Notes under the pieces: model-generated
Databases searched by the model: none
Told to the model about the DNA's origin: nothing
The model's input: the letters and a program-made list of their open reading frames with translations, nothing else
Assembly: GCA_041178545.1 (NCBI GenBank)
Contig: JBEGVB010000009.1
Span: 33,276-97,275, forward strand
Direction: 5' to 3'
Source of the DNA: Planctomycetota bacterium
GTDB taxonomy: Bacteria; Planctomycetota; UBA1135; UBA2386
DNA length: 64,000 bases
Shown here: positions 1-64,000 of the stretch, in pieces
How the letters are laid out: every line of letters begins with the position of its first letter
How positions within the stretch are numbered: position 1 is the stretch's first letter
Made by a program: the position numbers and the translations under genes

Positions 1-88
1 CCGGTGGGTGCGGCGCCGAGGCCGTCGAAGCGGACCACGGTCTTGGGCGGCACACTCATGTTGTGCAGCAACTCGGGTTGCTCCGGGT

Positions 89-1474
89 TCATGCGGCCCC
101 CAGTCGCTGGTCGGTGGCAGCGAATGCGCCGAAGGCGGCCTCGACGTCGGCAGGCGTTGCCAGCTTCTTGCCGGCGAACAGCGAGACGACCGCGTTGGCC
201 TGCAGGTGGGCGCGAGGCTGGGCCGGGTCGAGCCTGGACAGCAGGTCCTTCAGCCGGTTCCACGCCTCGTGCCGCGAGCTCTTGCCGTCGAGGGCCTCGC
301 TGAAGACGGGCGTCGACGCGATCCGTGCATAGCTGTCCCCGGCCTGCGCAGCCAGGGCTGCGTTGAGGCGCCCGATGGCACCCGTCTCGAACAGGTGGAC
401 CACTGCAGCCTCGCGGGCCCCGTGTGGCAACAATGCGAGCACGTCGCCGGTGACGCGGGAGAACTCCTCGCGGGGCAGGCCGGGTGCGCCGACCGCCAGC
501 CGCAGCCGCTCGACCGGGTCGCGTGCGCAGAGGATGGCGTGCAGCGGGTTGTCGTGCTCGAGGACTGCAGCCTTGGAGGCCTCGCGGTGGGCGATCAGGA
601 CCTTGGTCTCGGGCACCGGGATCCCCTGTGCACGCTGGGGGATCGAGCAACGCAGGGCCACGAGCGCGGCATGTTTGGCCGTGGACTCCGGGTCGAGCGC
701 TCGCGTCGCCGCACCCACTGCAATCACCGCGCGGTGCAGCATCCCCGCGCGACGGGCACTGAGTTCGATGCCTGCCTGCGCGAGCAGGGAGCAGACCAGC
801 GAGACGTATTGAGCGACCTGCTCACGGAACGCCTCACTCGTGCCGGCAACCAGCCTGCGCGTGTGGTCCAGCGCGGAGCGCAGGCCTGCCGCGCCGGTGC
901 CGTCCTGCACGTGCTCTGCCGCACGGATGAGTGCCACCCGGTCCGCTGGCGTGAAGTCGCGCCAGTCCGGCATGCTGACGACGTAGCCGAACCGGTCGGC
1001 GAGCGCGGCATCGAGCGGTTCGGAGCCCGAGTAGCCGTTGTCCGCGTCCTCGCCCGAGGGCGGGTTCATCGCGGCCCAGCGGTGCACGAGCCCCTCGAGC
1101 TCGATCCCCTGCACACGCCTCTCGTGCACGATGGGGAACAGCTTGTTCTGCACCTCCGGCCGGCAGCGGCTCACCTCGTCGAACACCACGGCGCCCGCGC
1201 CCCAGATCGTGGCGGGGGTGCGCACGTACTCGAGACCGCCTTGCGGCGTGGGCAGCGGGAAGCCGACCAGGTCGTCGAAGTTGAGGAGGCTCGCGTTGTA
1301 GTGCCGGAACGGGAGCCCGAGCGCCTCGGCAATGCGCGTGAGCAACAGGGTCTTGGCGGTCCCGTGCGGGCCGATCAACAAGAGCGGCGTCTCGGTGGCG
1401 AGTGCCGCGAGGATGGGGGCCTCCAGCGAGGCCAGGCCGACGATCCCGAGTCGGCCGAACAGTCCGGAGTGCAT
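89..1474 (-). CDS. MoxR-like AAA+ ATPase with ~250-aa unassigned helical C-terminal extension
   Basis: 461-aa ORF. Walker A GPHGTAKT, Walker B VVFDEVSRC and AAMNPP...LDAALADRF region as in MoxR/AAA_5 ATPases. Stop TGA at 89-91. Confidence 0.8.
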   Translation of the reverse strand: MHSGLFGRLGIVGLASLEAPILAALATETPLLLIGPHGTAKTLLLTRIAEALGLPFRHYNASLLNFDDLVGFPLPTPQGGLEYVRTPATIWGAGAVVFDEVSRCRPEVQNKLFPIVHERRVQGIELEGLVHRWAAMNPPSGEDADNGYSGSEPLDAALADRFGYVVSMPDWRDFTPADRVALIRAAEHVQDGTGAAGLRSALDHTRRLVAGTSEAFREQVAQYVSLVCSLLAQAGIELSARRAGMLHRAVIAVGAATRALDPESTAKHAALVALRCSIPQRAQGIPVPETKVLIAHREASKAAVLEHDNPLHAILCARDPVERLRLAVGAPGLPREEFSRVTGDVLALLPHGAREAAVVHLFETGAIGRLNAALAAQAGDSYARIASTPVFSEALDGKSSRHEAWNRLKDLLSRLDPAQPRAHLQANAVVSLFAGKKLATPADVEAAFGAFAATDQRLGAA

Positions 1475-1587
1475 GGTGCGTCTCTCCCGTCCCGATGCCG
1501 CTTGCGCGGCAGGCCCGGACGGAAGGGCGCAACCGACGCTTTAGCTGCACTTGGTGAGTCGCCCGCAAGTGGTCTTAAATCGGCGAC

Positions 1588-1801
1588 GCCGGCACTTCGC
1601 GGTGGCCTGCAGACCGGCACGCAGGGCAGGGATCAGCCATGCCATGGGGTCGCTTCCCGTTTGCTTGCTGCAGGAGATCCTGCAGCCGCACTCGCGAAGG
1701 CGATCCACCTTGCCCGGGAGGCAGGTTGGCATGGGCGTGAGCCCAACTCTTCGTGCGGGGAGAAGCCTAGCACGCGGCGCCGCCCCTGTCGCGCCTTTTT
1801 T
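1588..1801 (+). ncRNA. candidate structured leader or small RNA ending in an intrinsic terminator
   Basis: Lies in a 409-nt divergent intergenic region. Hairpins at 1667-1686 (GCTGCAGG-AGAT-CCTGCAGC), 1707-1726 (7 bp plus bulge) and 1732-1745 (TGGGC-GTGA-GCCCA, GNRA loop). Terminator-like stem 1776-1795 is followed by T6. Possible promoter TTGGTG (1551-1556), 18 nt spacer, TTAAAT (1575-1580). The 5' end is a guess. Confidence 0.3.
1776..1801 (+). terminator. rho-independent-like terminator (GGCGC, 10-nt loop, GCGCC, TTTTTT)
   Basis: 5-bp GC stem 1776-1780/1791-1795 followed by a six-T run at 1796-1801. T runs are very rare in this GC-rich window. Confidence 0.35.
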
Positions 1802-1883
1802 CTGCAACGTGTTGCCCCGGACGGTCTGCACGGCGCGGCGTGCGGTACGCTCGCGCCCGTCCCACCGAAGAAAGGCGTCTCCC

Positions 1884-3533
1884 ATGCTGCGTCCTTCCCG
1901 CCTCCTCTGCGTCTCGTTGCTCGCGCTCGCGGCGGCACCCACGGGCAGCCTGCGCGCCCAGTCCAACGCCGTTGCTGGCCGGGACCTGATGCTGGTCAAC
2001 ACGTGGGCGCTGGAGCAGTACCAGCGCGTCGGGACCTACCCGAACGGCCGTGGCGCGATGGGTGCATGGACCACGGTGTGCAACCGCGGCACGGCGCCCA
2101 TCCCGTTCACCGCGGCAATGAACCCGGACCACTCGTTCATCCACTACATGGTGTGCCGCGAGTCGGACGGCCGCTTCGTCCAGATCTCGAGTCGCGGCGG
2201 CGTGAAGCACACGTTCGGTTCCAGCAACGACCCCAGCACCTGCGGTTCGTGTGCGGGGCCGGGCAACTACAACCAGGTCGAGGTCGGTTGCTCGGACACG
2301 TACGCCAACTACCAGGCCGTCGACCACTACTGGCTCGGCCCGCCCGACGAGGTCGACCCGTGGCTCGGCACGTGGGTCCCACAGTGCTCGTTCTTCGACC
2401 GCGGTGAGCCTGCGGTCAGCCCGGCGCAGGCTTGCGACGGCATCCGCAGCCTGACCCAGTCGCAGGCCTCGGCCCTCAACGCGACGGTGAACCACCAGTC
2501 CTCCGTGCACGATGCCGACTGGCTGGTGCCGGGTGCCCAGTTCTACTACCTGTCGGGTTACATCTGCCCCGGCGAGCCCGAGATCAACCGCCTCAACACG
2601 ATGGCTTCCCGCGGCGTCGTGCCGACGTGGAACGGCACGCGGTGGCAGTTCGCGGACACGGGCTTCTACATCAACGGCACGATCCTGCAGCGCTGGTCCG
2701 GAGCCACGGTGACGTCCGCCACCAACGGCAACGACGACGGCCGCTTCTACGTGGCCGTGAAGGTGACCGGCCCCGTGAACGGGCTGTACCGCTACGAGTA
2801 CGCGATCCACAACCGCGACAACGACCGTGGCCTCGGTGCGTTCCGCATCCCGGTCTGCCCCCAGGCGCGCGTGGTCAACCTCGGCTTCCGTGACATCGAC
2901 CAGGACCCGCTGAACCAGTGGACGGCAGCACGCAGCGGTGCCGAGATCACCTTCACCACCAACGGCAACCCGCTCCGCTGGAACGCACTCTTCAACTTCT
3001 GGTTCGAGAGTGACGCGGCCCCGGTGGTGGGCCAGGCGTTGTCGCTCGACCAGCACGACATCGGCCCGGGTGCGCTCACCGTGCAGGTGCAGGGCACTGC
3101 GCCGCTCGGCCTGTACAACCAGGTCCTCGGCGCTGGTTGCGGCAGCCCGGTGCCACCCGTGCTCTACGGAGCAGGTGCCCCGGCGCGTGCAACGATCGGC
3201 AACGCGTCGTTCAGCCTGGGCTGCAGCGGCAATCCCGTGGGCGTGCCCGTCGGCTTCGTGATGAGTTTCAGCCAGGGCAGCACGCAGCTCGCAGCCGGCT
3301 GCACCCTCTACTCGTCGAGCCTGGCCACGGCCAGCAGCCCGATCATGGCTGTGAGCGATGCTGCAGGCACGGCAGGCGCGAGCCTTGCAGTGCCCAACAG
3401 TCCCTCGCTCGAGGGGATGTCCCTCGACTTCCAGGCATTCAACCTGCGCACGGGTGGGGCCCTGCTCTCGGCCTTCGACCTGAGCAATGGCTTGCGCGTG
3501 CGCGTTGGCAACCTCGTGAGCGGCTGCCCGTAG
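1884..3533 (+). CDS. secreted Cys-rich protein of unknown function
   Basis: Internal ATG at 1884 (codon 112 of ORF 1551..3533) gives signal peptide MLRPSRLLCVSLLALAAAPTGSLRAQ, with AAAGG 7 nt upstream. About 13 Cys. No family recognised. Confidence 0.7.
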   Translation: MLRPSRLLCVSLLALAAAPTGSLRAQSNAVAGRDLMLVNTWALEQYQRVGTYPNGRGAMGAWTTVCNRGTAPIPFTAAMNPDHSFIHYMVCRESDGRFVQISSRGGVKHTFGSSNDPSTCGSCAGPGNYNQVEVGCSDTYANYQAVDHYWLGPPDEVDPWLGTWVPQCSFFDRGEPAVSPAQACDGIRSLTQSQASALNATVNHQSSVHDADWLVPGAQFYYLSGYICPGEPEINRLNTMASRGVVPTWNGTRWQFADTGFYINGTILQRWSGATVTSATNGNDDGRFYVAVKVTGPVNGLYRYEYAIHNRDNDRGLGAFRIPVCPQARVVNLGFRDIDQDPLNQWTAARSGAEITFTTNGNPLRWNALFNFWFESDAAPVVGQALSLDQHDIGPGALTVQVQGTAPLGLYNQVLGAGCGSPVPPVLYGAGAPARATIGNASFSLGCSGNPVGVPVGFVMSFSQGSTQLAAGCTLYSSSLATASSPIMAVSDAAGTAGASLAVPNSPSLEGMSLDFQAFNLRTGGALLSAFDLSNGLRVRVGNLVSGCP

Positions 3534-3552
3534 TCGGGATGGCGACGGCACC

Positions 3553-3975
3553 GTGAAGCTCAGGATCCTCGCCGTCGGCAAGCTCAAGGACACCGCGCTC
3601 GAGGCGCTGGTGGCGGAGTGGACCAAGCGTTCGCGGTCCTTCCTGCCGGTCGAGCTCCTCCACGTCCGAGACATGGCTGCACTGCGGGCGAAGGCCGTCA
3701 CGCCGCACATCGTGCTGGACGAGCGCGGGACGCAGCCGAGCAGCACGGAACTTGCCGGCTGGCTCCGCAGCTACCGCGACCGTTCGGTGCGGCAACTCGA
3801 CTTCCTGGTGGCGGACGCCCACGGGTTCGAGGACGCCGACCGGTCTGGTGCCGACCGCGTGCTGTCGCTCTCGCGCCTCACCCTCCCGCACCGGTTGGCG
3901 CAGGTCCTGCTGGTGGAGCAGCTCTACCGGGCGGGGACCATCCTCGCAGGCCACCCGTACCACCACGACGGCTGA
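3553..3975 (+). CDS. rlmH: 23S rRNA (pseudouridine1915-N3)-methyltransferase RlmH (SPOUT)
   Basis: 140-aa ORF with GTG start. MKLRILAVGKLK..., LDERG..., LTLPHRLAQVLLVEQLYRA...GHPYHH match RlmH over its full length. Confidence 0.9.
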   Translation: MKLRILAVGKLKDTALEALVAEWTKRSRSFLPVELLHVRDMAALRAKAVTPHIVLDERGTQPSSTELAGWLRSYRDRSVRQLDFLVADAHGFEDADRSGADRVLSLSRLTLPHRLAQVLLVEQLYRAGTILAGHPYHHDG

Positions 3976-3984
3976 GTCCGTGGG

Positions 3985-5049
3985 TCAGTTGCGCCTGCGG
4001 CCGCGGCCAACCTCGCCCTCGGCAGGCTCTGGCAGGTCGGGTGCGAACACTACGCGCAGCGCAGGCCTGACTGCGCGCAACCGCGTCACCGCCTCGGCAC
4101 CCACTCTCGACTGCCACACGTGCACGCTCTCGAGTGCAGTGGCTGCAACCAGTGCGTCCATGGCCGCATCGCCTGCCTGTGTGGCAAACAGGTTGAGCGT
4201 GCGCAGCTGCGCCAAGGCCGCGACCGCGCGCACCGTCTCGTCGCCGACCGACGTCTCGCGCAGGTCGAGTTCCACCAGCCGGGACATCGAGGCCAGCACC
4301 TTGGCCGAGGCATCGGTCACCTTGGTGCGACCGAGGTCCAGCACCGCCACGTTGGGGGCGACCGCGGCAAGCACGGCCACCACGGCATCGGTGGTGGCGG
4401 GCTCGTTGCCGAGGAAGCTCACCCGCAGCAGCGGGCTGTCGTGTGCGACCGGTCCGAACTGTGCCTTGCCCTCGAGCTCCCGCAGCACGGACAGGTCGAC
4501 GGGCGCGAGGCCCTTGGCAAGGTCGGTCCAGAACGTCTCGGCACCGCTCCCGTTGGCCGGTGCTCCTGCCCGTTTCGTCCCGTCCTTGGCGCCTGCGGCC
4601 GCCGCCGTGGCGGGGGCGCTGCCCTCCCAGCTGCCGAACATGGATGCCGTGTCCTTTGCCGAGGCGATCCACTGCTTCAGCACGTCCTTCTCGCGTGCCG
4701 ACAGCGCCGCCTTCTTGTCCTTGGGCGGCATGCGGTCCTCGTCGTCGTCGGGCAACGAGACGACTTGGTGGAGTTCACTCTCGTCGGGCTTGCCAGCCAC
4801 CAGCACGGGCTTGCCGCGCCGGCCGGCAAGGATCCCTGCGCGCGTGTCGAGTGCGAGGCCGGCCTTGGGCCGCACCTGCTTGCCGGATGCGTCGGTGTGG
4901 GCCGTGCGGTGGCACTCCACACAGTGCTTCTGCAGGATGGGCAGGACGGAGCGCTCGAAGTCGACACCCTGCGCAGCGAGCGGCAGCGCGAGCAGTGCTG
5001 CTGCGACCACGGTGGCAGATGGGTGCCGACCTCGGCGGGGCACGGTCAC
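3985..5049 (-). CDS. PSCyt1 (planctomycete cytochrome c, CxxCH) domain protein with C-terminal leucine-rich repeats
   Basis: 354 aa. Signal peptide, then VLPILQKHCVECH...GKPDESEL...DRMPPKDKKAALSAREKDVLKQWI (PSCyt1). C-terminal LRR-like repeats (LDLGRTKVTDA..LVELDLRETSVGDE..LRTLNLFATQAGD). Confidence 0.8.
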   Translation of the reverse strand: MTVPRRGRHPSATVVAAALLALPLAAQGVDFERSVLPILQKHCVECHRTAHTDASGKQVRPKAGLALDTRAGILAGRRGKPVLVAGKPDESELHQVVSLPDDDEDRMPPKDKKAALSAREKDVLKQWIASAKDTASMFGSWEGSAPATAAAAGAKDGTKRAGAPANGSGAETFWTDLAKGLAPVDLSVLRELEGKAQFGPVAHDSPLLRVSFLGNEPATTDAVVAVLAAVAPNVAVLDLGRTKVTDASAKVLASMSRLVELDLRETSVGDETVRAVAALAQLRTLNLFATQAGDAAMDALVAATALESVHVWQSRVGAEAVTRLRAVRPALRVVFAPDLPEPAEGEVGRGRRRN

Positions 5050-5663
5050 TCCCCGCGGCCGCGGCCGCCGGCAGGGTCAGCGGCAGGAGTGCCACCCTCG
5101 GGCTTCTGGCCGGTGGGCTTCTCGCCTCGCGCCGGCGTCTCGCCCGTGGGCTTGCCACGAGCAGGCACCTCGCCCTTGCGAGGCGTTTCCTTGGTGCCCT
5201 CCTCGGTCTTCTTCTCCTCGGCCTTCTTGGCGCCACCGCTGGGCTTGCCCTCCCAGGTGCCGAACATCTTCTCGACGTCGCTGGCACCTGCGATCCAGTT
5301 CTTCAGGACCTCCTTGTCCGCGGCGGACAGCGCAGCCTTCTTGTCCTTGGGCGGCATGCGGTCCTCGTCCTCGTCCGGCAGGGTGACCACCTCGTAGAGC
5401 TCGCTCTGCTCAGGCTTGCCCGCGACGATCACGGGCTTCTTCTTGCGGCCCGCCATGATGCCGGCCTTGGTGTCGAGCACGAGGCCGCCCTTGGGGCGAA
5501 CCTTCTTGCCGTTCTCGTCGACGTACTCGGTGCGGTGGCACTCGACGCAGTTCTTCTCGAGGATCGGCAGCACGTGGGTCTCGAACGAGACGGCCTTGTC
5601 CTGGGCGGCGAGGGGAGCGAGGGCCGCAGCGAGGGCGGCCAGCGAGAGCAGGTGGGTCTTCAT
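5046..5663 (-). CDS. small secreted PSCyt1 (CxxCH) domain protein with Lys/Glu/Pro-rich tail
   Basis: Internal ATG at 5663 gives MKTHLLSLAALAAALAPLAAQ signal peptide, then VLPILEKNCVECH...DRMPPKDKKAALSAADKEVLKNWI. Overlaps the next gene by 4 nt. The upstream part of ORF 5046..6158 was rejected. Confidence 0.8.
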   Translation of the reverse strand: MKTHLLSLAALAAALAPLAAQDKAVSFETHVLPILEKNCVECHRTEYVDENGKKVRPKGGLVLDTKAGIMAGRKKKPVIVAGKPEQSELYEVVTLPDEDEDRMPPKDKKAALSAADKEVLKNWIAGASDVEKMFGTWEGKPSGGAKKAEEKKTEEGTKETPRKGEVPARGKPTGETPARGEKPTGQKPEGGTPAADPAGGRGRGE

Positions 5664-5677
5664 GGGGTTTCTCGGGG

Positions 5678-6982
5678 TCATGCGAACAGCGACACGACGG
5701 GCTGGCCCTTGTCTGCGACCTTGAAGGGCCGCCCGCTGGGAGCCATTACGACATGGTCCAAGGGCAGGCCAAGGGCGTACGCAATCGTTGCATTGAAGTC
5801 CTGGATGCCCACCGGTTCGCCGGTGACCTCGCGGCCCTGCGCGTCCGTGGCACCGTGCACGTGGCCGCGCTTGACGCCGCCACCCGCGAGCAGGGCGCTG
5901 AAGGCCTTGGGGTAGTGGTTGCGGCCGTTGTTGCCGGTGATCTCCGGCGTGCGGCCGAACTCGGTGGCAAGGACCACGAGCGTCCGGTCCAACAGGCCCC
6001 GCGCATCGAGGTCGGCAAGGAGCGCAGCGACCCCACGGTCGACTGCAGGCAGCTTTTCCTCCAACTCGTCGAAGTTGTCGTTGTGGGTGTCCCAACCATC
6101 GGCCACCACCTCCACGTACCGCACGCCGTGCTCGACCAGGCGGCGCGCGAGGAGGCACCCGCGGCCGAACGCCCCGTCGCCGTAGGCCGTGCGGACCGAC
6201 TCGGGCTCGCGCTCGGTGTCGAACGCGGCCAGGTCGCTGGAGCGCATGAGGCGCACGGCGTCCTCGTACATCTCCGAGTAGGCGCGCACCTCACGGCCCC
6301 GGTAGCGTTCCTCGAACGCCTGGTTGGCGGCGGCGAGCCGCTCGAGGCGGGTCGTGAAGCGGCTGTCGTCGATGCCGTTCGGCAGCTTCGAGTTCTGCAG
6401 CCCGCGGCTCGCGTCGCCGATGGGCAGTGCCTGGAACTGCGGCGGGAAGAACCCGCTGGTCGGCATGTTGTTGCCGCCGACCACCACGTGGCCGGGCAGC
6501 GTCGGGTTGAGCTTGCCCGCCATGCGGTTGGCCCAGGCGCCGAGACTCGGGTGCTGGATGGTTCCCCGCAGGTCGTAGCTGGTGCGCATCAGGTACTGGG
6601 CCTGTGCATGGGCCCCTTGCGTCGAGCTCAGCGAGCGGACGAGGCAGGCCTTGTCCATCTGGCGCGCGAGGAACGGCAGGTGCTGGCTGAGCTGGATGCC
6701 GTCGGCACGGGTCGCGATGGCCTCCACCGGTCCCTGGGTGGGTGAGCCCGGCTTCGGGTCCAGGGTGTCGATCTGCGACATGCCGCCGCGCATGAAGAGG
6801 TAGATGACGTGGCGTGCGCGTGCGTGCTCGAGCAGCGGTGGCCCCGTCACCGGGTCCTGGCCGAGCAGCATCCCGGTGGGCGAGGACGTGGCACGCAGTC
6901 CGAGGAATGCAGCCGCCGCACCCTGGACGAATGCCCTGCGCGACGCAAGCGAGCGGGCAAAGGGAAGGGATCGAAGGTTCAT
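5678..6982 (-). CDS. DUF1501 (sulfatase-fold) protein with TAT-type signal
   Basis: 434 aa. N-terminus MNLRSLPFARSLASRRAFVQGAAAAFLG. Full-length resemblance to the DUF1501 family (GGMSQIDTLDPKP..., WDTHNDNF..., GEFGRTP...GRNHYPKAF). Confidence 0.9.
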   Translation of the reverse strand: MNLRSLPFARSLASRRAFVQGAAAAFLGLRATSSPTGMLLGQDPVTGPPLLEHARARHVIYLFMRGGMSQIDTLDPKPGSPTQGPVEAIATRADGIQLSQHLPFLARQMDKACLVRSLSSTQGAHAQAQYLMRTSYDLRGTIQHPSLGAWANRMAGKLNPTLPGHVVVGGNNMPTSGFFPPQFQALPIGDASRGLQNSKLPNGIDDSRFTTRLERLAAANQAFEERYRGREVRAYSEMYEDAVRLMRSSDLAAFDTEREPESVRTAYGDGAFGRGCLLARRLVEHGVRYVEVVADGWDTHNDNFDELEEKLPAVDRGVAALLADLDARGLLDRTLVVLATEFGRTPEITGNNGRNHYPKAFSALLAGGGVKRGHVHGATDAQGREVTGEPVGIQDFNATIAYALGLPLDHVVMAPSGRPFKVADKGQPVVSLFA

Positions 6983-7003
6983 CGCATCACCTCTTGGTCG
7001 GAC

Positions 7004-9124
7004 TCACTGCACGAACTTGAACTCGTTGCTGTTGCACAGCACCCACACCAGGTCGCGCACGCCCTGGTCCTTCTCCACCGTGAGGATCGACCGCCACTCG
7101 TCGAGTTCGGCCTCGCTGGGCCTGCGCGAGAGCACGGTCAGGTAGGCGACCTCCACCCTCGCCGTGGCGGTGTCGGCTGCCTCGAGGTCGCGGCGCAGGG
7201 CCGACCCGGCTGCCAGCACCCGCTGGTCGAGGAACCCGTTCATCAGGGTGAGCACCTGTGGCACCGAGCCCTCGCGGCTGGCGCCGTCCACGGTCTCCCG
7301 GTCCGACTGGCCGAACTGCCGCAGCAGGTGGCTCGCCGGCGCCGGCTGGGGCAGGTCGACGGCCCGCATCAGGCTGTTGTCGTTCGCATTCGCGGCACCG
7401 ACTCGTTGCAGTCGTTCCCCGGGGATGGTGAAGCCGAGGGCGCGGATCTCGTCGGCGAGCTTCTGGCTCGCGATCAGGTCGCCGCGGCGCCGTGCTGCGA
7501 GGTACTCACGGAACAGCGGCTGAGCCCGCTCCTCGAGGCCCTTCTGCTCCGCAAGGCGCTTCTCCGCCTCCTGCCGCGCTCGCTCGCGCTGTTGCGCCTG
7601 GAACGCCTGTGGGTCGCTGACGCGGAGCCCGGCGCGTTCGACCATCTCCTCGAGGGCCGTCTCGTCGGCCCGTGCGACCTCGTCGAACCGCTCGTAGACG
7701 TCCTTCGCGCGTGCGTCGCTCGGGCGCAGCCGCTGGTCGAGGTCGTCCATCACCAGGGCCAGCATGGAGTCCCACATCTGCTCCGCGGTCATGCGCTGGA
7801 GGAGCGGCCCAGCGAACTGGAACGGCTCGAGGCTGCCGTTGTCGTGTTCCACTGCTGCGCGCTGGAACAGCTTGGTGTTGAGCAGCACCCGCTGGAACTG
7901 GCGCAGGTCCCAGTCGAGTTCGCGCACGAGCGAGGCAAGGTGGTCGAGGAGCGCCGGGTCGAGCGGCTTGGTGCTGTCGCGCAGGTCGTCGACGGGCTCG
8001 ACCAGCCCGCGTCCGAAGGTGCGCTGCCACACGCGGTTGGCGATGACCTGCGCGAAGCGCGGGTTGTCTCGCGCCGTGAGCCACTCCGCGAAGCGGTTGC
8101 GGGACTCCACCGGTGTGGCCGGGGTCGCGCTCGCACGCGGCGCCTGCCGCGCGCGCGGCCGGGCCGCCGTCTCCTGGGCCTTCGGCCTGGGGAGCTTCAC
8201 GTCCGCACCGAAGATGGTGCTGGCGAACACCGGCTCCTTCGGCTTGGCGTCGTCGTACTTGTAGTCGTCCGGCAGGCGTTCGACACCGGTGCCCGTGCCC
8301 TGGATGCCCGCATCGAGGTTCTGCAGGATCTGGCGCGCGGCCTGCTGCTCCGCGCGCGAGCCACCGCGCGCGATCTCACGGACCTTGGCTGCCGCGGCAG
8401 CAGTCGCGCCGGGGCTGCGGTACTGGATGCCGCCGAAGAAGGCGGCCATCTCGAAGAACTGCTTCTGGGTCCACTTGTCGCTGGGATGGTTGTGGCACTG
8501 GGCGCACTCGAGCCGCGTGCCGAGGAACAGCCGCAGCGTGTTGGCCATGGCGTCGTGCGGCATGCCGAGGTCGCGCAGCAGGAAGCCCGTGGCCCCGTTG
8601 CCGCGCTCGTGGGCAGGGCCCTCTGCCGTCAGCATGGCCCGCACGAACTCGTCGTAGGGCATGTCCGCTGCGATCGCGCTGCGGATCCAGTCGAGGAACG
8701 GCTCGCCGCTGACCTGGCGCATCAGGCGGGTGCGTGCGCGCAGCAGGTCGGCCCACCAGTTGGTCTCGTGGGCGGTGCGCCCGGGGGAGTCGAGCAGCCG
8801 GTCGAGCAGTGCCGAGCGGCGGTCCGGCGACCCGTCGGCGAGGAAGGCGTCCAGTTCGGCGAGGGTGGGGACCCGTCCGACCACGGTGAGGTGGGCGCGC
8901 CGGGCGAACGTGAGGTCGTCGAGTTCGGCAGCCGGCTGGACCCCGGCGCGGCGGAGGCCCTGCTCCAGCAGTTGGTCGATGCGTGCCGCCTCGGCCCGGA
9001 CCCTGGCCGCGGGAAGGCCCTGCTGGACGCTCTCCTTCGGGGCCTGTGCCCATGCCATCGGCGCCGTCAGGCCGGCAAGGACGGCTGCGGCCAAGAGGAT
9101 GCACTGTTGCTTCAGGTTGCGCAT
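7004..9124 (-). CDS. DUF1549 (PSCyt2) / DUF1553 (PSD1) protein, no N-terminal PSCyt1 domain
   Basis: 706 aa. Signal peptide, then DUF1549-like region (FARRAHLTVVGRVPT..., CAQCHNHPSDKWTQKQF) and DUF1553-like C-terminus (PQVLTLMNG..., LCNSNEFKFVQ). Confidence 0.9.
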   Translation of the reverse strand: MRNLKQQCILLAAAVLAGLTAPMAWAQAPKESVQQGLPAARVRAEAARIDQLLEQGLRRAGVQPAAELDDLTFARRAHLTVVGRVPTLAELDAFLADGSPDRRSALLDRLLDSPGRTAHETNWWADLLRARTRLMRQVSGEPFLDWIRSAIAADMPYDEFVRAMLTAEGPAHERGNGATGFLLRDLGMPHDAMANTLRLFLGTRLECAQCHNHPSDKWTQKQFFEMAAFFGGIQYRSPGATAAAAAKVREIARGGSRAEQQAARQILQNLDAGIQGTGTGVERLPDDYKYDDAKPKEPVFASTIFGADVKLPRPKAQETAARPRARQAPRASATPATPVESRNRFAEWLTARDNPRFAQVIANRVWQRTFGRGLVEPVDDLRDSTKPLDPALLDHLASLVRELDWDLRQFQRVLLNTKLFQRAAVEHDNGSLEPFQFAGPLLQRMTAEQMWDSMLALVMDDLDQRLRPSDARAKDVYERFDEVARADETALEEMVERAGLRVSDPQAFQAQQRERARQEAEKRLAEQKGLEERAQPLFREYLAARRRGDLIASQKLADEIRALGFTIPGERLQRVGAANANDNSLMRAVDLPQPAPASHLLRQFGQSDRETVDGASREGSVPQVLTLMNGFLDQRVLAAGSALRRDLEAADTATARVEVAYLTVLSRRPSEAELDEWRSILTVEKDQGVRDLVWVLCNSNEFKFVQ

Positions 9125-9311
9125 GGACGGGCTCCCGTGGGTCGGGAGTGTAACGGATCCATCGGCGCGGCATCACCGCAGAGCGGAGGTCGCGGCCAGG
9201 TTGCGGACCGAGGCGGGACCGAGGCGCCGTGGCCCCCGAGAGCCCGGGGACCGCGGCGGTCGCTGGCATGGGCGCCTTGCCCCGGGTCCGTGGTGGCCCG
9301 GAGCAGGGGTC

Positions 9312-9338
9312 TCCACACCGGTGTGGAAACGGTTCCAC
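9312..9338. promoter_or_regulatory. candidate operator: TCCAC/GTGGA/TCCAC half-sites at 11-bp phasing (includes perfect 16-bp palindrome TCCACACCGGTGTGGA)
   Basis: Read directly. Palindrome at 9312-9327, second inverted repeat GTGGAA-ACGG-TTCCAC at 9323-9338. Lies 113 nt upstream of the glnN start in a 326-nt divergent intergenic region. Confidence 0.3.
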
Positions 9339-9450
9339 GCGCGGGTCGGCCAGGCGCTCCCGCGGCCCCGGGATGGATGCCTGCACCGTGGCGCGGCGGT
9401 GGGGGGATCCCTACCTTGTTTGCCGTCGAAATCGCACCCGGAGGTTTCCC

Positions 9451-11628
9451 GTGACCACGCCCGCCCGCGCCGCCGCCATCCAGAGCATTGCCTGCAAGAA
9501 GGCTCCGTCCAACCCGCCCCAGTCCGCACGCGTCCCCGACACCTTCGGCAAGGACGTCTTCGGCCTCGAGCAGATGCGCAGCCGCCTGCCCGACTCCGCC
9601 TGGCGTGCACTGCAGCGTTGCATGGACTCCGGCCATGAACTCGACCCCGCGCTGGCGGACCTCGTCGCCAACGCGATGAAGGAGTGGGCGATCGAGCGCG
9701 GGGCCACGCACTTCACACACTGGTTCCAGCCGATGACCGGTCTCACGGCCGAGAAGCACGACAGCTTCCTCAACGTCGAGGGTGGCCGCGTGCTGATGGA
9801 GTTCAGCGGCAAGGCACTGATCAAGGGCGAGCCGGACGCCAGCTCGTTCCCCAGCGGCGGCTTGCGCGCCACCTTCGAGGCGCGCGGCTACACCGCGTGG
9901 GACCCCACCTCGCCGGCCTTCATCCGCGTGACCGAGAACGGCTCGACGCTGTGCATCCCCACGGCATTCTGCTCGTGGACCGGAGAGGCACTCGACGAGA
10001 AGACCCCGCTGCTGCGCAGCGCAGAGGCCCTCAACCGCGAGGCGGTGCGGCTGCTGCGCGAGCTGGGTGACACGAAGGTGCACTTCGTCTACCCGACCCT
10101 CGGCTGCGAGCAGGAGTACTTCCTCGTCGACCGCGACTTCTACCTGCTGCGTCCCGACCTCATCGCGACGGGCCGCACGCTGTTCGGCGCGCGCCCGCCC
10201 AAGGGCCAGGAGCTGGAGGACCACTACTTCGGCTCGATCCAGCCCCGCGTGCTCGCCTTCATGCAGGACGTGGAGCGCGAGCTGTGGCACCTCGGCGTGC
10301 CGGCCAAGACCCGCCACAACGAGGTGGCTCCGAGCCAGTACGAGATCGCGCCCATCTTCGAGCGCAGCACGGTCGCTGCCGACCACAACATGCTGACCAT
10401 GGAGGTGCTCAAGCAGATGGCCCAGCGCCATGGCTTCCAGTGCCTCCTCCACGAGAAGCCGTTTGCCGGCATCAACGGGTCGGGCAAGCACAACAACTGG
10501 TCGCTGTCGACCGACTACGGTGACAACCTGCTCGAGCCCGGCCACACGCCTGCGGACAACATGAGGTTCATCGTGTTCCTCTCGGCCGTGGTGCGCGCCG
10601 TCGACCTGCATGCCGACCTGCTGCGCGTCTCCATCGCGCATGCCGGCAACGACCACCGGCTGGGCGCCAACGAAGCCCCGCCCGCCATCATCTCGATCTA
10701 CCTGGGCGAGCAGCTGAGCGAGGTCGTGGACGGGATCGTCAGTGGCGCCCGCGCAGGCAACCGCCAGCGCGAGCAGATGCGCCTCGGCGTGGGGGCGCTG
10801 CCGCCGCTCCCCAAGGACGCGACCGACCGCAACCGCACCTCGCCCTTTGCCTTCACGGGCAACAAGTTCGAGTTCCGTGCCGTCGGCAGCTCGCAGGCAA
10901 CGGCCCGTCCCAACACGGTGCTCAACACCATCATTGCGGACTCCATCGCCTGGATCGCGGACCAGATCCACGAGCTGAAGGCCAAAAAGGGCCTCGAGGG
11001 CGCCGTGAACGAGATCGTGCAGGCGACGCTCAAGCAGCACCAGCGCGTGATCTTCAACGGCAATGGCTACTCGAAGGAGTGGCACGAGGAGGCTGCCCGT
11101 CGCGGCCTGCCGAACTTCCGCAACGCGGTGGACGCGATCGGCAACCTGTGCGCGGCCAAGAACGTGGCCATGTTCGAGAAGCACGGCGTGCTGACCTCCA
11201 AGGAGGTCGAGTCGCGCATGAGCATCCAGTTCGAGGCCTACTGCAAGGCGATCTCGATCGAGGCCCAGAGCGCGCTCTCGATCGCACGCACCATGCTGTT
11301 GCCCGCTGCCCAGCGGCACCTCGGCACGGTGGCCCAGGGGGTCGTGGCGGCCCGTTCCGCCGGCCTCAAGGTCGAGCACCAGGAGCGCAGGCTGCACGCG
11401 CTCGGCGCCCTCGTCGAGCAGCAGGTGGCCGCCATCGACGTGCTCAACAGCGAGTTCGAGCACGCCGAGAACCACGCTGGCACGCCTGCAGAGCACGCAA
11501 CCACGCTGCGCGACAAGGTGGTTCCTGCCGTGAACCGTTTGCGCGAGGTCAGCGACGAGCTGGAGAAGATGGTCGACGACACGCTCTGGCCGCTGCCGAA
11601 GTACCGCGAGATCCTGTTCATGCAGTGA
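9451..11628 (+). CDS. glnN: glutamine synthetase type III
   Basis: GTG at 9451 preceded by GGAGG (9440-9444), 725 aa. [41 protein letters not shown] and [10 protein letters not shown] are typical of GSIII. The upstream part of ORF 9229..11628 was rejected. Confidence 0.9.
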
Positions 11629-11643
11629 TCCCCGGCCTGGCCT

Positions 11644-11663
11644 GCCCGCCTACGCGGGCGGGC
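11644..11663. terminator. GC hairpin between convergent glnN and MFS genes (no U tract)
   Basis: GCCCGCC-TACGCG-GGCGGGC, 7-bp stem, overlapping the TAG stop of the MFS gene. Confidence 0.25.
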
Positions 11664-13032
11664 CCTGCCGACGCCGGGCCAGGAGCCGCTGCACCTGCTG
11701 CTGCTTGGCAGGCCCGAACCGGTGGCACCACAGGATGATGCCGGCGGACAGGAAGAAGGCGCCGACCACCGGTCCGAAGAGCAGCGCGATCGCCAGCTTG
11801 GTGCCCTCCGTCTGCGCCTCGTTGGGCACGAATCCAGCCTGCGCGAGTGCCCAGCCAGCGACCCACATGGCAGAGGCGCGCGACAGCTTGGAGGCAAAGC
11901 GCCACATTCCGAAGTAGCTGCCGGCGCGGTCGGTGCGCGTGTGCAGCAGGTCGAGGTCGATGACATCGGTGAGCGTGGAGTCGATCAGCGCGATCGAACC
12001 GACGAAGAAGCCGAGCCCGACGGCGCCGACCACCAGCGGCAGCGCGAAGTTGCCCTCGGGCAGCAGCGGGTAGACCACGGCCGTTGCGACGCCCAGCACC
12101 ACTGCGCCGACCACCGTGGGCATCTTCTTGCCGCGCCGTTTCGACAGCCCGATCCACACGGGCAGTGAGATCGTGAACGTCAGCAGGAACACGGCCAGCA
12201 TCGTCTGCACCTGGCCGTCGGACAGGCCGAGACGGTGGTCGTAGTAGTAGAGCGCCGTGATGCCGTTGATGCCGATGCCTGCCGTCGCGACGACGTAGGC
12301 GATGAGCAGCCAGCGGAAGGCTGGGTTGGCGAGGGTCGCCACGAGGTTTGTCACGATTGCCCCGCTGGGCGGCGGGGCATCCAGTCGCGGCATGTGGCGC
12401 GTGGACCACCACGCGACCAGGGCGCCGACCCCGACGGTGGCTGCGATGCCCAGGCTCGTGGGGCCCATGGCGTCGACGATGCGTGCGTCGGAGCCGACCA
12501 GTGCCGCTGGTGCCGCGACGGCGAGCACGGCACCGAGGTTTGCGGCGGCGAAGCGCCACCCGAACAGCACGCTGCGCTGGTGCGGGTCGGGCGTCATCTC
12601 GTTGACCATCGCCGTGTAGGGGACGGCCAGCACGGTGATGCCGGAGTTCAGCAGGGCGTAGGCACCGAGCAGCCACAGGAACTTGGCGTCCTGCCCCTCG
12701 AGGTCCGGCGGTTGGAACAGCAGCAGCAGGCCGAGTCCCAGCACCAGTGCGCCAGGGAGCAGCCAGAACCTGCGGCCGCCGAAGCGGTGGCGCGTACGGT
12801 CGGAGACCACTCCCATCACGGTGTCGAGGACCGCGTCCCACAGCAGGCCCAGTGCAGTGGCAAGGCCTGCGAGACCGGGGTCCAGGCCGACCCGGTCGGT
12901 GTAGTACACGAGCGTGTAGAGCCGCAACGCGGTCTCGACTGCGTTCAGGCCGACCTCGGCACTCGCGTAGCCGGCGGAGACGGCGGGGGACAGGCGCCCA
13001 CTCTGTGCTGGTACCGGTCCTGGGCGACTCAC
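11650..13032 (-). CDS. MFS transporter, glycoside-pentoside-hexuronide (GPH/MelB-like) family
   Basis: 460 aa, GTG start, 12 predicted hydrophobic segments. N-terminal GYASAEVGLNAVE...YYTD..GL and DAVLDTVMGVVSDRTRHRFGGRRFW resemble the GPH signature. Confidence 0.8.
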   Translation of the reverse strand: MSRPGPVPAQSGRLSPAVSAGYASAEVGLNAVETALRLYTLVYYTDRVGLDPGLAGLATALGLLWDAVLDTVMGVVSDRTRHRFGGRRFWLLPGALVLGLGLLLLFQPPDLEGQDAKFLWLLGAYALLNSGITVLAVPYTAMVNEMTPDPHQRSVLFGWRFAAANLGAVLAVAAPAALVGSDARIVDAMGPTSLGIAATVGVGALVAWWSTRHMPRLDAPPPSGAIVTNLVATLANPAFRWLLIAYVVATAGIGINGITALYYYDHRLGLSDGQVQTMLAVFLLTFTISLPVWIGLSKRRGKKMPTVVGAVVLGVATAVVYPLLPEGNFALPLVVGAVGLGFFVGSIALIDSTLTDVIDLDLLHTRTDRAGSYFGMWRFASKLSRASAMWVAGWALAQAGFVPNEAQTEGTKLAIALLFGPVVGAFFLSAGIILWCHRFGPAKQQQVQRLLARRRQGPPA

Positions 13033-13061
13033 GATGCGCGGATCCTACGCGCCAAAGCGGC

Positions 13062-13838
13062 TCAGCCGAAGCGTCCCTCGATGTAGTCGGCGGTCTCCTG
13101 CTTCTTCGGCGCCACGAACATGTCCTCGGTGGCCGTGTGCTCGACCACGCGGCCCATCAGCATGAACACGCACTCGTCGCTCGCACGCCGGGCCTGCGCC
13201 ATGTTGTGGGTGACGATGAGGATCGTGTAGTTGCCACGGAGGCGCCAGACCAGGTCCTCGACGGCAGCGGTCGCCTCGGGGTCGAGGGCCGAGCACGGCT
13301 CGTCCATGAGCAGCAGCGACGGCTTCACCGGCAGCAGTCTCGCGATGCACAGTTTCTGCTGTTCCTCGAGGGAGATCTCGGTCGCCTTGCGGTGCAGGCG
13401 GTCCTTCACCCGGTCCCAGAGCAACACCTCGCGGAGGCTCTCCTCGACCAGCCGGTCCTCCTCTGCACGCGAGACGCCGGTCTCGCGGTGCAGGCGGTGG
13501 CCGAACAGCACGTTGTCGCGGATCGAGAGCGGCAGCGGGTTGGGGCGCTGGAACACCATGCCGATGTTCTTGCGCACCTGGATGCGCGAGATGTCGGGGC
13601 CGTAGATGTCCTCGCCGAACACCCGGATCGTCCCCGTGGTGGACACGTACCCGAGACGCTCGTTGATGCGGTTGACGCTGCGCAGCAACGTCGACTTGCC
13701 ACAGCCCGAGGGCCCGATGAGCGCGGTCACCTTGCCACGCGCGATGCGGAGGTCGACCTCGTAAAGGGCCTGGAACTTGCCGTACCAGAGGTTGAGGTCG
13801 CGGACCTCGACCGCACAGTCCACCATGGTCTCAGCCAA
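13062..13838 (-). CDS. pstB: phosphate ABC transporter ATPase PstB (consensus Walker A/Q/B/H, degenerate signature ISLEEQ)
   Basis: 258 aa. GPSGCGKSTLLR, MVFQRPNP, LLLMDEPCSALDP, VTHNMAQA and C-terminal DYIEGRFG as in PstB. The signature motif reads ISLEEQQKLCIAR. Confidence 0.9.
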   Translation of the reverse strand: MAETMVDCAVEVRDLNLWYGKFQALYEVDLRIARGKVTALIGPSGCGKSTLLRSVNRINERLGYVSTTGTIRVFGEDIYGPDISRIQVRKNIGMVFQRPNPLPLSIRDNVLFGHRLHRETGVSRAEEDRLVEESLREVLLWDRVKDRLHRKATEISLEEQQKLCIARLLPVKPSLLLMDEPCSALDPEATAAVEDLVWRLRGNYTILIVTHNMAQARRASDECVFMLMGRVVEHTATEDMFVAPKKQETADYIEGRFG

Positions 13839-14610
13839 AGCGTCCCTCCAGGTAGTCGCGGGTCTTGGGGTGCTGGGTGCGGCCTGCGAACAGGTCCTCG
13901 GTGGGGGTGATCTCGACGCACTTCCCGGCCAGGAAGAACGCAGTGCGGTCGGCGAGGCGGCGCGCCTGCTGGACCAGGTTGGTCACCAGCACGATGGTCA
14001 TCTCCTCGCGCAGCTGCTTGAGGACCTCCTCGATGCGCATGGTGGTCACGGGGTCGACCGCGATCGAGAACTCGTCGAGGAGCAGCACCTCGGGGTCCTG
14101 GCTCAGTGCGCGTGCGATCGTGAGGCGCTGTTGCTGCCCGCCGGAGAGCAGGCTGCCGAGGCTCGTGAGCCGGTCCTTGACCTCGTCCCACAGGGCGGCG
14201 CGGCGCAGGCAGCGCTCGACGACCACGTCCAGCTCTGCCCTGCGGTGGATGCCACGCAGCCGCGGCGACAGTGCGACGTTGTCGTAGACCGACAATGGCA
14301 GGCCCACCGGCAGCGGGAACACCACGCCGATCAGGCGGCGCAACGCGTACACGTTGCGGATGTCGCGCAGGTTGCGCCCCGCGAACTCGAGGCTGCCGTC
14401 CACGACCATGCCGGGCGTGAGCAGGTCCATGCGGTTGAGGGCGCGCAGGAAGCTCGTCTTGCCCGAGTTCGCCGGGCCGATGATGCCGAAGATCTCGTTG
14501 CGCCGCACCTCGAGGTCCACGCCGCTGAGCGCGACCTTGCCGCGATAGCTGATCGCGAGGTCCTTGACTCGGATCTGTGGGGTACCGGTCGTCGCGGGGG
14601 GGGTCACCAC
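13831..14610 (-). CDS. PstB-like ATPase, second copy (consensus LSGGQ, degenerate Q-loop and H-loop)
   Basis: GTG at 14610 overlaps the pstA stop (GTGGTGA) and follows GGAGGAAGAA. 259 aa. GPANSGKT, VVFPLPVG (no Gln), LSGGQQQRLTIAR, LLLDEFSIAVDP, VTNLVQQA (no His), DYLEGRFG. Confidence 0.85.
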   Translation of the reverse strand: MVTPPATTGTPQIRVKDLAISYRGKVALSGVDLEVRRNEIFGIIGPANSGKTSFLRALNRMDLLTPGMVVDGSLEFAGRNLRDIRNVYALRRLIGVVFPLPVGLPLSVYDNVALSPRLRGIHRRAELDVVVERCLRRAALWDEVKDRLTSLGSLLSGGQQQRLTIARALSQDPEVLLLDEFSIAVDPVTTMRIEEVLKQLREEMTIVLVTNLVQQARRLADRTAFFLAGKCVEITPTEDLFAGRTQHPKTRDYLEGRFG

Positions 14611-15491
14611 TTCTTCCTCCTGCGCAGGTACATGCGGAAACCGATGGCGACCGAGTTGAGTGCCAGCACCACGAGGATCAGTGCGAGCGCGACGGCAAAG
14701 GGCAGTTCCCTCGGCACGCCGCTGATCTGCGTGGTGATGTTGTAGAGGTGCAGCGAGAGCACCATCGTCTTGTCGAAGACGCTCTCCGGCAGCACGCTGA
14801 TCATCACCGCGGCACCCGTGAACATGATGGGTGCCGTCTCGCCGACGCAGCGGCAGACCGCGAGGATGATGCCGGTGAGGATGCCGCTGCCGGAGTTGGG
14901 CAGCACCACGTGCCAGATGGTCTGCCAACGGGTCGCACCCATGCTCCAGCACGCCGCCCGGAACGACACGGGCACGGACTGCAGCGACTCGCGGGTTGCC
15001 ACGATCACCACGGGCAGGGTCATCACGGCGAGGGTGCAGCTGGCAGCCAGGATCGAGGCCCCGAACTTGAGGAAGTGGACGAAGGCACCGACGCCGAACA
15101 GTGCGTGGACGATCGAGGGCACGCCGGCGAGGTTGACGATGGCCGTCTGGATGGTGCGGGTCAGCCAGTTGTCGCGGGCGTACTCGTTGAGGTAGATGGC
15201 TGCGGCGACCCCGAGCGGCACGGCCAGCAGGAGGGACCCTGCGACCAGCCAGAGCGTGCCCACGAGCGCGGGGAAGATGCCGCCCGCGCGCATGCTGTTG
15301 CGCGGGAACTGGGTGAAGAACTCCGTCGACAGTGCGGGCCAGCCCTCGACGGCCAGCACGGCGAGGATCACCAGCACCGGCACGACCAGCACGAGGGTCA
15401 TGAACAGGGCGAGGACAGCGACCAGCTTCTGGGCGGTGAGGGCCTGCTGCTCGCGTGCCGTGGCGAGGAAGTGCGAAGGTGCGGGGGTCAC
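14604..15491 (-). CDS. pstA: phosphate ABC transporter permease PstA
   Basis: GTG at 15491 overlaps the pstC stop (AAGTGA). 295 aa. MGATRWQTIWHVVLPNSGSGILTG...GETAPIM is typical of PstA. Confidence 0.85.
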   Translation of the reverse strand: MTPAPSHFLATAREQQALTAQKLVAVLALFMTLVLVVPVLVILAVLAVEGWPALSTEFFTQFPRNSMRAGGIFPALVGTLWLVAGSLLLAVPLGVAAAIYLNEYARDNWLTRTIQTAIVNLAGVPSIVHALFGVGAFVHFLKFGASILAASCTLAVMTLPVVIVATRESLQSVPVSFRAACWSMGATRWQTIWHVVLPNSGSGILTGIILAVCRCVGETAPIMFTGAAVMISVLPESVFDKTMVLSLHLYNITTQISGVPRELPFAVALALILVVLALNSVAIGFRMYLRRRKKW

Positions 15492-16420
15492 TTGGCCTGC
15501 CTCCTGCCGCGCACGATGAGGTCCGCGGTGAAGTTGACGGCAAAGGTGATGACGAACAGCAGCACGCCCAGGACGAAGAGGGCCTGGTAGTGGTCGGAGC
15601 CATTCGCGGTCTCGCCCAACTCCGCGGCGATCGTCGCCGTGATGGTGCGCACCGGGTCGAACACGGACTCGGGGATGCGGATGCTGTGGCCCGAGGCCAT
15701 CAGCACGGCCATCGTCTCGCCGAACGCGCGGCCGATGCCCAGCAGGACCGCGGCGCTGAGGCCGGGGCGTGCGTGTGGCAGCACGACGCGCCACACCACC
15801 TGCCACCGCGTGGCACCCAGTGCCTCAGCTGCCTCGCGGTAGCTCTCGGGCACCGACTTGAGGGCGTCCTCGGCGATCGTGGTCATGATCGGCGCGGACA
15901 TCAGGCCGAGGATGAGGCCGGCGTTGAGGGCGTTGATGCCGACACCGGACTCGGGCTCGAAGACGTCGACGATCCATGGGCTGACCACCTGGAGGCCGAT
16001 GAATCCCCACACGACGGAAGGCACTGCAGCCAGCAGCTCGATGAGCACCTTGAGCCACTCGCGGGTCCGTCCCTTGGCGAACTCGCCCACGTAGACGGCG
16101 GCTCCGAGCGAGAACGGGACCGACACGAGCATGGCGAGTGCCGTCACCGTTGCGGTGCCGACGATCAGTGCCAGTGCGCCGTAGGTGGGGGGCTTGGCCG
16201 TCGGGCGCCATGCCGAGGACTGGAAGAACTCGGCCCAGTCGAGGCGGTTGAGAGCGAAGTCGAGTCCCTCGGTGGCGATGAACGCCAGGATGCCGAGGAG
16301 GAACACGATGGCGGAGATGCCGCCCGCGAACACGAGGATGCGCGCCGCGAGGTCCGCGTACCACGCGCTGTCCCGGTGGTCGAGGGCGTGCGTCGCCCGG
16401 TTGCCCTGCGGCACCGTCAT
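15488..16420 (-). CDS. pstC: phosphate ABC transporter permease PstC
   Basis: 310 aa. EAAEALGATRWQVVWRVVLPHARPGL...GRAFGETMAV. The start overlaps the phoU stop by 1 nt. Confidence 0.9.
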   Translation of the reverse strand: MTVPQGNRATHALDHRDSAWYADLAARILVFAGGISAIVFLLGILAFIATEGLDFALNRLDWAEFFQSSAWRPTAKPPTYGALALIVGTATVTALAMLVSVPFSLGAAVYVGEFAKGRTREWLKVLIELLAAVPSVVWGFIGLQVVSPWIVDVFEPESGVGINALNAGLILGLMSAPIMTTIAEDALKSVPESYREAAEALGATRWQVVWRVVLPHARPGLSAAVLLGIGRAFGETMAVLMASGHSIRIPESVFDPVRTITATIAAELGETANGSDHYQALFVLGVLLFVITFAVNFTADLIVRGRRQAK

Positions 16421-17484
16421 CAGTTGGCCGCCTCGCCGCGGAGCACTTCCATCAGTTCACGGATGCGGGGCGCGAGTGCGCGGTAGGCGGACTCCGGGTC
16501 CTGCTGCGCGCCGAGGTCCCAGTTCACCACCGTGGTGTGGAACGGGATCCGGGGCAGGTGCTGCCAGGCGTCCTTGCCCAGCGCGACGACCACGTGGAAG
16601 TCGTCGAGCGTCTCGGTCAGTGAGGCGAGCGGGGCGGGCCAGGCCGCAGCGAGGTCCAGGCCGGTCTGGCGCGCGAAGTCCGCGTACCTGCGGTCCACCT
16701 CCTCGGCGGCGTTCCACCCGGCGCTGCGGTAGCGGCCGCTGTTGGGGAACGCCTTGCGGGTGAAGTGCTCGGCAAGCTGGCTGGCGCCGTCGTTGCGCTC
16801 GTCGACGAAGAGGATCTGGAAGACCTTCTCGCCCTTGGACTGGCCGGTGACGACGAAGATCGTCTCCTCGCAGATGTTCTTGGCCTGGTGGATCACGCGC
16901 TCGAGACGGTTGAAGGTCGCGAGGAACCCGAACAGGTCCGAGGAGGGGCGCGAGTGCGTGTCACCCTCCTGGGCCAGGTCGCTGAAGACCTTGTCGTAGA
17001 GGTGTGCGAATTGGTTCGCCGCCGTCAGGGTCGCACGTGCGAGGTTCGCGTCGCGCCCCAGGAAGCTCCGCACCGAGTCGTGCAGCATCCTCCGGCCATG
17101 CTCCAGCATCATCTCGATGTCCCGTGCCACGACGGCAGGGGGCTGGGTCGACAGCTGCACGGCCGTGCGCGAGATCGTCGCCGTGTAGTCGCCGATGCGT
17201 TCCATCGCCACGCTCAGCCGCAGCACCGCCGACACGAACCGCAGGTGTCCTGCGCTGGGCAGGTGGCGCGCGACGAAGGCATGGATCAGGCGGTCGATCT
17301 CACGCGTCTGGCGGTTGACGACGTAGTCGCCGAGGATCGTGGTGCCCGCGAGGTTGCGGTCGCATTGCAGCACCGCGTGCACCGAGTTGGAGAGCGCTTC
17401 CTCGATGCCCTGGCCGACCGTCCGGATGAGGTCGGAGATCCAGTTGAGGTCCTTCTGGAGACGTTCTTCGTACTGGGGCGCCAC
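16420..17484 (-). CDS. phoU: PhoU-domain protein fused to a degenerate LMW-phosphatase/ArsC-like domain
   Basis: 354 aa. Residues 1-~215 carry two PhoU repeats (ERIGDYATNI-like AMERIGDYTATI and LERVIHQAKNICEE). Residues ~221-350 align to the LMW-PTP/ArsC fold, but the P-loop reads VDERNDGAS instead of CxxxxxR(S/T). Confidence 0.85.
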   Translation of the reverse strand: MAPQYEERLQKDLNWISDLIRTVGQGIEEALSNSVHAVLQCDRNLAGTTILGDYVVNRQTREIDRLIHAFVARHLPSAGHLRFVSAVLRLSVAMERIGDYTATISRTAVQLSTQPPAVVARDIEMMLEHGRRMLHDSVRSFLGRDANLARATLTAANQFAHLYDKVFSDLAQEGDTHSRPSSDLFGFLATFNRLERVIHQAKNICEETIFVVTGQSKGEKVFQILFVDERNDGASQLAEHFTRKAFPNSGRYRSAGWNAAEEVDRRYADFARQTGLDLAAAWPAPLASLTETLDDFHVVVALGKDAWQHLPRIPFHTTVVNWDLGAQQDPESAYRALAPRIRELMEVLRGEAAN

Positions 17485-17555
17485 GTGTCACCTGCCGTTC
17501 TGCCGCGCGCGGAGGACGTCCGCACGAGGTCGGTTTGCCTTGGGGCCGGAACGCA

Positions 17556-18419
17556 TCAGAGCTTCCGCACCGGTGGGTAGCCTGCGCGCTGGAGCACGCG
17601 CTGGCCGTCATCGCTCAGGATCCAGTCGAGGTATGCCTTGACTGGTCCCTGGGGCTCGCCAGACGTGTACATGAAGAGCGGGCGGGCGATGGGGTAGGTC
17701 TTGTCGATCGTGTTCTCGATCGTCGCGGCCACCGGGCGTTCGCCGGCGGCCTTGGCCACGGGCACCAGCTTCACCTCGGGCGTTGCGTATGCGATGCCGC
17801 AGTAGCCGATGGCCGAGGGCGTGTTGGCCACGAGTTCGACCACGTCCTTGGAGCCGTTGAGGTCGTAGGTGCCGAGCCGGAAGTCCTTCTTGTGGAGGAC
17901 GGCTTCCTTGAAGTACTCGTAGGTGCCCGAGTTGTTCTGGCGGCTCACCACCAGGATCTCGTCGCGGGCGCCGGGGGGCAGCTTGACACCCAGCTCCGAC
18001 CAGCGGGTGACCTTGCCACCGTCGGCGTAGATGCCCTCCAGTTGGTCGATCGTGATCGACTCGATGGGGTTGTCCTTGTGGACGTACACGCCGATGGCGT
18101 CGAAGCCGACCACGAACTCGCGCGGCTCGGCGCCGCGCTTGGCCGCGGCCTCCCGTTCCTTCTTTGCCATCTCACGGCTGCTGTTGGCGAGGTCGACGGT
18201 GCCGTTGATCAGGGCGGCGATGCCGCGGCCCGAACCGCCGCCGTTCACGGCAACCATGATGTCGGGCCGCACCGCAGAGAACTGCTCGCACCACGCGAGG
18301 GCCACCTCCAGCATGGTGTCGGAGCCCTCGTTGTTGACCACGAGGTGGTTGTCCCGGCTGCACCCGAGGGTGCCGAGGCAGGCGGCAAGCAGCGCCAGCG
18401 TGAAGGGGCGGATGGGCAC
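17556..18419 (-). CDS. pstS: phosphate-binding protein PstS (PBP_like_2)
   Basis: GTG at 18419 gives VPIRPFTLALLAACLGTLGC signal/lipobox-like N-terminus. NGGGSGRGIAALINGTVDLANSSREM and GYCGIAY are typical of PstS. Start uncertain. The upstream part of ORF 17556..18680 was rejected. Confidence 0.8.
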   Translation of the reverse strand: MPIRPFTLALLAACLGTLGCSRDNHLVVNNEGSDTMLEVALAWCEQFSAVRPDIMVAVNGGGSGRGIAALINGTVDLANSSREMAKKEREAAAKRGAEPREFVVGFDAIGVYVHKDNPIESITIDQLEGIYADGGKVTRWSELGVKLPPGARDEILVVSRQNNSGTYEYFKEAVLHKKDFRLGTYDLNGSKDVVELVANTPSAIGYCGIAYATPEVKLVPVAKAAGERPVAATIENTIDKTYPIARPLFMYTSGEPQGPVKAYLDWILSDDGQRVLQRAGYPPVRKL

Positions 18420-18457
18420 GGCGTGAAGAGGAAACCCGGGACCACGGGAAAGTTCCC

Positions 18458-18475
18458 GTGAAGATTTGGTGAAGA
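18458..18475 (-). promoter_or_regulatory. candidate Pho box: direct repeats TCTTCAC-CAAA-TCTTCAC (11-bp period), third copy at 18423-18429
   Basis: Read on the minus strand immediately upstream of pstS. The repeats overlap an 18-bp inverted repeat CACGGGAA-AG-TTCCCGTG (18443-18460). Confidence 0.35.
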
Positions 18476-18486
18476 AGGCGAGAAGT

Positions 18487-19464
18487 TCAGGCCGGGGGCG
18501 CGCTTGCGAGGGGCGGCAGGCCCTCGGGCCCCTGGACCTCGCCCGGGGGGCGGTGGGACCACCGGTTGCCCTGCCAGAACCACTGGTCCGGTGCTGCGGC
18601 AATGGCGCGACCCAGGCCCTCGTTGACCCGGGCCGTGAGCGCGAGCACCGCCGCGTCGCGGTCCGGGGCAGGGCTCGCACGGATCACGTCCCACACCTTC
18701 ATGCGGTACCGGAACGGGCCGGTGCGTTCGCAGGTGACCACGGCAATGGGGGCACCGGTCTGCAGCTGCAGCACTGCCGGCGAGGCCGTGCTTGCGGCCA
18801 TGGTGCCGAGGAACGGCGTGAACACCGCGCTGCCGCGGCTGCCCCCGTCGACGATCAGCGCAACCATGTGCCCCTCGTGCAGCGCCGCCTGCAGGCCGCG
18901 CATCGCACCCTTCCTCGCCAGCAGGCGCTGGCCTGCGGCACCGCGCTGCTCGAGGATCGCCCGGTCGATGGCCGGGACCGGGCTCGGTCGGTAGACGGAA
19001 GTGATCGCGATCCCGGCCAGCGCCATCGCATAGCCCCCGGTGTCGAACGAGCCGATGTGTCCGGTGGCCGCGATGACGCCGCGTCCCTCCGCGTACAGGG
19101 CCTCCAGGTCCTTGGCCTCGGAGAAGTCGACCACGGTGCGGACGTTCTCGCGCGTCAGGCGGTGCAACTGGCAGAAGTCGACCACCAGTTGCGCCATGTG
19201 CATCGACCATCGCCACAGGTGGCCGCGGGGCAGGGCGGGCATGGCCCCGCCGGCTCGCGTGGCGATCCGCACGTTGCGGTGGTAGCCGCGGCGCTTCCTG
19301 CCGCGGCGGTCCGCGAGCAACCAGTAGCCGGCCCACACGGCTGCAGGCGGGGTCACCAAGAGGGTGGCGAGGCGGGGCGGCAGCATGCCCAGCAGGTGCA
19401 GGGCCCGCAGCAGCAGCCCTGCGAGTGCCTGCATCCACCAGCCATCGTGCACGCGTGCGGCCAT
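18487..19464 (-). CDS. lysophospholipid/lipid A-type acyltransferase (LpxL/HtrB family, HX4D)
   Basis: ATG at 19464 overlaps the upstream stop (ATGA). 325 aa. N-terminal TM segment, ATGHIGSFDTGG (HX4D), PDQWFWQGNRW as in PF03279-type acyltransferases. Confidence 0.8.
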   Translation of the reverse strand: MAARVHDGWWMQALAGLLLRALHLLGMLPPRLATLLVTPPAAVWAGYWLLADRRGRKRRGYHRNVRIATRAGGAMPALPRGHLWRWSMHMAQLVVDFCQLHRLTRENVRTVVDFSEAKDLEALYAEGRGVIAATGHIGSFDTGGYAMALAGIAITSVYRPSPVPAIDRAILEQRGAAGQRLLARKGAMRGLQAALHEGHMVALIVDGGSRGSAVFTPFLGTMAASTASPAVLQLQTGAPIAVVTCERTGPFRYRMKVWDVIRASPAPDRDAAVLALTARVNEGLGRAIAAAPDQWFWQGNRWSHRPPGEVQGPEGLPPLASAPPA

Positions 19465-20717
19465 CAGCGCGGACCAGCTTGCCCGGTGCGGGGCATGCGC
19501 ACCAGCGCGAGGCAGCCGATGCCGACCAGCAGGGGGACCAGTTGTGCCAGCAGGGCCGCCTTCGGGCCGTACCCGTCCGCGACGAGTCCGTACACGGAGC
19601 TCCCCACGACGGAGAGCTTGACGGTGATCCCGTACAGCCCGAACCAGCGACCTGCCTCGGCCTCGGGTGCGAGGACCAGAACCAGCTTGCGTCCTGCGGT
19701 CCAGATGCCGCTGAGCCCGAACGCGCCGAGCGGGACCATGGTGAGGAGGTAGGCGAGCGGCGAGTTGCCGCCGAACCATGCCCCTGCAACCAGTGCGGCC
19801 AGCAGCAGGAGTGCGGACGTGCGCAGCACACCGAGCGGCGAGTGGTCCGTGCGCAGGCCCAGCAGCAGCCCGCCCAGCAGCGCGAGCACGTTGAGCGCAA
19901 GGCCTGCGAACTTGCCGAACCCGGCAAGGTCCATGCCCAGCGGCAGGTTCGCGGGACCGCTGCCCGCGAACACGCTCACCGTGTGGTCGTAGAAGAAGAG
20001 GATGGCCGTGTTCAGCACGTCGACGAGGAAGAAGTTGCCCAGCAGGAACCACGCGAGTGCGGGTTGCCGCGGCAGCTGGCGCAGGGTCCCGAGGACTGCT
20101 GCGAGGGTCGACGGTTGCGGTTGCACGGCGGCGGCGCGGCGGTCCCCGACCAGCACCATGCACGGCAGCGCGAAGACGAGGAACAACAGCGCCGCGTGCA
20201 CGAACCGCTGCGGTTCCCCCGCGGCTCCCACCGGCAGCAACAGCAGGACCAGGATGGTGCCGAGGTAGCCCACCCCCGTGCCGATGCCGCTCACCAGCCC
20301 CTGCCGCGAGGGCGCTGCCACCGAGGGCAGCAGCGCGTTGTAGAACAGCAGGGCCGCGTTGTAGCCGAGGTTCGCGAGCGCCAGCGCCGCCAGCATCGTC
20401 CATGCCCCGGCACCGCTGGCCCAAAGGGCCATGCTGCCGAGGCAGAGCAGCGTGGCCGCCGTCAGGTAGGTGCGGGTGCGTCGCGTCGCATCGCACCGTG
20501 CTCCCAGCCACGGGACGACCAGCGCGACGGCCACCATGCTTGCCGTCTGGGCGAGCCCGAGGCCCGACCTGCCGTGCTGTTCGGCGAACCACGGCGTGAA
20601 GAGGAAGGTGAGTGTGGCCGCGTAGACGGTGTTGCCGAGGTCGTACAGCACCCACGCCGTGGCCCGTGCGGTGCTCGCGCCAGGTCGTCCGGAAGGTCCT
20701 GACGCGGGTTGGGTCAC
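19464..20717 (-). CDS. MFS transporter (UMF1/ATG22-like)
   Basis: 417 aa, about 12 hydrophobic segments. WVLYDLGNTVYAATLTFLFTPWF resembles the UMF1-family N-terminus. Confidence 0.75.
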   Translation of the reverse strand: MTQPASGPSGRPGASTARATAWVLYDLGNTVYAATLTFLFTPWFAEQHGRSGLGLAQTASMVAVALVVPWLGARCDATRRTRTYLTAATLLCLGSMALWASGAGAWTMLAALALANLGYNAALLFYNALLPSVAAPSRQGLVSGIGTGVGYLGTILVLLLLPVGAAGEPQRFVHAALLFLVFALPCMVLVGDRRAAAVQPQPSTLAAVLGTLRQLPRQPALAWFLLGNFFLVDVLNTAILFFYDHTVSVFAGSGPANLPLGMDLAGFGKFAGLALNVLALLGGLLLGLRTDHSPLGVLRTSALLLLAALVAGAWFGGNSPLAYLLTMVPLGAFGLSGIWTAGRKLVLVLAPEAEAGRWFGLYGITVKLSVVGSSVYGLVADGYGPKAALLAQLVPLLVGIGCLALVRMPRTGQAGPR

Positions 20718-20849
20718 GAGGTCAGGTTAGGGGGGCGCATCCCGGGGTGGAACTGCGAGGGCGGGTTGCAGGGTGGCCCGCACCGGCAAGGCCATGACGA
20801 GTCCCGAGTCGTGTTCATCCCGTTGGTGCCCGTGAGTAGCATCCGGGTC

Positions 20850-23399
20850 ATGACCGGGGAACCGTCTCGCGCCTGTCCGCAGCAGGTCGGCCCGTACCGC
20901 ATCCTCGACGTGCTGGGCGAGGGCGGGATGGGGACCGTCTACCTCGCGGAACAGAAGGAACCCGTTCGTCGCCGTGCGGCCGTCAAGGTCGTCAAGCTGG
21001 GGATGGACAGCAAGGCGGTGCTCGCGCGTTTCGAGGCCGAGCGCAAGGCCTTGGCGATGATGGAGCACCACTGCATCGCGACCGTGTTCGACGCCGGCCT
21101 CACCGCCCAGGGCCAGCCCTGGTTCGCGATGGAGTACGTGAAGGGCATCCCGATCACGGAATACTGCGACCGCAACAAGGTCGGTCTCCGCGAACGCATC
21201 ACACTCTTCCAGCAGGTTTGCTCGGGGGTGCAGCACGCGCACCTCAAGGGTGTGATGCACCGCGACCTGAAGCCGTCCAACGTGTTGGTGACGGTGCAGG
21301 ACGGCAAGGCAGTGCCCAAGATCATCGACTTCGGCCTCGCCAAGGCGACGGACCACCACCTTGTTGAGGCGACGATCTACACCCAGCACGGCCAGTTTGT
21401 CGGCACGCCCGAGTACATGTCACCGGAACAGGCTGGGCTCGACGGCCTCGACGTGGACACGCGCACGGACGTTTACTCGCTGGGGGTGCTGCTCTACGAG
21501 TTGCTCACGGGCGACGTGCCGTTCGCCCGCAGGGAGCTGCGGCAGGCCGGCCACCTGGAGATGCAGCGGGTCATCCGCGAGCAGGATCCCGTGCGGCCGT
21601 CGACCCGGGTGAGTTCGTTGGGTGCGAGTGCCAGCGAGATCGCGACGGTGCGCCAGACCGATGCGGCGAGCCTGCAGCGCAGGCTGCGCGGCGACCTCGA
21701 CTGGATCGCGCTCAAGGCCCTCGAGAAGGACCGCACGCGCCGCTACGAGACGGCGCACGAACTGGCGGCTGACCTGCAGCGCCACCTCGACCACGAGCCG
21801 GTGCTGGCGAGCCCGCCCGGCGTGGCCTACCGCCTGAAGAAGCTCGTGCGCCGTCACCGTGGGCAGTTCGCCGCGGCTGGGCTCGTCCTGCTCACGGCGG
21901 TGGTGGGTGCCGTCGTGGCCCTCGAACAGCGTTCGCAGGCCCTCGCCAGCGCACGCCTCGCCACCGAGCTGGCAGCAGAGAAGGGGCGCACCGTGGACCA
22001 CTTCCAGCAGCTTGCCGGCATCGTGCGGCTCGAGGACGCGCGGCGTACCGAGCTGGAACTCTGGCCGCCGTGGCCGGGTCGCATCGCGGCGATGGAGGCA
22101 TGGCTGCGCGACCATGCGGGGCGGCTGGTGGCCATGCGGCCGAAGCTGGAGGCGACCGTGTCCGACCTGCGGCGCGGTGCGGTACCGGGTGCGGGCGACG
22201 CGCAGGCGTGGACGTTTCCCGCGGATGCCGAGGGCGAGGCCGCGCGCTTCCTGCACGATGCGCTTGCCGGCCTGCTGCGCGACCTCGGCGAACTGGAGCG
22301 CGTGCAGCAGCAGGACGTGGCCCGGCGACTCCGCTGGGCGCGTGCGCTGGAAGCAGGCCTGTGCCGGGCCCACCCGCAGGCAAGGGTGTCGTGGGCCGCG
22401 GCGCGCGATGCGATCGCAAAGGCTGATGGCACGGTGGCGAGCACGCTCTACGAGGGGCAACCGATCGCGCTCGAGGAGGACGCGGTGACCGGCCTCGTGC
22501 CCATCGGCATGAACCCCGTGACGAAACTGTGGGAGTTCTACGACCTGCGCAGTGCGTGGGACGGCACGTCGGATCCTGCCGCCATCGCCATTCCCTCGCA
22601 CCGCCCCGATGGATCCACCGAGGTGACGGAGCAGGGCGGCATCGTGTTCGTCCTGCTGCCCGGCGGCACCTTCACCATGGGTTCACAGCGCAGCGACCCG
22701 TCTGCGCCCAACCACGACTCCGAGGCCCTCGCGGACGAGGTGCCGCACCCCGTGCAACTCGCGCCCTTCCTGCTGGCTCGGCACGAACTCACGCAAGCGC
22801 AGTGGGCGCGGCTCTGCACCTGGGACGCCGCGCAGCGGCAGCCGAGCTTCTATGCCGTCGGCCAGACCGCCGTGGGCAGGCGGATCACGGGCACGCATCC
22901 CGTCGAACAGGTGGACTGGGCCATGTGCGAGCAGTTGCTGACCCGGTACGGCATGGTGCTGCCCACCGAGGCACAGTGGGAGTACGCCTGCCGCGCCGGC
23001 ACCGCCACGCCCTGGGTGGTGGACCTCGCGCAACTGCCGCGCCACGCCAACGTCGCCTCGGCCGAGGCCAGGGCCAGCGGTTCCAGTTGGGTCTGCGAGT
23101 CTTGGGAGGACGGGCATGTCATCCATGCACCGGTTGGTTCCTTTGCGCCCAATCCATTCGGTCTCTTCGACCTGCACGGCAACGTGTTCGAGTGGTGCCG
23201 CGATGGTGCCGGCGACTACGGCACCGAGCGGCGTGGCGACGGGTTGCGACAGGGGGATGCGGAAGACCTGCGCGTCGTGCGCGGCGGCAGCTTCGCCAAC
23301 CCCTCTGCGCAGGCGCGCAGTGCCAACCGGCTGCACAACTCGGCCTCGATCCGCGACGACACCCTCGGCCTGCGGGCCGCACGGCTGTTGCGGCCGTAG
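20850..23399 (+). CDS. Ser/Thr protein kinase - TM helix - helical linker - FGE-sulfatase (SUMF1-like) domain protein
   Basis: ATG at 20850, 849 aa. GEGGMGTVYLAE, AAVKVVK, HRDLKPSNVL, DFGLAK, PEYMSPEQ. TM FAAAGLVLLTAVVGAVVAL. C-terminal FGE-like domain (HPVEQVDW, LPTEAQWEYACRAG, NPFGLFDLHGNVFEWC, RGGSF). Confidence 0.9.
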   Translation: MTGEPSRACPQQVGPYRILDVLGEGGMGTVYLAEQKEPVRRRAAVKVVKLGMDSKAVLARFEAERKALAMMEHHCIATVFDAGLTAQGQPWFAMEYVKGIPITEYCDRNKVGLRERITLFQQVCSGVQHAHLKGVMHRDLKPSNVLVTVQDGKAVPKIIDFGLAKATDHHLVEATIYTQHGQFVGTPEYMSPEQAGLDGLDVDTRTDVYSLGVLLYELLTGDVPFARRELRQAGHLEMQRVIREQDPVRPSTRVSSLGASASEIATVRQTDAASLQRRLRGDLDWIALKALEKDRTRRYETAHELAADLQRHLDHEPVLASPPGVAYRLKKLVRRHRGQFAAAGLVLLTAVVGAVVALEQRSQALASARLATELAAEKGRTVDHFQQLAGIVRLEDARRTELELWPPWPGRIAAMEAWLRDHAGRLVAMRPKLEATVSDLRRGAVPGAGDAQAWTFPADAEGEAARFLHDALAGLLRDLGELERVQQQDVARRLRWARALEAGLCRAHPQARVSWAAARDAIAKADGTVASTLYEGQPIALEEDAVTGLVPIGMNPVTKLWEFYDLRSAWDGTSDPAAIAIPSHRPDGSTEVTEQGGIVFVLLPGGTFTMGSQRSDPSAPNHDSEALADEVPHPVQLAPFLLARHELTQAQWARLCTWDAAQRQPSFYAVGQTAVGRRITGTHPVEQVDWAMCEQLLTRYGMVLPTEAQWEYACRAGTATPWVVDLAQLPRHANVASAEARASGSSWVCESWEDGHVIHAPVGSFAPNPFGLFDLHGNVFEWCRDGAGDYGTERRGDGLRQGDAEDLRVVRGGSFANPSAQARSANRLHNSASIRDDTLGLRAARLLRP
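22510..22570 (+). repeat. 61-nt block identical to 25250-25310
   Basis: Base-by-base comparison of tgaaccccgtgacgaaactgtgggagttctacgacctgcgcagtgcgtgggacggcacgtc. Flanks drop to roughly 70% identity on the 3' side and are unrelated on the 5' side. Confidence 0.9.
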
Positions 23400-23636
23400 G
23401 AGTCTGCAACCACCGCGCACCGTGGCCGTGAAGGGCACCGAGGCCGGCCCGGCGCCCGGTCCCGCGGGAGCCACCGCGGGAGGTCTCGCCCCGCAGCGAA
23501 TGGGTCCCGGCGGGGAGCGTCGCGATGCAGCCGCTGCGTTTCGACCTCTGCCGGCGTGGCCGCCTGCCGCTCTCGTGGTGTCCCACGGCCCATCGCTTGC
23601 GTGCCTCGCTCCCCAGCGAGGGCTAGGCTTCCACTC

Positions 23637-24644
23637 ATGTCCTCGGAGAAGTTCCTTGGCCAGCCCACGCAGATCGGTCCCTACCGCATCCTCGAGGTGA
23701 TCGGCGAGTGCGGCATGGGGACCATGGACCTCGCCGAGCCGCAAGCAACCGACGGCTGGCCGTTGCGCCACGTGCCGCCGCAGCGGGCGGTCGCGTGGCC
23801 CGTGATCGTGCTGGCGCTCGCCACGGAGATGGCTGCAGTGCTGCTGATGCAACTCGTCGTCTATCGCGATGCCGACCGCTGGGCGCCGTGGGCGGTGGAG
23901 ATCCGGCGCGCGACGGGCGGCATCGTCGGGTTCACCCTGATGGGGTGCGTGCTCCTGCAGGTTGTCGTGGTCGGCGTCGTGCTGATGGGCATCGGCCGGC
24001 TTCGTCCGATCGCGCTCGGACTCGACATCCGCAAGGTCGCGCCCGCCGTCGCATGGACATGCACGATCTGGCTGGCCGCCCTGCTCGTTTCGGTCGGGGT
24101 GGCCGCGATCGCGGGCGAGCGCGTGGCGCTGGACGACGGCTGGCAGGCCGGGAAGTGGTCCGTGACGGCGGGAGAGTGGCTCGGCCAGATCCTGGGCAAC
24201 GCGCCTTTCGAGGAGATCCTCTTCCGCGGCTTCCTGCTGCCGCAGTGCCTCTGGCTGTGCCTGCGCTGGCGCGGTGGCGCGTCCGACTGGAAGTCCATCC
24301 TCTTCGCGATGGTCCTGTCGCAGCTCATCTTCGCGCTCGGTCACATCCCGTTCAACCTGGTGAACGGCTCCGGGCAGGCGCAGCTGCTCGCCCAGTTCGC
24401 GATGGGCCTGCTGCTCTGCGGCGTGTACCTGCGCACGGGCAATCTCTTCCTGGCCATGGGCCTGCACGTGCTCACCAACAACCCCGGGCCGTTGCTCGCG
24501 GGCGGGCCGATCATGGAAAGCCTGCCGCGTGTCCTGGTGGGCGTCGGCATGCTCGTGGGCGTCACGATCGGGCCGTGGATCGCCGCACGGGGGCGAAGCA
24601 TTCGAGGCGGACCGGATCGGCGGACAGACGGCACGTCACGGTGA
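23637..24644 (+). CDS. CPBP (CAAX/Abi) intramembrane protease with a kinase-derived N-terminal ~35 aa
   Basis: ATG at 23637, 335 aa. EEILFRGFLL, FALGHIPFN and GLHVLTNN are CPBP motifs, with multiple TM segments. N-terminus IGPYRILEVIGECGMGTMDLAE copies the kinase Gly-rich loop region of 20850..23399. Confidence 0.75.
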   Translation: MSSEKFLGQPTQIGPYRILEVIGECGMGTMDLAEPQATDGWPLRHVPPQRAVAWPVIVLALATEMAAVLLMQLVVYRDADRWAPWAVEIRRATGGIVGFTLMGCVLLQVVVVGVVLMGIGRLRPIALGLDIRKVAPAVAWTCTIWLAALLVSVGVAAIAGERVALDDGWQAGKWSVTAGEWLGQILGNAPFEEILFRGFLLPQCLWLCLRWRGGASDWKSILFAMVLSQLIFALGHIPFNLVNGSGQAQLLAQFAMGLLLCGVYLRTGNLFLAMGLHVLTNNPGPLLAGGPIMESLPRVLVGVGMLVGVTIGPWIAARGRSIRGGPDRRTDGTSR

Positions 24645-24756
24645 CCGTCCGCCTCGCCGAGTCGGCCATCATCCGTTCCGTCGCCGGCAACTGCAGCGTC
24701 GCCTGCGCGAACGATTGCGCGTTTCGCATGGCGGTGGGAAGCGGAACGGTGGTCGG

Positions 24757-24993
24757 CGGCTGCGCTATCCGTGGGCGGAGCTGCTGATGCGGGTGTTCGG
24801 GATCGACTCGCTGCTGTGTCCGCATTGCGCGGATACGAGGCGCGTACTGGCGGCGATCCACGACCCGGAGTCGGTGCGAAAGGTGCTCGGGTCGCTGGGG
24901 CTGTCTGCGGAGGTGCCGGAGTTGGCGGCGTGCCGAGCGCCGCCGAGCGGTGGGGCTGGTGGTGAGGGCGGCGACGAAGGTGTCGCGGAGTGA
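24757..24993 (+). mobile_element. IS91-family-like transposase C-terminal remnant (fragment, no intact transposase)
   Basis: Translation RLRYPWAELLMRVFGIDSLLCPHCADTRRVLAAIHDPESVRKVLGSLGLSAEVPELAACRAPP matches my recollection of the conserved C-terminal tail of IS91/Y2-type transposases. No upstream catalytic region was found in any frame. Confidence 0.5.
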
Positions 24994-25233
24994 AACGAGA
25001 GGCGGTGCGGTGACCTCGCGGAGGTCGCGGCAGGGGATCGGTATGCCCGGTGGGCGGGAAGTGGGCTGCGAAGGGCTGCGCAACGGGGGGGAGTGCGCGG
25101 CTGGACGACGGCGCGTAGGTGGGGAAGGACGACGCAATGGGTTCCGGGTGGTCCTGGACCGCTGCTTGTTTTTCCTACGCGCCGGCGGCGAACGTGGTGC
25201 GGACCGCAACCCGTTGTCTGGAGTAGTGCCGCC

Positions 25234-26136
25234 ATGGCCGACCCGTCCGTGAACCCCGTGACGAAACTGTGGGAGTTCTACGACCTGCGCAGTGCGTGGG
25301 ACGGCACGTCCGATCCTCGCGCAATTGCCGTCCCGCAGCACCGGCCCGATGGCTCGTTCGAGGTCGACGCCGGCACTGGTGTCGTCTTCGTCCTCTTGCC
25401 CGGCGGCATCTTCACCATGGGTGCACAGAGCATGGACCCTTCCGGTCCCAACCACGAGCCGTTCTCGAACCCCGACGAGGCTCCGCACGAGTTGGGCCTG
25501 GAACCGTTCCTGCTGGCACGGCACGAACTCACCAAGGCCCAGTGGGAGCGCTTTGCCGGTGCCCAAGAGACCGGGTGGACCCTCGGGGTCAGTTACAGCG
25601 GCGACGCGACCCCGATCCTGGCCTCTCATCCTGCGGACCTCATGGACTGGGACACCGCGGTGCGCTGGCTGCAGCGTCACGGGATGAACCTGCCGACCGA
25701 GGCCCAGTGGGAGTACGGCGCACGCGCCGGGACCAAGACACCGTGGTGGCCCGGTTCCCGCGCCGAGGACCTACAGGGTTGTGCGAACGTGCACGACCGC
25801 AGTTCGTTCCAGCGGAGCCCGCAGTTGGGACAGCCCACCCCGATCGACGACGGCTTCCGCGCCATCGCCCCAGTGGGCAGTTTCCGGGCCAACCCGTTCG
25901 GCCTGTTCGACGTGCACGGCAACGTCTGGGAATGGTGCATGGACGGCTACGGGCCCTCTGGCACCCAGCGCGACGGTGACGGGTTGCGCACCGACGGCGC
26001 GAGGCACACGCGTGTGATCCGCGGCGGCGGCTACTCCGACGGCGCCCACCGCGGCCGTTCTGCGGCCCGGAACCTCTTCTCCTCGACGGTGCGCAATGGC
26101 TACCTCGGCCTCAGGGTTGCACGATCTCTGGAGTGA
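25234..26136 (+). CDS. stand-alone FGE-sulfatase (SUMF1-like) domain protein, paralog of the kinase C-terminal module
   Basis: ATG at 25234, 300 aa. NPVTKLWEFYDLRSAWDGTSDP..., LPTEAQWEYGARAG, NPFGLFDVHGNVWEWC, RGGGY. Start uncertain (the ORF opens at 25093). Confidence 0.7.
   Translation: MADPSVNPVTKLWEFYDLRSAWDGTSDPRAIAVPQHRPDGSFEVDAGTGVVFVLLPGGIFTMGAQSMDPSGPNHEPFSNPDEAPHELGLEPFLLARHELTKAQWERFAGAQETGWTLGVSYSGDATPILASHPADLMDWDTAVRWLQRHGMNLPTEAQWEYGARAGTKTPWWPGSRAEDLQGCANVHDRSSFQRSPQLGQPTPIDDGFRAIAPVGSFRANPFGLFDVHGNVWEWCMDGYGPSGTQRDGDGLRTDGARHTRVIRGGGYSDGAHRGRSAARNLFSSTVRNGYLGLRVARSLE
25250..25310 (+). repeat. 61-nt block identical to 22510-22570
   Basis: See the paired repeat. It begins 16 nt after the proposed start codon of the FGE-only gene. 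Confidence 0.9.
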
Positions 26137-26201
26137 GGGGTTCTCGGGCACGGGCAAGGGCCCGGTTGGCCCCGCCCACGGCCCCCGGTAGCGTCTCCAC
26201 C

Positions 26202-27656
26202 ATGGCTCGACCTGCACCCGCGTCCCGCCCCACGCGCCGCCGTTTCCTCGCGGGCGCGGCCGCTGCGTCGGCGACGCTGGTCCTGCAGGGCTGTGCTTCC
26301 GCGCGCGCGCGCCGCGTGCTGGGGGCCAACGAGGCGCTCCGGCTGGGGGTGGTGGGGCTCAACGGCCGCGGCAGCGAACTGGTCGGTTCGTTCCGCAGGG
26401 TGCCTGGCGTGCGCATTGCCGCGCTGTGCGACGTGGACCGCGCAGTGCTGGACCGTGCAGCGGTCGCCGCAGCCGGCCGCGGCGACCGGGTGGAGGTGTT
26501 CACCGACTACCGCCGGATGCTCGACTCGGGCAGCGTCGACGCCGTCGTCATCGCCACGCCCAACCACTGGCACGCACTCATGGGCGTGATGGCATGCGAG
26601 GCGGGCCTCGATGCCTACGTGGAGAAGCCGGTGAGCCACGACGTGTGGGAAGGCGCGCAACTCGCTGCCGCAGCGGAACGCCACGGGCGCGTGGTCGCGT
26701 GCGGCACCCAGTGCCGCAGCCACAGCGGCATGGCGGAGGCGATCGCGTTCGCGCGCAGCGGCGAGCTGGGTGCCATGAAGCTGGCGCGCGGGCTGTGCTA
26801 CAAGCGTCGTGCGTCGATCGGTCGGGCGGACGGGCCGCAGGCCCTTCCTGCAACGGTGGACGCAGACCTCTGGTTCGGGCCGGCACCCGTGGTGCCCGTG
26901 CAGCGCAGGCGGTTCCACTACGACTGGCACTGGCAGTGGGCGTACGGCAACGGGGACCTCGGCAACCAGGGCGTGCACCAGATGGACCTGTGCCGCTGGG
27001 CGGTGGGGGCGGAGGAACTGCCGCAGACGGTGCTCTCGGTCGGCGGCCGGCTCGGCTACGACGACGACGGCGAGACGCCCAACACCCAGCTGGTGTACGC
27101 GGACTACTCGCCGGTGCCCATCCTCTTCGAGGTGCGTGGACTGCCCGAGCGCGCGGGCAGCGAGAAGCTGGACAGCCACCTCGGTGCCCAGATCGGGCTC
27201 ACGCTGCACTGCGAGCACGGCACGGTGGTGGTCCACAGCTACACGGCCGGCTTCGCGCTGGACAACGCCGGCAAGCGCATCCGTGAGTTCAAGGGCGGTG
27301 GCGACCACTACGCCAACTTCGTGGCGGCCAGCCGTGCCGGCGACCCGCGGTTGCTGGCAGCAGACGCGCGCGCCGGGCACCTCAGCGCTGCGCTGTGCCA
27401 CCTGGGCAACGAGTCGGTGCGCCGGGGCAGGAGCCAGGGTCCCGAGGCAGTGGCCGCGGAGGTCGAGGCCAACGCGCACCTGCGCGAGGCCTTCGGTCGC
27501 ATGCGCACGCACCTGACCGAGAACGGCATCGCATGTCTCGGGCTCGAACGGTCCGACACGCTGTGGATGGGCGCACTGGCCAGGCCGGCACAGGACGAGA
27601 CGCTGTGGCGGCCACGCGGGTACCGGGCACCCTTCGTGCTGGAGGAACAGGCATGA
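26202..27656 (+). CDS. Gfo/Idh/MocA-family oxidoreductase with TAT signal
   Basis: ATG at 26202, 484 aa. SRPTRRRFLAGAAAASATLVLQGC, then LRLGVVGLNGRGSE...ALCDVD (Rossmann) and EKPVSH. Confidence 0.9.
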   Translation: MARPAPASRPTRRRFLAGAAAASATLVLQGCASARARRVLGANEALRLGVVGLNGRGSELVGSFRRVPGVRIAALCDVDRAVLDRAAVAAAGRGDRVEVFTDYRRMLDSGSVDAVVIATPNHWHALMGVMACEAGLDAYVEKPVSHDVWEGAQLAAAAERHGRVVACGTQCRSHSGMAEAIAFARSGELGAMKLARGLCYKRRASIGRADGPQALPATVDADLWFGPAPVVPVQRRRFHYDWHWQWAYGNGDLGNQGVHQMDLCRWAVGAEELPQTVLSVGGRLGYDDDGETPNTQLVYADYSPVPILFEVRGLPERAGSEKLDSHLGAQIGLTLHCEHGTVVVHSYTAGFALDNAGKRIREFKGGGDHYANFVAASRAGDPRLLAADARAGHLSAALCHLGNESVRRGRSQGPEAVAAEVEANAHLREAFGRMRTHLTENGIACLGLERSDTLWMGALARPAQDETLWRPRGYRAPFVLEEQA

Positions 27657-30184
27657 ACCCGCGCTGGCGCCGGCTCCTCTGTGCTGCACTCGCGTCGGCT
27701 GGGCCGCTGTTCGCACAGCAGGGCGACCGCAAGGACGAGGTGCAGCAGGACCTGCCCCCGGACCTCGCGGTGCCGCCTGCCTCGGTGCGCAGCCCCGCCG
27801 AGGAACTTGCCACGTTCCGGGTGCAACCGGGCCACCGCGTCGAACTGGTGGCCGCCGAGCCGCTGGTGGGCGACCCCGTGGTCGCGCGCTTCGACGAGTT
27901 CCACCGGCTGTGGGTGGTGGAGATGCGCGGTTACATGCCGGACGTGGACGGGCGTGGCGAGGACCAGCCCGTGGGGCGCATCGTGGTGCTGCAGGACGAA
28001 GACGGGGACGGCAGGATGGACCGTTCCACGCCGTTCCTCGAGCAGCTGGTGCTCCCTCGCGGGGTGCTGCCGCTGCGCGGCGGCGCGCTCGCGATCGTGC
28101 CACCCAACCTCTACTGGTGCCCCGACGCGGACGGCGACCTGCGCGCCGACCGCATGGAGCCCGTTGGCGACGGCTTCGATGCCGGCACCACCAACCCCGA
28201 GCACTCCGGCAACGGGCTGCTGTGGGGCCTCGACAACCGGGTCCACCTCGCGAACCACCCGTGGTCGTACCGGCGCAACGCGGACGGGACGTGGGAGCGG
28301 CTCCCGGCTGCCGGTCACGGCCAGTGGGGCCTGGCGCAGGACGACGTCGGCCGGCTGTTCTTCAACTACAACAGCGACTGGCTGCGCGGCGACCTCGTCC
28401 CCGGTGCCCATGCCGTGGCGCGGCGCGGGCTCGGCGGCCTCGGCGGCACCAACGTGCAGCTCACCGCGGACCAGTCCGTGTTCCCGGCGCGCGTGACCCC
28501 GGGTGTCAACCGCGGCTACCAGCCCGGCATGCTGGTGGACGGGGTGCTGCAGCGGAACAGTGCCGTGTGCGGCGTGGCCGTGTACCGCGGCGGCGTGCAC
28601 CCGGAGCTGCAAGGTGACGTGTTCGTGTGCGAGCCCGCCGGCAACCTGGTGCGTCGCTTCAAGGTCCAGGGCGACGACGGCGCGCTCCAGGCCGCCAACC
28701 CGCACGGCAAGGCCGAGTTCCTCGCCTCGGTGGACGAGCGCTTCCGCCCGGTGGACCTGACCATGGGGCCCGAGGGCGCGCTGTACGTGGTGGACATGTA
28801 CCGCGGCGTGATCCAGCACAAGAACTTCGTCACGACCTTCCTGCGCAAGCAGGTCCTGGCCCGCGGCCTCGAGCGGCCCATCGGCCTCGGCCGCATCTGG
28901 CGTGTCGTGCCCGAGGACGTGGGCGCGCTGCAGCGTCCGGAGCCGCTGGGTGCGATGACCGACGCGCAACTGGTGGCAGGGCTCGCCTCCACAAGCGGGT
29001 CGCGCCGCGACACGGCGCAACGGTTGCTGGTCGAGCGCCGCGCGGGCGCGGTGGCACCGACGTTGCGGGCGATGGTGCGCGACGCAAGCGTGCGCACCAC
29101 GACGCGCATCCACGCCCTCTGGGTGCTGGAGGGCACGGGTGCCTTGCTGCGCGACGACGTGCTGTGGGGGCTGCACTCGGACGAGCCATGGCTGCAGGCA
29201 CATGCACTCCGCGCTGCCGCCCCATGGCTGCGCCGCGGGGACCGCCCGGTGGTGGAGATCGCGCTCCTTGCCGCCGCCGAGGGCGCGCGCGTGGTGCAGC
29301 GCCAGCTCGCGCTCTCGCTGGCGGCGGTGCCGCAGCCGCGGCGCGCCGACGCACTCGCCCGGCTTGCCGGGTGCGACCTCGGCGACGCCTGGCTCCGCTC
29401 GGCCCTCGCTGCGGGCGCCGACGGGGCGGAGGAGTCGTTCGTGGCCGCCCTCGGCCGTGCGTGGGGCACTGCCGAGCAACCCGGCCGTGCCGACCTGCTG
29501 CGCCAGCTCGCACGCGGTCTCACGGCCTCGCGCGCGGCAGGGCGGCAGGACCGGTTGTTCTCGCTGGCCGCCGGTGCCCCTGCCGTGTGGCAGCAGCAGG
29601 CGCTGTTGCGCGGGGCGGTGGACGCGCTGCCCAAGGGCACTGCCCGCGCCGGCTGGATGACCTTCGTCAGCACGCCCACGGGACTCGCTGCCGTGCAGCG
29701 ACAGGGCGACAAGGAACTGGGCAAGCTCACCACCGAGCTGCTCTCGGCCGTGGCGCTCAAGACCCCCGAGGTGGAGGTCGACGCCGACGCATCCGACCCG
29801 GCGGTTGCCGCACTCGTGTCCGCCGGCAGCAGGGTGTACGCCGCGCACTGTGCTGCATGCCACCAGCCCGACGGGCGCGGCATGCGTGGGCTGGCGCCCC
29901 CGGTGCGGGACTCGGAGTGGGTGACCGGCGACCCGGGCAGGCTCGCCCGCATCGTGCTGCACGGTGTCCGTGGGCCGATCGAGGTGGCAGGCGAGTCCTG
30001 GGACCTCGAGATGCCGGCGCAGAAGTTCCTTGCCGACAGTGACCTCGCGGCCGCCCTCACCTACCTGCGTCGCTCGTGGGGCCACCGGGCCACGGCCGTG
30101 CGGGACGTGGACGTGGCGCGGGAGCGCGAGGCAACCAAGGACCGCAAGGGGCCCTGGACCGCGGCGGAACTCGGCGGGCCGTAG
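27653..30184 (+). CDS. PVC-type membrane-bound-dehydrogenase-domain / HEAT / CxxCH heme-binding protein
   Basis: ATG at 27653 overlaps the upstream stop (ATGA) and follows GGAGGAACAG. 843 aa. Signal peptide, [22 protein letters not shown]...[12 protein letters not shown]-domain, C-terminal [11 protein letters not shown] heme motif. Confidence 0.85.
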
Positions 30185-30247
30185 GCGTCCGGTGCCGTTG
30201 CCGCAGGGGTGCAAGTTGTGCCGCCTGCGCCTATCGTGGCGCGCCCC

Positions 30248-31426
30248 ATGGACCCCTTCGCACCACAGAAATCCGATCGCTTCACGTTTGGCCTCTGGAC
30301 CGTCGGCAACCCGGGCAGGGACCCGTTCGGCGACGCAGTGCGACCGGTGCAGGACCCGTGCCACCTCGTGCGCAAGCTCGCCGAGTGCGGCGCATGGGGC
30401 GTCAACCTGCACGACAACGACCTCGTGCCGTTCGGCGCCAGCGCGGGCGAGCGCGACCGCATCGTGCGCGACTTCAAGCAGGCGCTGAAGGACCACGGGA
30501 TGGTGGTGCCGATGGCGACCACCAACCTGTTCAGCCACCCGGTGTTCAAGGACGGGGCCTTCAGTGCCAACGACCCCAAGGTGCGTGCCTTCGCGCTGCA
30601 GAAGACCATGCACGCCATCGACCTGGGCGTCGAGCTGGGGGCGAAGACCTACGTGTTCTGGGGCGGCCGCGAGGGCACCGAGGCGGATGCGTGCCGCGAC
30701 CCGCGCACGGCGATGCTGCGCATGCGCGAGGCGATGGACTTCCTCTGCGGCTACGTGAAGGACAACGGCTACGACCTGCGCTTCGCCCTCGAGGCCAAGC
30801 CCAACGAGCCGCGCTCGGACATCTACCTGCCGACCACCGGCCACATGCTGCACTTCATCAGCACGCTGAAGCACCCCGAGATGGTGGGTGTGAACCCGGA
30901 GGTCGCCCACGAGGTGATGGCAGGCCTGAGCTTCGCCCACAACGTGGCGCAGGCGATGGAACAGGACAAGCTGTTCCACATCGACCTCAACGGCCAGAAG
31001 ATCGGCCGCTACGACCAGGACCTGCGCTTCGGCAGCGAGGACGTGAAGGGCGCCTTCCTGCTGGTGCGCCTGCTGGAGGGCACCTGCGGCGGCAAGCGGT
31101 ACACGGGCCCGCTGCACTTCGACGCGCACGCCTACCGCACGGAGGACGAGGACGGCGTCTGGGACTTCGCCAAGGGCTGCATGCGCACCTACCTGATCCT
31201 CAAGGCGCGGGCCAAGGCCTTCGACGCCGACCCCGAGGTGCGTGCGCTCGTTGCCGAGCAGCGCGACGCGCAGCTGGACCCGCTGCTGAGCGGCGGCTAC
31301 AGCCGCGAGAAGGCGACGGCCCTCAAGTCCGCGGGCATCGACGTCGCCACGGTGGCCCGCCGCGGCCTCCGCTACGAGCGCCTCGACCAGCTCTTGATCG
31401 AGCACCTGATGGGGGTCCGCAGCTGA
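30248..31426 (+). CDS. xylA: xylose isomerase, class I (short form)
   Basis: 392 aa. [43 protein letters not shown] and HIDLNGQ are conserved XylA metal and catalytic motifs. Confidence 0.9.
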
Positions 31427-31428
31427 GC

Positions 31429-33036
<1,608 letters not shown>

Positions 33037-33043
33037 ACCAGGC

Positions 33044-34519
33044 ATGTCCGGCACCAACTCACGTCACTACCTCGGCTTCGACGTCGGCACGCAGGGCACC
33101 AAGGCCCTGCTCGTGGACGCGGTCGGCAAACGCGTCGTCGCACGCGCAGCCGTGTCCCACGGCTTGCTCGAGGGCCTGCCACCAGGGGCCGCGGAACAGC
33201 ACCCGCACACGTGGGTCGATGCCGTGCAGGCAACGGCCCGGCAGGTGCTGCAGGGCGTGGACCCGGCGAGCGTGCACGGGGTCGGCGTGTCGGGCCAGCA
33301 GCACGGCTGCGTGGTGCTCGACGCGAGCGGTGCCGTGGTGCGGCCGGCCAAGCTCTGGTGCGACACCTCGACTGCCGCCGAGGCGCGCGAGCTGTCGGTT
33401 GCGCTGGGACGCGCGGTTCCCACCGGGTTCACCGCCAGCAAGTTGACCTGGATGAAGCGGCACGAGCCGGCGAACTGGCAGCGCGTGCGTTCGGTGCTGC
33501 TGCCACACGACTACGTGAACTTCCGGCTCACCGGTCGCATGGTGATGGAGGCAGGGGACGCGAGCGGCACCGGCTGGTTCGACGTGCAGCAGCGGCGTTT
33601 CGACGCCCGCGCCATGGCGGCCGTGGACGTGGGGCTCGCGGGCCTGCTGCCGCCACTCGTCGGTGCAGGCGAGCCAGCCGGCGTCCTCGACGCGGCTGGT
33701 GCGCGGTTGCTCGGCTTGCGCGAGGGCACCCTCGTCTCCGCAGGCGGTGGCGACAACATGATGAGCGCCATCGGCTCCGGTGCCACGCGGCCCGGCGTGG
33801 TGGTCTGCAGCCTCGGCACCTCGGGCACGGTGTTCACCTGGAGTGCGACTCCCGTGGTGGACCCCGCCGGACTCATCGCGCCGTTCTGCAGCTCCGACGG
33901 CGGCTGGCTGCCGCTGTTGTGCGTGATGAACCTCACGGGCGTGACCGAGGAGGTGAAGGCTGCGTTCGGGGCGGACCACGGAGCCCTCACCGAGGCCGCG
34001 TCGCGTGTGGTGGCCGGGTGCGACGGCCTGTTGTGGATGCCGTTCCTCCAGGGTGAGCGCGTCCCTGACCTGCCCACGGCCACCGGCACGCTGCTCGGCA
34101 TGCGGCCGGGCCTGCTGCGCGCAGGCCACCTCTACCGGGCGGCACTCGAGGGCACCTCGCTCAACCTCGGCTGGGGTGTCGACCGGTTGCGAGGGCTGGG
34201 CATCGGCGTCGGGGAGGTGCGACTCGTGGGCGGTGCTGCACGCAACGAGCTGTGGCGCAAGATCCTTGCTGCCGTGCTGGGTGCGCGCGTCGTGCCCCTC
34301 GCGGAGCCGGAGTCCGGTGCGCTGGGCGCGGCACTGCAGGCCCTGTGGACCGACCGGCGCCGCAGCGATCCACGCGCAGACCTCACCGAGCTTGCGGCAC
34401 CGTTCGTCCAGCTCGCACCCGGGGCCGTGGACCCCGACCCTGCCCTCGTCGCGACCTACCGGGACCTGTCCGTCCGCTACGCGCGCGAGGTGGAGCGGCT
34501 GTCAGCGGTGCAGGGCTGA
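33044..34519 (+). CDS. xylB: xylulokinase (FGGY family)
   Basis: 491 aa. YLGFDVGTQGTKALLVD, GVSGQQHGCVVLD, GGGDNMMSAIG, GGAARNELWRKILA. Confidence 0.85.
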   Translation: MSGTNSRHYLGFDVGTQGTKALLVDAVGKRVVARAAVSHGLLEGLPPGAAEQHPHTWVDAVQATARQVLQGVDPASVHGVGVSGQQHGCVVLDASGAVVRPAKLWCDTSTAAEARELSVALGRAVPTGFTASKLTWMKRHEPANWQRVRSVLLPHDYVNFRLTGRMVMEAGDASGTGWFDVQQRRFDARAMAAVDVGLAGLLPPLVGAGEPAGVLDAAGARLLGLREGTLVSAGGGDNMMSAIGSGATRPGVVVCSLGTSGTVFTWSATPVVDPAGLIAPFCSSDGGWLPLLCVMNLTGVTEEVKAAFGADHGALTEAASRVVAGCDGLLWMPFLQGERVPDLPTATGTLLGMRPGLLRAGHLYRAALEGTSLNLGWGVDRLRGLGIGVGEVRLVGGAARNELWRKILAAVLGARVVPLAEPESGALGAALQALWTDRRRSDPRADLTELAAPFVQLAPGAVDPDPALVATYRDLSVRYAREVERLSAVQG

Positions 34520-35413
34520 GGCTGCTGCTGCCGCGGGGTCGACGTCCGCGCCTGCGAGCACCAGCGTGTAGCGCAGTTGCAGCGGTTGTTGGGGGTGCAC
34601 GCGTGCCGTGAAGGTCGAGCCGAACCGTCCATAGGGCCTGGAGCTGTAGCGGTTGGGGCGCGGGTTGGTCGGGTGGTCGACGTGCACCACGGTGACGGGG
34701 CCGCCCTCCAACGGCAGCACGGCGGCCGTCCAGTCGGCATGGGTCCAGATGTCGTTGCCCTCGTCCGTGGCCCCCTCGGGTCGCAGGTACGAGACCTTGG
34801 GCTGGTCCTTCTCGGCAAAGCGTTGCAGTGCGCGGAACTGGACGCCTGCATGGTGCGGGTCGCCGTCCAGCAGCACCTCGTCCGTCGTCGCGCGCAGTTC
34901 CACGTCGAGGTCGAGCGCAGTCGTGGTCGCATCGACCTTGCGCGCGCGCAGGCCGCGCACCTCGGTCACGAGGTGACGGCCCGCGCCGTCCCGCCAGGCG
35001 ATCTCCGCGACCTGCCACTCGGGCCCCTTGCCGTGCTCGGTTGCAGGCACCCAGCGCACGAGCCGCAGGGTCTCGCCCTTGCGACAGTGCCAGAAGTCCC
35101 ACACGGGCGCCTTCTCGTCCGCCGCAAGGCGCACGCGGTTCCAGCCGAGGAACAGCCCGCGGTGGTGCGGGTAGTCGCCGCCCTGGGCCTTGGTCAGCAG
35201 GCGGCCGTCCGGACTCCACACCATGTGGAAGACCTTGCACGTCTCCTCGGCACGCGCAGGCTCGTAGGCTGTCATGGCGCGTGCGACCAGTCGGCCGTCG
35301 AGCCGCACGTCGCCGGGCCGGACCTCGTCCTCGGCCCGTCCGGCTGCACTCGTGCACGCACCGAGGGCCAGCAGGAGCAGCGGGAGCAGGGCGCGCGCGG
35401 GACGGCGTTGCAT
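34502..35413 (-). CDS. PmoA-family (PF14100/DUF6807-like) lipoprotein
   Basis: ATG at 35413 gives MQRRPARALLPLLLLALGAC. DYPHHRGLFLGWNRV, DFWHC and DPHHAGVQFR resemble PmoA-family proteins. Its 3' end overlaps xylB by 18 nt (convergent). Confidence 0.7.
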   Translation of the reverse strand: MQRRPARALLPLLLLALGACTSAAGRAEDEVRPGDVRLDGRLVARAMTAYEPARAEETCKVFHMVWSPDGRLLTKAQGGDYPHHRGLFLGWNRVRLAADEKAPVWDFWHCRKGETLRLVRWVPATEHGKGPEWQVAEIAWRDGAGRHLVTEVRGLRARKVDATTTALDLDVELRATTDEVLLDGDPHHAGVQFRALQRFAEKDQPKVSYLRPEGATDEGNDIWTHADWTAAVLPLEGGPVTVVHVDHPTNPRPNRYSSRPYGRFGSTFTARVHPQQPLQLRYTLVLAGADVDPAAAAASALHR

Positions 35414-35458
35414 GGTCGGAGAGGATGCGCCGCGGTGCACCGGACCGCAACCGGCTCC

Positions 35459-36775
35459 TCAGCCGTGCACGAGGATGCGCACGTCGCGCACGTTGGTGCC
35501 GGAGGGACCGGTGACCACCGTGTCGCCCAACGTGTGCAGCGCCGGGTGGGAGTCGAAACCCTCCAGCGCGGCATGCACGTCGATCCCCAGCGCAGCGGCC
35601 CGGTCCAGGGTCGTGCCGTCGGCGACGGCGCCTGCCGCAGGCGAGTTCCCGTCGATGCCGTCGGTGCCCGCACTCAGCACCGCAATCGGTTCCCCACGGA
35701 CCAGCTGTGCAGATGTGAGGACGAAGTGCTGGTTGCGTCCGCCGCTGCCGTGCTGCGCGGGCAGTCGGACGCGCACCTCACCGCCGGCAACGAGCGCAAC
35801 GGGCTTGCCGTGCTCGCGGCGCAGCGCGCGAAGTCTTGCAAGGAGTGCACTCGCTGCTTGGCTGCACTCCATCTCCGACGTAGCGTGGTCCACTTCGCAG
35901 TGCAGGCCCCGGGCGGTGGCCAGCGCTGCGAGCCCAGCGGTTGCACTGCGCTCGTCGAGCAGGCAGTGCCACGAACTGCGCGCGAATGCGCGGTCGTGCT
36001 GCTTCGGCGTCTCCGCAGCGCGCCCCGCTGCCGCAGCTGCGAACAGCCCGCGGACCGAGGCCGGGAGGCCTTCGCGCAGTCCGTTCTCGTCGACGACGCG
36101 CAGTGCATCCTGCCACGTCGTGGCGTCGGGCATGGTGGGGCCCGAGGCAACCGCGGAGGGGAGCCCCGGCGGGACATCGCTCACGTACAGCGTGACCTGG
36201 CGCGCGGGGGCCGCCCGCAGTGCCAGCCTGCCTCCCTTCACGCCCGAGCAGTGCTTGCGCACGCAGTTGATCGCATCGATGGGGGCGCCGCACCCGACCA
36301 GTGTGCGGTGCAGCACGCGCAAGTCGTCGAGGGAGGTCTCCGGGACCAGCGGGCGTTCGAGGATGGCAGAGCCACCGCCCGAGACGAGGAACACCACGAG
36401 GTCGTTCTCGCCCGCGCCGCCGAGCAGTGCGAGCGTGCGCTCGGCAGCCGCCGTGCTGCCGGCGTCGGGGACCGGGTGGCCACCCGGCCGCAGCAGCAAC
36501 GGCTCCAGGGGAGCCGTGTCGCCGGCAGGTGGTGCACAGACGCCCTGCACCGTGCAGCCGTGGAACAACGGCAGGGCTGCGGATGCCATGGTGCGCGCTG
36601 CCTTGCCGAAGGCGACGAGGAAGACGCGCTGCACCGCTGCGAGGTCGACTGTCTCGCCTGCAGGCAGCTGCAGCACCGTCCCGGCGCGGGCCACTTGGCG
36701 GAGCAGCGCCGCGCCCGGGTCCAGTTGCACCAGCAGTTCGCGGAACATCGACGCGAGTCCCGCGCGATGGGTCAT
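35459..36775 (-). CDS. glycerate 2-kinase / MOFRL-family (DUF4147+MOFRL)
   Basis: 438 aa. VAFGKAARTMA, LVSGGGSAILE, GGEVRVRL...GSGGRNQHFVL, SAGTDGIDGNSPAAGA, TGPSGTNVRDVRI. Confidence 0.85.
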   Translation of the reverse strand: MTHRAGLASMFRELLVQLDPGAALLRQVARAGTVLQLPAGETVDLAAVQRVFLVAFGKAARTMASAALPLFHGCTVQGVCAPPAGDTAPLEPLLLRPGGHPVPDAGSTAAAERTLALLGGAGENDLVVFLVSGGGSAILERPLVPETSLDDLRVLHRTLVGCGAPIDAINCVRKHCSGVKGGRLALRAAPARQVTLYVSDVPPGLPSAVASGPTMPDATTWQDALRVVDENGLREGLPASVRGLFAAAAAGRAAETPKQHDRAFARSSWHCLLDERSATAGLAALATARGLHCEVDHATSEMECSQAASALLARLRALRREHGKPVALVAGGEVRVRLPAQHGSGGRNQHFVLTSAQLVRGEPIAVLSAGTDGIDGNSPAAGAVADGTTLDRAAALGIDVHAALEGFDSHPALHTLGDTVVTGPSGTNVRDVRILVHG

Positions 36776-37746
36776 GCGAGCACCGACGGGTTGACGGGGT
36801 TGAGCGGCTGCTTGCCCGTCAGCACCGCCACGCAGTTCTCTGCCGCGAGCGTGCACATGCGCTGCCGCGTCGCATGGGTGGCACTGCCGACGTGCGGCGT
36901 GAGCACGACGTTGGGCAGGGCGAGCAGGTCCGGGTCGACCGCGGGCTCGCGCTCGAACACGTCGAGTCCCGCGCCCGCGATCATCCGCTCGGAGAGTGCG
37001 GCTGCCAGCGCCGCCTCGTCCACGACGGGGCCGCGGCTGGTGTTGAGCAGGATGGCCGACCTGCGCATGCGCGAGAGCTGCTCGATGCCGATCATGCCGC
37101 GGGTCTCGGCATTGAGCGGGCAGTGCACCGACACGAAGTCCGACTGGGCCAGCAGGGTGTCGAGCGGCACGTGGATGGCGCGGAGCTCCTGTTCGACCTC
37201 TGCGCTCGCACGGGTACGCGACGCGTACAGCACCTTCATGCCGAATCCGAGTGCGCGGCGCGCCACGGCCCTGCCGATGCGGCCGAATCCCACGATGCCG
37301 AGCGTGCGGTGCGAGACGTCTGCACCCGCAAGCAGGTCGATGTCCCATCGGTTCCACCTGCCCGACTTCAGGAAGCGTTCTGCCTCCGGCACGCGGCGCG
37401 CGGTGGCGAGCAGCAGCGCCCACGTGAAGTCGGCCGTGGCCTCGGTGAGCACGTCGGGCGTGTTGGTCACGACGATGCCGCGCGCCGTGGCCGCCTGCAC
37501 GTCGATGTTGTCGTGGCCGACCGCGACCTGGCTGATCACCTTGAGCCGCGGTGCGGACGCGATCACGCGCGCAGTGACCGGGTCGGTGAGCTGGCACACC
37601 AGGCCGTCGGCATGCTGCAACCGCTGGACCAGCTGGTCCTCCGTCATCACCTCGAGCGTGTCCTTGTAGTCGACGGCCACGGACTCGTTGAGGACGGCGA
37701 TGGCTGCCGGGTAGACCCGGCGGGTCACGAGGACGCGCGGCTTCAT
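36772..37746 (-). CDS. D-isomer-specific 2-hydroxyacid dehydrogenase (glyoxylate/hydroxypyruvate reductase-like)
   Basis: 324 aa, at the C-terminal end of ORF 36772..39990. GIVGFGRIGRAVARRA, LNTSRGPVVDE, DVFEREP, TPHVGSAT. ATGA overlap with the glycerate kinase start. Confidence 0.85.
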   Translation of the reverse strand: MKPRVLVTRRVYPAAIAVLNESVAVDYKDTLEVMTEDQLVQRLQHADGLVCQLTDPVTARVIASAPRLKVISQVAVGHDNIDVQAATARGIVVTNTPDVLTEATADFTWALLLATARRVPEAERFLKSGRWNRWDIDLLAGADVSHRTLGIVGFGRIGRAVARRALGFGMKVLYASRTRASAEVEQELRAIHVPLDTLLAQSDFVSVHCPLNAETRGMIGIEQLSRMRRSAILLNTSRGPVVDEAALAAALSERMIAGAGLDVFEREPAVDPDLLALPNVVLTPHVGSATHATRQRMCTLAAENCVAVLTGKQPLNPVNPSVLA

Positions 37747-38945
37747 GCCTTGCCCCCGAGGAAGGCATTGAGGCGCTGTTGCGCGAGGGCGATGTCCCCG
37801 AGTGCGCCGCACGCGACCGACAGTTGCGCGCACTCGGTGTAGTGGGCTGCATCCCGGCAGCGGTCCTCGCGGTTCACGAGCATCGGGTTCGACTGCAACC
37901 CGTTGAGCCATGACAGGAAGGCGAGCCCGGCCTTGTAGTGCTGGGTGGGGGCGCAGAAGACGTGCCGGCCCAGCGCCTCGCACGGGGTCATGATGTCGAG
38001 GAAGCGCCGCGCGTCCCCGCGGGCGAGGTGGCGCAGCGCGAGCCCGGCCGGGATCGCGATGCCGTCGAGGATGCCGAGCAGGGCGTGGCTGAAGTCGCCC
38101 ACGGCCACCCTGCGGTTGCCGATCGTGACGTGGCGCTCGACCACGGGAGGTCTGGTCGGTGCAGGTCCCTGCGGGTCGCCGCCGAGGATGAGCCTGCCGA
38201 AGTGGAAGTCGTCGCCGGTCAGCACGACCTGGTCCCGCGGCAGCAGCTCGCGCCGGACCCGCAGCTCCATGGCGTCGTCCAGCAACGAGAGCTTGCAGCC
38301 GCGCACCTTGGCGGGGTCGAGCGCGAGGATGCGCTCGAAGGAGCGGCCCGGGAAGTAGCCCTTCAGCACCGGCAGGAACATCTCGCCGAGCCAGTGCAGG
38401 AAGACGGGCCCCTCGACCTGCCGCAGGACCGAGCCGTACACGTCGACGTACTGGTCCTCGGTGGCCCCGTTGAGGGTCAGCCACGGCATCGGCAGGATCA
38501 TCGGCCAGCCGCCCGCCTGCTGGATGAAGCGCACCTGGTGCACGACCCCGTCGACGAGGTCGGCCGTGCCGCGCACCTTGTCCAGGTGGTCGGTGCCTGC
38601 GCCGGCGACGAAGCCGTTGCGCAGGCCGAGCCTGCCGCAGCGCGTGATCAGTTGCTGGGCCGAGGCCCACCCGAGTGCGAAGCGCTGTGCCGTGTCCATG
38701 GCCTCGGCGATGCCGAAGCCGTTGGCGTCGAGGAACCGGCGGATCCCCATGGTGGCTTCCCAGTCCACGAACTGGGCGATCTCCGCGCCGCTGCCGGGCT
38801 GCGCCATCGAGTGGGACGCGTGGGCGTAACCCGGCTGCAGCACCACGTGTGCGGCCGCGAAGCACAGGCGGACGGGCTCGGGTTCGGGCCCGGCGAGCGC
38901 GGCACGATGGGGGGCGAGGACGTCGGTCTGTTGCAACTGCGTCAC
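37743..38945 (-). CDS. DUF993-family protein (aldolase-type TIM barrel, function unknown)
   Basis: 400 aa. AAAHVV, IAEAMDTAQR, LHWLGEMF, KLSLLD, LTGDDFHF, HALLGILDGIA and APTQHYKAGLAFLSWLNGLQ match my recollection of the DUF993 pattern. 4-nt overlap with the downstream gene. Confidence 0.65.
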   Translation of the reverse strand: MTQLQQTDVLAPHRAALAGPEPEPVRLCFAAAHVVLQPGYAHASHSMAQPGSGAEIAQFVDWEATMGIRRFLDANGFGIAEAMDTAQRFALGWASAQQLITRCGRLGLRNGFVAGAGTDHLDKVRGTADLVDGVVHQVRFIQQAGGWPMILPMPWLTLNGATEDQYVDVYGSVLRQVEGPVFLHWLGEMFLPVLKGYFPGRSFERILALDPAKVRGCKLSLLDDAMELRVRRELLPRDQVVLTGDDFHFGRLILGGDPQGPAPTRPPVVERHVTIGNRRVAVGDFSHALLGILDGIAIPAGLALRHLARGDARRFLDIMTPCEALGRHVFCAPTQHYKAGLAFLSWLNGLQSNPMLVNREDRCRDAAHYTECAQLSVACGALGDIALAQQRLNAFLGGKA

Positions 38946-38951
38946 GGGGCG

Positions 38952-40373
38952 TCAGTCCTTGGTGGTGAAGCTCTCGAGGTAGCGTGGCACGGACTGGATC
39001 GCGGTCCACGCGAGGAACGCCAGCAGGCCGATCGTGATGAGCAGCATGGCGAGGCGCCAGGCGAGGCCAACTGCGCCGCGCGGCGTGTCGGAGCCGAGGT
39101 AGGCGCGCTTGCCCTGCAGCACCAGGAAGCCGAGCCAGGTGACGGGCAGCAGCAGGCCGCAGAACACGCTCGTGGGCACCGCGAGCCACACGGCGTACTC
39201 GCCCCACACGAGCGGCGCGAGGCAGCCGGGTGCCGGCAGCAGGCTCCACAGCCGCTGCTTGCGCGAGCCGAGTTCGCAGCCGAGGAACTCCATGGCCACG
39301 AAGCTGCAGACGAGCATGTGCAGCGTGATGGTGGAAATCGCCATCGACAGCATGCCGAGGTCGAACACGAGTCGGCCGGCCATCGGGCCCATCACGTCGC
39401 CGAGCACGCGCGCGCAGTCCGCCACGGCCGCCTTCTGGGTGATCGCGGTGCCGCTGCGGTGGATGGTGTTGGCGGCTGCGATGGTCATCAAGCCGGTCGA
39501 CAGCACGTAGGGAACGAGCATGCCGAGCCCGAGGTCCCAGCGCGCGAGGTGCCGGTGCTCGCGACCCCAGCCGCGCGCGAGCAGGCTGTAGGGGAACAAG
39601 AACACCATGTTCACACCCACGGCGGCCGCGAGGCCCGAGGCGATCAGTTCGTACGCATCGGTGTTGCCACGTTGCTGCGGGATCCCCGGCACGAAACCGC
39701 GCAGCACGGCATCCCAGTCGGTGTCCGTCGACAGCACCACCCACAGCAGGGAGAACACGATGGCCCACACCATCCACTTGAGGATGCGCTCGTACGCGCG
39801 CACGAGCCTCGGGCTGCGGCCGTAGAGCATCGACAGCGCGATGGCGATGCAGAGCACCACGAGGCTGCAGGCCATGGGCGGCACGCCGCCGATGCCCACG
39901 GCATCGCACGCGTCGACCATGGCGTTGGCGGCGAGGTTGTACTGCGGCAGGTGCCAGACCACCGATGCGACCAGCGCGCCGATGGCCCACGCACCGGCGA
40001 AGAACCTGCCGGCATGCGTGGCCATGGCGTGCATGGGCCGCTCACCGGTGCTGAGCGTCTGGTGAGCGACGGCTGCCAGCATGACGATGCCGAGCAGCAT
40101 GGCGAGCGGCGCCACCCAGAGCAGTTCGTAGCCATAGGCCGCGCCGGCGAACAACGCGGCGCTCGCGGTGCCTGCGCCCAGCGTCATGGCCGACTGCATG
40201 TAGCCCGGGCCGATCAGTCGCAGGTAGGTGCGGGCGCGCGTGAGGAAGGGCGCGTGTTCCGCGGCCGTGAGCAGCTTGCGCTCGGCGGCCAGCGCCACGG
40301 GATCCGGCGGCTTGGCCATGCGCAGGCCCTTCTGGACCGAGCCGAAGTCGGGCTGTGCGGGAGGGGGGCTCAT
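38952..40373 (-). CDS. Nramp-fold transporter lacking the canonical DPGN / MPH metal-site motifs
   Basis: ATG at 40373 overlaps the upstream stop. 473 aa. LIGPGYMQSAMTLGAGTASAALFAGAAYGYELLWV aligns to Nramp TM1 (GPGFL..AYMDPGN..AGA.FGY.LLWV) with LGAG in place of DPGN. Confidence 0.75.
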   Translation of the reverse strand: MSPPPAQPDFGSVQKGLRMAKPPDPVALAAERKLLTAAEHAPFLTRARTYLRLIGPGYMQSAMTLGAGTASAALFAGAAYGYELLWVAPLAMLLGIVMLAAVAHQTLSTGERPMHAMATHAGRFFAGAWAIGALVASVVWHLPQYNLAANAMVDACDAVGIGGVPPMACSLVVLCIAIALSMLYGRSPRLVRAYERILKWMVWAIVFSLLWVVLSTDTDWDAVLRGFVPGIPQQRGNTDAYELIASGLAAAVGVNMVFLFPYSLLARGWGREHRHLARWDLGLGMLVPYVLSTGLMTIAAANTIHRSGTAITQKAAVADCARVLGDVMGPMAGRLVFDLGMLSMAISTITLHMLVCSFVAMEFLGCELGSRKQRLWSLLPAPGCLAPLVWGEYAVWLAVPTSVFCGLLLPVTWLGFLVLQGKRAYLGSDTPRGAVGLAWRLAMLLITIGLLAFLAWTAIQSVPRYLESFTTKD

Positions 40374-41800
40374 GGGGCCATCCCCTGGCGGATCGCCTTC
40401 ACCTTCGCGGCCTCGGGGCGCGCCTTGTAGAACGGGTCGAGCGGGAAGCACCCGCTCACCATGCCGTTGCGCGGCCCGGTGGTGCAGTCGCTGAAGGTGC
40501 GGCAGATGCGCTTGCGCTGCAACTCTCGACCTGCGCACAGGTCGGCCGGGAGTTCCGGGTAGGAGAGCAGCAGGCGCCCGAGACCGACGAAGTCCACGCG
40601 CCCGGCGTCGAGTTCCGCCTGTGCGACGTGCGGCAGCCACTCCTGCAGGTAGGTGTAGCCGGTGCCGACGACGTGCAGGCCGGGGCACGCTGCCTTGAGC
40701 GCGGCCGTGGTGTCGAGGTGCACCTGCACCATGGTGAGCGGGTCCACCGGCGGCAGGTAGCCGTCGGAAGGCGGGTAGACGGCAGGTCGCTGCAGGTGGG
40801 GGTTCCAGTAGGGCGAGCCGAGCGTCACGTTGAGCAGCGTCACGCCCAGCGAGTGCGCATGGGTTGCGAACCGGACTGCCTCGCCGCGGTCCATGGTGGC
40901 GGGGGTGGTGCCGAAGGCAAAGTGGTGGCGCGCACCGTCGAACCCGTCGGCGGCCATCGGCCGGCCCACGTTGGTCGCAGGGTCTGCCTCGAACGGCAGC
41001 ACGTCGCCCGCACTGAGCCGCACGCCGAGTCCCAACCCGGGGCACTCGGCACGGATGGCCTCCACGATGCGCGTGAACAGCCTGGTGCGGTTGTCGAAGC
41101 TGCCCCCGTAGGTGCCGTTGCGCGTGTGCGAGGCCAGCACCTCGTGCAGCAGGTAGCCGTGGCAGCACTTCACGTCGACGAAGTCGAAGCCGGCGCGGTG
41201 GGCCAACCTCGCCGCCTGCACCATCCGCTCGCCGATCGCCTCCAACTCACCGTCCGTGAGGAGTGCGGTCGAAGGGTCGAGCCTGTACTTGCGCGCGAGC
41301 AGTGCGTGGTGGTGGGCGATGCGGGGGGCGAGCGGTCCGTTCGGACGTGAGAACCTGCCGGAGTGAGTGAGCTGCAGGCCGATCGCCACCGGCTCGCTGG
41401 CGACGCCGACTTCCTCGCGCCCGGACAGCAGGGTCCGCCGCAGTGCGACGAGGTCTGCCTCGCTGTTCGCACCGAGGTGCAACTGGTTCGGGTTCGCGCG
41501 TCCGTCGGCCGTGACGCTGAACGCCTCGCCGCCCCAGACCAGGGATGCGCCGCTGCGGCCGAAGTTGCGCCAGCGACGCAACGTGAGGTCGGTCGGCCTG
41601 CCCTCGGGGGTGCCGTCCCAGCCCTCCATCGGGTGCGTGCAGAACCGGTTCGCGAGGCGCCTGCCCAACACCTCGACCGGTCGGGTCCATGCGGCACCAG
41701 TCCCTGTTGCCTCTGTTGCCTGCATCCCAAGGCCCAGTCCGCGCGCGTGGGACCGGAAGTCGTCGAGGGTGCGGAAGTGGCCCGGGGAGGGAAAGTCCAT
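40370..41800 (-). CDS. Old-Yellow-Enzyme-family NADH:flavin oxidoreductase-like protein with Cys-containing C-terminal extension
   Basis: ATG at 41800, 476 aa. NRFCTHPMEG, QLTHSGR, FDFVDVKCCHGYLLHEVLS..TRNGTYGGSFDNR, VGLGRLLLSYPELP. Start uncertain. Confidence 0.75.
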   Translation of the reverse strand: MDFPSPGHFRTLDDFRSHARGLGLGMQATEATGTGAAWTRPVEVLGRRLANRFCTHPMEGWDGTPEGRPTDLTLRRWRNFGRSGASLVWGGEAFSVTADGRANPNQLHLGANSEADLVALRRTLLSGREEVGVASEPVAIGLQLTHSGRFSRPNGPLAPRIAHHHALLARKYRLDPSTALLTDGELEAIGERMVQAARLAHRAGFDFVDVKCCHGYLLHEVLASHTRNGTYGGSFDNRTRLFTRIVEAIRAECPGLGLGVRLSAGDVLPFEADPATNVGRPMAADGFDGARHHFAFGTTPATMDRGEAVRFATHAHSLGVTLLNVTLGSPYWNPHLQRPAVYPPSDGYLPPVDPLTMVQVHLDTTAALKAACPGLHVVGTGYTYLQEWLPHVAQAELDAGRVDFVGLGRLLLSYPELPADLCAGRELQRKRICRTFSDCTTGPRNGMVSGCFPLDPFYKARPEAAKVKAIRQGMAP

Positions 41801-41933
41801 GGCCGCATCATGGCAGCCGGACGCGCAGCTCTCCATGGCCGGACTCACAGGTGCGCGGGGTGACCGCTTCCCCTGCGCGCGGCGACGCGCTTGAATCCCG
41901 TGCCTTGGCCGCGACCGGTGGCCGAGGTGCCCC

Positions 41934-42413
41934 TTGCCAGCGAAGCAGCCCAACCCCAACGCAGTCCACCTCACCGTCCCCAGCACCTTGCGGAGCGCGC
42001 GCTTCTACCGCGAGAAGCTGGGTTTCCGCATGGCGGAGGCGCATCCCTCCAAGGACCGCCCGACCTGGGCCTGCATGGTGCTCGGCAGCCAGGCAGTGAT
42101 GCTCGGCCAGCTGCCGTCGCTCGACGACGCGCGGAAGCAGGGTCTCGACCACGAGGAGATCGAGTTGCTCAAGAGCGACGCCAAGAACCTCGCCCGCGGC
42201 AAGGCCGGGCTCGGCGTGCACTGCTTCGTGCACGTCGAGGACGTCGACGCCATGTTCCGCAGGCTCAAGCGCAAGCGGGTCAAGTCGCTCACCGCGCCTC
42301 GCACGCGCCCCTACGGCTGGCGCGAGTTCCAGGTCGAGGACCTGGACGGCTACCGGCTGGTGTTCTACTCGGCGGCCACGCCCGGCGAGGGGACCGGGAC
42401 TGCCGCAGGCTGA
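41934..42413 (+). CDS. VOC (glyoxalase/bleomycin-resistance fold) family protein
   Basis: 159 aa, apparent TTG start. VHLTVPS..SARFYREKLGF and PYGWREFQVEDLDGYRLVFY are typical VOC beta-alpha-beta modules. Confidence 0.65.
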   Translation: MPAKQPNPNAVHLTVPSTLRSARFYREKLGFRMAEAHPSKDRPTWACMVLGSQAVMLGQLPSLDDARKQGLDHEEIELLKSDAKNLARGKAGLGVHCFVHVEDVDAMFRRLKRKRVKSLTAPRTRPYGWREFQVEDLDGYRLVFYSAATPGEGTGTAAG

Positions 42414-42440
42414 GCCTGCCCCGGCCGAGGGCTTTCGGGT

Positions 42441-43859
42441 TCAGTCCTCGAGGACCCAGGGGAGGGCTTGGTCCAGTGCAGCTGCGACCTCGTGGTCGAC
42501 TGCATAGCCCCTGCCCAGCAGTGAGGCGCACTCGACGCGCCCCGCGCCGATGCGCAGCCGCACGCTGCCGTCCGCACGTGCCTCGTACAGATCAGGGTGC
42601 GCGGCGAGCGCTGCCGAAGCGACGTGGTCCGGCAGGTGGTCCAGGCCGCGGAAGTAGTGGTGCCCGTTGCGCTCCACGTGCGCGAGCCCGAGGCAGCACA
42701 CGGTGAGCAGGTCCTGCTGCAGTGCCACGACCGGCAGGTTGGTGAGGTCCTCGGCGGAGAGGAACGCACCGTTGCCGCGCGCAGCACAGAGGCCGTGGTT
42801 CGCGAGCGCACGGAAGAACCCCTTGCAGTTCTTCACCGAGATGCCGCGGTAGCCCGTGTCGAGCGCGTTGCGGAACGCCTCGGGACCGTCGTCGGCCTCG
42901 TCGACCAGCAAGGGGGCGTGCCGGGACACCAGCGGCAGGTCGCGCTGCGCGTCCGCCGAGAAGCTCAGCTGCCTCGGCAACGGCTGCTCGACGGCGACGA
43001 TCCGCGAGACCAGTGCGCGCCCCATTGGGGCCGCTGCCGTGCGGTCCAGCACCTCGGCGAGGGCCGCCAGCTCCGCGTACTGCTCGTTGCCGTCGAGGGT
43101 GATGCGCACCGTGCCGATGCGGTCGCCGAGTGCAGTTGCGATCGAGAGCAGCCGCGCGTGGTCCGCGTCGGGGCCAGCACCCACCTTCACCTTCAGCCAG
43201 CGGATGCCGCGCTGGTCCAGCTCGTCCACGAGGCAGTTCGGCTCGCCGTCCCCGGGACCTGTGCCGGCCTCCGCCCGCGACAGTGGGTCGAGCATGCCCA
43301 CCGTGTGGCGCACCGCCACCGCGGTCGGCAGGGTGGTGGGCAGCAGGGCAGGCAGGCGCCAGCCGCGGAGCTCGGGGTGGAAGCGTTCGGGCTCGAACCG
43401 GAAGAGGTCCTGCTGCAACGCGGACCACAGGTTGCGGTTGGCGATGCGGCACGCTGCATCGAGGACCGCCCGTTCGACCAGCGCTGCCCCGAAACCCCGC
43501 ACCAACCGGTCCGGTGCACCGTGTTCGACGGCGCCCGCCGTGCTCCGCCAGGCCTCGAAACAGAGGTCGAATGCCGTCGCATGCCGGTGGTGGGCGAGGA
43601 GTGCCTTGCCGGCTTCGGCTGCTGCATGGCGCAGGTCGGACTGGTCCTGCTCCACGCTGCGGGCAGGGTCCTTGCGGAACCACTTGGGCACCAACAGGTC
43701 CGAGGCGAGCCCGACGGCCGTGCGCCCGTCCACCGACTCCAGTTCCACCCGCGCATGGAACAGGGGGGCCTGGTGCAGGGTCACCGCGCCGAAGCGGAAC
43801 GGCATCCGGGTCGTGCACGGCACCTCGGCAAACCGCACGGACAGGACGCGGAACTGCAT
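42441..43859 (-). CDS. enolase-superfamily enzyme (MR/MLE-like), atypically long
   Basis: ATG at 43859, 472 aa. LKVKVG (KxK), ITLDGNEQY, AVEQPLP, LLVDEADDG and ISVKNCK fit metal-ligand and base positions of the MLE-type barrel. Confidence 0.7.
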   Translation of the reverse strand: MQFRVLSVRFAEVPCTTRMPFRFGAVTLHQAPLFHARVELESVDGRTAVGLASDLLVPKWFRKDPARSVEQDQSDLRHAAAEAGKALLAHHRHATAFDLCFEAWRSTAGAVEHGAPDRLVRGFGAALVERAVLDAACRIANRNLWSALQQDLFRFEPERFHPELRGWRLPALLPTTLPTAVAVRHTVGMLDPLSRAEAGTGPGDGEPNCLVDELDQRGIRWLKVKVGAGPDADHARLLSIATALGDRIGTVRITLDGNEQYAELAALAEVLDRTAAAPMGRALVSRIVAVEQPLPRQLSFSADAQRDLPLVSRHAPLLVDEADDGPEAFRNALDTGYRGISVKNCKGFFRALANHGLCAARGNGAFLSAEDLTNLPVVALQQDLLTVCCLGLAHVERNGHHYFRGLDHLPDHVASAALAAHPDLYEARADGSVRLRIGAGRVECASLLGRGYAVDHEVAAALDQALPWVLED

Positions 43860-44047
43860 GGGCGGGGGATGGTAGCAGGCACCCCGCCCCGTCCTGCCGG
43901 GCGGTTGCCGATCCCTGGCGGGAAGGCGACAGGATTTTGCGTCTGGCATGGTCTCGGGCTTGGATGGCCTCGGGTCGCTCCGTAGCCTTTTCGGCGCACG
44001 ACTCTCCCCGTGCGTCCCTCACGCATCGCTCCCACCAAGGCAGCCCC

Positions 44048-46969
44048 ATGCCCAGTGACCGTGTCCCCAACCTGTCCCGGGGTCCTCTCTCCCGATCCGC
44101 TCCCGTCCTCGGCCTCGCGCTGGTTGTCGCCTCCTGCGGCGGCGGCTCGGCCGGTGACCCGGACAACCGCGGCGACTTCAAGGTGGCGTCCATCAGCACC
44201 GGCCGCGGCACCATCTACCCGTACCGCATCCGGCAGGTCGACAGCTTCGGCAACCCGACGCCCGAGGTCCTCAACATCGAGGACATCCAGACGCTGCAGG
44301 ACAACCTGACCGACGTGAACCCGGTGCTGCCGGTCGCCACGCTGGGCACCACGGCCGAACTGCCCGACGGCACCCCCGGCAACCAGTTCCTGGCCTTCGA
44401 GTTCACGCACAAGCTCGACGTGGAGTCGATCCTCAGCCCGCTGCTGGCGAACCAGTCCAACGCGGGCCTCACGGGCGCGCTCAACGTGCTCGGGTACGAC
44501 ACTTCGACCGAGGCCACCTCCACGTTGTCCGGGCGTGGCTTCGTCAACGGCTACACCTACTTCAACGAGGCCGGCGTGCTCGTGAAGGTGAAGGCCGTCG
44601 AGGCAGACGGCGAGTTCGTCCGCATCCTGGATGCACGTGCGTCCGGCTTCCCCAACTACCAGGGTGCCGCGGCACTCGTGGGCAAGAAGTCGTTCGTCTT
44701 CGTCGCCGACGACGACAACAACCTGCAGACGCTCGACATCTTCCCCTCGGACAAGCTCCTCCGCATCGTCGTGAGCAACGCGGTGCGCGACACCGAGAAC
44801 GACCCGCTCGACCTCGAGGTCACGACGGCGACGACGGTGGGGGACGACACCACGCCGCCACAGGTGATCGGCTACACCGCGATCCCGGACATCACCCCGG
44901 GCAACGGCCAGACCAACGTCGACCCGACCACGCAGATCCAGGTGCGGTTCAACAAGCCCGTGCAGCCCGGTGACGTGGGTGCGTTCTTCGACCCGCAGGT
45001 GTTCACCCCGCCCCTCGGCGGCCTGTCCATCTCGGTGACTTCGGCTGCGCGCACGTTCGGGCTGCTCTACTCGGCGGACCCGTTCTCCTACGGCGACTTC
45101 TGCAACTACCGAATCACCCCGGCCTACAACCTGCCCGGCCAGGCCTCGGTCACCGTGACCGTCCAGAACACCACCATCCGCAGCCTCAACCAGGTGCTGG
45201 TGGGGACCGCGGTGAGCAGCTCGTTCACCACCAGTGACGGCCCGGGCATCGTCAACGCGCCCGTCGCCCCCGAGGCCATCTACGTGGGCGTCGGCGGTGC
45301 GACTCCGGGTGTGTCGGTCATCGACCTCAACGGCTTCGGCCAGGGCACCGGCGACCTCACCAGCACCAGGTTCCCGCTCAACCCCAACATCGGCCAGCCC
45401 GGCGTCAACCCGCCGCTCTCGCCCGGGACGACCAACCTCGACGCCGGCAGCGGCGGCGCCCTCACGCTGGTGAAGGACTCGCAACTCAACACCCTGCTGG
45501 TCCGCTCGCCGCTCGTGGGCAGCGTCTCGGACATCCAGGTCGGGGCACCGCTCGACCTGGTGTTCAACAACGAGAACATCAACGTCAACGCGTCGGCCTC
45601 CAACCAGGTCAACGCGGGCACCGGTCTCGTCTCCGCCGGCAACTGCATCTTCTCGGCGCCGCACCCCAACCCGCCGCGCCTCGTGTTCCCGCCGCCCAAC
45701 CCGGACCGCGCCATCTTCGGTGAGGAACCCACGGTGTCCGGCGGCTTGAACCTGCTGCAGCAGGGCAACCCGTTCAGCTCGGTGCAGGGGGAGCTCGGCA
45801 TCTTCGGCACCAGCGCGATCACGTTCGTCGGCCCCGCGCCGCCCCCGAACCAGCCGCCGCCGCCGCCGCAGTTCACGCCCTTCAACGTGCGCCAGCAGGT
45901 TGGGCACTTCCTCTACGTGCTGGACTCCGAGAACCGCCGCGTCTTGGTGCTCAACAGCAACCGCTTCACGGTGCTGGACACCATCAACTTCCCCGGGCCC
46001 GTCGACCTCAGCATCAGCCCCAACATCAAGCTGATGGCGGTCGCCAACTACGCCGGCTCGACGGTGAGCTTCCTCGACATCGACCCGCTGAGCTCGCGCT
46101 TCCACCAGATCGTGGGTGAGGCGCGCGTGCAGGCAGGTCCCATCAAGGTGTCCTGGCAGCCGGACGGCGAGGACGTGATCGCAGTGTGCGAGGGGTCGAA
46201 CTTCCTGAGCATCATCAGTGCGTCCGACCTGAGCGTCCGTCGCTCGGTGGCAGGCTTCCTCAACAGCCCGATCGACATCGCGGTCACCCCGCGCTTCGTG
46301 GCCACGGGTTTCACGCAGGGCGTCTACTACGCCTACGTGCTCAACGCCAACGGCTCGGTGGCGATCTACGAGTCGGGTCCCGACGGCGTGAACGGCATCG
46401 GGTTCAACGACATGGTGGGGCAGATCCCCAACGTGACGTTCCCGCGCGCCCGCGGCATCCGCTACGACTACGCGTCGCAGAATGGTTCGGCCTACATCGG
46501 CCACGTGGACGAGAACGGGCTCGGTGTCGTGTCCCGCCTCGACCTCACCTCGTCGCCGACGGGCCCGCAGCCGCTGAACGCCAACTCGGGCGGCTTCGTG
46601 CTGCCGCCGACCTTCCGCCAGAAGGAGTACGGCGTCAACGTCCGGTTCGGCGGGACCAGCGCCACGACCCCGCTGCGCGACCTGCTCTCGGGCAACGCCA
46701 TTGCCGACGTGTGCACCGACGAGCTCGTCAACCTCGGCGGAGCGCTCGGCCAGGCCACGCAGTACAACACCGGCCTCTCGGTGCCGTCGTTCCGCCACTC
46801 CGGCAAGGACGGCGTGAAGGGCACTGCGCCGGCGATCACGCCGCGCCTCCTGTTCGTTGCGTACTCGGACGTCGGCAAGATCGACGTCATCGAGATCATC
46901 TCGGGCCGCAAGATCACCGCGATCCAGGCCCCCGGCGTGCGCAGCGTCTCCGGTTACTGGAGACAGTGA
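44048..46969 (+). CDS. large lipoprotein with Ig-like (Big_5/SbsA-type) and YVTN-type beta-propeller regions
   Basis: ATG at 44048, 973 aa. LGLALVVASCGGG lipobox, TPPQVIGYTAIPDITPGNGQTNVDPTTQIQVRFNKPV (Big_5-like), repeated ...VLDTINFPGPVDLSISPN..VANYAGSTVSFLD... propeller-like blades. Confidence 0.7.
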   Translation: MPSDRVPNLSRGPLSRSAPVLGLALVVASCGGGSAGDPDNRGDFKVASISTGRGTIYPYRIRQVDSFGNPTPEVLNIEDIQTLQDNLTDVNPVLPVATLGTTAELPDGTPGNQFLAFEFTHKLDVESILSPLLANQSNAGLTGALNVLGYDTSTEATSTLSGRGFVNGYTYFNEAGVLVKVKAVEADGEFVRILDARASGFPNYQGAAALVGKKSFVFVADDDNNLQTLDIFPSDKLLRIVVSNAVRDTENDPLDLEVTTATTVGDDTTPPQVIGYTAIPDITPGNGQTNVDPTTQIQVRFNKPVQPGDVGAFFDPQVFTPPLGGLSISVTSAARTFGLLYSADPFSYGDFCNYRITPAYNLPGQASVTVTVQNTTIRSLNQVLVGTAVSSSFTTSDGPGIVNAPVAPEAIYVGVGGATPGVSVIDLNGFGQGTGDLTSTRFPLNPNIGQPGVNPPLSPGTTNLDAGSGGALTLVKDSQLNTLLVRSPLVGSVSDIQVGAPLDLVFNNENINVNASASNQVNAGTGLVSAGNCIFSAPHPNPPRLVFPPPNPDRAIFGEEPTVSGGLNLLQQGNPFSSVQGELGIFGTSAITFVGPAPPPNQPPPPPQFTPFNVRQQVGHFLYVLDSENRRVLVLNSNRFTVLDTINFPGPVDLSISPNIKLMAVANYAGSTVSFLDIDPLSSRFHQIVGEARVQAGPIKVSWQPDGEDVIAVCEGSNFLSIISASDLSVRRSVAGFLNSPIDIAVTPRFVATGFTQGVYYAYVLNANGSVAIYESGPDGVNGIGFNDMVGQIPNVTFPRARGIRYDYASQNGSAYIGHVDENGLGVVSRLDLTSSPTGPQPLNANSGGFVLPPTFRQKEYGVNVRFGGTSATTPLRDLLSGNAIADVCTDELVNLGGALGQATQYNTGLSVPSFRHSGKDGVKGTAPAITPRLLFVAYSDVGKIDVIEIISGRKITAIQAPGVRSVSGYWRQ

Positions 46970-46971
46970 GC

Positions 46972-47946
46972 ATGGGACGCGGGGCAGGTGCACTCGGTGC
47001 CCTTGCCCTGCACTTGTTGCTCCCCGGGGTGCTGCTGACCGCGTGCCGTGAGTCGCCGAGGCTCGTCTACGAGCACGGTGGTGCCGAGCGCGGCGCAGTC
47101 CTCCTCGACGGCGAGCGTGCGGCAGGTCTCGTGTTCGGCGGGCCGCGCGGGCTCGCCCTGTGGCCGCTGCATGCGACCACCGGTGCCGAGGTCACCCGCG
47201 CCTTCCCGCTGGGCCGGCGCGACGGCGAGCCCGAGGACCACCCGCACCACGTGAGCCTGTGGTTCGCGCACGGCGACGTGAACGGCACCGACTTCTGGGC
47301 GGGTGCGGGGCGCATCGAGCGCGTGGGTGTCCCGCGCATCACCGGGGAGACGGTTTCCGTGTCGCACCGGTGGGTCGCACCCGACGGCACCGAGGTCGCA
47401 ACGGACGTGCGCGACCTGCGGTTCGAGCAGGGCCGCACGGGGCGCGGGGCGCGCTGGCGCTCTGTGGACGCTGCAGTGGGACTGCGCGCACCCCACGGCC
47501 CGCTGCGCATCGGCGACACCAAGGAGGGCACGTTTGCCGTGCGGCTGCGTCCCGAGTTCTGCCTCGTGGGGGACAAGGCGGCAGGTGTCCTGCGCAATGC
47601 CGCCGGCGACCGCGGCAACGACGCGTGGGGCAGGCGCGCACGATGGGTGGCCTGGCAGGCCGAGGTGGAGGGGGCAATCCTCACCCTCGCGATGTTCGAC
47701 CACCCGCGCAACCACGGCCACCCGACCCCCTGGCACGCGCGTGGCTACGGCCTCTGTGCCGCCAACCCGTTCGGCGTCCACGACTTCGAGAAGCTGCCGC
47801 CGGGCACCGGCGAGCTGGTGGTCCCGCACGGCGGCGTGCTGGCGTTCCGCCACTGCGTGTGGGTCGTCGAGGGTGCCGTGTCCGACGCGGAACTCGATGC
47901 GGTCTGGCAGGACTGGCAGGCGCAGCCGTCACCCGGCTCAGGTTGA
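46972..47946 (+). CDS. PmoA-family (PF14100/DUF6807-like) protein, second paralog
   Basis: ATG 2 nt after the upstream stop, 324 aa. LLTAC lipobox-like, EDHPHHVSLWFAHGDVNGTDFW, DHPRNHGHPTPWHARGYGLCAANPFG. Confidence 0.7.
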   Translation: MGRGAGALGALALHLLLPGVLLTACRESPRLVYEHGGAERGAVLLDGERAAGLVFGGPRGLALWPLHATTGAEVTRAFPLGRRDGEPEDHPHHVSLWFAHGDVNGTDFWAGAGRIERVGVPRITGETVSVSHRWVAPDGTEVATDVRDLRFEQGRTGRGARWRSVDAAVGLRAPHGPLRIGDTKEGTFAVRLRPEFCLVGDKAAGVLRNAAGDRGNDAWGRRARWVAWQAEVEGAILTLAMFDHPRNHGHPTPWHARGYGLCAANPFGVHDFEKLPPGTGELVVPHGGVLAFRHCVWVVEGAVSDAELDAVWQDWQAQPSPGSG

Positions 47947-48001
47947 TTGCTGCTTCGTCCCAGCGGGTTGCGGTTCGTCCGGCACCGGCCACAATCCCTG
48001 C

Positions 48002-49177
48002 ATGAGTGACAACGGCACGGGCTGGTTGGTTGCGCTGGGGGCAGGCCTGGTGTTCGCGGCCGCTCCGCAGCCCCGCGCCCAGGATCCGCAGCCGACACCC
48101 GCAGCACCCGCGCCAGCACCCGTCAAGGTCGACTTCGTGCGCGATGTTGCCCCGCTGCTCTGGCAGCGTTGCGTGCACTGCCACGGTGCCGGCAAGGACA
48201 AGGGCGACCTGCGGCTCGATGCCAGGGAGCACGTCCTCGGTGCGGAGGCCTCCAGCATCGTGCCGGGCAGGCCCGAGGAGAGCCTGTTGGTCGAGCGCAT
48301 CCTGCTGCCGGTCACCGACGAGGAACGCATGCCGGCCGAGGGCGAACCGCTGTCACCCAAGCAGGTGGAGATCCTCCGCTCGTGGATCGCACAGGGCGCA
48401 GAGTGGCCGGAGGCCGGCGAGCAGTGGTTCCGCGAGGCCTACGACCGGCTTGCCTCCAAGAGCCCCACCGTGCCGGAACTCGGTGCTGCCGAGGCCGCGG
48501 CCGTCGACGAGGCACGTGTGCGGCTGGTCGCGCGCGGGGTCGTGGCCCAGCCGCTTGCCGACGACACCAAGGCCCTGGACGTCAACTTCAGCCCGCTGGG
48601 TGCCAAGGCCACCGACGAGTTGTGGGCGCTGGCCCTGCCGCTGGGCAGCCAGGTCGTGTGGCTCAACCTTGCGCGCAGTGCCGTGACGCCGACGGCCCTC
48701 TCGGGGATCGGTGCCTTCGCCAGCCTGCAGCGCCTCAACCTGTCGGGTACGGCGGTGGGGGACGAGGCCATGGAACACGTGGCCGCGCTCCCGAACTTGC
48801 AGGTCCTCCAACTCGTCTCCACGCGCGTCACCGACCAGGGGCTGCGGCGCCTCCACGGCACGCGCTCGCTCCAGCGCGTCTACCTGTGGGGCAGCGCGGT
48901 CTCTGCAGAGGGAGCCGCCGCCCTGGCTGCAGCCCTGCCCGGCGTGAAGGTGGACCACGGCGCGTACGTCAACGAGCGCGTGCAGGCGGCCGCAGCAAGG
49001 CCAGTCGCGGAGCCCAAGCAGCCTGCCGTGGTGCTGGCGCAGCCCCAGTGCCCGGTCAGCGGCAAGCCTGCCGACCCGGCGCACGTGTTCGTCCACGAGG
49101 GGAAGACCTACGGGTTCTGCTGCGCCAACTGCCTGGCGCAGTTCCGCTCCGACCCGAAGAAGTACCTCGGCCGCTGA
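48002..49177 (+). CDS. PSCyt1 (CxxCH) - leucine-rich repeat - YHS/TRASH-like metal-binding domain fusion protein
   Basis: ATG at 48002, 391 aa. VAPLLWQRCVHCHGAGKDKGDLRLD...PGRPEESLL...MPAEGEPLSPKQVEILRSWI, LRR (LNLARSAVTPT..LQRLNLSGTAVGDE..LQVLQLVSTRVTDQ), C-terminal CPVSGKPADPAHVFVHEGKTYGFCCANCLAQFRSDPKKYL. Confidence 0.8.
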   Translation: MSDNGTGWLVALGAGLVFAAAPQPRAQDPQPTPAAPAPAPVKVDFVRDVAPLLWQRCVHCHGAGKDKGDLRLDAREHVLGAEASSIVPGRPEESLLVERILLPVTDEERMPAEGEPLSPKQVEILRSWIAQGAEWPEAGEQWFREAYDRLASKSPTVPELGAAEAAAVDEARVRLVARGVVAQPLADDTKALDVNFSPLGAKATDELWALALPLGSQVVWLNLARSAVTPTALSGIGAFASLQRLNLSGTAVGDEAMEHVAALPNLQVLQLVSTRVTDQGLRRLHGTRSLQRVYLWGSAVSAEGAAALAAALPGVKVDHGAYVNERVQAAAARPVAEPKQPAVVLAQPQCPVSGKPADPAHVFVHEGKTYGFCCANCLAQFRSDPKKYLGR

Positions 49178-49185
49178 ACCCTTCG

Positions 49186-49204
49186 CCGCGCGGCAAGCGC
49201 GCGG
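49186..49204. terminator. GC hairpin between convergent genes (no U tract)
   Basis: CCGCGCG-GCAAG-CGCGCGG, 7-bp stem, abutting the slyD stop codon. Confidence 0.25.
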
Positions 49205-49699
49205 TCAGTGGTGGTGGCCGCCCGGGCCGTGGACGTGCCCGTGTTCCATCTCTTCGCGGGTTGCCTTGCGCACCTCGACCACCTCGACCGCGAAGCGCAG
49301 CGTGCGTCCGGCCATCGGGTGGTTGTAGGTGACGGTCACCTCGGACTCGCCGACATCCTTCACCCACAGCGGCTGCGGTTCCCCGCCCTCGCCCTGGGTG
49401 TGGAACATCATGCCCGGCTGCAGCTTCTGGCCCTTGGGGAACGCCTTGCGGGGCACCACTTCCTCGCCCTCGGGGTCGTACTCGCCGTAACCCTCACCCG
49501 GGGGCACGTCGGCCTGCGCCTTGGCGCCGGCCTTCAGTCCCGTGAGCTGCTTCTCGAGCCCCGGGACGATGTTGGCTGCGCCGTGCAGGTAGGTGAGCGG
49601 TTCGCCGCCCACCGAGGTGTCGGCAACGGTGCCGTCCTCCAGCGTCAGGGTGTAGTGGATGGAGACGACGGTTCCGTCTGCGATGGCGAGTTGGGTCAC
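49205..49699 (-). CDS. slyD: FKBP-type peptidyl-prolyl isomerase SlyD-like with short His-rich tail
   Basis: GTG at 49699, 164 aa. VVSIHYTLTLEDGTVADTS..PLTYLHGAANIVPGLEKQLTGLKAG...GYGEYD...YNHPMAGRTLRFAVEVVEV, tail HGHVHGPGGHHH. Confidence 0.8.
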   Translation of the reverse strand: MTQLAIADGTVVSIHYTLTLEDGTVADTSVGGEPLTYLHGAANIVPGLEKQLTGLKAGAKAQADVPPGEGYGEYDPEGEEVVPRKAFPKGQKLQPGMMFHTQGEGGEPQPLWVKDVGESEVTVTYNHPMAGRTLRFAVEVVEVRKATREEMEHGHVHGPGGHHH

Positions 49700-49787
49700 C
49701 CGGGCAGGATAGTCAGGCTGCCGGCAAACGCCAGCGCGCCACGGCGACCGGCCGCGAAACGCCTGTTGGCGGGTCGCATGGGCCGGA

Positions 49788-49807
49788 TCCACGCGCAACC
49801 GTGTGGA
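49788..49807. promoter_or_regulatory. inverted TCCAC...GTGGA element sharing ACCG(G)TGTGGAA with the glnN upstream site
   Basis: GGATCCAC-GCGCAACCGT-GTGGAATCC lies 45 nt upstream of the GCS2-CBS start in the divergent slyD/GCS2 intergenic region. Confidence 0.2.
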
Positions 49808-49851
49808 ATCCAGGTGGGGCGGGGTATCCTCCGCGCGCCACCTCGACAGCC

Positions 49852-51776
<1,925 letters not shown>

Positions 51777-51780
<4 letters not shown>

Positions 51781-52958
51781 GCGCGACCCGTGTCCCGCTG
51801 CCGACGATCCGGCGGGAACTGGGCCGGGTCGACCAGGGCGAGGTGGGGCCAACCCTCCTCCTGCAGGGCGGCATCCACGGCAACGAGCCCGCAGGCGTCG
51901 TGGCCATCCAGCGCGTCCTCGCTCGCCTGCAGGAACTCGGCACCCGGGTTGCCGGGCGCGTCGTGGCGTTGGCGGGCAACCTGCCTGCGCTCGAGCTGGG
52001 CAACCGGTACGTCGTGCGCGACCTCAACCGCCAGTGGTTGCCCGGGAGCCTCGAGCGGCTCCACCGCGCAGACCCTGCAGACGACACGCCGGAGGACCGG
52101 GAGCAGCGCGAGCTGCTGCGGTGCTACGAGAGCGTGGTCGCCAGTGCCTCGGGGCCTGTGGTCTTCCTCGACCTGCACACCAGCTCTGCAGACGGGCCTC
52201 CTTTCGTCGTCCTCGCGGACACCATCGACAACCGGCGCATCGGGGTCGCCCTCGGGGTCCCGATCCTGCTGGGCCTCGAGGAGCTCATCGACGGTGCCTG
52301 CATGGAGTGGTTCAGCAGCCGAGGCATCGTCAACTGCGCCATCGAGGGTGGCAGGCACCAGCACCAGGACACCGTCGGCAACCTCGAGTCCGCGGTCTGG
52401 CTCGCCCTCGAGGCCATCGGCATCCTCCGCAAGGGAGCCGTCGACCTCGGGCCGCACCGGGCGCACCTGACCCGGGTCACCAAGGGCCTGCCTCCCGTCG
52501 TCGAGATCTTCCACCGGCACGCCATCGTCCCCGAGGACCGGTTCCGCATGGAACCGGGCTTCCTCAACTTCAGCCCCGTCGTGCGCGGCCAGTTGCTTGC
52601 CCAGGAGCGCGGCAACGAGGTGCGTGCCACCAGCAGTGCGCGTGTGCTGCTGCCGCTCTACCAGGCGCAGGGAGACGACGGGTTCTTCCTGGGCCGGCCG
52701 GTCACCCCGCTTTGGACCTGGCTCGCGCGCGTGCTGCGGGGACTCCACCTCAGCCGCATCGTGCGCTGGTTCCCGGGCGTGCGGCGCGATCCCGAGGACC
52801 CTGCCACGTTGGTCGTCGACCCGCGCATTGCCCGCTGGTTCATGCTCGAGGTCTTCCACCTGCTCGGCTACCGCAGGCAGGGTCGACGCGGCGCGAGCAT
52901 GACCTTCACCAAGCGGCGGTCGCGTGAGGAGAATGCGCTGCTGGGACCCCAGCGGTAG
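51777..52958 (+). CDS. succinylglutamate desuccinylase/aspartoacylase (AstE/AspA, M14-like) family protein
   Basis: 393 aa. GTG start overlaps the upstream stop (GTGA). LLLQGGIHGNEPAG, RDLNRQW and LDLHTSS are zinc-ligand and catalytic motifs. Confidence 0.75.
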
Positions 52959-53002
52959 TTGACGGTGCCGGGTCGTCGGCAGGAACCGCTGCCCGTGCAG
53001 GG

Positions 53003-54130
53003 CTAGACGGGCCCGCGGTCGGTGTCGAAACCGTAGTAGCGCACGTCCGGCACCCTCGGCACCAGGTCGGGAGGCAGCAGCAGCGTGCGCGCGGCCCATG
53101 CCTCGGTGAACACGCGGTACTTGAGTGCCGTCTGGTCGAGGTAGGCCACGCCGTCGCTGCCGCCGGTGCCGACGCGGCGGCCGATCACGCGCTCGACCAT
53201 GCGGGCATGGCGCTGGCGGAAGACCAACATCGCCTGCTCGGTCTCGACGAGGGTGTCGAGCACCTGGCCGGGCCAGCTGAGCAGGGGCAGGGTCCGGTTC
53301 GAGTCGATGAAGAGGATCGCGGCCCGCAAGCGCTTGCGGAACCTCCGCTGGGCAGGGTCGGCCACGTCCTCTGCCATCAGGTGCCTGCGTGCACCCTGGA
53401 GCTGGCCGGCGTAGCGCGCCTGCAGGCGCTCGGTGTCGCCCGGGCCGAGGGCCTGGACGGCAACCATCCCGGCCATGGCCCTGCGGTTCATCTCCACGTG
53501 CCCAGCGAGGTACTCGTCGACGAATCGGTCGACGACGGCCTCGTCGCCGGGGTCAGCGGGGTTGCTGCCCTGGATGGGGGTGCGCCACAGCCACTGGTCG
53601 ACGGCGTCCTTGAGGCTCGGGCCCTCGGCCAGGCGGCGTTGCACGCGACGCAGTGCAGGGGATGCCGAGCCGTCGCGAGCCTCGAGCGACTTGAGGTAGC
53701 TGCCCTCGTTGCCGAAGGGGATGCGCTCGGCGTCCTCGAGCCCGAGCAGGATCTCGATCTCGCGCATCTGTGCCGACTGGAAGCCCGACGCGGGATTGAG
53801 CTTGTCGCGGAACAGCAGGTACTCCTGCGTGCGCATCGTCTCCATCAGCCGGAACTGCGATGCAGCGAGGTCGAACAGGACGCCCACACGCTGGAGCGCC
53901 GCCACGGCGCCCGACAGCGCGGTCTCCGGGACGTGCGGCGCACGGAAGAGGTTGCGTGCGGTCACGAGCTCGCGGATGGCGAGCTTGAACCAGAGCTCGT
54001 CGACCTGGTGGATGACGATGAAGCGGACCTCGTCGTCGGACAGTCTCGCCTCGTCGCCGTCGACGCCGTGCTGCAGGTCGAGCAGTTGCTCGACGCGGAT
54101 GTAGTCCCAGTAGGTGGTGGGGGCACGCAT
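53003..54130 (-). CDS. kynA: tryptophan 2,3-dioxygenase (heme), long form
   Basis: 375 aa. FIVIHQVDELWFKL (distal His), FRDKLNPASGFQSAQMREIE, FRQRHARMVERVIGRRVGTGGSDGVAYL (proximal His region). Confidence 0.85.
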   Translation of the reverse strand: MRAPTTYWDYIRVEQLLDLQHGVDGDEARLSDDEVRFIVIHQVDELWFKLAIRELVTARNLFRAPHVPETALSGAVAALQRVGVLFDLAASQFRLMETMRTQEYLLFRDKLNPASGFQSAQMREIEILLGLEDAERIPFGNEGSYLKSLEARDGSASPALRRVQRRLAEGPSLKDAVDQWLWRTPIQGSNPADPGDEAVVDRFVDEYLAGHVEMNRRAMAGMVAVQALGPGDTERLQARYAGQLQGARRHLMAEDVADPAQRRFRKRLRAAILFIDSNRTLPLLSWPGQVLDTLVETEQAMLVFRQRHARMVERVIGRRVGTGGSDGVAYLDQTALKYRVFTEAWAARTLLLPPDLVPRVPDVRYYGFDTDRGPV

Positions 54131-54140
54131 GCCCCACAGG

Positions 54141-56183
54141 TTACTGCGCAGGCACGTCGAAGTTCTGGAGGATCTTCTCCTGTCCAGGCAGCACGGTGAG
54201 CGGGCGTGCGGTCTGCTTCATCTGCAACAGGGTGACGAACGGGTTGTTGTCGCCCGCTGCCTTGGAGGCGTGGATCTGGTAGGTGCCCGGCGGGACGCGC
54301 TTGGCGAAGCGGAAGGTGCCGTCGCTGGCGCTCACGGCATTCGCCATGAAGGCCATCTTTGGCTTGCCCTCCGCGTCCAGCTCGGGCTGTGCGCCGGTGG
54401 GCGGGCCGATGGTGACCTTGACCTGGCCGGTGGGAACACCAGCCACGGTTGCAACACCCTCGACGAGGGTGCCGCGCACGAGGGTGAGCTGTGGCACCTC
54501 GACCACGCCTTCCTGCTCGAGCTTGACGTTCATGGCCGAGCCCTCGCAGAAGTCGGGGTGCGAGACGCGGATCATGTAGTCGCCGAATGCGAGGAGGGGC
54601 AGCTTGTAGTTGCCCTGCGCATCGGACTTGGCGGAGGCCTTGGTGATCTTCTCGGGCATGAACTGCCGGAAGAGCTGGCCGAACTCGGTCTCCATCGCGA
54701 AGCCGCCGTTGAAGTCGGTGCTCACGGCGGCACCCGCCACCGGGCTGCCGCGGTCGTCGACGACGCGACCGACGATGGTGCCCCCCAGGGTGAGGGTTGC
54801 TTCCACGACGGGAGGCTCGGCCCCGGCCTGCACCACGAAGGACGGCGAGATCGTCTTGGCGTGGTCCGTGGTGATGACCTGGAACACGAACTCGCCGCTC
54901 GGCAGCCCTCGGACGGTGGCGTACTCGCCTTCGTAGTCACCCGGCGTGATGCGGACGTCGCGGTACTCGGGGACGTTGCCGATCCCCATCGGGTTGTTCG
55001 GGAACCAGCGCTTGAGCGACAGGGTGTAGCTCTTCACCGGGCTGCCCTTCTTGCTGAGCACGCGCAGTCGCACCATGCCCCGCTGCTCGAGCACGAGCTT
55101 GACGTCGCTGGCACCGGACATCACGGGCTTCTCGACGAGTTCCTCGTACTGGGACGCGGTGGCTGTGAGTTCGTAGGGCCCCTCGCGCAACGAGGGGAAG
55201 GTGAAGGTGCCGTCCGGCTCGGTCACGGTGCTGCCCAGCTGGGGCACCTTGGCACTGAGGCCGCGTGCGCTCACCTTGGCCCCGCGGATGGGCTGGCCCG
55301 CGCTGCTGACGACGATGCCGCTGATGGGCATGCCGCGCGCCAGCTCGAGGACGAAGTCGTTGTTCTTGTCGGCCTGGACGATGAGGTTGTTCCGTTCGGC
55401 ACGCGCGTAGCCGGACGCCTCGGCCATCAGGTTGATGGAGGCCATGCGCGGCGCGTTCTCGAAGCGGAAGTAGCCGCCTGCATCGGTCTCGACGGCAATG
55501 CCCTTCTCGCGGCCGGGGGTCGCGAGCATGGAGTGGGTCTGGTTGGTCTCGTTGAGGAAGACGCGTGCTCCGGGGACGACGGCACCGGTGCCCTCCTCGA
55601 GGACGCGGCCCGTGACGACGGCTCCCTGTTCCAGGCGCAGGTCACCCGTGTCGTACCAGTCGCCCGCCGAGGGCTTGATGCGCGCGTGCTGCAACTCCGG
55701 GTGCTGGTCGCTGACGACGCGGAGGTCGAAGGTGTCGCCTGCCTTGGTGATGCCGAGGCGGAACACTCCGTCCGGGCCCGTGGTCCCGGATGCTGCCGGC
55801 GGGATCACCTGTCCCCGCTTGTTGGCGAGGAAGATCTCGATGGGCTCGGCAGAAGCGCTCTTCATCAGGTAGACGGCGACGTCGGCTGCCGGCAGGCCAC
55901 TGGGCTGGAGGACGCGCCCGGTGACACCCTGCGGTGCGTCTGCGAACTCGTTGTTGCGACGCGGGTCGACGACGACGCGCTGCGGGTCCTGGCGCTGCGG
56001 ATCGACCTTGACGGGCTCCTGCACGACGACGGGCTGGTCGGGCTGGGTGGTCGGTTGCGGCTCGACGACTGGCGGTTGGGTGACGGGGACCTGGACCTCG
56101 GGGCCGCCGGTGAGGAGGTAGGCGGCTCCTCCGGCAGCAGCCAGCACGAAGAGCGAGAGGAGCAGTTTGGTGGGTCCGTTCAC
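54141..56183 (-). CDS. membrane-anchored protein with multiple CarboxypepD_reg-like beta-sandwich repeats
   Basis: 680 aa. N-terminal TM LLLSLFVLAAAGGAAYLL, Pro/Gln-rich linker, then repeated ...GRV.D..G.PV.GA.V......T.(T/S)D..G.F.L..L..G.Y.L... units. Confidence 0.75.
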   Translation of the reverse strand: MNGPTKLLLSLFVLAAAGGAAYLLTGGPEVQVPVTQPPVVEPQPTTQPDQPVVVQEPVKVDPQRQDPQRVVVDPRRNNEFADAPQGVTGRVLQPSGLPAADVAVYLMKSASAEPIEIFLANKRGQVIPPAASGTTGPDGVFRLGITKAGDTFDLRVVSDQHPELQHARIKPSAGDWYDTGDLRLEQGAVVTGRVLEEGTGAVVPGARVFLNETNQTHSMLATPGREKGIAVETDAGGYFRFENAPRMASINLMAEASGYARAERNNLIVQADKNNDFVLELARGMPISGIVVSSAGQPIRGAKVSARGLSAKVPQLGSTVTEPDGTFTFPSLREGPYELTATASQYEELVEKPVMSGASDVKLVLEQRGMVRLRVLSKKGSPVKSYTLSLKRWFPNNPMGIGNVPEYRDVRITPGDYEGEYATVRGLPSGEFVFQVITTDHAKTISPSFVVQAGAEPPVVEATLTLGGTIVGRVVDDRGSPVAGAAVSTDFNGGFAMETEFGQLFRQFMPEKITKASAKSDAQGNYKLPLLAFGDYMIRVSHPDFCEGSAMNVKLEQEGVVEVPQLTLVRGTLVEGVATVAGVPTGQVKVTIGPPTGAQPELDAEGKPKMAFMANAVSASDGTFRFAKRVPPGTYQIHASKAAGDNNPFVTLLQMKQTARPLTVLPGQEKILQNFDVPAQ

Positions 56184-56195
56184 GGCAACTCGGGA

Positions 56196-58223
56196 TCAGT
56201 GGTCAGTGGGGATGAGGACGTCGGCGACCACGGCTTCTTCGCCGGGACGCACGGTGATGCGGGTGGCAGAGGCTCGCAACTGCATGAGGACGCGGAAGAC
56301 GTCGGACTGGCCGTCGTTGCCGGCCAGCTGCGCAGCCCGGAGCTCATAGTTGCCCGGGGGGAGTCTCCTCGCGAAGACGAAGGAGCCGTTCGCAGCACTC
56401 ACGGTCTCGATGCGCACCAGGGCGGACTCCGGTGCCTGCGCTCCCGGGCCGTCGACGGGCGCAACCGTCACGCGCACCTGGGCCGCAGGGACTCCCTGCA
56501 GCAGGGCACGGCCCTGCACCAGCGCCCCGCGCCGCAGCGTGACCGCAGGCAGCACCTGCTGCGCGGTGTCCGCGACGAGCAGGTTGCCCACGAGGGCCTC
56601 GCAGTGGTCCGGGTGGCCGATGCGCAGCTGGTAGGTGGCGAAGGCAAGGCGCTCGAGCCTGAAGTTGCCTTGTGCGTCGGTGGTGACCGTGGCGCGCGTG
56701 ACGCGCTCGGGCGTGATGCCGGACAGGATGCGCGCGAGGGGGTTGTTCTCGCCGGCCCCCGGTGTCTCGGTGGCCACGGTCACCCCTTGGACGGGCCTGC
56801 CGGCCGAGTCCACGACCTGGCCGGTGACGGTGCCGCCCGCGGTGAGTCGCACGTCGACGGCAAGGGGCTGGCTGCCCGGCTCCAGGGTGAAGGGCTCGCT
56901 GAGGGTGCGCGCCCAGCCGGCGGCCTCCACCTGCAGAACGTAGGTGCCGGGCACGAGGCCGCGCACGGCGGCCGGGCCACCGGCGAGGTCCTCGGTGCGG
57001 ATGAACTGGTCCGGGACACCCTGGACGGCACCGACCTGGCCACCGTGGTCCGGGAACCAGCGCCGGACGCCGAGGGCGTACTGGCGCGGTGCAGCCGCAC
57101 CGGGTGCCGTCACACGGGCGAGGACCTGCAGGCGCCGCTCGAGGCTGACGGCAAGTTGGCTCTCACCGGCGAGCACCTGTGCAAGGTCCATGGGCTGGTG
57201 ATCGGCAGCCAGCACGCGCAGTCTGTGGGGCCCTTCGCGGAGGCCGATGAGCTCGAAGCGGCCGTCCTGGTCCGAGAAGGCCTCGAACGGCTCGCCACCG
57301 TCGTTGTGATGGGGCCATGCGAGCACGCGGGCCTCTGCGACCGGCGGGCCCGAGGCGTCCAGGACGCGGCCCGAGACGGTCATGCCCCGCGGCAACGCGA
57401 AATCGACCTGATGGGCCTCCTTCGCCGAGAGCTCGATGCCGGTGCGCACGATGCGTGCGAATCCCGGCGCTGCCGCGGCCAGCGAGACCTGGCCCTCGCC
57501 CGGGACGTGGGGGATCTCGTAGCGGCCAGCTGCATCGGTGCGCGCGCTCAGGCCCTGTTCGCGCCCCGCGACGGCTGCCAGCTGCAGGTCCTCGAACGGG
57601 ACACCGCTGCGCAAGGTCACGAGCGCGTTGGGGACGGCGACCTGGGTGCCCTCGATGGTCACCCTGCCGCGCAACACCACGCCCTCCGTGAGGGCGAGGT
57701 CGCCGAGGTCGAGCCATTCCTCCGGCTGGATGCGCAGCACGCCGCTGCGTCCGTCTGCGTGGGCCGCGGACACCACGCGCACCAGGTGGCCACGGGAGGA
57801 TGGTTGCCGCAGCCCGAGGGCGAAGTGCCCGGTCGCGTCGGTGAGGGACTCGGCGGTGGGCAGGACCGGCACGCCATGTTGCATGGCGAGCCAGAGGGTG
57901 GAGAGGTTGTCGTCCGGCGCCTCGACGAGCAGTGCCCGCACACCGACCACGGGGCGGCCGGTTCCGTCGACGACACGGCCCCGCACGCCCTGCGGCAGGT
58001 TGCGGCCGCTCTCGACCGCGGGAATGTCGATGCGCTGGCTTGCCTCGGGTGCGGCGGCACCGCCGGGCTGCACCTCGGGCCGGGTGTCGTCGTCGGGGGC
58101 GGCCTCCGCGGGGCGCGTCGGGTCTGCCGGCTGCACGCCGGACTCGTCGCCGCCCAGTGCCCAGACCGCGAACGCGGCACCGAGGAGTGCCAGCAGGACG
58201 AGGGCTTGGGGGGTGCGTCGCAT
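56196..58223 (-). CDS. paralogous membrane-anchored CarboxypepD_reg-repeat protein
   Basis: ATG at 58223 (codon 44 of ORF 56196..58352), 675 aa. Collinear with 54141..56183, including shared (K/R)RWFP and HPD(H/F)CE motifs. Confidence 0.75.
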   Translation of the reverse strand: MRRTPQALVLLALLGAAFAVWALGGDESGVQPADPTRPAEAAPDDDTRPEVQPGGAAAPEASQRIDIPAVESGRNLPQGVRGRVVDGTGRPVVGVRALLVEAPDDNLSTLWLAMQHGVPVLPTAESLTDATGHFALGLRQPSSRGHLVRVVSAAHADGRSGVLRIQPEEWLDLGDLALTEGVVLRGRVTIEGTQVAVPNALVTLRSGVPFEDLQLAAVAGREQGLSARTDAAGRYEIPHVPGEGQVSLAAAAPGFARIVRTGIELSAKEAHQVDFALPRGMTVSGRVLDASGPPVAEARVLAWPHHNDGGEPFEAFSDQDGRFELIGLREGPHRLRVLAADHQPMDLAQVLAGESQLAVSLERRLQVLARVTAPGAAAPRQYALGVRRWFPDHGGQVGAVQGVPDQFIRTEDLAGGPAAVRGLVPGTYVLQVEAAGWARTLSEPFTLEPGSQPLAVDVRLTAGGTVTGQVVDSAGRPVQGVTVATETPGAGENNPLARILSGITPERVTRATVTTDAQGNFRLERLAFATYQLRIGHPDHCEALVGNLLVADTAQQVLPAVTLRRGALVQGRALLQGVPAAQVRVTVAPVDGPGAQAPESALVRIETVSAANGSFVFARRLPPGNYELRAAQLAGNDGQSDVFRVLMQLRASATRITVRPGEEAVVADVLIPTDH

Positions 58224-58382
58224 GGTGCGGGACGGTGGCGGGAGGACCTTGACGGTCGACCGTGGGTCGGTGCGGAGCCTAGCGCCCGGGCACCGGCCCA
58301 TGGGACGTTTCGGCGACAGTTTCCTTCCCGCCTGTCGGCGCGCTCCCGCCACCCTCCGTCCCCGGGCGCGAACGGCTCCGGT

Positions 58383-59024
58383 TCAGCCCACCAGCACCAC
58401 GTGGAGGTCCTTGGGACCGTGCACGCCCACCACGAGTTCGAGTTCGATGTCCGCGGTGCGGGAGGGCCCGGTCACGAACGTCACCGCCCGCGGCAGCGGG
58501 CTGGGCAGCCGGGCGAGAGCCTCCCCGAGGTGGGACAGGATGTTGGCCGGGTCGAGCAGCGCGATGTGCAGGGGCGGCAGCAGGGACGGCAGTCGTGCGC
58601 GTTCGAGGTCCTCTGCGAGCACGAGCGTCCCGGTCTCCGCGACGGCAAGGGTCGCACCGGTGCACCCAGCGTCGACGGTGGCGAGGGTGTCGCGGTCCGC
58701 GTCGTCGTGCACCGCGAGGCCGGGGTCCAGTGCGCGCAGGCACTCGGCGACGGCACGGACCATGGGAGCACGCGAGCAGGCGAGGGACCGTGCCCCGTGC
58801 GCCGCGAGGACGGTTCGGACCACGGCTGCCGCTGCAGCGGCGTCGGCCGCCTCGTGCACGGTGCCGCCCACGGCGCGCAGGCGCTCGCAGAAGGCCTTGC
58901 GGCGCGAGGCCTGGTCGAGCGGGTTGCCCAGCAGTGCCACGGGTGGCGGGGGCGGTACGGGAGAACCCGCCGTCCTGCCGAGCTGTCGGCGGACCGACCC
59001 GAGGACGTGCTCGCGGCCGCTCAT
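58383..59024 (-). CDS. lutC: lactate utilization protein C (LUD domain)
   Basis: 213 aa. ATG at 59024 overlaps the lutB stop. VAETGTLVL...LPPLHIALL...FVTGPSRTADIE. Confidence 0.8.
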   Translation of the reverse strand: MSGREHVLGSVRRQLGRTAGSPVPPPPPVALLGNPLDQASRRKAFCERLRAVGGTVHEAADAAAAAAVVRTVLAAHGARSLACSRAPMVRAVAECLRALDPGLAVHDDADRDTLATVDAGCTGATLAVAETGTLVLAEDLERARLPSLLPPLHIALLDPANILSHLGEALARLPSPLPRAVTFVTGPSRTADIELELVVGVHGPKDLHVVLVG

Positions 59025-60418
59025 GCGTCCGGCTCCTGCGCCCACAGGGACCGGAAGGACCGTGGGGCCAGCTCGGGCAGCGAGCGGCCTGCGCTCCAGC
59101 GGGAGAGCACGGGCAGCCGCGCGCGCAGCGCGCGGGGCACGAGGAGCTGGCCCATGCGCGCGAGGGCGGTGAAGGCGCGGTACCGCAACGAGCTCCCCAT
59201 GGCATACCGCCACACGGAGAACGCGAACCGTTCCGCCAGCCTGCGGGACGGTGCGTTCCGGCCCTCGACGACCTCGCGCCGCAGGTGCAGCAGGAGCCCG
59301 GGGATGTCGATGCGCACCGGGCACACGTCCCTGCACGCCCCGCACAGGCTGGAGGCGAAGGGCAGTTGCCGTGCCCGCGAGAGCCCCGCGAGCTGCGGCG
59401 TGATGACCGCGCCGATGGGGCCCGGGTAGACGGACCCGTACGAGTGGCCGCCCACCTGCTGGTAGACCGGGCACGCGTTGAGGCAGGCGCCGCAGCGGAT
59501 GCAGGCGAGCGCCTGACGGGTGATCTCCTCGCGCAGCATGGCACTGCGTCCGTTGTCGAGCAGCACGACGTGGACCGCACGCGGGCCCTGTGCGCCGGGC
59601 GGCACCGGGCCGGTGAGCAGCGACTGGTAGGTGGTGAGGTCCTGGCCCGTGCCGGAGCGCGGCAGCAGCTTGAGGAACACGTCGAGGTCGGCGAGGCGCG
59701 GCAGCAGCTTCTCGATGCCCACCACGGCCACGTGCACTGCCGGCACGCTGGTGGTGAGGCGTGCGTTGCCCTCGTTCTCCAGGATCAGGATCGAACCGGT
59801 CTCGGCGATCGCGAAGTTGGCACCGCTCACGCCGAGCCCGGCGGCAAGGAACTTCCTGCGCAGGGCATCGCGTGCAGCTGCCGTGAGCACGGGCGCACTC
59901 GCGTCGTGCGGGGTGCCCACCTTCTCCTCGAACAGCGAGGCGACGTCCGACCGGCTCTTGTGGATCGCGGGCACCACGATGTGGAACGGCGGTTCCCCCG
60001 CCAGCTGCTGGATCCACTCGCCCAGGTCCGTCTCGACTGCCTCGATGCCGACCGACTCGAGCGCATGGTTCAGCTCGATTTCCTCGGTCGTCATGCTCTT
60101 GCTCTTCACCACGGTGGTGGTGCCTGCCTCTTGTGCGAGGCGGGTCACGACGGCATTGGCCTCTGCCGCGTCTGCCGCCCAGTGCACGACCATGCCGTTG
60201 CGCACCGCATTGCGCTCGAACTGCTCGAGGTAGTGGTCGAGGTGGGCGAGCACGTGGTCCTTGACCGTGCGTGCCTGCGTGCGCCACGTCTCCCAGTCCG
60301 GCGTCCGCGCGAGGGTCCCGAGCCGGCGTTCGCCGAAGGTGTCGGTTGCCTTGCGCAGGGCCTGCCGTTGCGGCCCGTTGGCGAGAGCCGCGCTCGCATT
60401 CGCGTCGAACTGCTCCAT
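59021..60418 (-). CDS. lutB: lactate utilization protein B (4Fe-4S, LUD domain)
   Basis: 465 aa. GANFAIAETGSILILENEGN, CIRCGACLNACPVY, CGACRDVCPVRIDIP. An alternative GTG lies 15 nt upstream. Confidence 0.85.
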   Translation of the reverse strand: MEQFDANASAALANGPQRQALRKATDTFGERRLGTLARTPDWETWRTQARTVKDHVLAHLDHYLEQFERNAVRNGMVVHWAADAAEANAVVTRLAQEAGTTTVVKSKSMTTEEIELNHALESVGIEAVETDLGEWIQQLAGEPPFHIVVPAIHKSRSDVASLFEEKVGTPHDASAPVLTAAARDALRRKFLAAGLGVSGANFAIAETGSILILENEGNARLTTSVPAVHVAVVGIEKLLPRLADLDVFLKLLPRSGTGQDLTTYQSLLTGPVPPGAQGPRAVHVVLLDNGRSAMLREEITRQALACIRCGACLNACPVYQQVGGHSYGSVYPGPIGAVITPQLAGLSRARQLPFASSLCGACRDVCPVRIDIPGLLLHLRREVVEGRNAPSRRLAERFAFSVWRYAMGSSLRYRAFTALARMGQLLVPRALRARLPVLSRWSAGRSLPELAPRSFRSLWAQEPDA

Positions 60419-60429
60419 CGGCGAGTGGC

Positions 60430-61158
60430 TCACGGCACAGCTCCTGCCAGCACCTCGGCAAGGTGCAGCGTGCGCACGCGCGCGCCGCGGTGCTCGAGGC
60501 GGCCGCGCAGGTGCATCAGGCAGCTCACGTCCGCACTCACGAGTGCGTCGACGCCGCTGCGCACGACGGCATCGAGCTTGTGGTCGGCAATGGCAACGGA
60601 CACGTCCGGGTACTTCACGCTGAACGTCCCGCCGAAGCCGCAGCACGCGTCGGCAGCAGGCAGTTCGTGGAACCGGAGGCCGGGCACCATCCGCAGCAGC
60701 TTGCGCGGCTGCTCGCGGATGCCGAGGTCGCGCAACCCGTGGCACGCGTCGTGCCAGCCCACGCTGCCCTCGAACCGGCCTGGCACGCTCGTGAGGCCGC
60801 GCCGCTCGAGCAGGAACGTGCCGAGCTCGAAGGTCCTGCCGGCAAGGCCGATGGCCCGGCTGCGCCAGGACGAGTCCGCGGGGAACAGGGCGGGGTAGTG
60901 GTGGATCTGTGCCGCGCACGAGCCGGACGGCACGACCAGCGCCTCGGCCCCCGAACGCTCGAACTGCTCGATCGTGCGCTGGGCGAGCCCGATGCCCTTC
61001 GACTCCCAGCCGCTGTTGCACGCGGGCTGGCCGCAGCACGTCTGGTCCGTGTCGAAGTGCACCGAGCACCCGGCATGGCGCAGCAGCTTCACGGCAGCGG
61101 TGCCGACCTGCGGCCAGACCTGGTCGACGAGGCAGGTGACGTAGAGGGCGACGCGCAC
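60430..61158 (-). CDS. lutA: lactate utilization protein A ((Fe-S) oxidoreductase, CCG domains)
   Basis: 242 aa. VALYVTCLVD, QTCCGQPACNSG, DACHGLR, DACCGFGGTFSVK. Confidence 0.85.
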   Translation of the reverse strand: MRVALYVTCLVDQVWPQVGTAAVKLLRHAGCSVHFDTDQTCCGQPACNSGWESKGIGLAQRTIEQFERSGAEALVVPSGSCAAQIHHYPALFPADSSWRSRAIGLAGRTFELGTFLLERRGLTSVPGRFEGSVGWHDACHGLRDLGIREQPRKLLRMVPGLRFHELPAADACCGFGGTFSVKYPDVSVAIADHKLDAVVRSGVDALVSADVSCLMHLRGRLEHRGARVRTLHLAEVLAGAVP

Positions 61159-61177
61159 GGGTGGAGGTGTAGCGCCG

Positions 61178-61936
61178 TCAGGCGCCTCCCGGAAGGGTGC
61201 TCCGAGCCGCCTGGCGCCGTAGCAGGTCGAGCTGCCCGGCCAGCACCGCGAGCGCGGTCTCCGTGCGCAGGGGGTGGGGGCCGCAGCTCACCGGCACGAA
61301 CCCGTGTGCCCGCAACGTCTCGACCTCGAGCTCGATCCAGCCGCCGTCCGGGCCCAGTGCCAGTGCGAAGGGTGCTGCAGCCTGCAGGGCGAGCTGCTCG
61401 ACCGGGGTCGCCGCAGCAGGGTGGGCGACGAAGCGCGCCGACGGCAGCCCGATTCCCGGCAGCGCGGCCTCGACGAAGGTGCGGAAGCGGTCGGTGAAGC
61501 CCACCGTCGGCAACAAGGTGCGGCCTGCCTGAGCGAGGCCCGCGAGCAGGTGGGGGCGCCACTGGTGCGGGTCGAGCGCCTTGCTGTGCAGGTGCCCGTG
61601 CTCCACCCGCCAGCTGCGGACGAGGTGCACGTGCGCGAAGCCCAGCGCGGCCGCGTGCTCGAGCATCCGCAGCAGCACCTTGGGCCGCGGCACCGCGAGC
61701 ACCAGGTGGTCGGCAGGCAGGGGTGCCGGCCGGTCGAAGACGCAGTGCACCCGGATGGCCTCGTCGTGCACCGAAACCACCGTCGCGGTGCCCAGCATGC
61801 CGCCGAGGAGGCCCGCACGCAGTTGCTGTCCCTCGACCACGCGCAGGACGTGCACCATGTGGTCGCGGCGCGCGTCCTGCACGAGGGCCGTGCCGTCGGC
61901 AGCGACCTCGTGCGGCTCGAGGAGCAGGATGTTCAT
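61178..61936 (-). CDS. rsmE: 16S rRNA (uracil1498-N3)-methyltransferase RsmE
   Basis: ATG at 61936, 252 aa. The C-terminal end of ORF 61178..63982. LAVPRPKVLLRML, LALGPDGGWIELEVETL, GPHPLRTETA. Confidence 0.8.
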   Translation of the reverse strand: MNILLLEPHEVAADGTALVQDARRDHMVHVLRVVEGQQLRAGLLGGMLGTATVVSVHDEAIRVHCVFDRPAPLPADHLVLAVPRPKVLLRMLEHAAALGFAHVHLVRSWRVEHGHLHSKALDPHQWRPHLLAGLAQAGRTLLPTVGFTDRFRTFVEAALPGIGLPSARFVAHPAAATPVEQLALQAAAPFALALGPDGGWIELEVETLRAHGFVPVSCGPHPLRTETALAVLAGQLDLLRRQAARSTLPGGA

Positions 61937-62014
61937 CCGGCCCGCAGCGTAGTGGGGCAGCGCGCGTCGTACAGCACTGCTGGTGCTCCCGCGGCCCGCA
62001 CCTACACTGCGCCC

Positions 62015-64000
62015 ATGTCCAGGATGCGCGCACTTGCCGCACTTCCCGTCCTTGCCCTCCTCGCAGCGTCTGCATTGGCGCCAGCGCTCGTGGCGCAGGT
62101 GCCCCGCGCCGCGATGGCGCCGCTCGAGAAGGCCGCCCAGGACCTCGTGCGCAGCGGCAGGGTTGCCGAGGCGCGCAGCGTCGTCACTGTGCTCGAGCAG
62201 CTGGGTGCCGACGACAAGCTGCTCGCCAAGGTGCGCGCCGCGGTGGGGCAGGCTGCTGCCAAGCCCCCCAAGGTCACCGGTGACGGGGCGCAGCAGGGTG
62301 CTGCGCTGCGCAAGGCGCTCGCAGGGGTCGTGGCGCACCTGGAGAAGAGTCCTCCCGCCGAGCGGCAGCAGACTGCGCGGGCGCTCCTCGTGCTCGACAG
62401 CGAGTTGCCTGCGGCCCATGCGGCGTTGGGGCGCGAGCGCGTCGACGGCCGGTGGGTGGACCCCGTCGAGCGGGCCTGTGCCGCGCGCAGGGCCGTGGTC
62501 CGCCAGCGTGCGGCCGCCGCGCTGGAGCAGGCCTTTGCCGTCGAGTCCCGGGTGGTCGAGCACCCGTTGTTCGTCGCCCTCGGGGTGCCCAGGGTCACCG
62601 AGCTGCAGTGCGGCCCGTTGCGCGTGGTGAGCGAGTGGCCCGAGGCAAAGGCACGTCGCGCGTTCCGCTGGGCGCTGCAGGGGTTCTCCTTGTCGCGCTG
62701 GCTGTGTGGCGACGACCCGGCGGCCCCGCCTCGCGGTGCGAGCTACCTGCACTTCGGCCAGCGCGTGCTCTACCTGCGTGCCGTCGACCACCTCGGCGCC
62801 ACCGGTGTGATCGACGCGGCCGAGGTCGCTGCCGTGCGTCCGCTGCAGGCCTTCAACGTGCCGGACGGCACGCGGTTGCTGCAGGACATGACCGAGGCGG
62901 CCTTCGCCACGGCCATGCTCCACGACGACGCGCACTACCGCGTGCGCCAGCCCTGGCTGCTGGCAGGCCACGTCGACTGGGTCGGCCGCCAGCTCTTCGG
63001 GTCGCCACTCGGTGTCTACACCTTCGCGGAGCAGGAGGGTGCCTCGCCCGGCACGGTTGCAGGTGGCATCGACGCGGAGCGCGAGGCCATGGAGCGTCTT
63101 GGCAAGGCCGGGCTCGCAGGTGCGCGGGCGTACCTGAGGTGGCTGTGCGAGCGCCGCGAGGACCCGTCGTGGACGCGCGCATTCGTCGAGCAGCTGGGCA
63201 TGATCCCAGCCGACTGCGTGGTGAAGTGCACCTTCGTGCACGAGTACCTGGTGGAGCGCGAGGTCTTCGCCAGGCTGCTCACGGCGCCGCGCGACCAGGT
63301 TGCGTTCCAGGGCGCGGTGGCGGATGCGCTGGGGGAGCCCTGGGATCGGTTCGAGGAGACGTGGCGCAGCTGGATGCTGGGCGGTGCCGCACCCGGTGTC
63401 GTGCAGCGACTCGGGGGCGCGCAGGTCGACTCCCTCACTGCGGACGAGTCGAAGGGCCTGGAGCACCTCAACCGCATCCGCGAGCGCGCGCTGTCGGTGC
63501 AGCGCTACCGTTCGCCGAAGCCGCCGCCTGTCGCGTTCGAGCGCTCGCTCGCCGACGCGGCGCGACTCCACGCGCGCTACCTGCAGCAGAACCGGGACCA
63601 ACTCGCGGCCTGGCCGGACGCGCACGAGGAGTACGTGGACCGGCCCGGCTTCTCGCCCGAGGGTTCCTTTGCCGGCCTGCACTCGGTGATCGCGGGTGCA
63701 AACGACTCGGTGGCGGCCATCGACGGCTGGATGGGGACCTTCTACCACCGCCTCCCGCTGGTCGACCCCGGCCTGCTGCGCACCGGTTTCGCGGTCGACG
63801 GCGGCATCGCAGTGCTCGACGCGGGCTCGATCTGCATGCCAACCAACACGCACGCACACATCTCGGTCTGGCCGCCGCCGGACGCGGGGGACGTGCCGCT
63901 GCGGTTCCACCCCGAACTGCCCAACCCGGTGCCTGGCGAGGACCAGGGCCAGTGGGGGTTCCCGGTCACCTTCCAGCACCACCTGCAGCCGCCGTACGAC
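62015..64000 (+). CDS. secreted protein with C-terminal CAP/SCP (YkwD-like) domain, 3' end outside window
   Basis: Not in the supplied ORF track, probably because it has no stop. I translated 662 codons by hand from ATG 62015 and found no stop before 64000. Signal peptide MSRMRALAALPVLALLAASALAPALVAQ. CAP-like LEHLNRIRERA...RLHARYLQQN...IDGWMGTFYHRLPLVDPGLLRTGFAV. Confidence 0.7.
   Translation, partial: MSRMRALAALPVLALLAASALAPALVAQVPRAAMAPLEKAAQDLVRSGRVAEARSVVTVLEQLGADDKLLAKVRAAVGQAAAKPPKVTGDGAQQGAALRKALAGVVAHLEKSPPAERQQTARALLVLDSELPAAHAALGRERVDGRWVDPVERACAARRAVVRQRAAAALEQAFAVESRVVEHPLFVALGVPRVTELQCGPLRVVSEWPEAKARRAFRWALQGFSLSRWLCGDDPAAPPRGASYLHFGQRVLYLRAVDHLGATGVIDAAEVAAVRPLQAFNVPDGTRLLQDMTEAAFATAMLHDDAHYRVRQPWLLAGHVDWVGRQLFGSPLGVYTFAEQEGASPGTVAGGIDAEREAMERLGKAGLAGARAYLRWLCERREDPSWTRAFVEQLGMIPADCVVKCTFVHEYLVEREVFARLLTAPRDQVAFQGAVADALGEPWDRFEETWRSWMLGGAAPGVVQRLGGAQVDSLTADESKGLEHLNRIRERALSVQRYRSPKPPPVAFERSLADAARLHARYLQQNRDQLAAWPDAHEEYVDRPGFSPEGSFAGLHSVIAGANDSVAAIDGWMGTFYHRLPLVDPGLLRTGFAVDGGIAVLDAGSICMPTNTHAHISVWPPPDAGDVPLRFHPELPNPVPGEDQGQWGFPVTFQHHLQPPYD

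Follow-up and report, generated by a model that had tools for sequence, protein, structure and literature searches.

The pst operon of this Planctomycetota bacterium closes with two paralogous ATPase genes, pstB1 and pstB2 (products B1 and B2), which are translationally coupled through overlapping start and stop codons and Shine-Dalgarno sites, and whose altered motifs, in the head-to-tail geometry of an ABC dimer, converge on one of the two composite ATP sites, save for the D-loop at the centre of the dimer. Judged from these sequences, B1 and B2 likely serve one phosphate importer, PstS-PstC-PstA-PstB1-PstB2, as its two non-identical ATPase subunits.

Table 1. Genes of the pst operon and ATP-site motifs of its two PstB-type subunits (positions within the window)
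Feature	Position	Strand	Details
pstS, periplasmic phosphate-binding lipoprotein	17556..18419	-	GTG start at 18419
PhoU with C-terminal LMW-PTP/ArsC-like domain (fusion)	16420..17484	-	Pfam PhoU 80 bits
pstC, permease	15488..16420	-	TIGR02138 289 bits, above cut-off 196
pstA, permease	14604..15491	-	TIGR00974 264 bits, above cut-off 193; GTG start
pstB1, PstB1-type ATPase subunit (B1)	13831..14610	-	259 aa; GTG start
B1 Walker A, GPANSGKT	14455..14478	-	Lys retained; ABC-typical fourth Gly is Asn
B1 Q-loop, VFPLPVGLP	14296..14322	-	Pro in place of Gln; Gly for Pro and Leu for Phe as well
B1 ABC signature, LSGGQQQR	14125..14148	-	intact
B1 Walker B and D-loop, LLLDEF-SIAVD	14053..14085	-	Asp and Glu retained; Phe in place of Pro; Ile for Ser in the D-loop
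B1 H-loop, VTNLV	13972..13986	-	His to Asn, Asn to Leu (E. coli PstB: VTHNM)
pstB2, PstB2-type ATPase subunit (B2)	13062..13838	-	258 aa; TTG start
B2 Walker A, GPSGCGKS	13692..13715	-	same as E. coli PstB
B2 ABC signature, ISLEEQQK	13353..13376	-	relative to LSGGQQQR, Leu-Glu for Gly-Gly and Lys for Arg
B2 H-loop, VTHNM	13200..13214	-	canonical

In the window, that is, the whole 64-kb stretch of DNA that was analysed, the genes follow the order pstS, phoU fusion, pstC, pstA, pstB1, pstB2, and the same order is present in related loci. The first-pass annotation had described two tandem pstB genes, and the open reading frames, on the minus strand, bear out the coordinates given for them (Table 1), and no other PstB-like gene was found within the 64 kb. 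PstS, PstC and PstA each exceed the cut-off of the respective family (for PstS, 226 bits against TIGR02136, cut-off 206.6, as well as 150 bits for Pfam PBP_like_2), and their genes lie directly upstream of the pair, which places the latter in one operon with the partners of a PstB. The signal peptide of PstS ends in LGTLGC, its start and lipobox being taken from a reading of the sequence. The LMW-PTP/ArsC-like domain of the PhoU fusion has a degenerate P-loop (ILFVDERNDGASQ), and its LMWPc score in the window, 20.7 bits, is below the gathering score; in homologues the scores of 42, 46 and 28 bits are above it.

At the junctions, pstC runs 4 nt into pstA, whose GTG start overlaps the pstC stop (GTGA); the pstA stop and the B1 start share 7 nt (GTGGTGA), AGGAGG lying 5 nt upstream; and the B1 stop and the B2 start overlap by 8 nt (TTGGCTGA), with GGAGG upstream, so that both the 8-nt overlap of the pstB genes and the overlap of the first of them with pstA, as originally described, are found in place. 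Scans across the operon detected no promoters or terminators, and are uninformative because the genome has 70% G+C. Contigs of a riverine metatranscriptome fall on both B1 and B2, this being one metatranscriptome whose contigs may contain DNA, and the region has coverage in 20 independent metagenome runs. A contig joint from 13313 to 14171 in run X1, skipping 857 nt, has one side backed by only 29 nt and was discarded as an assembly-graph artefact.

TIGR00972, the NCBIfam model of PstB, is the best match of both proteins, end to end over model positions 2-248 of 248, with 319.7 bits for B2 and 272.3 bits for B1, the curated equivalog cut-off being 343.2. On these scores the two are PstB-family paralogues beyond the trusted equivalog range, and they are at present only generically named because both fall below that cut-off; dedicated family models of the B1 and B2 types would set the pair apart from homodimeric PstB. 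A phmmer comparison with E. coli PstB (PDB 9k3x_C) gives E = 8.8e-74 for B2 and 5e-58 for B1, with no gaps across the motif columns. Judged by eye, the alignment of B2 with E. coli PstB shows 50-55% identity over 251 residues, and B1 and B2 share 41% identity, making them two non-identical nucleotide-binding domains (NBDs). The AlphaFold model of B1 (pLDDT 88.2) has as its top PDB matches the E. coli PstB chains 9k3x_C and 9k3s_C (TM 0.90/0.95, 1.5 Å rmsd), so that the PstB fold is indicated for B1 by the model, and for B2 by its sequence identity to the E. coli protein.

Neither subunit carries the complete set of consensus ABC motifs expected of a PstB. B2 is canonical outside its signature, including the Q-loop VFQRP, the Walker B LLMDEP and the D-loop CSALD, and both the profile and the structure-anchored alignments agree with the initial reading that ISLEE occupies the signature column. 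In B1, the absence of Gln from the Q-loop and of His from the H-loop also holds, as alignment to the family profile and to E. coli PstB places Pro and Asn there (VFPLP in B1, VFQKP in E. coli); since these residues and ISLEE fall in the Q-loop, H-loop and signature columns, there is neither a displaced signature nor a Gln or His to be recovered by realignment. The claim that B1 keeps both of its Walker motifs, A as well as B, is right for the Lys, the Asp and the Glu, but not for the fourth glycine of Walker A, which is replaced by Asn, nor for the Pro after the catalytic Glu, which is replaced by Phe. The divergence of B1 is thus wider than first listed, taking in Walker A position 4, Walker B +1 and the Ser to Ile change of the D-loop (SIAVD, as against CSALD in E. 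coli PstB). The Walker A of B1 fits only the general P-loop pattern GxxxxGK[ST], and the fourth glycine is invariant in the canonical PstB comparison set.

The conservation of these residues was followed in the best 120 homologues each of B1 and B2 (240 proteins, taken by whole-protein similarity, at 75-84% identity) and in 119 B1-type genes of GTDB species genomes that span more than 12 phyla, and the substitutions are essentially invariant across both sets. All 120 best homologues of B1 have VFPLP, LSGGQQQRL and VTNLV, and all 120 of B2 have SLE[EQ]QQKL. In the B1 family, the Q-loop Pro, the H-loop Asn and the Walker A Lys are each present in 86 of 86 members, and Walker A position 4 is Asn in 53, Gln in 23 and Gly in 8; in the B2 family, the signature Leu is found in 86 of 86 and the Glu in 84 of 86. 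LSGGQQQR is kept in 116 of 117 genomic loci, while the Walker B and D-loop columns of B1 served as the search pattern for these loci, so that their invariance there is by construction. B1 has 16 class-specific positions and B2 has 8, defined as at least 85% conserved in the clade and deviating from the canonical consensus. Most of them are situated in or next to the ATP-site motifs and a few elsewhere; of those at the motifs, the ones in B1 lie in Walker A, the Q-loop, the post-signature region, Walker B +1, the D-loop and the H-loop, and those in B2 in the signature. The first-pass annotation had spoken of motif decay, which is the wrong term because the substituted residues do not vary within the family, and are therefore better regarded as fixed alternatives.

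The two genes also travel together. A B2-type gene lies immediately downstream in 112 of the 119 B1-type genes, 6 are cut by the end of the locus, and 1 is rearranged; in other words, the two-copy arrangement with its substitutions, for which a search of related genomes had been suggested, occurs in 112 of 113 testable loci in more than 12 phyla. The exception (L090) was considered as a solo B1 and rejected, given that the 3′ end of its B1 gene is replaced by unrelated sequence in a MAG contig of 3.7x coverage, pointing to a rearrangement or a chimera; a viral B1 was rejected as well, the back-translated B1 D-loop pattern having matched by chance one phage contig without an ABC gene. In a neighbour-joining tree B1 and B2 form one clade each, separate from one another, and the pairwise distances of B1 and of their B2 partners co-vary (r = 0.86 over 3655 pairs). 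A search of 1.84 billion representative proteins brought to light a related sister lineage that repeats the design, with a B1′ carrying VFATP, VTNNL and LSGGQQQR followed by a B2′ carrying LPLEQQQR, the rest being many fragments and canonical PstBs; a cluster look-up of these sister sequences returned no taxonomic assignment. Carriers of the pair include Planctomycetota, Verrucomicrobiota, Acidobacteriota, Gemmatimonadota and Poribacteria, together with the polyphosphate accumulator Accumulibacter (loci L006, L074 and L101) and the cultured Saltatorellus ferox Poly30 (locus L068). In two related loci (L038 and L066) there is another pst operon close by, of the canonical kind. By these comparisons the B1/B2 design is fixed, ancient and under strong constraint, and not decay in a single genome.

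When the motif columns are read with the published geometry of composite ATP sites (PMC7756269 for ABC proteins; PMC12976172 for E. coli PstB), the non-canonical residues of both NBDs, apart from the D-loop, map to the same site and the other site is fully canonical, as had been proposed at the outset. Since the altered motifs all fall in one composite site, a complete site, and only one, would exist solely in the B1/B2 heterodimer. The proposed sites would be: (i) site 1, formed by Walker A and B, Q-loop and H-loop of B2 together with the LSGGQ of B1, which would be the normal catalytic site and would power the inward/outward switch, the role of B1 being to donate its intact LSGGQQQR while its own nucleotide-binding side is altered; and (ii) site 2, formed by the Walker A (GPA[NQ]xGKT), Q-loop Pro and H-loop Asn of B1 together with the L-x-L-E-x signature of B2, where a normal hydrolytic sandwich would be lacking, Leu and Glu standing in place of both glycines of the LSGGQ, a signature that contacts the γ-phosphate of ATP (PMC7756269). 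Site 2 probably still binds nucleotide, because B1 retains the A-loop Tyr, the Walker A Lys and the Walker B Asp-Glu, and it probably has a structural or allosteric role, non-hydrolysing or slowly hydrolysing, as in heterodimeric exporters. The heterodimer should be obligatory, since neither homodimer would have a complete site, and about one ATP would be hydrolysed per cycle. Both the catalytic asymmetry of the two sites and the assembly of B1 and B2 as a heterodimer on one transmembrane pair are what we infer, the first from the motifs, the second from the single pstC/pstA pair, the adjacency of the genes in 112 of 113 loci and the co-variation of their distances. Two points count against this reading: the catalytic Glu that B1 keeps has been lost by most degenerate sites of exporters, and the H-loop change His to Asn was tolerated in NBD2 of MRP1, so that site 2 might retain some turnover (PMC7756269).

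Site 2 might instead have been repurposed, its invariant residues (in E. coli numbering, Pro98, Gly102, Phe180, Ile182, Asn210 and Leu211 of B1, and Leu156, Glu157 and Lys161 of B2) forming a regulatory pocket for ADP, another nucleotide or a phosphate-status signal, which would gate uptake or signal to the Pho system, perhaps together with the PhoU fusion. The invariance of the substituted residues across phyla (mostly 86 of 86) goes beyond what relaxed selection on a dead site would be expected to leave, but it could equally stem from what a site with permanently bound ATP requires structurally. A full-length PhoU-LMWPc fusion stands 5′ of pstC in 34 of the 55 related loci with room for it, and a PhoU-PstB interaction in E. 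coli is reported according to PMC12976172 (its reference 7), but the fusion was not found within 1.4 kb upstream of pstC in the other 21 of the 55. We consider a regulatory pocket unlikely; if it were true, the transporter's motor would itself carry cytoplasmic phosphate sensing in many environmental phyla, and a nucleotide or phosphate-status signal would throttle import or feed the Pho pathway, maybe with the PhoU-pseudo-phosphatase fusion.

It is less probable still, and indeed distinctly improbable, that both sites hydrolyse and two ATP are spent per cycle, the substitutions of B1 and B2 compensating one another (for example, Glu157 of B2 for the missing Gln or His). In favour, B1 retains the Lys of Walker A, the Asp-Glu of Walker B and the A-loop Tyr, and there is the tolerance of the His to Asn change in NBD2 of MRP1 (PMC7756269). 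Against this, both signature glycines, the Q-loop Gln and the H-loop His have been lost together. We know of no active ABC site that lacks all of these. Moreover, a non-canonical signature is a recurring mark of degenerate, hydrolysis-impaired sites (PMC7756269).

There is very little chance that a B2 homodimer alone drives transport, with B1 accessory or dispensable, as proposed for E. faecalis, where PstB2 is required and an excess of it replaces PstB1 (PMC12096839), since the Leu-Glu signature would then occupy both sites, and B1 matches B2 in conservation (mean pairwise identity 64% and 66%) and is virtually never found apart from it. Finally, that a redundant duplicate has recently become a pseudogene or lost its motifs in this genome, or that sequencing or assembly produced an artefact, has nothing in its favour beyond the non-consensus motifs themselves and may be dismissed as refuted by the conservation in homologues and genomic loci, both reading frames being intact, the same substitutions recurring in more than 12 phyla and in independent sequences by the hundred, and the region being covered by those 20 metagenome runs.

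If B1 and B2 do form an asymmetric ATPase, the importer would raise the questions of what a degenerate site does in importers and of whether one or two ATP are spent on each high-affinity phosphate uptake. Degenerate ATP sites have been studied mainly in exporters, in one of which, Pdr5, symmetrising mutations bring a loss of function, and a natural, widespread type I importer with separate NBDs would be a simple system for them, found moreover in ecologically and technically important groups. In open-access papers and bioRxiv no description of a degenerate-site PstB pair was found, which is not proof of absence; what would be new is the degenerate site in Pst, two-subunit PstBs being already known in Firmicutes, and degenerate sites in exporters and in importers with fused NBDs.

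With E. coli PstSCAB (PDB 9k3s, 9k3x, 9k3y; PMC12976172) the pair shares fold, length, the partners pstS, pstC and pstA, the C-terminal Y-x-x-G-R-[FY]-G and a single NBD for each permease subunit, but the E. coli subunits are identical, with two consensus sites, whereas B1 and B2 are paralogues with complementary substitutions. The earlier statement that canonical Pst systems use a PstB homodimer is correct for E. coli, but a two-subunit PstB with canonical motifs is known in Firmicutes (PMC12096839, PMC11466899): E. faecalis has a tandem pstB1/pstB2 in which PstB2 alone can suffice (PMC12096839), and PstBA/PstBB of B. subtilis have been modelled as a heterodimeric NBD pair (PMC11466899). These too lie side by side as paralogues that close a pst operon, and the difference, B. 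subtilis being compared by its published description, lies in the one degenerate site and the separate clades seen here. As in TM287/288, TAP1/2, BmrCD, MRP1, CFTR and Pdr5, the non-canonical residues of two NBDs converge on one site, H-loop and signature being altered together while the other site stays consensus, and the degenerate signature LNVEQ of Pdr5 resembles the L[SQ]LE[EQ] of the B2 type (PMC7756269). In those exporters, however, the NBDs are fused to transmembrane domains and the degenerate site is usually without the Walker B Glu, whereas B1 and B2 would be free NBD subunits of a type I binding-protein-dependent importer, with the Walker B Glu kept and the Q-loop Gln lost. RbsA and NupO are ABC importers in which one degenerate ATP site has been predicted from sequence (PMC11466899), but in these sugar and nucleoside importers the tandem NBDs form a single polypeptide and have lost the Walker A Lys in the second half, while B1 and B2 are two separate polypeptides, retain that Lys and belong to another substrate family.

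The pst operon of the window (G+C about 70%) is compact and lies on the minus strand, in the order pstS, a PhoU fusion, pstC, pstA and two genes for PstB-type ATPases, B1 and B2; within the 64 kb no further PstB-like gene was found. From the PhoU fusion through B2 all neighbouring genes overlap, the fusion and pstC by 1 nt, pstC and pstA by 4 nt (GTGA), pstA and B1 by 7 nt (GTGGTGA), and B1 and B2 by 8 nt (TTGGCTGA), the last two overlaps having already been described in the first-pass annotation, and AGGAGG or GGAGG stands 5′ of the starts of pstA, B1 and B2. A symporter gene in the same orientation begins 30 nt past the B2 stop. Ahead of pstS, which starts at 18419, CTTCAC is directly repeated at 18474-18469 and 18463-18458 (minus), with a spacing of 11 nt, and occurs once more at 18428-18423; we take these repeats to resemble PHO-box direct-repeat units. 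A sigma-70-like promoter was sought upstream of pstS, and none was found.

Genes of the pst operon and the gene that follows it in the window
Gene	Coordinates	Strand	Remark
pstS, lipoprotein	18419-17556	minus	
PhoU fused to LMW-PTP/ArsC-like domain	17484-16420	minus	
pstC	16420-15488	minus	
pstA	15491-14604	minus	
B1, PstB paralogue	14610-13831	minus	259 aa
B2, PstB paralogue	13838-13062	minus	258 aa
MFS_2/GPH-family symporter	11650-13032	minus	Pfam 242 bits

The best match of both ATPases is the PstB model TIGR00972, which the alignments span in full, with scores (319.7 bits for B2, 272.3 for B1) below the curated cut-off of 343.2; because of this, and because each subunit lacks part of the consensus motifs, neither is an equivalog of that model. 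The two are 41% identical, and among solved structures each finds its best match in E. coli PstB (PstSCAB cryo-EM entries of 2026; B2, E = 8.8e-74; B1, E = 5e-58), in an alignment where all the motifs are free of gaps. Profile and alignment confirm the motif columns, with ISLEE falling in that of the signature. As had been claimed, the Walker A of B2 (GPSGCGKS), its Q-loop (VFQRP), its Walker B and its H-loop (VTHNM) are canonical, its signature is ISLEEQQK where PstB has LSGGQQQR, and B1 has a perfect LSGGQQQR, having lost the Gln of the Q-loop (VFPLP vs VFQKP, Gln to Pro) and the switch His (VTNLV vs VTHNM, His to Asn). The D-loop of B2 is canonical as well (LLMDEPCSALD, together with Walker B). 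The changes listed for B1 were real but incomplete, as the Asn in place of the fourth Gly typical of ABC Walker A (GPANSGKT vs GPSGCGKS), DEF instead of DEP after Walker B, and the D-loop IAVD instead of SALD must be added. The structure that the AlphaFold model of B1 (pLDDT 88.2) fits best is E. coli PstB (TM 0.90/0.95, rmsd 1.5 Å); away from its ends, the model is poorly defined only at residues 100-102, in the altered Q-loop, and in the D-loop block.

The first-pass annotation had spoken of decay of these motifs, but the substitutions are fixed in the best 120 homologues of each subunit and across the loci listed; the B1/B2 asymmetry is a trait of the family, fixed and of wide phylogenetic range, and does not reflect decay in the genome of the window. 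In the best 120 database matches of B2 by overall similarity (78-99% identity), GPSGCGKS, MVFQRP and the signature SLE[EQ]QQKL are each present in 120/120, and VTHNM in 118, the remaining two being unmatched by the pattern used; in the best 120 of B1 (74-100% identity), VFPLP, LSGGQQQRL, L-DEFSIA[VI]D and VTNLV each occur in every one. Contigs of identical size recur in these independent lists (e.g., 700,437, 397,915, 21,882 and 14,184 bases), and most of the best 120 B2 homologues have the N-terminus M-A-[DE], which is encoded by ATGGCTGA, in overlap with the preceding “...G-stop.”

When GTDB genomes, one for each species, were scanned for the back-translated D-loop of B1, DEFSIA[VI]DP, at least 120 matches were obtained, and since the D-loop columns were the key of this search they are not independent evidence of conservation. 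Judged by record title, the loci listed belong to (i) Planctomycetota, among them Saltatorellus ferox Poly30 with its complete genome; (ii) Verrucomicrobiota (Limisphaera, Prosthecobacter, Roseibacillus), Acidobacteriota, Gemmatimonadota and Poribacteria; (iii) Myxococcota, Bdellovibrionota and other “Deltaproteobacteria”; (iv) Binatia, Nitrospirales, Rhodothermales, Fibrobacter, KSB1 and Magnetococcales; (v) and many Gamma- and Betaproteobacteria (Accumulibacter, Chromatiaceae, Sedimenticolaceae, Thiodiazotropha, Lysobacterales). With the proteins of the window, tblastn gave 119 B1-type genes among the matches listed: in 112 a B2-type gene lies directly downstream, so that the pair recurs in related genomes with the same substitutions; six are truncated where the 8-kb block ends; and only L090 (5833-6675), on a Magnetococcales MAG contig of 3.7x coverage, has no B2 after it, its B1 C-terminus leaving the family after “...QETKD” and running into unrelated sequence. 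Among the same matches the order pstC-pstA-B1-B2 is essentially universal, and at columns outside the key B1 has Pro for the Q-loop Gln and Asn for the H-loop His (86/86 each), with LSGGQQQR in 116/117, and B2 has Leu (86/86) and Glu (84/86) for the signature Gly-Gly, keeping the Q-loop Gln and H-loop His (86/86 each). B1 has 16 positions specific to its class (conserved in at least 85% of the clade and differing from a canonical consensus of at least 80%), and B2 has 8. The majority are within or beside ATP-site motifs (in B1 the Walker A, the Q-loop, a Cys after the signature, Walker B+1, the D-loop and the H-loop; in B2 the signature), a few lying outside, e.g., at E. coli 195 and 219 (B1) or 137 and 222 (B2).

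In ABC proteins generally (PMC7756269), and in E. coli PstB (PMC12976172), a composite ATP site joins the nucleotide-binding motifs of one subunit to the signature of its partner. Site 1 of a B1/B2 dimer would thus consist of the nucleotide-binding motifs of B2 and the LSGGQ of B1, and would be fully canonical, and site 2, formed by the altered Walker A, Q-loop and H-loop of B1 and the L-x-L-E-x signature of B2, would gather every departure. In a homodimer of B1, Gln and His would be missing from both sites, and in one of B2 the signature glycines would be missing from both; a complete site would arise only in the heterodimer, and as neither homodimer would have one, we infer an obligate B1/B2 heterodimer with one catalytic site. 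Motif mapping and the published dimer geometry support the claim of one consensus and one degenerate site, and a PstB-family heterodimer of this type is, in our judgment, likely. Since B1 keeps the A-loop Tyr (85/86), the Walker A Lys (86/86) and the Walker B Asp-Glu among the matches listed, site 2 would probably still bind nucleotide, but hydrolyse it poorly or not at all, in the manner of degenerate-site exporters. Alternatively, site 2 may have residual turnover or be a compensated active site, given that the catalytic Glu of B1 is kept, which is atypical for degenerate sites, and that His to Asn in the H-loop is tolerated in MRP1 NBD2 (PMC7756269); as the replacement residues are strictly invariant, a dedicated regulatory role is conceivable too.

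As to the origin of the heterodimer proposed here, a neighbour-joining tree of 86 B1/B2 pairs, 37 sequences of the representative search (27 canonical PstBs, the remainder with altered motifs) and E. coli PstB places all B1 in one clade and all B2 in another. Partners from the same locus are only 38.5% identical, less than the identity of either to canonical PstB (43% for B1, 47% for B2), and within the clades identity is 64% (B1) and 66% (B2); over 3655 pairs, the distances between B1 sequences correlate with those between the partner B2 sequences (r = 0.86). Sister to the B1 clade is a second class with GPAGxGKT, VFA[TV]P, LSGGQQQR, LLDEP and VTNNx, and that of the B2 clade signatures such as LSAEQQQR and LTEEQQQR. 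An example of this sister class, locus L122 (GCA_031372565.1, 5001-6550), has the order pstS-pstC-pstA-B1′-B2′, B1′ (GPAGGGKT, VFATP, LSGGQQQR, LLDEPTSGLD, VTNNL) overlapping B2′ (LPLEQQQR, VFQRP, VTHNM) by 4 nt. The tree and a sister class of the same design argue that the complementary arrangement is old and kept as a unit, and high identity, for instance about 72% between Gammaproteobacterial and Planctomycete copies, suggests transfer of the operon from phylum to phylum as well.

Some of these loci carry other variants. In five from Poribacteria (L005, L028, L078, L106, L112) a third PstB-like gene lies by a plain phoU downstream of B1/B2, and is altered in the Q-loop (Gln to Arg, Pro or Gly), the H-loop (T-N-K-R) and the signature (LSIGQQQ[LR] or LSNGQQQR), being therefore non-canonical on both faces. 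Two Gammaproteobacterial loci, L038 (4504-7458) and L066 (3-2672), have a second, canonical pstC-pstA-pstB set (LSGGQQQR, VFQKP, VTHNM) a few kb from the B1/B2 operon, and both designs can therefore coexist. The C-terminal fusion of PhoU to an LMW-PTP/ArsC-like domain is also seen in related loci (e.g., L022, L047, L058), and at full length it lies upstream of pstC in 34 of the 55 B1/B2 loci with room for it among the matches listed. In its homologues the P-loop reads (I/V)LF(V/L)D..N.C.SQ, the nucleophilic Cys of CX5R(S/T) having become Asp, and the P-loop of the window (ILFVDERNDGASQ) is additionally without the second Cys and the Arg; the domain resembles a pseudo-phosphatase and may be a module that binds phosphate or arsenate.

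Sequence of the operon is present in 20 metagenome runs (freshwater, riverine, drinking-water, soil) and one riverine metatranscriptome, whose contigs fall on B2 (13083-13334), B1 (13931-14171), the pstA/B1 junction, pstC and the PhoU fusion; this fits co-transcription, as contig-based, non-quantitative evidence of one metatranscriptome. In one DNA run (X1) a contig passes directly from 13313, in Walker B of B2, to 14171, in B1 ahead of the signature, skipping 857 nt; with only 29 nt on its shorter side, it is probably an assembly-graph artefact.

The textbook case, E. coli PstB, is a homodimer (PMC12976172), whereas B1 and B2 are two different subunits. Tandem pstB genes are known in Firmicutes (PMC12096839), where, according to those authors, no prior study had compared the paralogues, and a heterodimer model has been published for PstBA/PstBB of B. 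subtilis (PMC11466899). Since a full-text search of open-access papers and bioRxiv gave no description of a degenerate-site PstB pair, we class B1/B2 as a putative new form of PstB-family heterodimer, which would work like the asymmetric exporters. Degenerate sites are well described in exporters (PMC7756269) and have been noted in the fused-NBD importers RbsA and NupO (PMC11466899); those of exporters are typically without the catalytic Glu, which B1 keeps, and the degenerate signature of Pdr5, LNVEQ (PMC7756269), is a close parallel of the L[SQ]LE[EQ] of the B2 type.

Follow-up and report, generated by a model that had tools for sequence, protein, structure and literature searches.

The question raised by this locus is what is carried by a membrane protein that has the fold of the Nramp metal transporters, lacks their metal-binding motifs and is encoded inside an operon of enzymes. 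The locus lies in a stretch of 64,000 nucleotides (the window), to which all coordinates refer (Table 1). The permease gene has a stop-free translation of 473 amino acids, which matches the Pfam Nramp family PF01566 over its whole core in a profile search (106.9 bits against a cut-off of 29.8; profile positions 4-352 of 357) and is the sole PF01566 match in its genome (92% complete). The AF2 model of the permease (pLDDT 92.8) has the 11-helix LeuT fold, with TM1 broken at L65-G66 and TM6 at V252-G253, and its top Foldseek matches are structures of DraNramp (TM-score 0.82 by target; E 1e-12). Thus, the first-pass annotation, which had recognized an Nramp fold from the N-terminal region, is borne out by profile, model and structural matches alike. 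The NCBIfam model NF037982 ('Nramp family divalent metal transporter') is barely passed (53.7 bits against a threshold of 50), and a Protein Atlas look-up of the permease returned automatically named Nramp clusters only.

Table 1. Features of the permease locus, as positions within the window with strand in brackets
Feature	Position	Strand	Remarks
DUF7133 + cytochrome c protein (PVC-type heme-binding)	27287..30184	(+)	Faint glucose/sorbosone dehydrogenase match
DUF6807 protein	34502..35440	(-)	Final gene of co-directional run; 18 nt past kinase stop; lineage-specific
DUF4147/MOFRL glycerate 2-kinase-like gene	35459..36775	(-)	ATGA overlap with dehydrogenase stop; lineage-specific addition
D-isomer-specific 2-hydroxyacid dehydrogenase	36772..37746	(-)	ATGA overlap with DUF993 stop; lineage-specific addition
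DUF993 protein	37743..38945	(-)	Pfam E 2.8e-85; GTG start 6 nt past permease TGA
Nramp-related permease	38952..40373	(-)	473 aa; 11 predicted TM helices; TLGAGT replaces DPGN; AAVGVNM replaces AxxMPH
Codons for L65-G66-A67-G68 (Asp-Pro-Gly-Asn positions of canonical Nramps)	40170..40181	(-)	CTG GGC GCA GGC at 40181-40170
OYE-like flavoenzyme	40370..41800	(-)	About 476 aa; TGA overlaps permease ATG (ATGA at 40373-40370)
Glyoxalase/VOC-family gene	41934..42413	(+)	Between enolase-like and OYE genes; same place in one other locus only (L012)
Enolase-superfamily enzyme	42441..43859	(-)	Conserved cassette member; KxK 223/225, D256, E291, D320, K343/K346

The residues that coordinate metal in canonical Nramps were located in the permease by alignment. 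In all phmmer and profile alignments, the sequence T-L-G-A-G-T of TM1 falls on (I/M)-D-P-G-N-(W/F) of BfraNramp, DraNramp and EleNRMT, with Asp replaced by L65, Pro by G66, Gly by A67 and Asn by G68 in every one; the codons and the alignments agree on the Leu-Gly-Ala-Gly substitution reported earlier. The flanks of the motif are those of canonical Nramps (GPG before it and GY.LLWV after it). The register of TM6 varies by 1-2 residues among alignments, placing either G253 or N255 at the position of the canonical Met. In agreement with the first-pass annotation, none of them yields the Met-Pro-His motif; Pro-His is absent altogether. The helix break in the AF2 model favours a register in which G253 would take the Met position and N255 the His position. 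The acids of the TM3 proton pathway (DraNramp numbering) are also replaced in the alignment: E124 by Leu, D131 by H141 and E134 by Q144. Where canonical Nramps have their metal site and proton pathway, the permease has glycines and neutral polar residues; we infer that it lacks Mn2+/Fe2+ binding of the Nramp type. Profile alignment restores none of the Asp, Asn, Met and His ligands, so this part of the first-pass annotation stands, but a nearly invariant methionine that it had missed (M256) remains directly after the G-V-N of TM6, beside the helix break.

These replacements are shared with a large family. The motifs GPGY[LM]QSAMTLGxGT (TM1) and AAVG[IV]NM (TM6) are nearly invariant across 72 homologues of 24-94% identity; L65 and G66 do not vary at all, and at least 96% of these proteins, down to 24% identity, retain T64, G68, N255 and M256. 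All conserved acidic residues of the family are at helix ends, and the conserved residues in mid-membrane are neutral and polar. In phylogenetic placement the family forms a single clade within PF01566 (SH-aLRT 100), apart from the DPGN group, the NRMT-like group and three further motif groups, and the motif replacement is conserved throughout it. The clade, found in at least 579 species genomes, is here named the TLGxG clade and is defined by both motifs together with monophyly; the permease carries GPGY[LM]QSAMTLGxG[TS] and AAVG[IV]NM and falls within it. The motif replacement is a trait of the family, neither chance nor decay. A pseudogene or decaying MntH was considered for the window gene and rejected because the replaced residues are conserved family-wide.

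The TLGxG clade differs from each of the characterized branches of the superfamily. Canonical Nramp/MntH/SLC11 proteins (DraNramp, BfraNramp, ScaDMT, DMT1) share PF01566 and the LeuT fold with unwound TM1 and TM6, whereas the permease has neither DPGN nor MPH nor the proton-pathway acids, is about 22% identical to them and belongs to a separate clade; canonical Nramp genes stand alone under metal control, whereas the permease gene is embedded in an enzyme operon. The magnesium transporter EleNRMT likewise has an Nramp-related fold, Gly instead of Asn at the last position of the TM1 motif, and no proton pathway (PMC8806188), but NRMTs retain the TM1 Asp (N-D-A-G-G, D-x-G-G) where the TLGxG family has Leu, NRMT-like (NDAGG) genes of the same phylum fall in another clade, and the permease is only 17% identical to 7qia. 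A phylogeny from the Gaudet laboratory describes, in the available part of its text, a paraphyletic 'Nramp-related' set within PF01566 with varied residues at DPGN/MPH and non-polar residues at the proton pathway, of which the groups other than NRMT-like and 'G-motif 3' are termed 'entirely uncharacterized' (PMC12873925). Judged by that text, the TLGxG family fits the description; the operon linkage, ApbE fusions and long form described below are unmentioned in the same part of that text.

The permease might nevertheless still carry a cation, with a hydrated divalent ion (Mg2+, Mn2+ or similar) bound by backbone carbonyls and Thr, Asn, Gln and Met side chains and supplied as metal cofactor to the co-encoded enzymes. 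Such a site could include N255 and M256, nearly invariant at the TM6 break, and the narrow pass of NF037982 points the same way, as do the only motif-divergent relatives to have been characterized, each credited with a cation: EleNRMT with Mg2+ (PMC8806188), and YcsG, which was renamed MntG after Mn measurements (PMC10448178). We consider this unlikely, as the site and its surroundings have no acidic residue (D->L, E134->Q, D131->H, E124->L), where even EleNRMT retains the TM1 Asp (NDAGG), and as Mg2+ is plentiful and rarely requires an operon-specific importer. The only Rfam riboswitch match in the window is an unrelated SAM-I/IV element; no FMN, Mn, Mg or other riboswitch was found near the permease, nor any riboswitch near 12 loci of the long type, which also argues against a metal.

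The genes around the permease were examined for indications of its substrate. The ATGA overlap with the OYE-like gene and the 6-nt gap before DUF993 (TGA, 6 nt, GTG) are present in the sequence as first described, and Pfam confirms the families of both neighbours. The OYE-like protein (Oxidored_FMN, E 3.5e-17), the start of which was set by alignment to homologues that begin about 5 residues ahead of PGHF, retains the His pair of HGYLLHE and the Tyr of the YGGS..NR motif. The DUF993 protein is related to a solved but uncharacterized structure, 4dnh, and its relatives are labelled 'dihydrodipicolinate synthase family protein' by PGAP; a literature search for the term DUF993 gave no match. The enolase-like protein has no match in Pfam or NCBIfam even at E 10 and was placed solely by fold search, which assigns it the MR/MLE fold of the enolase superfamily. 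Enzymes of this superfamily act by removing the alpha-proton from a carboxylate.

About half of the 80 nearest loci, in several phyla, carry the same cassette: enolase-superfamily enzyme, OYE, permease and DUF993. An OYE gene is nearby in 43 of the 80 (immediately upstream in 39, and about 4.5 kb upstream on the opposite strand in 4), an enolase-like gene in 36 and DUF993 in 34. Cassette-linked loci, some with rearranged gene orders, belong to Planctomycetota, Acidobacteriota, Gemmatimonadota and Myxococcota, and in a phylum sample of 401 genomes, 17 of 24 DUF993 genes are within 3.5 kb of a TLGxG family member. The conserved partners are these three only. The position between OYE and DUF993 noted by the first-pass annotation holds, whereas the genes for the 2-hydroxyacid dehydrogenase, the glycerate kinase and DUF6807 are lineage-specific. 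DUF993 relatives adjoin glycerate kinase on plasmids of S. meliloti and Roseibium. The remaining loci among the nearest 80, about half and mostly of Thermoanaerobaculia, lack the cassette; there, the permease adjoins a DUF7133-cytochrome c gene and an ABC importer of the sugar type. DUF7133-cytochrome c genes adjoin the permease or the cassette in other phyla as well. Two further points bear on the cation reading: enolase-superfamily enzymes require Mg2+, as does ApbE (PMC12052999), but coupling of translation with three enzymes, kept from phylum to phylum, is what is usually seen with substrate permeases.

Our reading, held with modest confidence, is that the permease is a putative importer of a polar organic carboxylate, probably one resembling a sugar acid. 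The earlier proposal of an organic substrate instead of Mn or Fe is strengthened by the conservation of the motif replacement as a trait of a separate clade, by the accompanying replacement of the TM3 proton-pathway acids, by the survival of the OYE/DUF993/enolase-superfamily linkage through rearrangement across phyla, and by the family rule that the enolase-superfamily partner acts on carboxylates. A precedent is offered by the 'G-motif 3' group, as delineated in PMC12873925: YcsG/MntG of B. subtilis and PxpT of C. glutamicum are Nramp-related, lack the canonical motifs and are encoded inside an enzyme operon (pxpABC). Both are required for growth on 5-oxoproline, which is genetic evidence for an organic carboxylate as substrate (PMC13274462) and supports the carboxylate reading, although the substrate of YcsG is disputed between Mn2+ import (PMC10448178) and 5-oxoproline import (PMC13274462). 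The permease itself is no close relative: PDB sequence searches gave no match to the YcsG chain at E<=1, the match is one of fold (9a52_A, 17% identity), its operon partners differ, no pxp genes are present in the window, and none were found beside genes of the VGAGD type, the motif class sought as a match to YcsG. Observations that weigh against this reading include the conserved M256 adjoining the TM6 break, the Mn2+ import claimed for the motif-less YcsG (PMC10448178), and the lack of the cassette in about half of the nearest loci.

On the carboxylate reading, with a sugar acid or a similar hydroxy acid as the probable small polar cargo, binding would take place where the unwound, Gly-rich parts of TM1 and TM6 face the invariant neutral polar side chains of TM1, TM3, TM6 and TM8, with Q60/T64/T69, H141/Q144/Y145, N255/M256 and S347/T348/H352 as candidate contacts. 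The substrate may arise in the periplasm through the dehydrogenase-like DUF7133-cytochrome c proteins that recur nearby, and once in the cytoplasm it would pass to the three conserved partners: the enolase-superfamily protein, the OYE-like ene-reductase and the TIM-barrel enzyme DUF993. In the source genome, the carbon would then pass through the 2-hydroxyacid dehydrogenase and glycerate 2-kinase to lower glycolysis. Sequence does not reveal which way the substrate moves, and the protein could instead export a toxic intermediate or product of the pathway, or serve the operon as a non-transporting sensor (transceptor). In favour of this, a glyoxalase/VOC gene is present in the cluster, both in the window and in locus L012, and the long subclade described below stands alone. 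Against it, no regulator or signalling domain is attached to the permease (Pfam), and a permease gene set among enzymes of catabolic type, with a glycolytic funnel at the end, is the layout of an uptake system; export or sensing is judged very improbable.

Other subclades of the family complicate the assignment of a substrate. The long subclade (roughly 585 amino acids) has no recurrent neighbour gene, a pattern more in keeping with a housekeeping solute than with a niche carbon source. In a sister subclade, the permease carries a full ApbE domain as a C-terminal fusion (Pfam E 1e-63 to 1e-81), and neither the fused genes nor the unfused members of that subclade have a conserved partner, though their contigs are mostly short. 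The binding-site motifs are nearly alike in all subclades, the ApbE-fused one included, which argues for one common substrate, the link of which to the cassette is not obvious. Such a substrate might be a flavin or nucleotide, exported as FAD for periplasmic ApbE or taken up as FMN or AMP released there, and the client of the window gene would be the OYE-like flavoenzyme. With the N-terminus inside, 11 TM helices place the ApbE domain in the periplasm, where it works; the route of FAD to ApbE has been described as obscure (PMC12052999), and the permease is translationally coupled to an FMN-type enzyme. No relevant literature linking ApbE and Nramp was found. For the window gene, a flavin or nucleotide substrate appears quite unlikely: the tree places it in a different subclade from the fusions, the ApbE of its own genome is encoded on another contig (C116), neither the window nor the 12 other loci yielded an FMN riboswitch, and the ApbE-fused genes lack conserved flavoprotein neighbours. 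A cytoplasmic OYE does not need a flavin permease of its own, the presence of DUF993 and of the enolase-like enzyme would go unexplained, and fusion may equally mean membrane tethering only. That the whole TLGxG clade has a single flavin-nucleotide substrate, with the ApbE-fused members as the missing FAD route to the periplasmic flavin transferase and the window gene as the same carrier serving an OYE-type module, is judged highly unlikely. If true, the Nramp fold would gain its first carrier of a non-metal cofactor, and a question left open in protein flavinylation would be answered.

The permease and well over a thousand of its relatives bear the automatic names 'Nramp family divalent metal transporter' or 'manganese transport protein'. 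This naming is very probably wrong for the whole TLGxG clade, so that inferences about metal homeostasis drawn from it for genomes of Planctomycetota, Acidobacteriota and Myxococcota would mislead. The ApbE fusions of the sister subclade bear on the delivery of flavin to the periplasm. The clade represents a natural experiment in which the scaffold of a metal-ion carrier has been re-tooled for another substrate, and it joins DUF993, an unclassified branch of the enolase superfamily and a long form of OYE, all of obscure role, into one testable pathway.

The permease gene is a 473-codon open frame whose coding is backed by GC3 periodicity, and its product matches the Pfam Nramp family (PF01566) with 106.9 bits over almost the full profile. 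An AlphaFold2 model with an input of 72 homologues (mean pLDDT 92.8) has LeuT-type breaks at L65-G66 in TM1 and V252-G253 in TM6, and its top Foldseek matches are DraNramp structures (TM-score 0.82 by target, 22% identity). These matches, together with pairwise and profile alignments to BfraNramp, DraNramp and EleNRMT, bear out the likeness to Nramp TM1 that the first-pass annotation had proposed for the N-terminal region. In all alignments T-L-G-A-G-T falls on x-D-P-G-N-x, with the metal ligands Asp and Asn replaced by L65 and G68 and not restored by profile alignment; the codons of L65-G66-A67-G68 are at 40181-40170 (-), where replacement of DPGN had been reported. The MPH motif is likewise missing from TM6, as had been stated, and AAVGVNM stands at the expected place of A-x-x-M-P-H. 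The TM6 register shifts by one or two residues from alignment to alignment, and the helix break of the model favours G253 as the Met position and N255 as the His position; a caveat absent from the first-pass annotation is that an almost invariant methionine, M256, directly follows N255. The proton-pathway acids of TM3 are also replaced (E124 by Leu, D131 by H141, E134 by Q144), and the permease, the only PF01566 gene in its genome (92% complete), has an Nramp fold from which canonical ligands and proton-pathway acids alike have been lost.

Of 8000 candidates scored in a word-indexed search, 1272 proved to be homologues; the top 120 are 53-94% identical and bear database names of manganese or divalent-metal transporters. 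Among 50%-identity representatives, searched exhaustively, 137 clusters matched at E<1e-30, and when a single genome of each species was scanned, both motifs were present in at least 579 species, chiefly Planctomycetota, Acidobacteriota (Thermoanaerobaculia, Holophagales, 'Ca. Multivorans') and Myxococcota, almost all of them MAGs. The segments GPGY[LM]QSAMTLGxG[TS] and AAVG[IV]NM[VL]FLYPYS are almost invariant among 72 sequences with identity down to 24%. On these alignments the motif replacement is a family trait, not decay, and the new TM1 and TM6 motifs are under selection. With helix limits taken from the AlphaFold2 model, the conserved acids (D24, E31, D154, E195, D219, D280, E362, D429) are all in loops or at helix ends, and the conserved mid-helix residues are neutral polar: Q60, T64 and T69 in TM1; S137, H141, Q144 and Y145 in TM3; N255 and M256 in TM6; S347, T348 and H352 in TM8. 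The substrate site of LeuT-fold carriers is formed by TM1, TM3, TM6 and TM8.

By TM1/TM6 motif, PF01566 proteins encoded in Planctomycetota genomes divide into at least six classes: MDPGN/MPH (canonical), NDAGG/APW (NRMT-like), IGPGT/VPYN, IGPGS/TTF, VGAGD/GGVGG, and TLGxG, to which the permease belongs; for the last four, no characterised member could be linked (Planctomycetota loci L092-L120). A maximum-likelihood tree groups the TLGxG sequences in a single clade (SH-aLRT 100, stem 1.12 changes per site), which places the permease apart from the canonical, NRMT-like and other classes. The clade divides into the permease subclade, a second subclade in which the ApbE fusions are found, a third of 'long' proteins of about 585 aa, which carry an insertion behind TM7 and one more helix at the C-terminus, and two basal sequences. 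Members occur in 69 of 401 sampled genomes of the phylum, 28 being short and about 41 long; at one locus (L133, G369:C13:322600-338975) a short-type and a long-type member lie divergent, side by side.

PF01566 has been split into Slc11, outgroup and NRMT (Cellier, PMC9606685), and a Gaudet-lab preprint of January 2026 (PMC12873925) treats 'Nramp-related proteins' as paraphyletic, with varied DPGN and MPH positions and non-polar proton pathway positions; motif-less Nramp relatives are therefore already known. The preprint calls the groups 'entirely uncharacterized' except the NRMT-like and 'G-motif 3' groups, the latter including B. subtilis YcsG. Genetic evidence points to 5-oxoproline as a compound taken up by YcsG/PxpT (PMC13274462); a rival claim is that Mn2+ is imported (PMC10448178). 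The permease family is not close to YcsG, with no sequence match and a fold match at 17% identity only. No description was found in the literature searched of the TLGxG motifs or long form, of ApbE fusions of TLGxG permeases, or of a cassette with DUF993, the long OYE form and the unclassified enolase-superfamily branch. Among Nramp-related permeases, that of the window belongs to an uncharacterised clade.

A complete C-terminal ApbE domain (Pfam E 1e-63 to 1e-81) is present in five of the 150 best representatives (P0136, P0140, P0161, P0183 and P0143; loci L086-L088). Positive loops suggest that the N-terminus is inside and, there being 11 helices, the ApbE domain is therefore predicted to be in the periplasm, where ApbE works. 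These fusions, and a 2025 review in which the FAD route to ApbE is called obscure (PMC12052999), would suit a flavin nucleotide as the substrate of TLGxG permeases, but this is improbable, as the fusions form a subclade without the permease, the fused genes at L086-L088 have no conserved neighbourhood, and the genome of the window has a separate ApbE elsewhere.

The permease is the second of six co-directional genes, from OYE-like to DUF6807 (see table), whose junctions comprise three ATGA overlaps, one 6-nt gap and one 18-nt gap. Both permease junctions of the first-pass annotation were confirmed, namely the ATGA overlap with the OYE-like gene (40373-40370) and the 6-nt gap before DUF993. The 472-aa protein farther upstream has no Pfam match; it was assigned to the enolase superfamily because of its conserved KxK, D, E, D, K residues, and its model (pLDDT 92) agrees, the top Foldseek matches all being MR/MLE-type enzymes (TM-score about 0.75 by target). 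The genes convergent to the operon encode an FGGY kinase, an unknown protein, a xylose-isomerase-like TIM-barrel protein and a protein with DUF7133 and cytochrome c. Elsewhere in the window are a SAM-I/IV riboswitch, two formylglycine-generating enzyme-like (FGE-sulfatase) domains within 5 kb, one of them fused to a Ser/Thr protein kinase domain, and two adjoining large paralogous genes made up of CarboxypepD_reg repeats.

Features of the permease operon and other features in the window
Feature	Position	Strand	Remarks
Enolase-superfamily enzyme	42441-43859	-	472 aa; upstream, past plus-strand glyoxalase gene
OYE-like	40370-41800	-	Upstream of permease
Permease	38952-40373	-	Nramp PF01566
DUF993	37743-38945	-	GTG start 6 nt past permease stop
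D-2-hydroxyacid dehydrogenase	36772-37746	-	
DUF4147/MOFRL	35459-36775	-	Best NCBIfam matches are archaeal glycerate 2-kinases
DUF6807	34502-35440	-	Last of run
DUF7133-cytochrome c protein	27287-30184	+	Faint GSDH (glucose/sorbosone dehydrogenase) match, below Pfam cut-off
FGE-sulfatase domain	20703-23399	+	
FGE-sulfatase domain	24994-26136	+	
CarboxypepD_reg genes	54141-58382	-	
SAM-I/IV riboswitch	1651-1761	-	51.8 bits, over Rfam gathering score
AAA_5 ATPase domain ORF	89-1540	-	Next (-) ORF downstream of riboswitch; unusual gene there

Among the 80 closest loci, an OYE-like gene is near the permease in 43 (immediately upstream in 39; upstream by about 4.5 kb, and on the other strand, in 4), an enolase-like gene in 36 and DUF993 in 34; only one or two of the loci share the dehydrogenase, kinase, DUF6807 or FGGY genes. 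This cassette of enolase-like, OYE-like, permease and DUF993 genes is found in several phyla. At Myxococcota/'Deltaproteobacteria' loci its order is rearranged: there the enolase-like gene lies directly upstream and OYE is encoded by the other strand. Linkage has therefore been maintained, not merely inherited. DUF993 is present in 24 genomes of the 401-genome phylum sample and lies within 3.5 kb of a TLGxG member in 17, in two of these divergent to a long-type gene; no recurrent neighbour of the long subclade was found at the loci compared. At other close loci, mostly of Thermoanaerobaculia, the permease is flanked by a divergent DUF7133-cytochrome c gene on one side and by a rhamnose/ribose-type ABC importer on the other. 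Genes encoding DUF7133 plus cytochrome c ('PVC-type heme-binding CxxCH') turn up repeatedly beside the permease or close to it, in three arrangements and phyla (the window; L002, L004, L016 and relatives). DUF993, which PGAP calls 'dihydrodipicolinate synthase family protein', has glycerate kinase and oxidoreductases as neighbours on plasmids of rhizobia and Roseibium, without the permease.

The permease is thus translationally coupled to enzymes in a conserved linkage, and this, with the lost ligands, makes the organic rather than Mn/Fe substrate of the first-pass annotation the best available reading. A polar organic molecule would be held in a pocket of Gly-rich unwound segments and neutral polar residues. 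Enolase-superfamily enzymes act on carboxylates, and the substrate is therefore probably a carboxylic acid. The balance tips slightly towards a polar organic carboxylate, for which a sugar-acid-like compound is the best guess because genes for a hydroxyacid dehydrogenase and a glycerate 2-kinase close the operon, DUF993 goes with glycerate kinase elsewhere, and putative dehydrogenases of the periplasm and ABC systems for sugars are repeatedly found close by.
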